32,000 nucleotides of DNA, from NCBI GenBank assembly GCA_964574815.1, contig CAZNPL010000003.1, positions 100,861-132,860 on the forward strand, read 5' to 3'. Positions 1 to 32,000 of this stretch are shown here, piece after piece. This DNA comes from an uncultured Phycisphaeraceae bacterium (GTDB lineage Bacteria; Planctomycetota; Phycisphaerae; UBA1845). A model generated the notes under the pieces. That model searched no databases and had not been told where the DNA came from. It saw only the letters and a program-made list of their open reading frames with translations. The translations under genes and the position numbers were made by a program. How positions within the stretch are numbered: position 1 is the first letter of the stretch; every line of letters starts with the position of its first letter.

Positions 1-17
1 CACGGAGGACGACGACG

Positions 18-2075
18 ATGTCACGGAAAACGCAGACGCGCGGCAAGTCGCCTGACGCACCTGTCCGCAAGCAAGCGGACGCAGAAACAGGTCAGCCGGT
101 CCCCAATCGGATCGAGCTCCGTTGCCTGCCGGGCAACATCTCGCTGGTGGCGCTGGCCGCCGAAAGTGAGGGCGAATCGATCCCGCGCTTCACGATGATC
201 GCCTACACCGGCGAGGCCATGCGCATCGAGGGCTGGCGGTTCCCCGTCGTGGTCGACCTCGACGGTCTGTCGATTCCGTCGCAGCGCAGGCCGGTTCGGT
301 TCGGCCACAGCATGTACGCCGGCGTGGGGCATACGGAACGAATCGCCGTCGAAGCGGGCCGGTTGATCGCCGAGGGCATCGTTTCCCGCGACACCGCTGC
401 GGCCCGCGAGGTCGTCGCCAGCGGGAAGCGCGGCTTCCCGTGGCAGGCGTCGATCGGCGCCCAGGTCGCGCAGGCCGAATTCGTGCGGAACGGAAAGAAC
501 ATCACGGTCAACGGCAGGACGTTCGACGGTCCGCTCTATGTTGCCCGCCGGACGGTGCTGGGCGAGATCAGTTTCGTCGACCTCGGAGCAGACACGAACA
601 CCACCGCGACCATCGCGGCGCAACAGCAGGAGAACGTACTCATGGACGACACGAACGACACGCAGGTCACGCAGACCGAAATCACGGATTCGCCGCCGGA
701 ACCGGCGCGCGAGACGCAGGCGGACGGGAATGGCACGGAGGCCCGCCCGCCCGTCAACCCGGTGGGTGAACTGCGCGCGCAGGCCTTGGCCGAAACGAAG
801 CGCATCGGCGCCATCCGGCGCATCTGCGCGGGCAAATTCTCGGAGATCGAGGAGAAGGCCATCGCCGAGGGCTGGACCGAGGAAAAGTGCGAGCTGGAGA
901 AGCTGCGGGCCTCGCGCCCCAAGGCGCCGGCCATCCACGCCGTGGAGAACGCGATGGGCGGCCAGGTCCTCGAAGCGGCGTGCATGCTCACGGGCAAGTC
1001 GGCCAAGGTCGAGGAGCTCTTTGACGAAAAGACCCTCGAAGCGGCTTCGAAGCGCTTTCGAGGCGGCATCGGATTGCAGGAGCTTCTGCTCGAAGCCGCA
1101 TGGGCCAACGGCTACACCGGCCGCAATTTCCGCGACAGCCGATCGGTGCTGCGCTTCGCCTTCGGCCAGAACCTTCAGGCGGCGTTCTCGACCATCGACA
1201 TCGGCGGCATCCTCTCAAACGTGGCGAATAAGTTCCTGGTGGAAGGCTTCTTTAGCGTCGAGCGGACCTGGCGGAACATCACCAGCGTCCGCAACGTCAG
1301 CGACTTCAAGACCGTCACGAGTTACCGGCTAGTCGGCAAGGACCAGTACGAGAAAGTCGCCCCCGGCGGCGAACTTAAGCACGGCACGCTGGGCGAGCTG
1401 GCGTACACCAACAAGGCCGACACGTACGGCCTGCTGCTGTCCATCGACCGTCGGGACATCATCAACGATGACCTGGGGGCGATCACGACCGTGCCGCGCA
1501 AGCTCGGTCGCGGATCGGGCTTGAAGATCAACGACGTGTTCTGGTCCACGTTTATGAACAACGCGGCGTTCTTCGCCGCGGGCAACAACAACTACCTGAC
1601 CGGCGCGGATACGACGCTGAGCATCGACGGCCTGACCAAGGCTGAGGTTGCGTTCCTGAACCAGACGGACCCGGACGGCAAGCCCATCGGCATCATGCCG
1701 CAGGTCATCTTGGTCCCCACGGCGCTCAGCGCGATGGGCACGATGCTGTTCAAGTCGCTGGAGATCCGCGACACGACGGCCTCGACCAAGTTCCCCGTGG
1801 CCAACCCGCACGCCGGCAAGTTCCGCGTCGAGGTCAGCCGGTATCTCTCCAACACGCAATACACCGGCTTCTCCGACAAGGCGTGGTATCTGCTGGCCGA
1901 TCCGACCGACCTGCCGGTCATCGAGGTCGCGTTCCTCAACGGGCAGGAGTCGCCCACGATCGAAACCGCCGAGGCCGACTTCCACGTGCTGGGCGTGCAG
2001 ATGCGCGGCTACCACGACTTCGGCGTCGCGCTTCAAGAGCCGCGCGGTGGGATCAAGAGCAAGGGCGAGGCGTAA
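18..2075 (+). CDS. Phage prohead protease / Mu-like major capsid protein fusion (685 aa)
   Basis: N-terminal part reads like a phage prohead protease (RFGHSMYAGVGHTERIAVEAGRLIAEG, VARRTVLGEISFVDLGAD), followed by an acidic linker. The C-terminal part resembles a Mu-type major head subunit (AFSTIDIGGILSNVANKFLVEGF, IMPQVILVPTALSAMG). Confidence 0.85.
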   Translation: MSRKTQTRGKSPDAPVRKQADAETGQPVPNRIELRCLPGNISLVALAAESEGESIPRFTMIAYTGEAMRIEGWRFPVVVDLDGLSIPSQRRPVRFGHSMYAGVGHTERIAVEAGRLIAEGIVSRDTAAAREVVASGKRGFPWQASIGAQVAQAEFVRNGKNITVNGRTFDGPLYVARRTVLGEISFVDLGADTNTTATIAAQQQENVLMDDTNDTQVTQTEITDSPPEPARETQADGNGTEARPPVNPVGELRAQALAETKRIGAIRRICAGKFSEIEEKAIAEGWTEEKCELEKLRASRPKAPAIHAVENAMGGQVLEAACMLTGKSAKVEELFDEKTLEAASKRFRGGIGLQELLLEAAWANGYTGRNFRDSRSVLRFAFGQNLQAAFSTIDIGGILSNVANKFLVEGFFSVERTWRNITSVRNVSDFKTVTSYRLVGKDQYEKVAPGGELKHGTLGELAYTNKADTYGLLLSIDRRDIINDDLGAITTVPRKLGRGSGLKINDVFWSTFMNNAAFFAAGNNNYLTGADTTLSIDGLTKAEVAFLNQTDPDGKPIGIMPQVILVPTALSAMGTMLFKSLEIRDTTASTKFPVANPHAGKFRVEVSRYLSNTQYTGFSDKAWYLLADPTDLPVIEVAFLNGQESPTIETAEADFHVLGVQMRGYHDFGVALQEPRGGIKSKGEA

Positions 2076-2102
2076 GCCCTGCAATCAAAGGAGTAATCCG
2101 AC

Positions 2103-2447
2103 ATGGCAACGTTCGTACAAGAAGGTGACAGCATCGAATACACGCCCGGCGTCGACCTGGCTGCCGGTGCTGTCGTGGCACAAGGCGTCCTGATCGGTGT
2201 GGCTATGAGGCCGATTCCGGCCAACACGCTCGGTGCGCTGAGAGTACGAGGCATTTTTGATTTGCCGAAGGAAGCCGGCGTACCTTTCGTCGAAGATTTT
2301 GGAGAGCGCGTTTATTGGGATCCCCTTGCCGGAGTAGCGACGCCTACTTCTACCGCACCCAATCAGCCGCTCGGTGCGACGGTACGTCCAGCTGCCGCTC
2401 CTGATCCGACCGTACGGGTTCTCGTGACTCCCAGCCTCGGCGCTTGA
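2103..2447 (+). CDS. DUF2190-like capsid decoration/stabilisation protein
   Basis: 114 aa small Gly/Ala-rich protein directly after the capsid gene. The motif pattern GDSIEYTPGVDLAAGAVVAQGVLIGVA...IPANTLGALRVRGIFDLPK is typical of DUF2190. Confidence 0.75.
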   Translation: MATFVQEGDSIEYTPGVDLAAGAVVAQGVLIGVAMRPIPANTLGALRVRGIFDLPKEAGVPFVEDFGERVYWDPLAGVATPTSTAPNQPLGATVRPAAAPDPTVRVLVTPSLGA

Positions 2448-2834
2448 TTGATGGCTGACCTGCTCGAACAAGGCGTTTCGTGGCTGGACGGGATGCGGGA
2501 GACGCACCTGTCGCGCGCGGTCACGTACCAACGCGGCGTCGAATCCATCGACCTTGCGGCCACGTCGGGGTCCACGACCTACGAGGTCGCCGACGAAGCG
2601 GGCGTGATCGTGCAGGCCAAGGCCACGGATTTCATCGTGTCGGCTGAGGCCCTCGTGCTCGGCGGTGCGGCAACGAAACCGCAGGTGGGTGATCGGATTC
2701 GCCTGCCAAGTGCAACCAAGGTGCTGATCTTCGAGGTGCTCGACCTGGGAGGTGCGGGTCACTACAGACCCTCGGACCCGCACGGAAAGATGCTGCGGAT
2801 TCACGCCAAGCAGGTGGATGAGGAACCGTTGTGA
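2448..2834 (+). CDS. Phage structural protein, putative head-tail region
   Basis: 128 aa ORF starting at the stop of the previous gene and lying in the syntenic head-tail position. Family inferred from position only. Confidence 0.5.
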   Translation: MMADLLEQGVSWLDGMRETHLSRAVTYQRGVESIDLAATSGSTTYEVADEAGVIVQAKATDFIVSAEALVLGGAATKPQVGDRIRLPSATKVLIFEVLDLGGAGHYRPSDPHGKMLRIHAKQVDEEPL

Positions 2835-2846
2835 TCGGAAGCTGAC

Positions 2847-3209
2847 ATGGCGCGACGCTGGCTTAACTCGATGGACGTGGAGGTATCGCCAAACGGCGCG
2901 CCGCTGTTCGACGTGGCCGGGTGCGCGTCGTTCGTCGGCGGCACCAAGACCGTGCCGTCAGCGGCTACGCCGCAGGCGCTGGTCGCTTCGTCTACGCCGT
3001 GTCGGTTCGTGTGGATCGGAGCGCGGGTGGACAACAACGGCAATCCACAAAACACCGCTCCGTGCTTCATCGGCGACTCGGCGGGACAGAACATCCCGAT
3101 CCTGCCCAGCAACTACGAGGGCGTCGTCATCCGCATCGACGACGCCAGCAAGGTCTTCGTGCGGGTGGTAGTGAACAACCAGGGCGTGGTGTACCGGATC
3201 TTCGCGTAG
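2847..3209 (+). CDS. Hypothetical phage structural protein
   Basis: 120 aa ORF, tight spacing, same strand and module. Sequence is protein-like (GVVIRIDDASKVFVRVVVNNQGVVYRIFA). Confidence 0.5.
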   Translation: MARRWLNSMDVEVSPNGAPLFDVAGCASFVGGTKTVPSAATPQALVASSTPCRFVWIGARVDNNGNPQNTAPCFIGDSAGQNIPILPSNYEGVVIRIDDASKVFVRVVVNNQGVVYRIFA

Positions 3210-3217
3210 GAGCTGTC

Positions 3218-4057
3218 GTGGCCGTCTTTACGAGCATTCAAACCGGCAACTGGCACACCGCGACCACCTGGGATCAGGGAGCGATCCCCAATCTCAGCGT
3301 GGACGACGTCGTTGTTGCCCCAGGCCACACGGTCACGTTCGGGGCCGGCCAGTATGCCTCGCTCGCGCCGGGTCGGCTCATCCTGGTGGTTGCAGGCGGC
3401 ACGCTCAGGATTCAAGGCGCGCTCGAGGCCTACAACAGCGAGATTCACCTATTCGGCACGCTGACCTCGGAAGGCGACTACGTCTATGTATGGGGCAGCG
3501 CTGAACTGTTTGTCTATCCCGGCGCCACGCTTACGGTCACTACCGGCTTCTACCTCGCGTATAGCGCGACGGCGAGCATCCAGGGGCAGATGACCATCGA
3601 GTCGGGGGCTTTGGCCGACCTGTTCAACTACCCCACGCTGATGCTGGAAGCTGGCGGCACCATCCAGACCTACGGCACTTGGTACATCGAATGGAACAGC
3701 CAAGCCACGATCCGCGACGACTTCAGCATCGAGGACGGCGGTACGGTAAGTCTTTTCGACTATCCGGTGGTCACCATCGAGGGCAGCGGCGCCGCGTTCG
3801 TCTACGGGACGTTCTACGTTGCATGGAACGCTCGCTGCGAGCTGTTCGGCTACCTGGGCGTCGCCAGCACTGGTCTGCTCTCCGTCAGCAGTACCGGTCT
3901 GATCAATGTCTATAAGGATATCCGTCTCGGCGGGCGGCTGACCGGCGGCGGCAAGATCGTGATGCTGCGCCGCGAGGGCCGCATCCTGGACTTCAACGAT
4001 AACCCCGTGTTCGTGCTGGACCGCGCCTTCGGCTACAGCAAGGCGCTCGTTGCGTGA
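3218..4057 (+). CDS. G8-like / parallel beta-helix repeat protein, possible virion surface or fibre-like protein
   Basis: Better start is GTG 3218 with upstream aggag (the track ORF begins at 2921 but overlaps the previous gene). N-terminus GNWHTATTWDQGAIPNLSVDDVVVAPGHTVTFGAG matches the G8-type start, followed by beta-rung repeats (LFGTLTSEGDYVYVWGSAELFVYPGATLTVT...). Confidence 0.65.
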   Translation: MAVFTSIQTGNWHTATTWDQGAIPNLSVDDVVVAPGHTVTFGAGQYASLAPGRLILVVAGGTLRIQGALEAYNSEIHLFGTLTSEGDYVYVWGSAELFVYPGATLTVTTGFYLAYSATASIQGQMTIESGALADLFNYPTLMLEAGGTIQTYGTWYIEWNSQATIRDDFSIEDGGTVSLFDYPVVTIEGSGAAFVYGTFYVAWNARCELFGYLGVASTGLLSVSSTGLINVYKDIRLGGRLTGGGKIVMLRREGRILDFNDNPVFVLDRAFGYSKALVA

Positions 4058-4065
4058 GGTGAATC

Positions 4066-4413
4066 ATGCCCCCTTTGAATCCCGACATCCCGCAGGAAGT
4101 GCAAGACCGGCTGAACCGCACGCCGGCGCAGCGGAAGGCTGATCTTGAAGCCAGTCGGCAGGCGCGGCTGGACGCGATGACGCCGGAGCAAAGGCAAGCC
4201 GCGCAGGCGCACATCGATCGGATCAACGCCATTCCCGACGACAAGCGTCCGGCGTTCGTCCAGGGCGCGCGTCTGGCAGTGACCGCAAAAACGATCAAGG
4301 CGCGCGTCGATGACGGCATGCCCATGCGCGACGTGCTTGATGCGCTCGACGTGGAAGAGACGACGGCAGTGAACTGGCTGGCGGACCAGGTAGCGGCGGC
4401 GAGGACACCGTAA
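4066..4413 (+). CDS. Hypothetical phage protein
   Basis: 115 aa, overlaps the next start by 1 nt (ATG at 4413), as expected for a translationally coupled phage gene. Confidence 0.5.
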   Translation: MPPLNPDIPQEVQDRLNRTPAQRKADLEASRQARLDAMTPEQRQAAQAHIDRINAIPDDKRPAFVQGARLAVTAKTIKARVDDGMPMRDVLDALDVEETTAVNWLADQVAAARTP

Positions 4414-4838
4414 TGTCGCAAATCACCGACATCGCCGACGCAGTCGTCGCCGCTCTGAACGGTCAGACGTTCAGTCAGCCGGTAGCAGCCGAGCGGGCGT
4501 ATCGAGCGGCCTTCGACCTTCAGGAGATGAAGGACCTGCACGTAACCGTGGTGCCCAAGGGCGTGGAACTGGTCACCGCCGGGCGCGGCCTGGCGCAGAG
4601 CGACGTGCAGATCGACATCGGCGTGCAGAAGAAGCTGGGCACCGGCGACGACGCGGAGATAGACGAGTTGATGGGCCTGGTGCAGGAGATCACCGAGTTC
4701 GTACGGGCAACCCGGCAGTTCGGCGACGCCGTGTGGGTGAAGAGCGAGAACACGCCCATCTACTCGCAGGAGCATCTAGGCGAGCTGCGCCAGTTCACGA
4801 GCGTGCTGACGCTTACGCTACGGGTGATGACCACATGA
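4413..4838 (+). CDS. Hypothetical head-tail/tail completion protein
   Basis: 141 aa, positional synteny before the gp10-like protein, ATGA overlap with the next gene. Confidence 0.5.
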   Translation: MSQITDIADAVVAALNGQTFSQPVAAERAYRAAFDLQEMKDLHVTVVPKGVELVTAGRGLAQSDVQIDIGVQKKLGTGDDAEIDELMGLVQEITEFVRATRQFGDAVWVKSENTPIYSQEHLGELRQFTSVLTLTLRVMTT

Positions 4839-5275
4839 TCCGTATGGTGACCAAGCAGATGTTCTTCGACCGGAAGGCGGTCACAAGCAGGGTGGACCGC
4901 GCGACGCGGAAGGTGTTGTCGCGCTTCGGGGCGTTCGTGCGGACCGGTGCTCGGCACAGTATCCGCAAGCGCAAGGCGACCAGCGCGCCGGGCGAGCCGC
5001 CGAGCTCGCACACCGGGCTGCTGCGGAAGTTCATCTTCTTCGGCTACGACCGCGACCGCCGCAGCGTCGTCATCGGCCCGCAACGATTGAACCAGAAGGT
5101 CGGCGACGCGCCGCACGCGCTCGAATACGGCGGCACCTCCACTGTGGTCGAGGGATTGCGGAGCAGGCGGAAAAAACGCCGCATTAAGGTTGCAGCTAGG
5201 CCCTTCATGGGACCGGCGTTCGAGCGCGAGCAACCGAAGCTGCCGGCGATGTGGGCGAAAAGCATCAAGGCGTAG
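4835..5275 (+). CDS. HK97 gp10-like tail completion protein
   Basis: ATG at 4835 (in frame with the 4733 ORF) overlaps the previous stop. Pattern RVDRATRKVLSRFGAFVRTGARHSIRKRK...GEPPSSHTGLLRKFI...RPFMGPAFE is gp10-like. Confidence 0.6.
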   Translation: MIRMVTKQMFFDRKAVTSRVDRATRKVLSRFGAFVRTGARHSIRKRKATSAPGEPPSSHTGLLRKFIFFGYDRDRRSVVIGPQRLNQKVGDAPHALEYGGTSTVVEGLRSRRKKRRIKVAARPFMGPAFEREQPKLPAMWAKSIKA

Positions 5276-5287
5276 GAGGCCGTTGAC

Positions 5288-5719
5288 ATGGCGACTTTCA
5301 TTCTGGGCATGAATGCCAAGATTTATCAGGGCACGGCGGGCGATCCGCTCGCGTCGCTGGCCGAAATGGGCAACGTCCGCGACGTGACGCTGACCCTTGA
5401 GGCGGGCGAGGCGGACATCACCACGCGTGCCAACTCCGGCTGGCGAGCGACCGCCCCGACACTGCGCGAATGCACCGCCGAGTTCGAGATGGTCTGGAAA
5501 CCGGGCGACGCGGGGTTCGATGCGGTCAAGAACGCGTTCCTGACCAGCACCACCCTGGAGCTTGCCATCCTCGATCAGGACAAGGCCACCGCCGGTGCGC
5601 AGGGTCCAAAGGGATCGTTCTCGATCACGTCGTTCTCCCGCAACGAGGCACTCGAGGAGGCCATCACCGTGTCGGTGACGGCCAAACTCGCGGAATTCGA
5701 CGAATGGGTGGTGGTGTAA
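5288..5719 (+). CDS. Phage major tail tube protein
   Basis: 143 aa: GMNAKIYQGTAG..LAEMGNVRDVTLTLEAGEADITTRANSGWRATAPTLRECTAEFEMVW. Located before the chaperone and tape measure genes. Confidence 0.75.
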   Translation: MATFILGMNAKIYQGTAGDPLASLAEMGNVRDVTLTLEAGEADITTRANSGWRATAPTLRECTAEFEMVWKPGDAGFDAVKNAFLTSTTLELAILDQDKATAGAQGPKGSFSITSFSRNEALEEAITVSVTAKLAEFDEWVVV

Positions 5720-5721
5720 TC

Positions 5722-6201
5722 ATGAAGACCTTTACCGATACAGCCAGGCGTACCTGGACGATCGCGCTGACCATCGACGCGGCCAAGCGGGTCAAGGGCC
5801 TGCTCGACGTGAACCTGCTGGAATTGGAATCCGGCGACCCGCCGTTGCTGACACGTCTTGGCACGGACGTGATCCTGCTGTGCGACGTGATCTTCGCATT
5901 GGTCAAACCGCAGGCCGACACCGCCGGCGTGACCGACGAGCAGTTCGGCGCGGCACTGGGCGGCGAGGCGATCCTGGCGGCGCAGACGGCGCTGTACGAG
6001 GAACTCGTCCATTTTTTCCGGGGCCTGGGCCGAAACGATCTGGCCAAAGCCGTCGAGGCCCAGCGGCGGATGATCGACCTGGCGGTCAGCAGGATCGAGA
6101 CGCGGATCGACAAGCTGGACCTCGAAGCCGCGATCGAGACGACCCTTGGCGAGTCATTTACGAACTTGCCGGCGTCTGCGGCGTCGATCCCGGCCCGCTG
6201 A
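5722..6201 (+). CDS. Tail assembly chaperone-like protein (zero-frame product)
   Basis: ATG at 5722 in frame with the track ORF ending at 6201. Helical protein between the tail tube and tape measure genes, the position of gpG-type chaperones. Confidence 0.6.
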   Translation: MKTFTDTARRTWTIALTIDAAKRVKGLLDVNLLELESGDPPLLTRLGTDVILLCDVIFALVKPQADTAGVTDEQFGAALGGEAILAAQTALYEELVHFFRGLGRNDLAKAVEAQRRMIDLAVSRIETRIDKLDLEAAIETTLGESFTNLPASAASIPAR

Positions 6202-6431
6202 CGCTCCGCGAACTGTTGTGGATGGCCGAAGCCCGCGGCCGAGAAGGCTGGGCGCATACGTCGGCGATCCTCACGTTGATCGCCAACGTGAACCGCGACC
6301 CTAAGAAGACCCGGCCCTTCAAGCCCAGCGACTTCGACCCCTACTCGGCGAAGGACCGGCGCGAGGATGCGATTGAAGTGAAAGACATGGCGGTCCTGCG
6401 GGACGCATTTAACCCCAACCCCGGAAGGTGA
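6149..6431 (+). CDS. Second tail chaperone-like reading frame, -1 relative to the 5722 gene (possible frameshift extension or overlapping gene; start approximate)
   Basis: From about 6149 the -1 frame reads VIYELAGVCGVDPGPLTLRELLWMAEARGREGWAHTSAILTLIANVNRDPKKTRPFKPSDFDPYS, which is clearly protein-like, and it ends just before the tape measure gene. Confidence 0.5.
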
Positions 6432-6441
6432 CGAGTGACGC

Positions 6442-8454
6442 ATGCCCCAGGCGGGAGCCATTCGAGCGGGTCGTGCGTTCGTCGAGCTGTTCGCCGACGA
6501 CAGCAAGCTCGTGCGCGGGTTGAAGCGCGCCCAGGCCAAGCTCAAAGCCTTCGGTGAAGGCGTCCGCAACTTGGGCCTCAAACTCGCCGGCCTGGGGTCG
6601 GCCATCGTCGCGCCGCTGATCGCTTCGACGAAGGTCTTCGCCAAGATGGGCGACGACCTTGCCAAGATGTCAGCGCGAACCGGCTTTTCCGTCGAATCGC
6701 TCTCCGAGTTGGGCTTCGCCGCCGAACTGTCGGGTACGAGCATCGAGGTGCTTGAGAACGGCATCCGCAAGATGCAGCGGACGATCGTGGACGCCGCCAC
6801 CGGTATGCAGAGCGCGCAGGAGGCGCTGTCGATCCTCGGTCTGACTGTCGCGGACCTCGACAAGCTTTCCCCCGAAGAGCAATTCAAGCTCATCGCCGAC
6901 CGGCTGGCCGCCATCGAGGACCCCACCCTCAAGGCCGCCGTCGCGATGGAGCTGTTCGGGCGCAGCGGAACGCAGCTTCTGCCCATGCTGAACGCCGGAG
7001 CGGCGGGCATCGAGCAACTTCAGGAACAGGCCCGCAAGCTGGGGCTGACCATCTCCACTAAAGACGCCAAGGCCGCCGAGCGCTTCACCGACACGCTTTC
7101 CATCATGTGGCGGGTGCTCAAGCAGAACGTCTTCGTGGTCGGCTCGGCCCTGGTGCCCGTGCTGACGCGAGCGGCGAACTGGCTGACGAACATCGCCGTG
7201 GTCGCGGCCGACTGGATCAAGCAGAACAAGGAACTGATCGTCACCATCTTCAAAGTGGCCGTCGCAACTGTCGGTGCGGGCGCGGCGCTGGTCGTGCTGG
7301 GCACTGCGATCACGGGTGTGGCGAAGGCGCTGGGCGTGCTGGCCGTCGTGATCACCGGGGTCGGGACGGCGCTCAAACTGCTCGGCGCGGTGCTTGCGTT
7401 TCTCGTCTCGCCCATCGGCCTGGTCATCACGGCTGTCGTGGCGCTCGGTGTCGCCATTCTTCACGTCACCGGCGCTGGCGCGAAGGCCCTGGGCTGGCTG
7501 GGTGAGAAGTTCAACGTGCTCAAGGAGGACGCCATCTCTGCCTATCAGGGCATCGCCGACGCCCTGGCCACCGGAGATATCGCCCTGGCGGCGAAGATTC
7601 TCTGGCTGACCCTGAAGATGGAGTGGACGCGGGGGATCAACTTCCTGGAGAAGGCCTGGCTCAACTTCCGCAACTTCTTCATCCAGATCGGCGTCGATGC
7701 GTGGCACGGTCTGCTCGCCGCCGTCGAGGTGGTCTGGCACTCCCTCCAGGTCGGGTGGATCGAAACGACGGCATTCCTCTCCAAGACCTGGACACAGTTC
7801 ACCAGTTGGGTGCAGGAGGCGTGGGCCTGGACGGGCCGGCAGCTCGCCAAGGCGTGGAACTTCCTGCGCAAGCAGTTCGATTCGAGCTTCGACGCGGACG
7901 CGGCGAACCGCGCCGCCGAGGAGTTCTACCAGTCGCGCAAGGCCCAAATCGAAATGCAGACCGGCCAGGCGCTCGCCGACCGCGAGGCCCAGCGACAGCG
8001 CGACCGTGAAAAGTCTGCACGCGACCACGAAGGTGCGATGGCCGAGATCGGCCGCGAGAACCTCGAAAAGCATCGAGAACTCGACGCCGAGTATGAACGG
8101 CGCATCGCCGAGAACGAGGCCGACCTCGCCCGGGCGCGGAAGGAGTGGCAGGACGCGCTGGCCGAGGCTCGGCGCAAACGTGCGGCCAAGGAAGCGGCCG
8201 ACGGGGCGGAAGAGATCGAAGGGCCGGAAGACCTGCTCGGCAAGATTCGCACGAGTCTTTCCGGCTTGGGCGATCTGCTCGAAACAGCGAAGGAACGCAC
8301 CATCAACGTGATCGGCACGTTCAACGCCTCGGCGCTGCTGGGCCTACAGGCTGGAAGCGCTGACGACCGCATCGCCAGCGCCACCGAGCGCACGGCCAAG
8401 GGAATCGACGGTCTGCGTCTGGACGTGCGCAACAACCGCGCGGCCTTTTCGTGA
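6442..8454 (+). CDS. Phage tail tape measure protein
   Basis: 670 aa. GxxIVAPLIASTKVFAKMGDDLAKMSARTGFSVESLSELGFAAELSG, central hydrophobic segments and a C-terminal coiled coil rich in E/R/K. Confidence 0.85.
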   Translation: MPQAGAIRAGRAFVELFADDSKLVRGLKRAQAKLKAFGEGVRNLGLKLAGLGSAIVAPLIASTKVFAKMGDDLAKMSARTGFSVESLSELGFAAELSGTSIEVLENGIRKMQRTIVDAATGMQSAQEALSILGLTVADLDKLSPEEQFKLIADRLAAIEDPTLKAAVAMELFGRSGTQLLPMLNAGAAGIEQLQEQARKLGLTISTKDAKAAERFTDTLSIMWRVLKQNVFVVGSALVPVLTRAANWLTNIAVVAADWIKQNKELIVTIFKVAVATVGAGAALVVLGTAITGVAKALGVLAVVITGVGTALKLLGAVLAFLVSPIGLVITAVVALGVAILHVTGAGAKALGWLGEKFNVLKEDAISAYQGIADALATGDIALAAKILWLTLKMEWTRGINFLEKAWLNFRNFFIQIGVDAWHGLLAAVEVVWHSLQVGWIETTAFLSKTWTQFTSWVQEAWAWTGRQLAKAWNFLRKQFDSSFDADAANRAAEEFYQSRKAQIEMQTGQALADREAQRQRDREKSARDHEGAMAEIGRENLEKHRELDAEYERRIAENEADLARARKEWQDALAEARRKRAAKEAADGAEEIEGPEDLLGKIRTSLSGLGDLLETAKERTINVIGTFNASALLGLQAGSADDRIASATERTAKGIDGLRLDVRNNRAAFS

Positions 8455-8462
8455 GATGATCC

Positions 8463-9275
8463 ATGCCGGTAACGCTCACCGAGAAACTCGACAGCCGCAA
8501 GTGGACCACCGGCGACAACGCCTCGGTGGAGATGGTCTATATCCTCACCGGTACGAGCGACGACCTCACCGCCAAGGTGCTGATCGAGAACTCCACGGCC
8601 ATCTACTACAATGGTCTGGTCCGCCAGTCGATCCAGATCGAGCCGGAGTGGGTGGACGAAACCACCGGCGAAGGCCAGTGGAACGCCACGGTGCGCTACG
8701 GCGTGCGGCCCCCGATCGAGGTGGGAGAGTCGTCGTTCGCCTTCGATACCTCCGGCGGCGCGCAGCACATCACCCAGTCGCTCGCGACCATCGCCAGTTA
8801 CGCCGCCAGCGGAACCCCTCCCAACTTCGGCGGCGCGGTCGGCGTCACCCACGACAGCGTCGAAGGCGTGGACATCACCATCCCGGTCTACAGTTTTTCG
8901 GAAACGCATTTCCTCGACGCCGCGTTCGTCACCCCGGCCTACTACGGCACGCTGTTCAACCTCACGGGCAAGGTCAACAACGCCTCGTTCAAAGGTTTGG
9001 CCGCTGGCGAATGCCTGTTTCTGGGTGCATCCGGCTCGAAGCGCGGCACGGAGGATTGGGAGATCACCTTCCGCTTCGCGGGTTCGCCCAACCGCACCGG
9101 CCTGGTGGTCGGTCCTATGACGGGCATCGCCAAGAAAGGCTGGGAGTATATGTGGGTCCGCTACGCGGACTCGGAAGACACCGTCGCCAAGGCCATCGTG
9201 AAGAAACCCGTCGCCGCCTACATCGAGCGCGTCTACGACGAAGGCGACTTCTCCCTGTTGGGCATCGGAGTGTAG
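8463..9275 (+). CDS. Phage tail-associated protein, unknown family
   Basis: 270 aa, immediately downstream of the tape measure gene, beta-rich composition. Confidence 0.5.
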   Translation: MPVTLTEKLDSRKWTTGDNASVEMVYILTGTSDDLTAKVLIENSTAIYYNGLVRQSIQIEPEWVDETTGEGQWNATVRYGVRPPIEVGESSFAFDTSGGAQHITQSLATIASYAASGTPPNFGGAVGVTHDSVEGVDITIPVYSFSETHFLDAAFVTPAYYGTLFNLTGKVNNASFKGLAAGECLFLGASGSKRGTEDWEITFRFAGSPNRTGLVVGPMTGIAKKGWEYMWVRYADSEDTVAKAIVKKPVAAYIERVYDEGDFSLLGIGV

Positions 9276-9278
9276 CCG

Positions 9279-10088
9279 ATGGCAGACGTGCTCAAGAAAG
9301 TCCAACGCGGCCAGCCGCTGGTCATTCCGGCGAGCACGTTCAACGCCTTCGTGGATGCTGCGCAGGATTTCCAGCGGCGGAAGCTGAGCCAGCAGAGCAC
9401 GGGCCAGTCCACCTCGCGCGACGCCGACGTGGCGATCGTCAAGAATACCAGCGGCGCGGACCGGGCCCGGTTTGAGATTCTGGGGATCAGCGCGCCGGTC
9501 TTCACTCCCACCGACAATCTCGACGAGTTCCGCAATCGGGTGGCGCTTTCCGGCGTGGTGCCCACGGCAGCCAACCACTGGGGCAAGTTCGTCGTCCTGG
9601 CCGAGCCGATTCGCAACGGCCTGCTCGGTCTGGGATGGCTGTCGGGCGTCTGCCCCGTGAAGATCGACATGGCCAACGCCAACCACTGGCACGCAGACGT
9701 TGCCGACAACTCCGCGGCCAATCTCAAAAGCGCCGGAGGCGGTGCGGCGCAGATTCTGTGGAAGGAGAGCGGCACCGGCGTGAAGTGGGCGGTGGTACGG
9801 CTGGGCCGCTGGTCGCCCACGGTGTTCCCGGTGAATCTGACGCAGACCGGGGGTTCGCAGGGCACGACCACGACGGCCGCCAGCTGGACGTACAGCGTCA
9901 TCGACCCCGTCACCAGCCAGACGCTGGCGACTGCCGTAAACCCCACCGTCTCGCCGCACAAATGGAAGCGGCCGTCGGCGGGCTGGATGATCGCGGCCAC
10001 CTTCGGCTACGCCCATTTCAACGCCCAGGCCCAGCTCGTGCTGGGTTGGATCAACGAGATGGTCGAGCAGGAAGCGTGCGCGAGTTGA
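9279..10088 (+). CDS. Phage tail-associated protein, unknown family
   Basis: 269 aa, 3 nt from the previous stop, coding-quality sequence. Confidence 0.5.
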   Translation: MADVLKKVQRGQPLVIPASTFNAFVDAAQDFQRRKLSQQSTGQSTSRDADVAIVKNTSGADRARFEILGISAPVFTPTDNLDEFRNRVALSGVVPTAANHWGKFVVLAEPIRNGLLGLGWLSGVCPVKIDMANANHWHADVADNSAANLKSAGGGAAQILWKESGTGVKWAVVRLGRWSPTVFPVNLTQTGGSQGTTTTAASWTYSVIDPVTSQTLATAVNPTVSPHKWKRPSAGWMIAATFGYAHFNAQAQLVLGWINEMVEQEACAS

Positions 10089-10100
10089 TGGAGCGACATC

Positions 10101-10532
10101 ATGCCCACGGCGGGAAAGGCAAGACTCTTCAAGGTTGGGAAGCGAAGCCTTCGGACCACCGGCAAGGCGCAGCTCTTTACCACCAGCGGCCGATGCTCGG
10201 AATGTTGCACGCCGTACGTGCTGGCCTCGTTCACCACCAACAGCAGCAACCCGACGTGGAACCTGACTCCCTACCAGGGCCCGGGCAAGGCCACGCCGTG
10301 CGCATTCTGGCGGTTGATCGAAACGGGTTCGTGCTATCCCTACTCGTACCCGTGGTACGGAGCCGGCTGCGTGGACAGCACGGGCCGCCTCGTCGGCCTG
10401 CCGAGTTCGTTCACCAGTCAGTACTCGTACAACGGCTACATGCAGCTCCAGATCGGTTGCCGCTCCGCCTCCGGCACGCAGATCAACTGGCCGGGATCAT
10501 GTCAATCCACGTCAAGCGTGTATTCCTGCTGA
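10101..10532 (+). CDS. Cysteine-rich hypothetical phage protein
   Basis: 143 aa with 9 Cys (SGRCSECCTPYVLASF...GSCYPYSYPWYGAGC...IGCRS...SCQS...YSC), in the same plus-strand gene train. Confidence 0.5.
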   Translation: MPTAGKARLFKVGKRSLRTTGKAQLFTTSGRCSECCTPYVLASFTTNSSNPTWNLTPYQGPGKATPCAFWRLIETGSCYPYSYPWYGAGCVDSTGRLVGLPSSFTSQYSYNGYMQLQIGCRSASGTQINWPGSCQSTSSVYSC

Positions 10533-10548
10533 GGAGAGGTAGATAACA

Positions 10549-11745
10549 ATGTTCGACACGATCCACGAACCCGACGTGATGACGCACATGCCATTCCTGA
10601 CCCGCCTGCCTGCGCCCGGGGACGGGCAGGCAGGCGACGGTCAGGGCAAGCGGGTGTTGTTCTACTGCCGATCCGGCCCGGAGGACTTCGACGCGCCCAC
10701 GCAGTCACGGCGATGGAAGCTGTGGGTCGTGGTCGAGGCCGATCAACCCCGACGACTCGAAACCGGCCTCAGCAACGACCTTGCCGAGTGCGCGCCGACC
10801 GCCTGGCACGATGCCACCGGCTGGCACGTGACCTTCATCGCCGGCGGCGCTCCGGACAACCGGCTGTACCACCTCTACCGCATGGATGGCCCGGACCTCG
10901 ACCGGCTGAGCCAGCCCGTGGCCATCCAGGCCACCCGCGCAGGCTTCGTGCTCGGCGACCGTCTCGTGTACGCCGACCCAGAAAACCTGATCTACGTCCG
11001 CCAGCCGTCGGGCGATTTCGACATCGAACTACCAGGCGCGTTCATCTACCGCGTGTCCTACCGCGCCGACGCGGCCGACAAGCTCCTGATCAGCGGCCAA
11101 TGGCAAACCGAGAGCGATGTCTTCGCCATCGAGTACGACCTGATCACCGGCGAGCAGCACCTGCTCGAATCCGACGGCCTGCCGGCCTACAAGTGCACCA
11201 TCCTCGACGACCAGGTCCTCTACGCCCAACGCATCGGCGTCGGCGAACACTTCGAAAACCGTCGGATCACCGCCTCTACCGCGCTGTCCCGCCGCCCCGT
11301 CAACACCATCGTCCGCCGCCAACCCGGCCAGGTCCAACCGATCGTCACGCAACCGACTGGCGACTGCGGCTGCCGTGGCCTCTCGGCAGCGACCGGCGCT
11401 CCTGCCGCACCGACAAGCATGCCCGCGCCGGATTCGCCCGATCCCAGCAGCGCCTCTTCCGAAGCGAGCCCCGAGCCTGTCCCCGTCACCCGCGCATCCT
11501 GCGCGCAATGTATCGAAAAGCACCTCGGGGCCGCCTACGTCCTGCTCACCGAAACGCGAGAAGGCTACGCCCACCGCCTGCGCGCCATCGGCCACCTGCA
11601 CGAAGCCGAGGACGAATCGCAGGAATTCGGTAACCTCCACACCGCCATCCGCGCCGCCCGCAAGGCCTTCCAAACCGACGGCACGATGCCCGACTGGGAA
11701 GCCCTCGCCCAAGCCACAGAAGTGGCTCGTCAGTCCGTACATTGA
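10549..11745 (+). CDS. Hypothetical phage-module protein with C-terminal Cys-containing helical domain
   Basis: 398 aa. Beta-rich N-terminal part (GAFIYRVSYRADAADKLLISGQW...), Pro/Ser linker, then SCAQCIEKHLGAAYVLLTETREGYAHRLRAIGHLHEAEDE. Last plus-strand gene of the module. Confidence 0.5.
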   Translation: MFDTIHEPDVMTHMPFLTRLPAPGDGQAGDGQGKRVLFYCRSGPEDFDAPTQSRRWKLWVVVEADQPRRLETGLSNDLAECAPTAWHDATGWHVTFIAGGAPDNRLYHLYRMDGPDLDRLSQPVAIQATRAGFVLGDRLVYADPENLIYVRQPSGDFDIELPGAFIYRVSYRADAADKLLISGQWQTESDVFAIEYDLITGEQHLLESDGLPAYKCTILDDQVLYAQRIGVGEHFENRRITASTALSRRPVNTIVRRQPGQVQPIVTQPTGDCGCRGLSAATGAPAAPTSMPAPDSPDPSSASSEASPEPVPVTRASCAQCIEKHLGAAYVLLTETREGYAHRLRAIGHLHEAEDESQEFGNLHTAIRAARKAFQTDGTMPDWEALAQATEVARQSVH

Positions 11746-11758
11746 CTCCGCGGCGTCG

Positions 11759-12229
11759 TCACTTCGCGCTCCCGGTTTCCAGGAACGCAGCAACGACGTC
11801 GCGTATTCTGTCACGGATTTGTCGGAACACGGCAAGTCTCTGTTCGTCCGATCCTTCAGTCATCGCCGGATCGGTGAACGGCCAGTGGAGCAGCCGCCTG
11901 GCTCCGGGGAAAACTGGGCAGGACTCCTTGGCGCTCTCGCACACCGTGACCACCAGGTCGAACGGACGGTTGCCAACCTCATCGATTCCGTTGCTTTGAT
12001 GCGCCGAGATGTCGATGCTGATTTCGTTCATCACCTTTATGGCCATGGGGTGGACGTAACCGGCCGGCCTTGAACCGGCCGAAAGCACTTCCCAATCGCC
12101 GCCACCGAGGGCCCGCCACAGTCCCTCTGCCATCTGCGACCGACAAGAGTTCCCCGTACAGAGGATCAATGCGCGCTGTCTATCTGATTCGCTGCCCATT
12201 CGTGCGGCCCCAATACGACCACTTTGCAA
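11759..12229 (-). CDS. arsC: Arsenate reductase, low-molecular-weight phosphatase type
   Basis: P-loop LILCTGNSCRSQMAEG, then LSAGSRPAGYVHPMAIKVMNEISIDISAHQSNGI and DLVVTVCESAKESCPVFPG (redox Cys pair region). Alternative start at 12199. Confidence 0.92.
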   Translation of the reverse strand: MQSGRIGAARMGSESDRQRALILCTGNSCRSQMAEGLWRALGGGDWEVLSAGSRPAGYVHPMAIKVMNEISIDISAHQSNGIDEVGNRPFDLVVTVCESAKESCPVFPGARRLLHWPFTDPAMTEGSDEQRLAVFRQIRDRIRDVVAAFLETGSAK

Positions 12230-12248
12230 CTATGGTGCGACGCCCCGG

Positions 12249-12500
12249 TCACAAATGAGCAACGGCTGATTCCAGTGCCAGCCTGGCCATTCCCAACTTG
12301 AGGCAGTCCTCGAATTCCGGGCACCGAACGCAATCGTCCTACGCCTTCGCATCGAGACCGGTGCGCCGCGCTCCACGATACATTCCGCCCGCGGTGCGGA
12401 GCTCATACCAGAATACCTTTCCGCGCACCGGCTGGTCGATCGCATGGTCCAGGATTTCGGGCATCATTGCTCCGTAACAGGCTGAATGTTCCTTATCAGC
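12249..12500 (-). pseudogene. Small Cys-containing conserved-looking protein interrupted by an in-frame TAG
   Basis: Minus-strand ATG at 12500: MADKEHSACYGAMMPEILDHAIDQPVRGKVFWYELRTAGGMYRGARRTGLDAKA*DDCVRCPEFEDCLKLGMARLALESAVAHL*. The same frame remains protein-like after TAG (12339-12341) and ends at TGA (12249-12251). Confidence 0.6.
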
Positions 12501-12551
12501 CATGGGTTTCCCTTCACAAGATGCACTCATTCGGATGGCCCGCGCCAATCT

Positions 12552-13283
12552 TCATTGCGTCGCGCCCTGCGATATCGATTCTCTGCAAAACGCTCCGTTG
12601 CCTCCCGGAGTCACGACCCCCTCGTCTGACGGAATACGTCCCGCCTCGAGCTTCAGTGTTCGCTTCGCGCGGGCAGCCGCGCGGGGGTCATGGGTGACCA
12701 TCACGATCGTGCGGCCTTCGCGGTTCATGTCTCCGAGTAGATCGAGGATATGCCGACCCGTTTCCGGGTCGAGATTGCCCGTGGGCTCGTCGGCGAGGAT
12801 GATCTCCGGATCGTTGGCCAAAACTCGTGCAAGGGCCACGCGCTGCTGTTGACCGATGCTCAATTCCGATGGCTTGTGGTCAAGCCGGTCGCCGAGTCCG
12901 ACGCGCTCCAGAAGCTCCGCTGCACGTTCCTTCTGCTCCGCCGAATCCAAGCCTGCTAGGAACAGCGGGATCTGCACGTTCTCCAGCGCCGTCAGGTATG
13001 GCACCAAATTGAACGTCTGGAACACAAACCCGATCTTCTGCCGACGGAGACCAGCGCGCTGGTTCGGCGCCAGGTCATAGAGCGAGTGCCCATTGAGGAA
13101 AACCTTGCCTGCCGAAGGGGTGAGCATTCCGCCCAGAACCAGGAGCAGGGTGCTTTTCCCGCTGCCGCTGGGCCCGGTGACCGAGACGAAATCGCCGGTC
13201 TCGATCTCCAGCGATGCATTATCCAGGGCGGCGATGGTTCGCCCCCGGTGCGAGTAACTCTTGCTGACGGATTCAAGTCGCAT
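12552..13283 (-). CDS. ABC transporter ATP-binding protein (MacB/LolD-like)
   Basis: Walker A GPSGSGKST, signature LSIGQQQR, Walker B IILADEPTGNLD, H-loop VTHD. Confidence 0.92.
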   Translation of the reverse strand: MRLESVSKSYSHRGRTIAALDNASLEIETGDFVSVTGPSGSGKSTLLLVLGGMLTPSAGKVFLNGHSLYDLAPNQRAGLRRQKIGFVFQTFNLVPYLTALENVQIPLFLAGLDSAEQKERAAELLERVGLGDRLDHKPSELSIGQQQRVALARVLANDPEIILADEPTGNLDPETGRHILDLLGDMNREGRTIVMVTHDPRAAARAKRTLKLEAGRIPSDEGVVTPGGNGAFCRESISQGATQ

Positions 13284-13289
13284 CGTGCT

Positions 13290-14513
13290 TCAAACCTCCT
13301 GTAAGGTGGCACAAGGGTCCAGCCGCGCGGCCCGCCGCGCCGGGAAATAGCTTGCCGCCAGCGCAATCACCACCGAGATACCCAGCGCCCAGACGAAGAG
13401 AACTGGCATGGGCAACACGGGGACACCCGCCAAGCGCGGGCCGAGGCCAACCGCGAGCACCGTGCCCAACAGGTAGCCGCAAATACCGCCGGCGAGGCCC
13501 AGGAGAAGGGCTTTCAGAAGGAACATATTCAGGATCAAGGATGTTCCGGCTCCGAGGGCCATTAGCGTCCCGATCTCCCGCCGCCGCTCGAAAACATTCG
13601 CGTACATGTAGTTGGCGATGCTCGCCCCGCCCACCAGCACGATGATGCCGACGAAGACCAGCGACAACCGGGCCATCATGCGGTTGGTGGTCACCTGCGT
13701 ATCGACGACCTGCGTCACCGTAACGACCTTGGCCTCGGGCAACAGTTTGTTGACCTTCTGCACCAGCCCGCCGGCGATTGCCTTGCAGCAGCCGACAATT
13801 TCGATCGCATTGATCACCGGACCCTTGCCCGCTAGCTCCTGAACCGTGTGCAGGTGCGCGAAGATACGCGAATCATCAACCGTGCCGGTCTCGGGCAGGA
13901 CGGCTGTAATCTCGAACGTTCGGCCGAGCACATCCAGCGCGTCTCCCTCTTTCACGCCGACAATCGACGCGACATCGGCGCCGATGAGCACTTCTTTGTC
14001 ACTCAAATCATCGACGACTCGCTGCCGAACGAGCGTTTCTTTGGCTTCGGGGTGCGTCGCGCCCGGAAGATCGGGTATGGTCCCGCAGCCTTCCGCCGGG
14101 TGGGCAAAAATACCCGCACCGGCCCACATGGCCTTGGCCTGGAACTCGCTCTTGGGGAGGATGCCGGTTAGCGTGAACGAGCGATCGCGCAGCATCACGG
14201 GCACCGACAGCTTGGGCGAGAGGTTGTCCAGCCCCTCCAGGTCGGACATCGCCAGGCGCAGAACGTATTCCTCGGGGAATTCGTCGCTTTGCATGTCGGC
14301 GCTGTAATAGTCCTGAATCGTGACCGACTTGGGAAGGACCAGCACATTGGCGCCGAGTCCGTCTAGCTGCCGGGCAACCGCCTTCTCGGAATAAAACGTA
14401 ATGTTCTTGATGGATACGACAACGGTGATGCCGAGCAGTATGGCCAGAAAGCTTGTAGCCAATTGGTTCTTGCGCTCGAACATCTCCCGCCATACGAGTT
14501 TTCGCAGGTGCAT
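13290..14513 (-). CDS. FtsX/MacB-type ABC transporter permease
   Basis: N-terminal TM (LATSFLAILLGITVVVSI), large extracytoplasmic domain, C-terminal three TMs with MMARLSLVFVGIIVLVGGASIANYMYANVFERRREIGTLMALGA. 6 nt from the ATPase gene. Confidence 0.9.
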   Translation of the reverse strand: MHLRKLVWREMFERKNQLATSFLAILLGITVVVSIKNITFYSEKAVARQLDGLGANVLVLPKSVTIQDYYSADMQSDEFPEEYVLRLAMSDLEGLDNLSPKLSVPVMLRDRSFTLTGILPKSEFQAKAMWAGAGIFAHPAEGCGTIPDLPGATHPEAKETLVRQRVVDDLSDKEVLIGADVASIVGVKEGDALDVLGRTFEITAVLPETGTVDDSRIFAHLHTVQELAGKGPVINAIEIVGCCKAIAGGLVQKVNKLLPEAKVVTVTQVVDTQVTTNRMMARLSLVFVGIIVLVGGASIANYMYANVFERRREIGTLMALGAGTSLILNMFLLKALLLGLAGGICGYLLGTVLAVGLGPRLAGVPVLPMPVLFVWALGISVVIALAASYFPARRAARLDPCATLQEV

Positions 14514-14529
14514 ACGGGTCCCTTTCAGT

Positions 14530-15435
14530 TTACGGCTTCTTTACCGCGACGCCTGATGGGGTCTGAGGTTGCGAATTCGCCGGCTTGTTGCCCCCGCACG
14601 TGCTCGTGCCGCCGCCGCAGCAGCCGCCGCCCTTGGGTGGCGTTGCCGCCGCCACGATTGTGTTCTTGTCGGTCGCTCCTACGAACGTGCCCATGACCTT
14701 TCCAGGCGGCGCCAGCAAAACCGTGACCGCCTCCGGGTGGCTCTCACCGAGCCCAAACATCGTCAGGAAATCCACCTCATTCGCATCACTCGGATCAACC
14801 GTGACGACTTCGACGGATCGGGCGTACCGCGGATCCGCCACAAACTCACGTACCCCCTGCAACGCCTGGTCATTGAACTCAGTTTCTGCGTTTTGAACAC
14901 ATAATAGGACATACTTGCGATCCTGAAGCGCTTTCAGGCTCTTTTCGGCGCCCGGGCTGACGAACGCGGCGCGGAGTTGCTGCTCATCGAAGTTCGTGGT
15001 GAAACTCCGAGTGACGGCGCCGCTGGGTCCCATGGCAAGCACAAGCGGCATCGGCGCACGAGACAATCCGTATTTCGCCACCAGCGTCCGCTCCCGGACG
15101 TCCGTGACGTTCACGTCTGCGGAGTCCGCTCGATCTTCTAGGGCTTTCATCCCTGCGTCGAACGCCATGTGTGCAGCCCGTGTGGGCTCGTCATCGGCTC
15201 GATAGAAGAACAGGAAAGTGTACTTGCCGGCCATTGCCGCCCGGTCCATGATTGAGGCGGCGGATTCACTCATGCTATCGCCCGCGTTGCCCGCACCCGG
15301 AATGACGCTGTTCTCGACGGGCGCACCGTCGTTGATTGCGCTGGCGGGTGAATCACTCTGACCCAACGCAATGTTCCCGGAGAAAAGCACCGAAACCATT
15401 GCTACCATCGCTTCTGGGACCCACTTACGAGTCAT
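14530..15435 (-). CDS. Exported thioredoxin-fold-like protein with C-terminal CCGGG/CGG tail
   Basis: Likely start at 15435 (MTRKWVPEAMVAMVSVLFSGNIALGQ, signal peptide-like). Two Trx-like segments (KYTFLFFYRADDEPTRAAH...VNVTDVRERTLVAKYGLSRAPMPLVLAMGPSGAV; KYVLLCVQN...) without a CxxC active site. Ends PPKGGGCCGGGTSTCGGNKP. Confidence 0.65.
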   Translation of the reverse strand: MTRKWVPEAMVAMVSVLFSGNIALGQSDSPASAINDGAPVENSVIPGAGNAGDSMSESAASIMDRAAMAGKYTFLFFYRADDEPTRAAHMAFDAGMKALEDRADSADVNVTDVRERTLVAKYGLSRAPMPLVLAMGPSGAVTRSFTTNFDEQQLRAAFVSPGAEKSLKALQDRKYVLLCVQNAETEFNDQALQGVREFVADPRYARSVEVVTVDPSDANEVDFLTMFGLGESHPEAVTVLLAPPGKVMGTFVGATDKNTIVAAATPPKGGGCCGGGTSTCGGNKPANSQPQTPSGVAVKKP

Positions 15436-15549
15436 CACTGGTTCTCCATGCCACGTACATTCCGCGTTCTTCCTCCAGTCGCTGCGCACCCGTCGTGGCG
15501 TAAGCCGCGCCGACCGGAACATCTTCTCGAATACCGCGCCCCGCGCGGA

Positions 15550-16053
15550 TCACATCCGTTTGTCGTGTGCTGGTTGCCCCTCAATTTCGCGGCGTGTTTT
15601 CCCTTGCGAAGTCGCCCGCGCGAAACCGCGCCCCTTCCCGGTCCGCGTCGCCGTTCCGTTTCGCCCCGCCTTGGCAGCCGGTGACTTTCGATGCCCATTG
15701 CCCGAAACACACTCGCCGCAGCGCCGGTTGCGCCCTTGGAGCGTTTGAAGAGCTTTCAGATCCGCAGCCGTCTGCGGAAAATCCGCCACCGTTTCCGCCA
15801 GCCATTCCACAACGCGCCGGTGCGTGGGCCCGTTCGGCTTCGCCAGGGAGTAGTACATCCACACGCCGTTGCGGCGGTCTTCGACGAGTCCGACGTTTCG
15901 CAAGTGCGCCAGGTGCCGCGAGGCTTTGGACTGCCCGATGTCGAGCACCGTGGTGAGATCGCACACGCACAACTCCCCCCGCGCAAGCAGGTTCAAGATG
16001 CGGAGGCGGGTCTCGTCAGCCAGCGAGCCAAAGAGTCGGGCAATGTTCTGCAT
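15550..16053 (-). CDS. arsR: ArsR/SmtB-family transcriptional repressor with basic C-terminal extension
   Basis: LFGSLADETRLRILNLLARGELCVCDLTTVLDIGQSKASRHLAHLRNVGLVEDRRNGVWMYYSL, with the ELCVCDL arsenic-sensor type motif. Confidence 0.9.
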   Translation of the reverse strand: MQNIARLFGSLADETRLRILNLLARGELCVCDLTTVLDIGQSKASRHLAHLRNVGLVEDRRNGVWMYYSLAKPNGPTHRRVVEWLAETVADFPQTAADLKALQTLQGRNRRCGECVSGNGHRKSPAAKAGRNGTATRTGKGRGFARATSQGKTRREIEGQPAHDKRM

Positions 16054-16070
16054 GAATAAACTCCGGTACC

Positions 16071-16094
16071 GTTTATGCGTATATACGCATTAAC
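16071..16094. promoter_or_regulatory. Near-perfect 24-bp palindrome, candidate ArsR operator
   Basis: GTTtATGCGTATATACGCATtAAC: perfect 16-bp core ATGCGTATATACGCAT (16075-16090), one mismatched pair in 24 bp, 17 nt upstream of the arsR ATG (16053). Confidence 0.65.
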
Positions 16095-16325
16095 AAATAT
16101 AATAGCGGCACAACCCTGCCCCTGTCAACCCTGATTTCAGCACTCAGCGTAACGCTGCGGTAACGCCTCTCGCGGCCCCCATGCTGGGCGAAACGCCCCG
16201 GCGTACCGCCCTAATTAACCGTCGTAGCCCGCCGGTATTCTCGGATGGGTGTTGCCACGTCCCTCTCAGACACCTCTTCAAACCATCCGCAGTTTCGTTT
16301 GCAAAACGGCCACGCGGGCTGGGCA

Positions 16326-17198
16326 TCACGAACATTTCGGCGGGACCAGCAAAGTGGGCACGATCGTGCGGCGGGCGACATGGAGAGCGACGCTGCCCAT
16401 GAACAACTCGCCAAAATAGCCGCGGCCTTGGGTGCCCATGACAATCAGCGAGTAATCGCCCTGCTCGGCGCGTTGGACGATCTGCTGCTTCGGCAGGCCG
16501 TACGGCAGCTCAATGCTCACCGCCGCTGCGCCCAGTTTCTTCAGACGATCCTCCATGCGTTCCAGCCGTTCGCGGTCGATACGGTTGAACCCATCGAGTT
16601 TGTCCTTGAGGTCGCCGTAGATGCGGCTCTTGTCCTGAACATGCAGGAGCGTTACGCGCCGACCGCCGCTGCGAACGATATCTTCGACGTAGAGGAATGC
16701 GTGTTCGGCGGTATCGGAAAAGTCGGTAGGAAACAACATGTGATCGTGGAAGTCGGTGCAGATCATTTCGCAGCGGTGCTCGGCCTCTTCGGCGATCCGA
16801 AGTTGCGCGATAAACACAGGCACCTCTGCATGATGGGCCACTTCCTGGGCCACGCTGCCCAGCAGCACCTCGCGGGCCAATGTCGCGCCGTGCGAACCGA
16901 TGACAATCATGGAGGCCTGTTTCTCTTTGGCCACTCGCTGAATCTCCCAGGACGGAATGCCCGGGGCGATGACGATTTCGACGGAGAATCCTTGATTCTC
17001 GAGCGTCTGTTTCTGTTGGCAGAGCTTGGGTTCGACCGACGGCGCGAGTAGGTGCTTCATCTCTTCAAGGTGGCGGATACCCAAGGCATGGGTGAGGATG
17101 ACCCGCTCTGTTCCCATCGGTTTCAGACCGTGCAGACAACTGATGATTCGATCGGACGCGGGGGACAGGTCGGAGGCGACGATGGCGGTTTTGAACAT
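16326..17198 (-). CDS. Tandem universal stress protein (two Usp domains)
   Basis: 290 aa. Repeats of ASMIVIGSHGATLAREVLLGSVAQEVAHHAEVPVF and YSLIVMGTQGRGYFGELFMGSVALHVARRTIVPTLLV. Confidence 0.88.
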   Translation of the reverse strand: MFKTAIVASDLSPASDRIISCLHGLKPMGTERVILTHALGIRHLEEMKHLLAPSVEPKLCQQKQTLENQGFSVEIVIAPGIPSWEIQRVAKEKQASMIVIGSHGATLAREVLLGSVAQEVAHHAEVPVFIAQLRIAEEAEHRCEMICTDFHDHMLFPTDFSDTAEHAFLYVEDIVRSGGRRVTLLHVQDKSRIYGDLKDKLDGFNRIDRERLERMEDRLKKLGAAAVSIELPYGLPKQQIVQRAEQGDYSLIVMGTQGRGYFGELFMGSVALHVARRTIVPTLLVPPKCS

Positions 17199-17223
17199 GG
17201 CGATTCTCCTTGTCTAAGCGGCA

Positions 17224-18420
17224 TTAGCGACGGTGCTCGGCGCCCGAAACCAGTTGCCGCGTGGTATCGCAGGATTCCTGTTCAGCGACGGCGACAGCGA
17301 CGACTGTGGCGGATACATCGCCGTCTGGATGGACTTTGCCTCCATAAAACTTGCGGAGGAAGAACAAACTTACATGCACCAGGCCGATCAGGACCGGCAC
17401 CTCGACCAGCGGGCCGACGACGGTGGCGAAGGCGACCGGAGAGCCGATACCGAAAACCGCGATCGCGACGGCAATCGCCAGTTCGAAGTTGTTGCCCGAT
17501 GCGGTGAACGCCAGCGTCGCGGCGCGGGCATAATCCACGCCGATCTTCCAGGCCATGAAGAAGCTGACCAGGAACATGATGGCGAAATAAGCACTCAACG
17601 GGATTGCGATCCAAAGCACGTCCAGCGGTTGCGCGATGATCCGCTCGCCCTGCGTGGAGAACATCACGACGATCGTGAACAGCAGCGCCGAGAGCGTGAT
17701 CGGGGAAATCTTCGGCACAAATACGCGGTCGTACCAGTCACTGCCCTTGAGCGGCACGAGAATCACGCGGCTGAGAATCCCCGCGGCGAAGGGGATGCCC
17801 AGGTAGATCATCACGCTGACGAAAATCTCGCCGATACTCACCTCGACCACGGATCCCGTTAACCCGAATAGCGGGGGCAACACGGTCACGAAGATCCATG
17901 CATAGAAGCCAAACGTGACGATCTGGAAAATGCTGTTGAGCGCCACCAGCCCGGCGGCGTATTCGCTGCTGCCCCGGGCAAGCTGATTCCACACCAGCAC
18001 CATCGCGATGCAACGAGCGATGCCGACCATAATCAGGCCGGTCATGTACAAACCCCAGCGTTCGTCCGGGCCGAACAACGCCGGGGCGATAAACCCGAAG
18101 AAGACGATCGCCAGCACGAACATTAGCACCGGCCCGACGATCCAATTCTGCATCAGCGACAGGCCCACCACCTTCACGTCCGCGAAGACCTTGGGCATCA
18201 GCTCGTACTTCACCTTCGCCAGCGGCGGGTACATCATCAGGATCAGCCCGACGGCGATGAGCAGGTTCGTATGCTCACCCACGGTCAGCGCGTGGTTGAA
18301 GCGTTCAACGCCCGACTGGAAGAAATAGCCGATCGCCACGCCAACAGCCATGGCCGCGAAGATCCAGACCGTCAGGTAGCGGTCGAGCAGGGACAGTTTC
18401 CTGGTGATTCCTGGTTCCAT
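17224..18420 (-). CDS. acr3: ACR3-family arsenite efflux permease
   Basis: [103 protein letters not shown]. Confidence 0.95.
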
Positions 18421-18444
18421 ATTTTGAGCATCCTTTCAGTCGAT

Positions 18445-18885
18445 TCAGCGTTGCCGACGTTTGATCAGTCGGACGCACCTGCCCTTTCGGCAGAAGCTGA
18501 TTCTGTCTAGAAGAGACTGCATCAGGAGCAGCCCCCGTCCATGGGCGAGTTCGAGGTGTCGCGCGTCGGTCGGATCAGCAACCAGCGAGGGATCGAATCC
18601 CTCCCCTTCATCGATCACGCGGATTTCCGCCTCGTCATCGGCGATATGGTACTTGACAACGATCCATTTGTCGGGCACGCGGTGGTTGCCATGTAAATAT
18701 GCGTTGGCGAGGGCCTCCGAAAGGCCGAGCGTAAGAGCAAAGACCTCGGACTCCGAGCATTGTCTGCGCACCGCCTCAGCCGTTATCTCCGAGCGTACGT
18801 TGGCAATCTCCGAGTGCGTACTATGAATCGCCACTGTCTTGAAGTTCTTCACTCGGTGCTCTCGATCTTCGTCAGTCGCCTTCAT
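18445..18885 (-). CDS. HATPase-fold serine/threonine kinase, anti-sigma (RsbW)-like
   Basis: VFALTLGLSEALANAYLHGN (N-box) and EIRVIDEGEGFDP (G1 box), HGRGLLLMQSLLDRI. Confidence 0.82.
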   Translation of the reverse strand: MKATDEDREHRVKNFKTVAIHSTHSEIANVRSEITAEAVRRQCSESEVFALTLGLSEALANAYLHGNHRVPDKWIVVKYHIADDEAEIRVIDEGEGFDPSLVADPTDARHLELAHGRGLLLMQSLLDRISFCRKGRCVRLIKRRQR

Positions 18886-18910
18886 GGTTCGCTCCTCGAC
18901 GCGATTCCTT

Positions 18911-19936
18911 TCAAGACGTCCTTTCGCAGGCTTCGGTCAGCTCCCTCAGCGATGGGTAGCTACCCTGTTTAATGATCTGACCATTGATTATCGTAATAGG
19001 CAGTTCGCTCGATCCTCGGCCCTCTTTCATGGCGCTCACAACGGTCTTGTTCTCCATGAATTTGTGGGGCTCCTTGTTGGGCACGACGCGATGGACAGCG
19101 ATGACGTTTCCAACCCGGCGCTCTAGGTGGGTGAGGGCTTGGTTAAAACGCATGAGTTCCTCGTACAAATCGGGACCGCACATCCCGCTAACGCAACACA
19201 TGGGCGGCGTAAACACTTCGATGGTCATATCGTAGCTGTCCGGCATTTGTGTCTCCGCGATATTGTGTATCTCGACCTCCGCCTGCCGGTCGGGGCGCGT
19301 CGCTGTTACTTCGCGGTCATCCCGCTTCAACGGAGGGACTCTGACCACGAAATTACTTACAAATCCGGAATCGTATTGCCGGAACTCAAGTTGCAGCCCA
19401 TCGAGAATGGCTGCAATTGCGTCGACGCGGCATGGGTTTTCGTAATGAGACTCGCCGCGTTCGGCGTTCTCGGCTCGTACCGCCAACAGGCCGCGGGAAT
19501 TGAGGTCAGCGATCGCGAGTACCCCCGACGGTCGGCACACGCGCACCATCTCCTCGAGAGCCGCGCGACAGTCCGGCATGTGATGTATCGAGTCGAACGA
19601 GAATACGGCGTCGAACGTCGCGGCAGCGAGCGGCAACCGCAGCGCGTCGGCATGGATGAAATCAACGCGGGCGGCAACATCCGAACCAACGGCCTTCAAT
19701 CGCTGCCGAGCGCGATCAAGCACACCTCGGTCGATATCCACGGTCACGACATTGAAACCGCGCTCGGCCAGGATCATCGCCATCCACCCCGAGCCTGTCC
19801 CGACGTCCAACACGTGTGACCCGGGAATGTCCCCGACCAATCGCACAAGGTCTGATCGGGCACGGACAGTATCGAAGCCGTACCGTTCCTTCAGCGCCTG
19901 CATGCTCGGTGTGACTCGATCCGTTTTCTCGGCCAT
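18911..19936 (-). CDS. Class I SAM-dependent methyltransferase fused to a C-terminal ArsD-like domain
   Basis: Probable start at 19936 (MAEKTDRVTPSMQALKERYGFDTVRARSD) within track ORF 18911-20170. Motif I VLDVGTGSGWMAMILAE, FDAVFSFDSIHHMPD, then ArsD-like IEVFTPPMCCVSGMCGPDLYEELMRFN...FMENKTVVSAMKEG...LPITIINGQIIKQGSYPSLREL. Confidence 0.85.
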   Translation of the reverse strand: MAEKTDRVTPSMQALKERYGFDTVRARSDLVRLVGDIPGSHVLDVGTGSGWMAMILAERGFNVVTVDIDRGVLDRARQRLKAVGSDVAARVDFIHADALRLPLAAATFDAVFSFDSIHHMPDCRAALEEMVRVCRPSGVLAIADLNSRGLLAVRAENAERGESHYENPCRVDAIAAILDGLQLEFRQYDSGFVSNFVVRVPPLKRDDREVTATRPDRQAEVEIHNIAETQMPDSYDMTIEVFTPPMCCVSGMCGPDLYEELMRFNQALTHLERRVGNVIAVHRVVPNKEPHKFMENKTVVSAMKEGRGSSELPITIINGQIIKQGSYPSLRELTEACERTS

Positions 19937-20004
19937 ATTACGACTCCCGCGAGCGTCCCCTACGCGACGATTTCCGGCAATCTCTTGCACGATTGCTGTG
20001 CCCT

Positions 20005-20226
20005 TCAACCGCTCGTCTCGCGTTGGCCACACAACTCTCTCGACCCACGCGGATCTGCTACCACGGGCCGAGCGCTCTCCGAGGCGCAGTTCGGACATCG
20101 TATCCGATGGTCCTTTCCATACGCTGCCGACCTGGCCATGGAGGCATGGGACTCGAACAACTCGAAGCACTCGTCGCAGAAGTAGCAGTTCACCGATAGG
20201 TGTTTTTCGGTAACGCGCCTTTTCAT
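20005..20226 (-). CDS. Small putative zinc-ribbon-like protein
   Basis: 73 aa ORF between two confident same-strand genes: YFCDECFELFESHASMARSAAYGKDHRIRCPNCASESARP, two CxxC knuckles. Starts 26 nt after the arsA stop. Confidence 0.45.
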   Translation of the reverse strand: MKRRVTEKHLSVNCYFCDECFELFESHASMARSAAYGKDHRIRCPNCASESARPVVADPRGSRELCGQRETSG

Positions 20227-20251
20227 GACAGTTTCCTTTCAGGTTTGGCGA

Positions 20252-22042
20252 TCAGACGTTCGCGACCGTCTCGACCGCTGGTTGGGTCAACTCGCGCAGC
20301 CGATCGGGACCGATTGGTTCCTCGATCAGCCAGGGCGAGAGGGCCAAACGCTTCGCATGCCCGTCTCGTACCTTCTGAATCTGCAACTGCTCGGATCTGG
20401 CCCGCGCCACCAACAGCGGATCGCTTGGTCCGGCCGCGGCCAACGACGCATTAATGATCCAGGCCCATGGTTCAATCTTTGCCCGACGCAGGTCTTCCTG
20501 GAGGGCTGCGGCCTCCAGCACGGGTGTCGTCTCCGGCAGCGTGACGATCAGAATCTTGGTCTGCTTCGGATCTTGAAGCCGCATCAAAGGCGTGACGATC
20601 CTGGTCCCCGCTTTGAGGTGTCGCACGATGTCGCGGTGATACGAGCCGGTCGCATCTAACAACAACAGCGTATGGCCGGTCGGCGCCGTATCCATGACAA
20701 CGAACTTCTGTTGCGCTTCGCGGATGATCTTCGAGAATGCCTGGAACACGGCGATTTCTTCGGTGCAGGGCGAGCGCAGGTCTTCTTCCAGGAGTGCCCG
20801 GCCTTGTTCGTCGAGGTCGGCCCCCTTCGTCGCAAGCACATGCCGGCGATAGCGATCGGTCTCAGCTTGCGGGTCAATCCGGCTGATCTCCAGGCGATCA
20901 ACCCGCGATTCGATGGTCGAGGCCACGTGTGCCGCGGGGTCGGTGGTGGTCAGATGCACATCATGTCCGCGCGACGCCAATTCTACCGCCACGGCCGCGG
21001 CGATGGTCGTCTTGCCGACGCCGCCCTTGCCCATGACCATCACCAGCCCATGCCCGTCCGCCTCGATCTCGTCCACGAGCTGGCCAAGCGACGGAACATC
21101 GGTCGACGGCAGTGGCGTCTGTGGTTCAGATGCGTCTACCGCGAAACCCGTCGGCTGCAACAACCGGCGCAGCGCCGCAACTCCGACGAGGTTTCCCGGT
21201 TGCAGAAACACACGGTCGGTCTGTAAGTCGTTGAGCCGCTCCGGCAAAGATTCCATTGCCTGTCGATCGCGTTGCTGCATGGCGTAAGCGAGCGGATCAT
21301 CGCTTGAGACTTGCGGCATCAGGCCGTTGATGATCAACCGTTGATTCTTGACGCCCAGCGCCGCCAGTTCCGCGCTGGTGCGCGCCGCCTCGTTCAATGC
21401 CGCCGTCTGTGGGCGACCGACCAGGATCAACGTCGTACGCGAGGGTTCGGCCAGCGCATCGACCGCGGCTTTGTACTGCTGCCGCTGCTTTTCCAAGCCC
21501 GCCAGGGGGCCGAGACAGGATGCGCCATTCTGGTTGCTATCCAGGAAGCTCGACCAGGCGCTTGGCAGCCTCAGCAGACGCAGCGTATGGCCGGTCGGCG
21601 CGGTGTCGAAAATAACGTGGTCGAATCCGGCGGTCTTCCGTTCATCCGCCAACAGCGCGGTGAACTCATCGAACGCCGCAATCTCCGTCGTGCATGCCCC
21701 GGAAAGCTGTTCCTCCATGCTGCGGACGGCCTTCTCCGGCAGTGCGCCGCGCACCGGTCCAACGATACGGTCACGATAGCTCTGCGCAGCGGACTCCGGG
21801 TCGATGTTCAAAGCCCAGAGATTGGGCACGGCCGGGATCGGCGTGGGCGCATGTTCACCGATGTCAATCTCGAAGACATGCGCGAGATTGGACGCGGGGT
21901 CGGTGCTCACCAGGAGCACGCGCTTGCCCTCGTCGGCCAGCTGCACCGCCGTTGCACAAGCCAGGGACGTCTTGCCCACCCCGCCCTTGCCGGTGAAAAA
22001 CAAGTATCGCGTAGACTGATCATACCAGGTCATCGCAACCAT
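20252..22042 (-). CDS. arsA: Arsenite efflux ATPase ArsA, tandem NTPase domains
   Basis: Two P-loops, FFTGKGGVGKTSLACATA and VMGKGGVGKTTIAAAVAVELA, and two DTAPTGHTL(R/L)LL motifs. Start chosen at MVAMTWYDQSTRY inside track ORF 20252-22114. Confidence 0.93.
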   Translation of the reverse strand: MVAMTWYDQSTRYLFFTGKGGVGKTSLACATAVQLADEGKRVLLVSTDPASNLAHVFEIDIGEHAPTPIPAVPNLWALNIDPESAAQSYRDRIVGPVRGALPEKAVRSMEEQLSGACTTEIAAFDEFTALLADERKTAGFDHVIFDTAPTGHTLRLLRLPSAWSSFLDSNQNGASCLGPLAGLEKQRQQYKAAVDALAEPSRTTLILVGRPQTAALNEAARTSAELAALGVKNQRLIINGLMPQVSSDDPLAYAMQQRDRQAMESLPERLNDLQTDRVFLQPGNLVGVAALRRLLQPTGFAVDASEPQTPLPSTDVPSLGQLVDEIEADGHGLVMVMGKGGVGKTTIAAAVAVELASRGHDVHLTTTDPAAHVASTIESRVDRLEISRIDPQAETDRYRRHVLATKGADLDEQGRALLEEDLRSPCTEEIAVFQAFSKIIREAQQKFVVMDTAPTGHTLLLLDATGSYHRDIVRHLKAGTRIVTPLMRLQDPKQTKILIVTLPETTPVLEAAALQEDLRRAKIEPWAWIINASLAAAGPSDPLLVARARSEQLQIQKVRDGHAKRLALSPWLIEEPIGPDRLRELTQPAVETVANV

Positions 22043-22088
22043 TCCTTTCCAAGTCGTCGTCCATCCGTTCCCATTCGCCACTCGCGCC

Positions 22089-22703
22089 TCAGCAGCAACC
22101 GCCGCTGTCGCCACAACAGCCGCCTTGCGGAGCGGCCTCCGGCATCAGGTGCTTCTGTGCAAGTCGGATCACGTTGTTGGTCGCCTGCTCCGATACCCGC
22201 AGGGCCACGTTGACGGCCTGAATCATGTCCTCGCTGGCGATGCCGAGTTCGACCGCCCTCCGGTGGTGATACCGAAAGCACGGCTCGCAATGAGCGGCGA
22301 CTGCCGCGCCCAGTGCGATCAGCTCGGCAACGCGCTCATCGTAGATCGGTGCCTGCTCGACCCGCGCAGCCTGCTGATCGGTTGCAGTCGAGTCTCTCCC
22401 ATTCAAACCGGCCAGTTCTGACAAACGCTCACGAGATGGGTATTCACCGTGACTGACCACGCTGCCGTCGATGACGACCACGGGCAGACCATCTCCATCG
22501 TTCTCGTCCAACACTCGCTTGACTTGCGGGTTTTGAGCGAAAGCGGCGGGCTCTTGCGCCAGGTTGAAACGTCGGACCTTCACTCCGCGGTCTTCAATCC
22601 ACTTGAGATCGGCGGTGAAGCGGGCCAGCCGCGGATCCGGCTCGGGACCACACACGCCGGTCGTACAGCACATGGGCGGATCGAAAACTTCAATACTGGT
22701 CAT
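22089..22703 (-). CDS. arsD: ArsD metallochaperone domain fused to a carboxymuconolactone decarboxylase/AhpD-like domain with Cys-rich tail
   Basis: IEVFDPPMCCTTGVCGPEPDPRLARF...GLPVVVIDGSVVSHGEYPSRERL (ArsD), then ELIALGAAVAAHCEPCFRYHHRRAVELGIASEDMIQAVNVA (CMD with CxxCxxxH), ending GGCCGDSGGCC. Confidence 0.9.
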   Translation of the reverse strand: MTSIEVFDPPMCCTTGVCGPEPDPRLARFTADLKWIEDRGVKVRRFNLAQEPAAFAQNPQVKRVLDENDGDGLPVVVIDGSVVSHGEYPSRERLSELAGLNGRDSTATDQQAARVEQAPIYDERVAELIALGAAVAAHCEPCFRYHHRRAVELGIASEDMIQAVNVALRVSEQATNNVIRLAQKHLMPEAAPQGGCCGDSGGCC

Positions 22704-22821
22704 CGTAAGTTTCCTTCCTGTTCAGGGTTGCCCGCGGGCTCATACACCCGTTGCTTTATCCCCGTGGTGTCCTCGTTCACTTCCACGTTCGCACCTGTCG
22801 ACCGACGCAGCCGGCGGCGGA

Positions 22822-23196
22822 CTAGCATCGATAACATGCGCATAACTCCTTGGGGTCCTGCTTGCGAATCTGTGCCAGGCTCTGATCGTCCGAGACCACG
22901 CGCGGCTCGCCGTCCAACGACTCCAGAACCCAGCGCAGCGCCCGCTTGGCGACGGGCGGAGTATCCTTTCCCGCCAGGCGGAAATAGTGCCAGCGGCCTT
23001 CCTTCCGGCGCTCGACCAGCCCCGCCGTCAGCAGCAGGTCGAGATGCTTGGAAACCGTGGAAGGCGCCAGCCCGAGCAACTCGACGACCTGACAGAGGCA
23101 CAGTTCGCCGTCTCGCAGGGCAAGCAGCGCCCGCACCCGCGTCTCGTCGCTGAGCGCCTTTGTGATCGTCAGGAATTCCCGCATGGTTGGCTCCAT
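22822..23196 (-). CDS. arsR: ArsR-family transcriptional repressor
   Basis: ITKALSDETRVRALLALRDGELCLCQVVELLGLAPSTVSKHLDLLLTAGLVERRKEGRWHYFRL. Confidence 0.9.
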   Translation of the reverse strand: MEPTMREFLTITKALSDETRVRALLALRDGELCLCQVVELLGLAPSTVSKHLDLLLTAGLVERRKEGRWHYFRLAGKDTPPVAKRALRWVLESLDGEPRVVSDDQSLAQIRKQDPKELCACYRC

Positions 23197-23198
23197 TC

Positions 23199-23243
23199 AC
23201 TTCGTCATCCAACGAAGTATACGACAACTTCGTCACTTCGTCA
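23199..23243. promoter_or_regulatory. Inverted repeat plus direct repeats, candidate ArsR operator/promoter region
   Basis: ACTTCGT-catcca-ACGAAGT (199-205/212-218, 6-nt spacer). Direct copies of ACTTCGTCA at 23199, 23227 and 23235, immediately upstream of arsR (start 23196). Confidence 0.55.
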
Positions 23244-23411
23244 AGAAACGAAATAGCCTTCGGTGATCTCCTAGCATTTTCCGTGCCAACCGTCACCAAC
23301 CTACCAAACTTCTGTGCTCACGATCCTGTTATGGCACGAAAAATAAAGGAAAAATGATAATCCGCGGAAGTTGGACCGAAGTCCGCGGCGGCGGCGAATC
23401 GCCAGCGGCCT

Positions 23412-23700
23412 TCACAGGATTCTGAAAACGAACACGAGCGAGAAGTAAACACCTACGGCGATGAAGATGAACCCTGTCGCTGTCCGCGCCCAGCGTTCGA
23501 AGGTGGCCACCTGTTGGAACGCTCGGGCCACGACTCCCGCCCCGGCAGCGATGGCCAGCGCGAACAAGAGAACCGGCAGCGCCGTTCCCAACCCAGAGGC
23601 CAATGGGAGCAAGAAGCGAGACTCAAACTTGATCGAAATCGGCACCAGGCTGCCGAAGAACAGCGCCGCCGACGCGGGACAGAATGCGAGGGCGAACTCC
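23412..23700 (-). pseudogene. 3' portion of an ArsG-like (DsbD/CcdA-related) permease, N-terminal half missing
   Basis: Frame reads FALAFCPASAALFFGSLVPISIKFESRFLLPLASGLGTALPVLLFALAIAAGAGVVARAFQQVATFERWARTATGFIFIAVGVYFSLVFVFRIL, like the C-terminal half of such permeases. Upstream residues in this frame are an out-of-frame reading of the DGC gene. Confidence 0.7.
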
Positions 23701-23949
23701 CGCCGTTTCCAGGACGCGGCGGGCGCAATGGTCTTCGCAACCATCCAGCGCGATGCGCATGCCCGCACCCCGCGTTCGGACGAGCTTGTCCTCCTTCCCC
23801 GCGGCTATGGCGCTCAAGCAGAACATCTGCGCCACGCCCTCCTTGGTCAGGTCCAAGGCCGCTCGATTGGTGAGCTGCACGCAGTACGCCGCCCCGGCGC
23901 ACGCAAATACCAGCACCTCCCCGTCCACGGATCGACAGCAGGAACTCAT
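23700..23949 (-). pseudogene. 5' portion of a DGC-domain (putative zinc-binding) protein gene, truncated
   Basis: ATG at 23949 overlaps the RND stop (ATGA). MSSCCRSVDGEVLVFACAGAAYCVQLTNRAALDLTKEGVAQMFCLSAIAAG...RIALDGCEDHCARRVLETAG, after which family-like sequence is lost. Confidence 0.65.
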
Positions 23950-26900
23950 AGAACACCTCCATCTGGCGCGGTCGCTGTCCCGACACCGTGCTGCATTGAC
24001 CCTTGGATCAGGCCCACAGCGACGGCGGAAGGAGCGCGCCGCGTAAAGACCACGTACAGGCACGGCATCAGGAACAGGGCGACGGCCATCTCCATAAGCA
24101 GGCCGCCTATCGCGGCGGCGGCCATGGGCTGGAGCATGTCGCCGCCCTCCTCGATGGCCAGCGCGAGCGGAATAAAGCCAACCAGGATGGCGACGGTGGT
24201 CATGACGCGCGGGCGCAGGCGGATCTTCGCCGCCTGCACGACGGCGTTCCGCGGGGTCGTTCCCTCGCCGGCCCGCAGCGCGTTGGCGAAGGTCAGGAGC
24301 AACACGCCGTCGTTGACCGTGGCGGCCACAACCACCAGGACGCCGATGATGACCGTCGCCCCGAGCGGCAGGTCGGTGGCGAGCATGATGAAGACCAGCC
24401 CGGTCAGGCAGAACGGCACGCTGCCCAGGATGAGCGCGGGCAGCTTGAGGCTGTCGAACTGCACGGCCAAGACGATGAACGAAAAAAAGATTGCGAAGAC
24501 CAGGATCGCAAGCACCGTCTGCTGCATCTCGGCCATCATCTGCGCCTGCCCGCCGAAGCTGAAGTCGTACCCGACGGGGCGCTCTTTGCCCGCCAGGGAC
24601 GCCTGGAGTTCCGCCAGCGCCTGCCCGACGCTGACACCGGCGGCGTCGCCGCGCACGATGACCTCCTTGACCTGGTCTTCGCGCACGATCTCGACGGGGC
24701 CGACCGCCTCGCTGACCTCGGCTACGTCCTTGAGGCGCAGGTAGCCGCCCTGGGCGCAGTTGAGCGGGAGGTTCTCCACTTCGAGCCGACTGACGATCCT
24801 GCTCTCGGGGATCATGACGCGGATGTTGTAATACTCGTCGTGATCGCGAAAGCGCGTCGCGACCGCGCCGGTGATCAACGAACGCATGGTATCCGCGATA
24901 TCCGCGATGGAGACGCCCAGCTCCGCGGCCCGCTGTCGGTCTACAACCACCTGATATTCGGGTTTGGTCATGTCCATCGAGACATAGACGTTCGTAAAGT
25001 GCGCGAGCTCGTTCATCGAGCCGGCGGTCTGGCGAGCGAGACTGTAAAGGGTGGGGATATCCCGCCCCTTGATCTTCACTTCGATGTCGGCGTCGCCCAG
25101 CTTGCGGATGCCCTTGACCTTCATCTGCATGACCATGGCCATCCCGCCGGGGACCGGGACTTTGGCCACGATCGGACGCAGATAGTCGATGTAGGCCCGC
25201 GTGCTCACGTCGCGCTGGTGACGCGGGACGAGCTGGATATTCAGCTCACCTTCGTTGGCGATCTCGTAGGTGTACAACCCCCACACCTTGCCGCCCGACA
25301 GCGTGAACAGGCTCTCAATCCGCTCGTCCTCTCCGATGCGTTGCTCGAGTTGGGCCAGGACGGCGTCCGTCTCCGCCAGGGACGCGCCGGTCGGCAACTT
25401 CACCTTGACCATGATCCGGCCATCGTCCATCTGGGGCAGAAACTCGGTGCCCAACCGGCCCATCAGGAGAACGGCCAACACGAGTATCCCCACGAACGCG
25501 GGTATCGCGATCCAGCGTCCGCGGATCGCCTTCTCCAGTGTCCAGCCGTAAGCCTCGGTTACCCGCTCGAAAAAGCGCTCGAAGCGGGCGACTTTGCGGC
25601 TTCCTGTCGCCCGGCCTAACACGAGGGCCGTGATCATCGGCGTCACAGTAACCGCCATGGCCAGGCTAATGATGACGATGCCCGCGATAACCAGGATCAA
25701 CTCGCGAAACAGCAGACTGACCAGGCCAGGCACCAGCAAAAACGGCACGAACAGCGCCAGGAACGATAGCGTGGCGGCTACGATGGCCGGGCCGATTTCT
25801 GCCGTGGCATCGACGACCACCGCGTCGGTTGGGGCGTCCGGGCGGTCGTGTCGGCGGCGCGTGATGGTCTCAATGACGACAATCGAGTTGTCCACCAGAA
25901 CGCCGATCGCAATCACCAGTCCGCCCAGCGAAAAGATGTTGAGTGAGAAACCCGCCACTTTCATCAGGCCGAAGTTCAGAACGAGCGTCAGCGGCAAAGC
26001 CAGCATGATGACCAGCACCTGTCGCCACGAACCGAGGAACAACCAGACGATGAGAATGACCAAGATCGCTGCTTCGACCGCCGCATTGCGCACGCCGTTC
26101 AGCGCGGCCTCAACATAATCCGCCTGGTTCTCGACCATGCCCAGGCTCACGCCTTCCGGCATGGCGGGGCCGAGTTCGGCGATCCGGCCGTTGACGGCTT
26201 TGGCCACTTCGACGGTATTGGCATTGGCCTGCTTGAGCACGCTCAGCTTTACGCAGGGGTTGCCGTCCAACCGCGTGATGACCCGCGCCTCTTCGTGCGA
26301 ATCGAGCACCTCGGCCACATCACGCAAATAGACCTTCTTCTGGTCTTCACGAACGAGCAGGACATCTCGGATCTCATCAAGCGATTTGTATTCGCCCATC
26401 GCACGGGCGATGATCTCCTTGGGCCCCACGGTCACGCGCCCGCCGAACTGCTCGATGTTCTCGGCTCGCAATCGTTGCAGAACGCCCGGCAGCGACAGGC
26501 CGTACTTCTCCAGGGCGTCCGGATCGAGATGCACGCGGATTTCCCGCTTGAGGCCGCCGACGATCTCTGTGCCTGCCACGCCCGGGACGGCCAGCAGTTG
26601 GTCCTGGAGCCATTCATCCACCCAGGTGCGCAGTTTCGTCAGGTCCCATTGCTCGCTGCTGATGGTCAACTGCACGACGGGAAGCTGTGAGGGGTCCGCC
26701 TTGATCATCACCGGCGGATCCATGTCCTTGGGCAGCTCGCGTGCCACGCGGGCCATGGCAGCCAGCGCGTCCTGATACGCCACATCCACGTTCACGCCGT
26801 ACTTGAAGTTGGCCTGTAGCGTGTACATGCCCTCGATGGACGACGACTCGAGGTAGTCCAGGTCGTCCACCGTGGCCATCTGGCGCTCGATCGGATCGGC

Positions 26901-27089
26901 GATGTTCTTATCGATCTCCTCCGGCGTGGCGCCGCGCCACCAGATGTGTACCTTGATCATGGGGTAGGTGATGTTCGGCAGGAAGTCCACTGGCAGACGC
27001 CATAGGCCGTAGAGCCCAAGCACCACCAAGGCCACGACAATCGCGCTGGTGGCCAGACGTCGATGAACGGCATAGTGCGTCAGCTTCAT
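23946..27089 (-). CDS. RND-family efflux transporter permease subunit
   Basis: 1047 aa AcrB/MdtB/CusA-like: RLPVDFLPNITYPMIKVHIWWRGATPEEIDKNIADPIERQM, ARVARELPKDMDPP, SLGGLVIAIGVLVDNSIVVIE, ATVNDGVLLLTFANALR. Confidence 0.93.
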   Translation of the reverse strand: MKLTHYAVHRRLATSAIVVALVVLGLYGLWRLPVDFLPNITYPMIKVHIWWRGATPEEIDKNIADPIERQMATVDDLDYLESSSIEGMYTLQANFKYGVNVDVAYQDALAAMARVARELPKDMDPPVMIKADPSQLPVVQLTISSEQWDLTKLRTWVDEWLQDQLLAVPGVAGTEIVGGLKREIRVHLDPDALEKYGLSLPGVLQRLRAENIEQFGGRVTVGPKEIIARAMGEYKSLDEIRDVLLVREDQKKVYLRDVAEVLDSHEEARVITRLDGNPCVKLSVLKQANANTVEVAKAVNGRIAELGPAMPEGVSLGMVENQADYVEAALNGVRNAAVEAAILVILIVWLFLGSWRQVLVIMLALPLTLVLNFGLMKVAGFSLNIFSLGGLVIAIGVLVDNSIVVIETITRRRHDRPDAPTDAVVVDATAEIGPAIVAATLSFLALFVPFLLVPGLVSLLFRELILVIAGIVIISLAMAVTVTPMITALVLGRATGSRKVARFERFFERVTEAYGWTLEKAIRGRWIAIPAFVGILVLAVLLMGRLGTEFLPQMDDGRIMVKVKLPTGASLAETDAVLAQLEQRIGEDERIESLFTLSGGKVWGLYTYEIANEGELNIQLVPRHQRDVSTRAYIDYLRPIVAKVPVPGGMAMVMQMKVKGIRKLGDADIEVKIKGRDIPTLYSLARQTAGSMNELAHFTNVYVSMDMTKPEYQVVVDRQRAAELGVSIADIADTMRSLITGAVATRFRDHDEYYNIRVMIPESRIVSRLEVENLPLNCAQGGYLRLKDVAEVSEAVGPVEIVREDQVKEVIVRGDAAGVSVGQALAELQASLAGKERPVGYDFSFGGQAQMMAEMQQTVLAILVFAIFFSFIVLAVQFDSLKLPALILGSVPFCLTGLVFIMLATDLPLGATVIIGVLVVVAATVNDGVLLLTFANALRAGEGTTPRNAVVQAAKIRLRPRVMTTVAILVGFIPLALAIEEGGDMLQPMAAAAIGGLLMEMAVALFLMPCLYVVFTRRAPSAVAVGLIQGSMQHGVGTATAPDGGVL

Positions 27090-28441
27090 GGCGTAGCGCC
27101 TTCCCTCCCCGCCGGTGTGCTTGTACCTGCTTCAGGTTTGCCAGCCGGCTTGCCGGGCCCCGCTACGCGCACTTCGATGCCGTCCTTGAGCTTCTCCTGC
27201 CCGGCGATGACGACCTTCTCTCCTACCTCCAGACCGGTCAGCACTTGCACCCGACCAATCTGTTCGATACCGGTTCGAACCTTTCTCTGGATGGCCTTGC
27301 CGTCAACGACGACAAACACTGCTTGGGCGCCAGTCGGCGTCACGCTGACTGCCTGGAGCGGTACAGTCACGGCACCGTCTACAAACTCCAGCTCCAGCCT
27401 GACGCGCGCGAACATGCCCGGCATCAGCGCCACCGGCTGGTCCAAGACCAGTTCAACGGTCCGCGTCCGCATCCTGCGATCCAGCTCGGGGTAGACGCGC
27501 GTTACCTTTCCCGTGAAGCTCTTGCCCGGCAGCGCATCCAGAACGACGGCGGCCGCGGTCCCCTCCTGCACTGCGGGCACATGCGCCTCCGGCACAGCCA
27601 CGCGGATTACGAGCGATGACAGGTCGGCCATTTCCAGCAACGGCGCTCTCGGCGCGGCCATATCACCGGCCCGTACATGCACGCGCGTGATCGTGCCGGA
27701 GAAGGGAGCCAGGATCACACACTCGCCGAAACGGGCCCGTGCCAGATCCAGCTTGGCATCGGCCTCTTTGACCACCGCCTCTTGCACAGCAATCGCCGTG
27801 CGCGTGTAACCCTCCTCGAGCATTTCCAGGTTACGCCTGGCGGCGGAAAGCTTGGCCTGTTCCGCGACGTACTCCACGCGTGCCTTGTCCAGCGCCTCAC
27901 CGGGTAGCGAGCCGCTTTCCACGAGCTGCGTGATGCGTTCGAGATCGCTCTTGGCGAAGTTGGCGCTCTCTTCGAGCTGGCGGACGGTCTCCGTAGCCTT
28001 CAGGATTTCCTCCGGGCGCGTCCCCGCTTTCAGGTCTTCCAGCTTGGCCGTGGCTACTTCCAATGCGGCCTCGGCCGCCTTGACCTCGGCGCGATAGACC
28101 TCTCGGCTGATCTCGATGAGCTTCGTGGGGCTCTCGGCCGTCGACTCCACGCGGTCGCCTTCGCGCCAGGGACAGTAGCTGATCGGACCCTCGACCGTGG
28201 CGGCAATGACAACTGACTCGACCGCCACCGTTTCGCCGGTCAGGTCAAGCTCACGGGATATCCGTTCGTGTTGTGCTGTTTCAACGGCGACTGTGGGGAT
28301 CTTCTTCTTGCCTCCAACCCCCGTTCCGTCCTGCGTGCCGCCACAGCCACCGAGGTTTGCAGACCACACTACCCCGGCCGCCCAAAGCACCAGAAGAAGA
28401 CCTCCGCGAGCCGTCGTTGCATGCCACCACGCGTTTTTCAT
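27086..28441 (-). CDS. Efflux RND transporter periplasmic adaptor (HlyD-type) subunit
   Basis: LTGETVAVESVVIAATVEGPISYCPWREGDRV, coiled-coil region, ILAPFSGTITRVHVRAGDMAAPRAPLLEMADLSSLVIRVAVPE, VPLQAVSVTPTGAQAVFVV. 4-nt overlap with the RND gene. Confidence 0.93.
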   Translation of the reverse strand: MKNAWWHATTARGGLLLVLWAAGVVWSANLGGCGGTQDGTGVGGKKKIPTVAVETAQHERISRELDLTGETVAVESVVIAATVEGPISYCPWREGDRVESTAESPTKLIEISREVYRAEVKAAEAALEVATAKLEDLKAGTRPEEILKATETVRQLEESANFAKSDLERITQLVESGSLPGEALDKARVEYVAEQAKLSAARRNLEMLEEGYTRTAIAVQEAVVKEADAKLDLARARFGECVILAPFSGTITRVHVRAGDMAAPRAPLLEMADLSSLVIRVAVPEAHVPAVQEGTAAAVVLDALPGKSFTGKVTRVYPELDRRMRTRTVELVLDQPVALMPGMFARVRLELEFVDGAVTVPLQAVSVTPTGAQAVFVVVDGKAIQRKVRTGIEQIGRVQVLTGLEVGEKVVIAGQEKLKDGIEVRVAGPGKPAGKPEAGTSTPAGREGATP

Positions 28442-29907
28442 TGCTCACCCGTCGCCAGCTTCAACTCTTGCAGCGCCACGTCGTGATCAGCCAACGCGTT
28501 GAAATACGTCGTCTGTGCGTTGAGCATCGCCGTCTGCGCATCCAATACGTCCGTGATTGAGCCTTTTGCGAGCGCATATTTCTCACGCTCAATCCGCAGG
28601 CTCTCTTCGCCCTGGGAGATCGCCGCTTGAGTGGCGAGCACGCGCTCCCTTGCCGACTGGATGTTCTGATTTGCTGTCTCGACATCCAGTTCGATCTGAA
28701 GCTCCAGCTCCAACAGGTTACTTCGCGCGGCCGCCAGCAGGGCACGTTGCTCACGAATCTGGGCAGTGATGCGCCCCCCAGTAAATAGCGGAACGTCGAC
28801 CAGCAGTAGCACGCTCGCAACGTCTTCTTCTCGATCCCCGTCGGTCGAAGAGTTTGTGGAATCGGACGCGCCCTGCTCCTGGCTTCCACCGGTGGCCTGG
28901 AAAGTTGGACTGGCCGCCCAGCGGTATCCGTACGCCCCGTGCAGCGTCACGGTCGGCCACCGCGCGCCACGCGCCACGTCCACGCGCTTGGCCTGCGCTT
29001 CCAGCGCGGCGCGGGCAGCCTGGTAGTCCGACCGTTGCTCAAAGGCGCGCGCGAGGGATTCACCCACCTCTGGGGGCTCGGCATCGAGCTGGCGTAGCTC
29101 GCCCGCAGGCGTCACCGGCTGGCTGGAGCCGGCGATCCCGATGAGACTCGTCAGCGTTCGCTCCTGGATCACCAGGAGGCTCCGCTGCTTCGCAAGTTGC
29201 TGCTCGATATCGGCGAGACGCACTTCAATCCGCAGACGGTCAACCGGTGCCGCCTTCTGAACCTCAATGAGCTCGTTCACGCGTCGCAGATGTTCGCGCA
29301 TCGCATTCCGTGAAAACTCGAGCGACGCGATCACGTGTCTTTGAGCCAGGATGCGATAGAACACGCTGCTGACGTTGAACACCAGCTCATTTTCGGTCCG
29401 GGCAAGCCGATGTCGGGCCGCGCCTTCGAGCAACTCGCGGGCTTTGATCTCGCCGATCAGCCGTCCTCCGGCAAACAACGGCATGCTGACAACGAGGTCG
29501 GTCGCGAAGATATCGTCGTCGAACACTCCCGCCTCGCCAGACGCACGCGCTGGAACCAACCTCTGGTCGTCGAGTGAATGTATGTACCCGCCCCGCAGTC
29601 CCAATTCCGGCAGTATGGCCCCAATTGAGTAATCCCGTCGCGCCTCCGCGGCTTCGACCTCCTGGGCCGCACGTGCAAGCCCAGGATTCGATCCGAGCGC
29701 CGTGGCGATCGCCTGCTCCAACGTGATGGGACCGCTCAAGGTTGGCTGCTCCCGGATCGTCGACCGGTCACGGTGACCCTGGTACCGGGAACCCGCGTGC
29801 ATACCCGCATAAGGGTCGGTGGGATTCATAAGTACGCAGCCCTGTAGCAGCAGGACGCCAGCCATACACGCGGTTCGTTGCAATGATCCTCTCATCCGTG
29901 CGGCCAC
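28438..29907 (-). CDS. TolC-family outer membrane efflux protein, probable lipoprotein
   Basis: LLLQGC lipobox-like signal, GPITLEQAIATALGSNPGLARAAQEVEAAEARRDY, duplicated OEP repeats, overlaps the adaptor start. Start may be the internal ATG at 29895. Confidence 0.9.
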   Translation of the reverse strand: MAARMRGSLQRTACMAGVLLLQGCVLMNPTDPYAGMHAGSRYQGHRDRSTIREQPTLSGPITLEQAIATALGSNPGLARAAQEVEAAEARRDYSIGAILPELGLRGGYIHSLDDQRLVPARASGEAGVFDDDIFATDLVVSMPLFAGGRLIGEIKARELLEGAARHRLARTENELVFNVSSVFYRILAQRHVIASLEFSRNAMREHLRRVNELIEVQKAAPVDRLRIEVRLADIEQQLAKQRSLLVIQERTLTSLIGIAGSSQPVTPAGELRQLDAEPPEVGESLARAFEQRSDYQAARAALEAQAKRVDVARGARWPTVTLHGAYGYRWAASPTFQATGGSQEQGASDSTNSSTDGDREEDVASVLLLVDVPLFTGGRITAQIREQRALLAAARSNLLELELQIELDVETANQNIQSARERVLATQAAISQGEESLRIEREKYALAKGSITDVLDAQTAMLNAQTTYFNALADHDVALQELKLATGEQ

Positions 29908-30067
29908 CTCACTTCGCCGATGCCATCCCGGCGCGGGCGCTCTTTATCCTTGTTCATCGCAACGGCCGCAAGCCGGCACCAAGGTTGTAAATCCCAGCAA
30001 ACATCGGCAGGCCTCCTCGATTCGCTCCGCACGCTGGACAACCCGGCAAGTTTTATGGCGACATGTC

Positions 30068-30085
30068 CATTTAGCCATATAAATG
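30068..30085. promoter_or_regulatory. Inverted repeat between arsR3 and the efflux genes
   Basis: CATTTA-gccata-TAAATG (6-bp arms, 6-nt spacer) in an AT-rich patch upstream of the outer membrane protein gene. Confidence 0.35.
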
Positions 30086-30217
30086 ACCAAAAAGAAACGG
30101 TCGTCCCGCGCCCCGCAGGCCCGCAGGCCCGCCTGCCGCGTTTCTCGCTTCCGTGCATGGTTCTCTCACCGCGGCGCCTGCCGCCAACCCCTCATGCTCA
30201 CGGGGCCGTTACTCCGC

Positions 30218-30547
30218 TCATCGCAAGGCCGCCTGCTGGGTCTTCAGGTTCTCCGCCAGCACGCCCTCGATGCAGTCCCAGAATCCCGCCAGGCAGCAAA
30301 CCTTGACGCGGTAGTACACCATGACCCCTTGCTTGCGATCTTCCACCAAGCCGGCCTGCTTGAGCACCGCCAGATGCTTCGAGACCGTCGACTGGTCCGC
30401 CCCGACCAGCTCCGTCAGATCGCAGACGCACCGTTCCTTCTGCTCCAGGGCCTCCAGCACCAGCAGCCGGCTCGGATGCGCCATCGCCTTGGCGATCCTC
30501 GCCCGCGCCACATATCGCTCCCGGCTGTGTTTCTGCCTGTTTTTCAT
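30218..30547 (-). CDS. arsR: ArsR-family transcriptional repressor
   Basis: ARIAKAMAHPSRLLVLEALEQKERCVCDLTELVGADQSTVSKHLAVLKQAGLVEDRKQGVMVYYRVKVCCLAGFWDCIE. Has the CVCDL sensor motif and extra C-terminal CC...C. Confidence 0.9.
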   Translation of the reverse strand: MKNRQKHSRERYVARARIAKAMAHPSRLLVLEALEQKERCVCDLTELVGADQSTVSKHLAVLKQAGLVEDRKQGVMVYYRVKVCCLAGFWDCIEGVLAENLKTQQAALR

Positions 30548-30550
30548 GGC

Positions 30551-30572
30551 TCTATGGCCATTATACCATAGA
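30551..30572. promoter_or_regulatory. Candidate ArsR operator
   Basis: TCTATGG-ccattata-CCATAGA, perfect 7-bp arms, 3 nt upstream of the arsR start (ATG 30547-30545). Confidence 0.55.
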
Positions 30573-30857
30573 ATATGCCGAAGTCAAACGCCGGCTCCTG
30601 TCCGGTGCCACGTGTCCGCCGCGGAACGTGATGGGGCGGACGGGAAAGCGGACCGGACGGGTATCGCGCGCCCATGCCGGCCCATCCTGCGGTTACCTTC
30701 CGGGCTGGGCTCGCAACCCCGACGCTTCAACTCGCCCGGGCGAATCAAACCACATGGGTCAGGTTCTTCAAAGCGAGGCATACGCGAAATTTCTCTCTCT
30801 TCGTCGCGAGACTTATGTTCGAGGACGGTGGTGTTTCCTCTATAAGGGCCTGGAGAT

Positions 30858-30880
30858 AACCTCGACGTAAGTCGAGGTTT
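30858..30880. terminator. Strong short hairpin, possible terminator
   Basis: AACCTCGAC-GTAA-GTCGAGGTT followed by T: 9-bp perfect stem with tetraloop. The flanking T tract is weak (tttctc), so the terminator call is tentative. Confidence 0.4.
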
Positions 30881-32000
30881 CTCATGCGCTTACATCAATT
30901 CCGGCAACACCGACCGTGACGCCCTACCACCGTCCGACCCCGCGCTTGTGACGGGGCGGTCGCATGCTCAAACCCCGTCGACGCTACACTGGCCGCGCCT
31001 CCGGGCTCCAGCCCGCACGTCGTTGGTGGGGCGCTGTCATAGCAACCGAGGATCCAGTGCCGCACTCGTTGGGCGCTACGAAGGGGATTCGAGATACGAT
31101 CTCTGGAAGCCATGCCGATCGGCGCCGCCGCTGAGTTCAACCGTCGGGTCTTCGTGTCGGCCCGCGAGATGCGCAGCATTCTGTCAGACGGCTTTGCACT
31201 CGACCCTCTCGGGCGCGCTCCCGGCATCACAGCCTCTCGCTATAAACTCACTGACGGAGAACACCAAGGGTAGACGGCATCATCTCCCCGGTCTCGGATC
31301 CGTTCTGCGCATCCTGCCGGCGCATCCGACTCACCGCCGATGGACTCCTTTTCCCAAACCTGATGAGCGAAGACGCTGTGCACATGAATGACGCATGGAT
31401 GAACGACGGCTTGGATGCGGAGACCGCCAGCCGATTGCCGCAATATGGGGTGGAGCGGAAGCGCCCTTATGGCGCATCTCAGTTGACGCCGATGAATGAC
31501 CTGGGCGGGTGATTACTCCTCACGGTCCGAGGGCAGGCTCGGACTAAAGTCGCAGATCTGTGCCTCGTCCTGAGCTATCGCATCCCAAAACGTGCGAAGG
31601 TTGGGTCAGCGCGTAGTAGTCAAGGCCGAGCGTCCGCGCGGTTCTGCAAAGCCCGTACGCACCGGCGAGCCTCAGCGCCGACGTTCATAGCCGTTTGGCG
31701 ATACGCGAGTGGCTCTTGCGCGTCCGGCGCCATCGCTCGAAGCGTCGCTGACTCGCCTCAAGGCGGGCAGGAATCACTTGGCTCTTCGTGGATCTCTTCA
31801 GCCGTCCTCCAGACCACCCTCGGTCCGGGGCTGACAATACCGGCCCGCTGAAACCGCTTCATGCACGCTTACCGCAAGGACAAAGGGTCTCGCTGTTTCC
31901 TTCAGCAGGCATCTCCCCACGAATCATCTCTTCGCGTGGCGAAGGGCAAGAAAAGAAGGTGCGGCTCACAAATTCTTTCAGTCGTCTTCAGGGGATATTT

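Follow-up and report, generated by a model that had tools for sequence, protein, structure and literature searches.

A TrxL-FtsX-ABC gene triad associated with arsenic resistance genes in an uncultured Phycisphaeraceae bacterium and in other phyla

An exported thioredoxin-like protein (TrxL), an FtsX-type permease and an ABC ATPase are encoded by a conserved three-gene unit that in many uncultured bacteria is nearly always found among ars genes, the accompanying genes for ArsR, ArsC and a small Cys protein being its variable neighbours. The arsenic link of this triad is well supported; the triad probably handles arsenite outside the cytoplasmic membrane, and we infer a mechanism for it. No description of the triad was found in the full-text literature searched, and none of the curated families describes it.

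Gene organisation of the window

The window, which is the whole 32,000-nucleotide stretch of DNA analysed, carries an ars island encoding ArsR, ACR3, ArsA and ArsD, together with an arsC product that falls short of the TIGR02691 cut-off (141 bits against 174) but shows the catalytic Cys pattern 24/29/97/104 with CX5R and the Cys97/Cys104 pair (Table 1). An RND pump operon adjoins the ars island and is a separate system. The arsR1, TrxL, permease and ATPase genes are real and not chance open reading frames; relatives of the permease, with 63-87% identity, occur in 80 species-level genomes and there are about 800 homologues of TrxL.

A sequence-only reading of positions 12249-16053 had described a compact same-strand gene set that was led by an arsR, ended in arsC and contained no arsenite permease. 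This interval is not an ars system complete in itself. The arsC gene lies just outside it, its left end (12249) being where the small gene has its stop codon, and the lack of an arsenite permease holds inside the interval only, as the same strand encodes ACR3 a short way upstream and, beyond it, arsA, two arsD and another arsR. Since ACR3, ArsA and ArsD are thus encoded close by, the ABC module is to be regarded as an accessory to a canonical ars system and not as a permease substitute. The small Cys protein of that reading does have a gene, one that is interrupted by an in-frame TAG at the place where homologues have Trp and is probably a pseudogene in the window. It is a member of a separate ars-linked family (181 members of 83-86 aa), which adjoin ACR3 in other ars clusters.

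Table 1. Features of the ars island and of the arsR1 control region in the window.
Feature	Position	Strand	Description
arsC, thioredoxin-coupled LMW-PTP-type arsenate reductase	11759-12229	-	LMWPc E=5.6e-20; likely start ATG at 12199
Small Cys-rich gene	12249-12503	-	84 codons; C9, CxxC, C67; in-frame TAG 12339-12341
ABC ATPase, LolD/MacB/FtsE clade	12552-13283	-	ABC_tran E=2.9e-35
FtsX/MacB_PCD permease, type VII ABC	13290-14513	-	four TM helices, ~230-residue periplasmic domain
TrxL	14530-15435	-	Sec-exported, two thioredoxin-fold domains, no CxxC, Gly-rich C-terminal tail with three Cys (CC...C)
arsR1	15550-16053	-	ArsR/SmtB repressor; ELCVCDL alpha-3 site, C-terminal RCGEC; HTH_5 E=2.5e-18; NF033788 95.7 against cut-off 55
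24-bp palindrome GTTAATGCGTAT/ATACGCATAAAC, candidate ArsR operator	16071-16094		read in sequence
Sigma-70-like promoter of the arsR1 unit	16099-16128	-	TTGACA, 18-nt spacer, TATTAT
Tandem universal stress protein (context)	16326-17198	-	Usp E=9.9e-43
ACR3 arsenite efflux permease (context, upstream unit)	17224-18420	-	TIGR00832 407.5 bits against cut-off 282.8
Single ORF, class I methyltransferase and ArsD domains (context)	18911-20170	-	Methyltransf_11 E=5.4e-25; ArsD E=2.7e-23
arsA	20252-22114	-	upstream end of ars island (20252-23196)
arsD-CMD fusion	22089-22703	-	upstream end of ars island
arsR2	22822-23196	-	upstream end of ars island

Gene neighbourhoods of the triad

The loci most similar to the query permease were compared, comprising 79 related loci from about ten phyla and the window itself (80 in total), and the 32 loci flanked by 6 kb or more on each side were used as a well-flanked subset. 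TrxL was encoded directly upstream of the permease in 78 of the 80 loci and the ATPase gene was adjacent in 76, the triad remaining intact in more than 50 gene orders in which ArsR, ACR3 and ArsC switched sides. An ArsR gene lay no more than 3 kb away in 61 of the 80 loci. Within 6 kb of the triad, 25 of the 32 well-flanked loci encoded ACR3 (all ACR3 matches with E<=3e-26), 16 encoded ArsC and 27 encoded ACR3, ArsC or ArsD, with none of these three found in the other five; a rough binomial probability of about 1e-46 was obtained for the ars linkage. Unbiased clustering of the remaining neighbours yielded ars-island families only (Thioredoxin_3, DsbD/CcdA, ArsP_1, DGC and ArsA). At one locus (L001), no ACR3, ArsC or ArsD was present in about 8 kb on each side, the partners there being DUF1573 and DUF2703. 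Adaptor and outer-membrane genes were rare: of the 80 loci, 4 had an HlyD-like gene within 6 kb and none had an OEP-like gene, and no outer-membrane route was found encoded in cis with the triad.

This comparison of the permease subfamily was the test that the sequence-only reading had set for itself, and it showed the triad recurring among arsR, acr3 and arsC across phyla. The conserved set is smaller than the six genes then proposed, as only TrxL, the permease and the ATPase are constant. The view of an uncharacterised, metalloid-linked and thiol-based module was thus upheld, both by this repeated association and by the conservation of a CC pair in the permease and of a Cys-rich tail in TrxL.

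The permease and its ATPase

The MacB/LolD-like ABC pair expected from the sequence was recovered as a permease matching PF02687 (64.6 bits, cut-off 25.5) and PF12704 MacB_PCD (29.3, cut-off 27), and an ATPase nearest to LolD, YbbA and MacB. The permease has the FtsX C-terminal transmembrane domain and the large extracytoplasmic domain between TM1 and TM2 of type VII ABC systems, and a profile search matched it to chains of MacB, LolE, YtrF, LolF and FtsX, its transmembrane region being closest to the MacB structures 5nik and 5lil. The ATPase gene starts 6 nt past the permease stop codon and encodes intact motifs (Walker A, LSIGQ, ILADEPT and the H-loop THD); the best NCBIfam matches of its product, LolD, YbbA, MacB and FtsE with E values of 1e-63 to 1e-69, are those of a type VII cognate ATPase. 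Identity with LolCDE was rejected on scores of 43.4 bits for TIGR02212 (cut-off 362) and 232.8 for TIGR02211 (cut-off 307.75) and on the single permease gene, and identity with FtsEX on scores of 22.2 for NF038347 (cut-off 225) and 20.6 for TIGR00439 (cut-off 255).

The CC pair noticed earlier in the extracytoplasmic domain (AIEIVGCCKAIAGG) corresponds to C242 and C243 (IE.VGCC), which are conserved in all 80 permeases. A third cysteine, C143 (P..GCG), is conserved in 79/80, the exception having a Cys shifted by 2 residues, while generic FtsX paralogues in L022 lack C143, C242 and C243. AF2 modelled the permease poorly (pLDDT 58, with the Cys-bearing segments below 50), and the three cysteines could form a structural disulfide instead of a metalloid site.

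TrxL

As had been read from the sequence, TrxL carries a Sec-type signal peptide (MTRKW...ALG/Q) and a Cys-containing tail, GGGCCGGGTSTCGG. Its thioredoxin fold is indicated by an AF2 core of pLDDT ~97, to which a disordered tail is attached, and by Foldseek matches with probability 1.00 to the tandem-Trx proteins PDO (1a8l), the AhpF N-terminal domain and PDI bb'. A CxxC active site is absent from both domains, the corresponding stretches reading FFYRADDEPT and LLCVQNAETE, and the core has only one conserved Cys, C179. The tail is variable in sequence, but 76 of 92 proteins carry exactly three Cys there, as do 71 of 149 diverse representatives. The family comprises 927 clusters at 50% identity, mainly from uncultured Planctomycetota together with other phyla, and many members are, by record titles, from anoxic or sulfidic sites. 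The ArsD models PF06953 and NF033727 gave no match to TrxL.

Promoter and operator of arsR1

The arsR1 promoter agrees with the consensus at 11 of 12 positions, and no other such site occurs in 11600-16500. The candidate operator palindrome begins 4 nt past the -10 box and ends 17 nt short of the arsR1 ATG; it is conserved in the closest clade, and in L006, L011, L016, L053, L067 and L080 the triad-linked arsR is preceded, at a distance of about 35 nt, by a similar TATcCGaATATaCGgATA box. The ArsR with a CVC motif that had been read from the sequence was confirmed by its NF033788 match (Table 1), and ELCVC is kept in most triad-linked ArsRs. The best reading is that arsR1-TrxL-FtsX-ABC-(small gene)-arsC forms one ArsR-repressed transcription unit within an 11.5-kb ars island, with the triad as its core.

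Proposed function of the triad

As(III) is bound trigonally by three thiolates, as in ArsR, ArsD (C12/C13/C18) and ArsA, and transporters of the MacB/LolCDE type meet their substrates on the periplasmic side. In the scheme that we propose, As(III) or Sb(III) would reach the periplasm through ACR3 or by diffusion, where the three thiols carried by the flexible tail of soluble TrxL would capture it. The periplasmic domain of a homodimeric permease would serve as the docking site for TrxL, and thiol ligand exchange would move the metalloid to or from the candidate three-cysteine site of the permease (C143, C242 and C243). ATP hydrolysis by the cytoplasmic ATPase, transmitted through the membrane in the manner of type VII 'mechanotransmission', would then bring about release or expulsion of the metalloid and reset the TrxL chaperone, a cycle that would protect periplasmic thiol proteins. 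We infer the substrate, the Cys3-to-Cys3 transfer, the direction in which the metalloid travels and where it ends up. On balance we lean towards an ArsR-controlled, ATP-driven module for periplasmic As(III)/Sb(III) handling by thiol ligand exchange, accessory to ACR3. More tentatively, and with a little under an even chance of being right, we suggest that the triad represents a widespread but hitherto unrecognised class of arsenic-resistance determinants: a Trx-fold metallochaperone with a Cys3 tail would relay periplasmic As(III)/Sb(III) to a type VII ABC transporter, which would receive it at a Cys3 site.

Relation to known systems

A close parallel is ArsD-ArsA(B), in which a Trx-fold protein devoid of CxxC, with three Cys including a vicinal pair, is likewise paired with an ATP-driven machine that has a three-Cys metalloid site of its own (Cys12/13/18 in ArsD, Cys113/172/422 in ArsA), both systems being found in ars operons under ArsR. 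In contrast to ArsD, TrxL is unmatched by PF06953, is exported, has two Trx domains and bears its cysteines on a disordered C-terminal tail, and it is partnered by a permease and ATPase of the type VII ABC class that work at the periplasmic face, whereas ArsA is cytoplasmic. The window itself also encodes true ArsD and ArsA.

LolCDE-LolA similarly combines an FtsX-type permease, a LolD-like ATPase and a dedicated soluble periplasmic partner, which in the triad would likewise bind the permease at its periplasmic domain, with no need of a membrane-fusion protein, but the triad has a single permease gene, a partner of Trx and not LolA fold, and an ars context instead of one of envelope biogenesis, and the Lol proteins lack the invariant periplasmic cysteines of the triad permease. 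MacB, of MacAB-TolC, is the closest solved homologue of the permease TM region, with MacB_PCD detected and mechanotransmission acting on periplasmic substrates; however, no MacA-like adaptor or TolC-like channel is linked to the triad, its ATPase is a separate polypeptide and its periplasmic domain is divergent (29 bits). The logic of CusF-CusCBA, where a small periplasmic copper chaperone supplies a pump that clears a thiophilic ion, is alike, while the pump is of the RND class, the chaperone fold and its Met/His/Trp ligands differ and there, unlike here, the outer-membrane conduit is complete and present. In NosDFY-NosL, ABC ATP hydrolysis drives metal hand-over between periplasmic proteins and not transmembrane transport, which offers a possible model for an ATP-reset chaperone, although NosY is not FtsX-type, the system serves copper and N2O reductase maturation, and its proteins are not homologous to those of the triad.

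Alternative explanations

We judge it unlikely that the same architecture acts on an organoarsenical or thio-arsenic substrate (methylarsenite, aromatic arsenicals, or thioarsenates from sulfidic habitats) and not on inorganic As(III). A class I methyltransferase is encoded within 6 kb in 14/32 well-flanked loci, 11 loci have ArsP_1 permeases and 8 have an exported Trx-NosL-MerB-like protein, and many records are anoxic or sulfidic by title (fen, peat, sulfidic cave, meromictic lake, Black Sea 150 m). However, MAs(III) requires only two thiols, yet three Cys are conserved in both the tail and the permease domain, and the commonest partners, ACR3 and ArsC, act on inorganic arsenic.

Handling of another thiophilic metal (Cd, Hg, Pb, Cu(I), Zn) or of reactive sulfur species, with the ars genes merely co-resident in a resistance island, appears quite improbable. 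ArsR/SmtB regulators with alpha-3 CVC sites do include sensors of Cd, Pb and Zn, the NCBIfam models CmtR and BigR match weakly, the RND pump adjoins the island in the window and L001 is a variant that lacks ars genes within 8 kb. Against this, the recurrent neighbours are ars-specific (ACR3 in 25/32 loci, along with ArsC, ArsD, ArsA and ArsP), clustering gave no Mer, Cop, Czc or P-type ATPase family, and RND and HlyD are linked in only 4-7/80 loci.

It is distinctly doubtful that the triad serves redox maintenance or envelope repair, with TrxL as a thiol holdase or decoy for arsenite-damaged periplasmic proteins that the FtsX/ATPase pair regulates or recycles, no metalloid being moved. FtsEX-type complexes control periplasmic enzymes and other partners by conformation, the TrxL fold resembles the substrate-binding domains of PDI bb' and ERp44, CcdA/DsbD and Thioredoxin_3 genes recur nearby, and an outer-membrane exit is not encoded; but such a role leaves the invariant Cys3 set on the permease and the conserved three-Cys count of the tail unexplained, and the FtsX family models score only 20-22 bits, far under their cut-offs of 225-255. 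Finally, a generic LolCDE/MacB-type housekeeping transporter placed near ars genes by chance, as its best family matches (LolD, MacB, ADOP, LolCE) and the alignment of its TM region to MacB and LolE structures might suggest, is highly improbable and largely refuted by ars linkage that is conserved across phyla and varying gene orders and by the family's own invariant cysteines, besides scores far below equivalog cut-offs (lolCE 43 against 362, LolD 233 against 308), a lone permease gene and a dedicated TrxL partner.

Implications

Periplasmic arsenite handling by the triad is directly testable, as the three genes are small, the six cysteines are defined and the ArsR promoter/operator is clean, and the module may provide new parts for arsenic biosensing or sequestration. 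If correct, this hypothesis would widen the range of MacB/FtsX-type 'mechanotransmission' to include a metalloid that is served by a protein chaperone of its own. The triad would then be the first such ABC system devoted to a metalloid, and would match ArsD-ArsA outside the cytoplasm. The usual picture of arsenic resistance in bacteria is a cytoplasmic one, in which arsenic is sensed, reduced and pumped out; to that picture the triad would add an extracytoplasmic layer of conserved, ATP-consuming, periplasmic arsenite handling.

Genomic context of the flagged genes

The minus strand of the window from 11759 to 23196 is one continuous ars island. A metalloid system of ArsR, thioredoxin-like protein, FtsX permease, ABC ATPase, small Cys protein and ArsC had been proposed at 12249-16053 by the sequence-only reading, and the motifs quoted for it (ELCVCDL, GGGCCGGGTSTCGG and AIEIVGCCKAIAGG) are all present. 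Its statement that an arsenite permease is lacking holds for that interval, but ACR3, ArsA and ArsD are encoded immediately upstream on the same strand, and arsC, which it had placed within the interval, lies outside it.

Features of the window, in the transcription direction of the ars island, and of related permease loci in other genomes (L numbers)
Feature	Position	Strand	Remark
OEP-HlyD-AcrB tripartite RND efflux operon	23946-29907	-	abuts upstream end of island
arsR2	22822-23196	-	first in transcription direction
ArsD-CMD fusion	22089-22703	-	ArsD fused to CMD/AhpD-like domain
arsA	20252-22114	-	
Methyltransferase-ArsD	18911-20170	-	class I methyltransferase domain then ArsD domain, single ORF
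RsbW-like protein	18445-18885	-	HATPase_c_2
ACR3	17224-18420	-	TIGR00832, 407 bits
Tandem Usp	16326-17198	-	
arsR1	15550-16053	-	flagged unit
ArsR1 C-terminus	15550-15720	-	
TrxL, exported Trx-like protein	14530-15435	-	flagged unit
FtsX/MacB_PCD permease	13290-14513	-	flagged unit
ABC ATPase	12552-13283	-	flagged unit
Small Cys-rich gene	12249-12503	-	flagged unit
arsC	11759-12229	-	flagged unit
Prophage structural genes	18-11745	+	head protease/major capsid fusion, tail completion protein, tape-measure protein, others
Small Cys-rich gene, other copies	L079 7381-7632; L044 7768-8103; L088-L090 6001-6261		
Variant operon	L001 5937-14580		ArsR(CVC)-DUF1573-DUF1573-like-TrxL-TrxL-FtsX-ABC-DUF2703-599 aa coiled-coil membrane protein
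DUF2703 lipoprotein	L001 12030-12611		
MerB-like protein	L070 5885-7156		423 aa

A gap of 13 bp separates the end of the prophage module from the stop codon of arsC, and neither a tRNA nor an obvious att site was found to explain the junction. Despite this neighbour, the triad of TrxL, permease and ATPase genes is not evidently phage- or plasmid-borne, since viral contigs (IMG/VR) held no relative of the permease and PLSDB plasmids held only FtsX proteins of less than 25% identity to it. The adjacency of the RND operon is probably incidental, because just 4-7 of the 80 loci compared have RND/HlyD genes close to the triad. No membrane-fusion or outer-membrane gene was linked to the triad: of the 80 loci, 4 have a HlyD-like ORF at a distance of up to 6 kb and none has an OEP-like one.

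Two unusual ArsD fusions are encoded in the island, and the methyltransferase of one is closest to the DVU_1556 family, not to canonical ArsM. The tandem universal stress protein and the RsbW-like anti-sigma-type kinase are encoded on either side of ACR3, which Usp again adjoins at one other locus (L064).

Conservation of the triad and its association with ars genes

A scan of one genome per GTDB species with the permease gave the 80 loci most similar to the query (63-87% identity), and a set of 79 loci and the window was analysed by calling ORFs at each and searching them with the window proteins. All 80 come from MAGs, with no cultured isolate seen among them. Most belong to Planctomycetota, the others to Eisenbacteria, Acidobacteriota, Krumholzibacteria, Hydrogenedentes, WOR-3, Desulfomonilaceae, Syntrophaceae, Desulfobacteraceae and Victivallales.

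TrxL lies directly upstream of the permease in 78 of the 80 loci and the ATPase directly downstream in 76, while ArsR is found within 3 kb in 61 and ACR3 within 6 kb in 47. As many contigs are short, a separate count was restricted to the 32 loci whose contigs extend 6 kb or more to both sides. Within 6 kb of the permease, TrxL and the ATPase were present in 32/32 of these, ArsR and ACR3 in 25 each, ArsC in 16, a methyltransferase in 14, and any of ACR3, ArsC or ArsD in 27; the remaining five had none of these last three. The ACR3 matches were all strong (E<=3e-26), and their presence in 25/32 loci by chance has p ~1e-46 at a generous rate of 0.008 per locus.

The triad is intact in every one of the more than 50 different gene orders observed, while the ars genes shift around it (for example ArsR-ACR3-triad, triad-ArsR-ACR3, ArsC-ArsR-triad-ACR3 and ACR3-ArsC-small-triad). 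Clustering of the remaining neighbour ORFs returned only families typical of anaerobe ars islands, namely Thioredoxin_3, DsbD/CcdA, ArsP_1, DGC and ArsA. The metalloid proposal had depended on a conserved ars association of the ABC pair, and this association is borne out by the intact triad among rearranged ars genes and by the ars-typical neighbour clusters.

One locus (L001, GCA_022839625.1) had no ars genes in the ~8 kb covered on each side of the triad; a variant operon is found there. An exported protein of 423 aa with thioredoxin, NosL-like and MerB-like (alkylmercury lyase) parts is encoded near the triad in L070 and seven other loci, and co-occurs with genes for an ArsP_1 permease, a DGC-domain protein, Thioredoxin_3 and DsbD/CcdA.

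TrxL and the permease

TrxL starts with a signal peptide of the Sec type; lipoboxes occur in some homologues. Its AF2 core is confident (pLDDT ~97, residues 60-265), and Foldseek matched it to the tandem-thioredoxin proteins P. furiosus PDO, the AhpF N-terminal domain, PDI bb' and ERp44. Both domains lack a CxxC motif; the cis-Pro loops (RAPMPL and LAPPG) and one core cysteine (C179) are kept. At the C-terminus is a disordered tail, rich in Gly and Pro and variable in sequence (GCGPGGCGPGGC, CDPKSGCC and CGPNCSCHH are examples), which has exactly three cysteines in 76 of the 92 TrxL proteins encoded at the loci. The wider family comprises 927 representative clusters at E<=1e-3; among 149 diverse representatives at 50% identity, 71 have exactly three tail cysteines and 36 others at least four. 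Some 17 loci encode two tandem TrxL paralogues, each with the three-cysteine (Cys3) tail. A C-terminal sorting signal of the MYXO-CTERM/exosortase type was also considered for the tail and rejected, as no hydrophobic helix follows the cysteines; a RiPP-like precursor was rejected as modifying enzymes are not linked.

The permease is a type VII ABC (MacB/LolCE/FtsX) membrane protein whose scores fall far short of the cut-offs of all curated Lol, MacB and FtsX equivalogs, and, being encoded by a single gene, it presumably forms a homodimer. Three cysteines mark its periplasmic domain: C242 and C243 occur in 80/80 permeases (IE.VGCC) and C143 in 79/80 (P..GCG), the exception having a cysteine two residues away. 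Generic FtsX paralogues at one locus (L022) have none of the three. The AF2 model, built on an alignment of shallow diversity (72-87% identity), has a pLDDT of 58, falling below 50 in the Cys segments, and tentatively places the CC pair at the start of a helix in the last beta-alpha-beta unit before TM2. All catalytic motifs are present in the ATPase.

Regulation and the small Cys-rich gene

The flagged unit looks like an operon under its own ArsR. Between 11600 and 16500 there is one strong sigma-70-like promoter, in the 272-bp gap upstream of arsR1 (TTGACA, 18 nt, TATTAT; 11 of 12 positions match). Four nt past the -10 box lies a candidate operator, the 24-bp palindrome GTTAATGCGTAT|ATACGCATAAAC, followed by GGAG and ATG, and a related box, TATcCGaATATaCGgATA, occurs ~35 nt upstream of triad-linked arsR in six other loci (L006, L011, L016, L053, L067 and L080). 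TrxL and the permease gene are separated by 16 nt and the permease and ATPase genes by 6 nt, and the minus strand showed no terminator-like site. ArsR1 is ~50 residues longer than typical ArsRs; its C-terminal RCGEC, found again in the form RC(G/x)xC among the closest relatives, is possibly a second sensing site.

The gene proposed to encode a small Cys protein does exist, but an in-frame TAG at 12339-12341 falls exactly where homologues have Trp, fitting a TGG-to-TAG change, and the window copy is thus probably a pseudogene. Its family comprises 181 unannotated proteins of 83-86 aa that match no Pfam entry and share invariant C9, C58, C61 and C67; in ars clusters of other genomes the gene lies directly 3' of ACR3. 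The clade nearest to the window (L001, L005-L011 and L026) has, after the ATPase, a lipoprotein of the DUF2703 family bearing CxxC and CxxCC; the window has none, the small gene and arsC occupying that position. That the small ORF is a DUF2703 remnant was rejected, tblastn showing no DUF2703 similarity in the window. A single mention of DUF2703 in an arsenic context was found, in a Rhodococcus ars cluster (PMC6514093).

A putative periplasmic arsenite relay

In its logic the triad resembles four known systems. In ArsD-ArsA, a chaperone supplies an ATPase via Cys3 sites; in LolCDE-LolA, a type VII ABC works with a soluble partner in the periplasm and has no adaptor; in CusF-CusCBA, a pump is supplied by a periplasmic metallochaperone; and in NosDFY-NosL, ATP drives the periplasmic hand-over of metal. 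Family membership tests placed the triad in none of them. NCBIfam and Pfam hold no curated model naming the permease subfamily or TrxL, which are labelled in the source records as hypothetical or with a generic 'ABC transporter permease', and a full-text literature search found no description of the triad. Known families supply its building blocks, but the triad as a system, its ars linkage and the paired Cys3 features appear to be undescribed.

As(III) and Sb(III) are classically bound in trigonal geometry by three thiolates, an arrangement used by ArsA, ArsR and ArsD (Cys12/13/18, on a Trx fold that lacks CxxC). On the periplasmic side the triad presents two Cys3 sets, each conserved independently of the other: one lies on a flexible tail, the other on an ATP-coupled machine. 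On the evidence, comparative throughout, a link of the triad to arsenic or metalloids is likely. With apparent ArsR control and ACR3 nearby, the two periplasmic sets make a periplasmic arsenite relay the most economical reading; an organoarsenical, a thioarsenic species or some other soft metal may be the substrate instead. For an arsenite relay, As(III) would enter the periplasm by ACR3 or diffusion, be captured by TrxL and be exchanged between TrxL and the permease site; we put the chances of such a thiol exchange between the tail and permease Cys3 sets at about even. More tentatively, and doubtful as to direction and fate of the metalloid, ATP-driven mechanotransmission would then release or expel As(III) and reset the system, and periplasmic thiol chemistry would thereby be protected.

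Follow-up and report, generated by a model that had tools for sequence, protein, structure and literature searches.

An ars operon with a fused methyltransferase gene

The window (the full 32,000-nt stretch of DNA analysed, on which all positions given here are counted) encodes an ars operon with the gene order ArsR, ArsD::CMD, ArsA, Zn-ribbon, MT::ArsD-like (MT, methyltransferase), HATPase_c_2, ACR3 and Usp. The relevant features are as follows:

23244–23216, minus strand: promoter-like site (scan score 10/12; the number of such sites found equals the chance expectation)
22822–23196, minus strand: ArsR repressor, head of the operon (HTH_5, E 5.8e-15)
22089–22703, minus strand: ArsD::CMD, a canonical-type ArsD directly upstream of ArsA (ArsD E 3.4e-42; NCBIfam 121 bits against 90; CMD E 1.1e-6)
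20252–22114, minus strand: ArsA ATPase (TIGR04291, 877 bits against a cut-off of 650)
20005–20226, minus strand: 73-residue Zn-ribbon ORF (CxxC...CPxC), a conserved partner directly upstream of the MT (weak Zn_ribbon_8 matches)
18911–19936, minus strand: fused ORF of MT, linker and ArsD-like domain (341 residues plus stop; ORF listing and domain matches)
18445–18885, minus strand: HATPase_c_2 (RsbW-like) gene, 25 nt downstream of the fused ORF (Pfam E 1.6e-23)
17224–18420, minus strand: ACR3 arsenite efflux permease (TIGR00832, 407.5 bits against a cut-off of 282.8)

The fused gene is the second one downstream of arsA, the canonical arsD place upstream of arsA being taken by ArsD::CMD. Two of its neighbours recur with MT relatives elsewhere: the Zn-ribbon ORF shares 53% identity with L002:7962-8183 (its identity to the N-terminus of the protein P0378 is 50%), and the HATPase_c_2 gene is a conserved MT neighbour in Planctomycetota, found in the equal position in L001/L002 and L013. 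The original prediction had drawn attention to two ArsD domains with different partners in one operon; both are indeed present, but the ArsD::CMD fusion is not peculiar to this operon, as a search with it returned 1038 matches, and among the best 120 the ArsD domain was found in all and the CMD domain too in 119. ArsD::CMD is a common, widespread architecture with more than 1000 relatives.

Integrity of the fused reading frame

The 341-residue frame starts at an ATG (position 19936, N-terminus MAEKTD), in agreement with the N-terminus of P0002, its closest homologue; a GGGAG sequence stands 7–8 nt upstream of this ATG. A longer ORF starting at a GTG (20170) was rejected because the extension overlaps, in another frame, the conserved Zn-ribbon ORF. 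As originally predicted, the MT continues in frame into the ArsD-like domain: Methyltransf_11 and PF06953 both match far above their cut-offs with no stop or frameshift between the two domains, and the alternative frames are interrupted by stops near the junction. Such a frame could in principle be an artefact, two ORFs joined by a sequencing or assembly error, and the source is apparently a metagenome-assembled genome, with the fusion known from one population. Against this, the identical 341-residue product (P0377) is encoded on two independent Logan assemblies from separate runs (L008, SRR7048222; L009, SRR7048227), each 100% identical in DNA to window positions 18218–20786, and the protein was additionally found on a 242-kb NCBI contig. 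Recovery of the same unshifted ORF in two further independent assemblies argues that the fusion is no assembly error, and we regard an artefactual origin as extremely improbable; MT::ArsD-like is a genuine, translationally fused two-domain protein. A plasmid search returned no record spanning at least 80% of it.

The methyltransferase half belongs to an unnamed family and is not ArsM

The N-terminal half contains the following features:

19337–19909, minus strand: class-I SAM methyltransferase domain (residues ~10–200; Pfam, AF2)
19511–19810, minus strand: Methyltransf_11 core (residues 43–142; Pfam E 5.9e-25, 88 bits against a cut-off of 21.2)
19580–19585, minus strand: H118-H119, invariant across the MT family (alignment A2; opposite RebM H140/H141)
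19568–19570, minus strand: C123, a family-specific, near-invariant Cys (HHMPD-C; alignments A2/A3)
19430–19447, minus strand: H164...C169 (GESHYENPC) in the region after beta-5, the His invariant and the Cys near-invariant (alignments A2/A3)

The AF2 model has a pLDDT of ~95 across residues 10–200, and the SAM-binding motifs are intact (LDVGTGSG, with D67 and D97 conserved in the family alignment). A GxGxG motif, an acidic residue after beta-2 and a Rossmann-like fold mark the domain as a class-I SAM methyltransferase, and a Foldseek search with the model matches many SAM methyltransferases. The family to which it belongs is unnamed and is defined here by alignments A2 and A3; its marks, all of which the window MT has, are YGFDT, (D/E)xxHH(M/L)PDC, GExH(Y/E)EN(P/E)C, a length of ~200 residues and ars-operon context. 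Identity between the window MT and P0002–P0012 is 45–70%; of the two most distant sequences in A2, P0248 is without C123 and C169, and in P0250 C123 is missing and Cys is shifted to nearby positions. Every family member scored falls under the cut-off of all NCBIfam models, and our literature search found nothing specific to this family. Assignment as a DVU_1556-family or UbiE/MenG enzyme was rejected, every score lying far under cut-off.

The absence of an obvious canonical ArsM cysteine layout, noted by eye in the original prediction, is borne out by profile comparison. The NCBIfam ArsM model (NF008823) gives the window MT 45.8 bits against a cut-off of 263 (ArsM controls from P0254, L011 and L007 score 301–319 bits). 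Profile–profile alignment (hhalign) relates the MT to ArsM with 99.3% probability over residues 31–149, the SAM core only, and places D115 opposite the “SNC” cysteine (SNC(V/I)xNL motif) of ArsM; C123 likewise aligns with a Lys of ArsM and no ArsM Cys. Residues 1–122 hold no cysteine, so that there is no N-terminal Cys domain (CC / GCG.P positions), and the MT core begins ~38 residues in. C169 sits 25 residues past the conserved Asp, compared with 22 for the ArsM GC(I/V)AGA cysteine, and lies outside the profile alignment, which stops at 149. No ArsM cysteine is alignable in the window MT, which by these sequence comparisons is not ArsM. ArsM is also absent from its top 50 structural neighbours, the nearest of which are sugar or small-molecule O/N-methyltransferases.

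Alignment with one such enzyme, RebM, sets H118, H119 and D144 of the window MT opposite H140, H141 and D166, which we take to be the proposed acid/base residues of RebM and which would presumably suit an O-H or S-H nucleophile. The putative substrate pocket of the window MT would combine this His-His/Asp set with C123, H164 and C169, the cysteines being family-specific. Since the RebM-type set is kept, O-, S- or N-methylation fits as well as arsenic methylation. The MT might accordingly act on something other than arsenic: a thiol, a hydroxyl compound, a compound linked to CoA, or an organoarsenical that is made or needed under arsenic stress. The ArsD-like domain would then be no loader but an appendage that senses As(III) or has a regulatory part, or simply a co-localised chaperone. 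Conservation of the His-His/Asp set and the small-molecule O/N-methyltransferase character of the structural neighbours speak for such a substrate, but a soft-metalloid ligand fits the two conserved cysteines of the substrate region at least equally, and no candidate alternative-substrate pathway for the MT is encoded within the window.

Relatives of the methyltransferase reside in ars loci of several phyla

A genome scan for the MT family was run with the nine closer sequences, the 25-sequence alignment being without enough conserved stretches. Where a locus offers sufficient flanking sequence, core ars genes are usually found next to the MT (L001/2, L003–6, L013–16, L018, L039 and L053), in Planctomycetota, Gemmatimonadota, Omnitrophota and unclassified lineages; in L012 and L017/L040 no core ars gene was found near the MT within the available stretch. 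The N-terminal half is therefore a member of an unnamed ~200-residue class-I SAM methyltransferase family that is an ars-operon accessory gene in several phyla, and comparative genomics supports a functional link between this family and the ars genes. As the MT stands immediately upstream of arsD in L015 and L016, the fusion obeys Rosetta-stone logic.

Further context bears on the substrate. Three loci (L014, L039 and L053) hold an MT-family gene together with a canonical ArsM, a co-occurrence that argues against simple redundancy with ArsM and suggests that the substrate may not be As(III). Some relatives are themselves fused at the C-terminus to a GNAT-like domain (P0002) or to CoA_binding_2 (P0006, P0007 and L039), hinting at a CoA- or thiol-linked substrate; genes adjoining family members encode CoA_binding_2, CMD, thioredoxin, glutaredoxin-like and SufBD-like proteins. 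All of this adds to the case for a non-arsenic substrate; set against it is the tight and repeated siting of the family in ArsR-led operons by arsD, arsA and ACR3, which a soft-metalloid ligand fits at least equally. We consider a non-arsenic substrate somewhat unlikely.

A divergent ArsD paralogue, on a linker predicted to be disordered, forms the C-terminal half

The remainder of the protein contains the following features:

19229–19321, minus strand: inter-domain linker, predicted disordered (residues 206–236; AF2 pLDDT below 50 at 210–230)
18914–19228, minus strand: ArsD-like thioredoxin-fold domain (residues 237–341; begins at an in-frame ATG, M237)
19178–19198, minus strand: Cys triad C247-C248-x4-C253 (MCCVSGMCG), equivalent to ArsD Cys12/13/18 by alignment with R773 ArsD and six other ArsDs

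An ArsD-family match had been predicted for the C-terminal ~100 residues and was found: Pfam ArsD PF06953 covers residues 238–338 (E 1.8e-23, 83.6 bits against a cut-off of 27), and the predicted CC(x4)C motif is present with all three cysteines aligned to the ArsD triad. The NCBIfam ArsD model (NF033727) gives the domain 83.8 bits, slightly under its cut-off of 90; above the Pfam threshold and below the equivalog one, it is an ArsD family member but no equivalog. Solved ArsD structures are matched (3ktb, E 1.3e-14; 3mwh, E 1.1e-10), and the AF2 fold of residues 237–340 is beta-alpha-beta-alpha-beta-beta-alpha (pLDDT 59–94). We conclude from these alignments that the protein ends in a divergent ArsD paralogue in which the putative three-cysteine As(III) site is kept.

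ArsD binds As(III) and transfers it to ArsA, which it activates; the two genes form an arsD-arsA unit, with arsD immediately upstream. The closest relatives of the window domain are standalone or form Zn-ribbon::ArsD-like proteins (P0378). It is 39% identical to the ArsD::CMD of its own operon and 59–64% identical to the ArsD-like genes of L007, L010 and L011, ars loci that have ArsM and ACR3 and are without ArsA, suggesting that what this subfamily serves is not ArsA. When the ArsD-like domain was used by itself as the query, a word-indexed homologue search came back empty, a limit of its sensitivity; the subfamily was found by exhaustive HMMER search.

The AF2 model shows two well-folded domains joined by a disordered linker, with no confident inter-domain interface; the modelling that the original prediction had proposed, to see whether the ArsD cysteines face the SAM pocket, upholds the two domains and gives no confident interface between them. 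The model was built on alignment A6, which has fewer MT homologues, A4 having been discarded because ArsD::CMD sequences were misplaced against the MT region. Homologues of the linker were found nowhere outside L008/L009. A rival reading is a recent, selectively neutral read-through fusion of neighbouring ars genes, whose halves work separately, the MT like its standalone relatives and the ArsD-like domain as a further chaperone serving ArsA or ACR3. That the ArsD-like domain opens with its own in-frame ATG (M237) is in keeping with this, as is our estimate of the chance that ~31 linker codons are free of stops at this GC content (~0.3). On the other hand, no Shine-Dalgarno-like sequence lies usefully near the internal ATG (~24 nt separate it from the closest upstream GGAG), and the GC1/GC2/GC3 pattern of the linker resembles that of the coding flanks.

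The fusion is a singleton among recurrent ArsD fusions

Among 1.84 billion representative proteins searched exhaustively with HMMER, this MT family is joined to ArsD in the window protein only. The architecture is novel in this restricted sense; canonical ArsM::ArsD fusions exist (P0254, 408 residues; P0275, 447; P0314, 400), hence “MT plus ArsD” as such is no new architecture, and the pairing recurs independently. Our literature search found nothing specific on MT::ArsD or ArsM::ArsD fusions, the latter entries being apparently undescribed there. ArsD is also joined to thioredoxin-like domains (ArsD::thioredoxin-like, L015 and L016), to a Zn-ribbon (P0378) and to ArsN (PMC6205960), a range that makes it a promiscuous fusion partner within ars operons. 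On the basis of P0378 we considered insertion of an MT gene into an ancestral Zn-ribbon::ArsD-like gene as a possible origin; no similarity between the linkers is detectable.

These comparisons also bear on a neutral read-through. The fusion is a singleton of one population, from which three assemblies agree at 100% in DNA, and the ArsD part of the ArsM::ArsD protein P0254 is still encoded directly upstream of arsA, which suggests fusion by adjacency. Countering this, the C-terminus of the MT family repeatedly gains partner domains, and in no relative are the MT and this ArsD-like subfamily encoded by separate genes, one directly after the other, such that the fusion would be no simple loss of a stop codon between genes that were already adjacent. 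We think a neutral fusion distinctly unlikely.

Discussion

The fusion points to an unrecognised arsenic-operon enzyme family and not to a standard arsenic methylase, and the first interpretation of the locus is, overall, partly supported. Our best reading, held tentatively and at a little less than an even chance, is that of an enzyme under ArsR control to which a module for binding As(III) is tethered; the arsenic substrate, the hand-off between domains and a catalytic role for C123/C169 are inferred. On a flexible ~30-residue tether, the ArsD-like domain would bind As(III), or a soft metalloid related to it, in a tris-thiolate and hand it over to the MT, at its Cys/His site, by thiol exchange; there it might then receive a methyl group from SAM. 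The ArsA/ACR3 efflux route would meanwhile be supplied by ArsD::CMD, the canonical-type protein encoded upstream of ArsA. Two well-folded domains with a disordered linker are as expected of a tethered module. Counting against the tethered-module reading, as far as the alignments and models would indicate, are the want of an alignable ArsM cysteine, the RebM-like residue set, the O/N-methyltransferase neighbours, the singleton status and the lack of a predicted interface.

More broadly, the ~200-residue family could constitute a second class of As/Sb methyltransferase, independent of ArsM, with no more than a two-cysteine/histidine acceptor site and therefore reliant, for loading of the metalloid, on a thiolate donor module provided either in trans (from neighbouring genes) or in cis (the ArsD-like domain here, CoA-binding domains elsewhere). 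We rate this generalisation as improbable; were it true, the window protein would be a natural “Rosetta stone” exposing the donor–acceptor pair.

In anoxic environments (paddy soils, sediments and bioreactors, for example), arsenic toxicity and mobility are governed by arsenic methylation, which is at present credited there almost wholly to arsM. An additional MT family that ars operons of different phyla carry, and that in one lineage is hard-wired to a putative As(III)-binding ArsD domain, is a concrete and inexpensively testable candidate for unrecognised arsenic chemistry or arsenic-linked thiol chemistry; tests would best begin with the fusion protein because its controls are built in (Cys-triad mutants, split domains). 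If the family does not act on arsenic, it marks an unannotated accessory ars-operon function, and one ArsD subfamily would have partners besides ArsA.

Comparison with known systems

With the ArsD metallochaperone (R773 ArsD; PDB 3mwh, 3kgk, 3ktb) the window domain shares a thioredoxin-like fold, the Cys triad and ars-operon residence, at 27–39% identity. Unlike R773-type ArsD it has insertions of three residues and one residue, common only to its own subfamily, and it is encoded away from arsA, fused to an enzyme and without C-terminal vicinal cysteines.

The MT half has the class-I SAM-binding core and the ars-operon residence of ArsM/AS3MT, but ArsM has ~280 residues with an N-terminal Cys domain, whereas the window MT has ~200 and is without one. 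The sugar O-methyltransferases RebM and AtmM (PDB 3bus, 6uv6) give its best sequence match (E 4.8e-21) and best structural match (Foldseek, E 2e-13); these are natural-product tailoring enzymes with no ars context and no ArsD domain, and they are without C123, H164 and C169, which are features of the window MT. A precedent that speaks for the tethered-module reading is TtArsM (TTC0109) of Thermus thermophilus, a non-ArsM-type methyltransferase without the canonical Cys set that methylates As(III), has an additional, N-terminal ArsR-like metalloid-binding part, and for which His and Cys residues are proposed as the arsenic site (PMC8649762). Both proteins join a non-canonical SAM methyltransferase to an extra metalloid-binding part, but the appendage is N-terminal and ArsR-like in TtArsM and a C-terminal ArsD in the window protein, and, compared by published description, the proposed H40, C77 and H179 differ in position from C123, H164 and C169.

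In other ArsD fusions ArsD is mostly N-terminal and its partner a redox or Cys-rich module or an acetyltransferase, while the window protein has ArsD C-terminal to an MT. The ArsM::ArsD proteins P0254, P0275 and P0314 are alike in having an N-terminal SAM methyltransferase, a C-terminal ArsD with CCx4C and an ars context; they differ in both halves. The MT of these proteins is ArsM proper, scoring 300.7 bits where the cut-off is 263, with every conserved cysteine present; the ArsD is of the canonical type (111 bits, cut-off 90), is encoded directly upstream of arsA and in many cases ends in a Cys-rich tail. The window fusion, by comparison, draws its MT from another, unnamed family and its ArsD from a divergent paralogue, two genes downstream of arsA.

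A single reading frame joins a methyltransferase to an ArsD-like domain

The ORF at 18911–19936 (minus strand; 341 aa, N-terminus MAEKTD) encodes a class-I SAM methyltransferase core (Pfam Methyltransf_11, residues 43–142, E 5.9e-25) and, further along the chain, an ArsD domain (PF06953, residues 238–338, E 1.8e-23), both matches lying far over their gathering scores. The original prediction, of a methyltransferase continuing in frame into an ArsD domain at exactly these coordinates, is thus confirmed. The ATG at 19936 agrees with the N-terminus of the closest homologue (P0002) and has GGGAG 7–8 nt upstream; a longer ORF from GTG 20170 was rejected as the gene, its extension overlapping a conserved 73-aa Zn-ribbon ORF in another frame.

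Across the linker (residues 206–236) codon composition follows GC1>GC2<GC3, as in the coding sequence on both sides, stops lie near the domain junction in both alternative frames, and no Shine–Dalgarno-like sequence was found at a useful distance from the in-frame ATG opening the ArsD-like domain. The 341-aa call recurs in two Logan assemblies from different sequencing runs (L008, SRR7048222; L009, SRR7048227), whose DNA is 100% identical to window 18218–20786, and the same product is found in the protein database on a 242-kb NCBI contig. Because identical DNA and product occur in separate assemblies, a frameshift or misassembly is very unlikely, and we consider it highly improbable that the fusion is an artefact. 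The three occurrences represent one population and therefore do not demonstrate evolutionary persistence.

An AlphaFold2 model, computed from an alignment that placed both halves correctly, gave a mean pLDDT of 85.6 (about 95 for methyltransferase residues 10–200, 59–94 for the ArsD-like domain, below 50 in the linker at 210–230 and the cysteine loop at 249–253). The ArsD-like domain adopts the expected β-α-β-α-β-β-α order, and no fixed interface between the two domains is predicted, consistent with a tethered domain. That the fusion is neutral and recent, with its halves acting independently, we regard as unlikely.

Operon and wider window

The fused gene sits in a tight minus-strand operon, listed here in transcriptional order:

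22822–23196, minus: ArsR, at the operon head
22089–22703, minus: ArsD::CMD, with an AhpD-like CMD and a GGCCGDSGGCC tail
20252–22114, minus: ArsA, between ArsD::CMD and the Zn-ribbon ORF
20005–20226, minus: Zn-ribbon ORF (73 aa, CxxC...CPxC), directly upstream of the methyltransferase
18911–19936, minus: methyltransferase::ArsD-like fusion
18445–18885, minus: HATPase_c_2, RsbW-like, next after the fusion
17224–18420, minus: ACR3, after HATPase_c_2
16326–17198, minus: Usp, last in the operon

Intergenic gaps are about 25 nt around the fused gene, and the Zn-ribbon ORF ends 68 nt before the methyltransferase start; promoter-like sites lie just 5' of ArsR1 and ArsR2, in a number equal to chance expectation. 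A third ArsR and an OEP-MFP-RND efflux system flank the operon upstream, and a second ArsR, a thioredoxin-like Cys-tailed protein, FtsX/ABC genes and an LMWPc arsenate reductase flank it downstream. Several window genes have their nearest relatives in Planctomycetota (Bythopirellula, Pirellulaceae).

Three ArsR-family genes each head a unit (30218–30547, 22822–23196 and 15550–16053, all minus strand); the first precedes the OEP-MFP-RND genes (28438–29907, 27086–28441, 23946–27089), which suggests RND efflux under metalloid regulation. A 118-aa hydrophobic ORF without a Pfam match (23412–23768, minus) separates the RND pump gene from ArsR1. A phage capsid domain (PF25209, 3–2075, plus; E 3e-43), followed by ~9 kb of ORFs without Pfam matches, makes the first ~11.7 kb look prophage-derived, abutting the resistance island.

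The RsbW-like gene also follows the methyltransferase in L001/L002 and L013, and no STAS or sigma-factor partner lies near the window copy. The Zn-ribbon ORF is conserved directly 5' of the methyltransferase in Planctomycetota, and its relatives in L013, L015, L003 and L017 carry a C-terminal cysteine tail of GCCG type. A 330-aa protein (14530–15522, minus) with a weak AhpC/TSA match ends in the tail GGGCCGGGTSTCGG; its residues 193–292 share 37% identity with the extension at the C-terminus of the L015 ArsD (9884–10576), and the L016 ArsD is likewise extended at its C-terminus, with a similar Cys-rich tail at the end. These similarities point to another putative recurrent ArsD partner domain.

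The methyltransferase belongs to an unnamed ars-associated family

The absence of an obvious canonical ArsM cysteine layout from the METHYLTRANSFERASE half, noted in the original prediction, is borne out: NCBIfam ArsM scores 45.8 bits, far under its cut-off of 263, whereas true ArsMs of related loci reach 301–319 bits, and no curated NCBIfam methyltransferase model is at or over cut-off. Profile–profile comparison confines alignment with canonical ArsMs to the SAM core (residues 31–149), placing the ArsM “SNC” cysteine opposite D115 and C123 opposite an ArsM lysine, and the N-terminal cysteine domain is missing. On sequence grounds, the METHYLTRANSFERASE half is not an ArsM. By sequence and by structure it is closest to the sugar O-methyltransferases RebM and AtmM, along with further small-molecule methyltransferases, and the Foldseek top 50 contains no ArsM structure. 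H118/H119/D144 align with RebM H140/H141/D166, the proposed acid/base residues of that enzyme.

Close homologues (45–70% identity, ~200 aa) share the motifs YGFDT, DSMHHMPDC and GESHYENPC. Every sequence of a 25-member alignment has H118, H119 and H164, and C123 and C169 are near-invariant; P0248 and P0250, the two most distant members, differ at the cysteines, P0248 having neither and P0250 lacking C123, with Cys only at neighbouring positions. Core ars genes adjoin the family in most loci whose flanks are long enough; none lies beside it in L012 and L017/L040 within the stretch covered.

Loci of the methyltransferase family
L001/L002: syntenic Planctomycetota operon; Zn-ribbon, methyltransferase, then HATPase_c_2
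L013: Bythopirellula, ars context
L014: Gemmatimonadaceae, ars context, canonical ArsM in the same locus
L015: ArsR, Zn-ribbon, Usp, methyltransferase, ArsD, ArsA, ACR3
L016: Omnitrophota; CMD, methyltransferase, ArsD, ACR3
L018, L039, L053: ars context; canonical ArsM also in L039 and L053
L003–L006, L012, L046: larger redox/metal cluster; ArsP, ArsC, ACR3 and ArsR nearby

Since arsD directly follows the methyltransferase gene in L015 and L016, the fusion has Rosetta-stone support. Canonical ArsM shares the locus in L014, L039 and L053, and the family is therefore probably more than a substitute for ArsM. Its C-terminus is a recurrent fusion site, for CoA_binding_2 in P0006, P0007 and L039 (7953–9005) and for a GNAT-like domain in P0002, the closest homologue, encoded in a syntenic operon. 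In a possible but less likely reading than As(III) methylation, the methyltransferase would use a thiol, CoA-linked or hydroxyl substrate, with the ArsD-like domain as a sensor or bystander; its RebM-like catalytic residues, the family's fusions to CoA-binding and GNAT-like domains and its co-occurrence with ArsM all speak for this.

Standalone methyltransferases next to ars genes in L003 (1–13000), L006, L012 and L046 sit in a conserved cluster (thioredoxin, DsbD, ArsR, two unknown small proteins, a 91-aa ferredoxin, Thioredoxin_3, glutaredoxin-like, SufC-like, SufBD-like, methyltransferase, CMD, DUF169, CoA_binding_2, Zn_ribbon_8, RseC, Zip). Extra partial copies of the methyltransferase gene, flanking the Zn-ribbon gene of a Pirellulaceae MAG (L017 7800–11251; L040 2229–5680), may be tandem duplication remnants.

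The ArsD-like domain falls in a small subfamily

The C-terminal domain, an ArsD-family member by Pfam, scores just below the NCBIfam equivalog cut-off (83.8 vs 90), matches the solved ArsD structures 3ktb and 3mwh, and is 39% identical to the ArsD of ArsD::CMD. The predicted CC(x4)C motif was found (MCCVSGMCG; C247/C248/C253), aligned with Cys12/13/18 of R773 ArsD. An exhaustive search placed its nearest relatives (54–64% identity) in a small subfamily comprising P0244/P0378 and P0255/P0379 (P0379 annotated “ArsD family protein, Planctomycetota”), and the window domain has the same two small insertions as these proteins; the N-terminal Zn-ribbon of P0378 shares 50% identity with the 73-aa ORF that is separate in the window. 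The closest relatives (L007 10001–10480; L010 2060–2656; L011 10001–10459) replace the first cysteine with Arg (PPMRCASGMCG), leaving a two-cysteine site, and their loci hold ArsR, ArsC, canonical ArsM, ACR3 and Peptidase_M1 without ArsA. These loci, together with the occupation of the canonical slot upstream of arsA by ArsD::CMD in the window, suggest that ArsA is not the partner of this subfamily; the Arg-carrying proteins could chaperone something besides As(III)/ArsA.

A putative metalloid relay

Tentatively, the most likely reading is an enzyme, induced through ArsR, in which the tethered ArsD-like domain would hand As(III) to the methyltransferase. Once induced under ArsR control, the fusion would capture As(III) through C247/C248/C253, pass it by thiol exchange to a C123/C169/His site and methylate it with SAM, efflux being left to ArsD::CMD, ArsA and ACR3. 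The original observation of a fusion stands, and its interpretation as a methyltransferase with a built-in metalloid loader is supported in part only. The unnamed methyltransferase family is the more interesting result, for which this singleton fusion offers the best experimental handle.

Comparison with known ArsD fusions and methyltransferases

Among 1.84 billion representative proteins, all matches above about 110 bits were methyltransferase-only or ArsD-only except the query itself, and no plasmid record covering at least 80% of the fused protein was found. In that set no other protein joins this methyltransferase family to ArsD, but the architecture as such is not new: the same search recovered three canonical ArsM::ArsD fusions over both the ArsM and ArsD cut-offs (P0254, P0275, P0314), so that SAM methyltransferases fused to ArsD were already present in databases. 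Two loci illustrate them:

L076, 8001–9227: P0254, canonical ArsM::ArsD, in the order ArsR, MIP, ArsM::ArsD, ArsA
L078, 1105–2307: canonical ArsM::ArsD, in the order LMWPc, C_GCAxxG_C_C, ArsM::ArsD

In the literature searched we found no paper describing an ArsM::ArsD or SAM methyltransferase::ArsD fusion. Two ArsD domains with different partners do share the operon, as proposed, and ArsD::CMD is itself a large family with many Planctomycetota members (the best 120 of 1038 matches all bear ArsD, and 119 of these also CMD), on which we saw no literature. Reviews mention ArsN fused to ArsC or ArsD (PMC6205960). As(III) methylation by a methyltransferase that lacks the ArsM cysteine set and has a further metalloid-binding part attached has a precedent in TtArsM (PMC8649762). 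ArsD fusions and ars-operon methyltransferases are, as kinds, already known, and the fusion described here is a variant of them.
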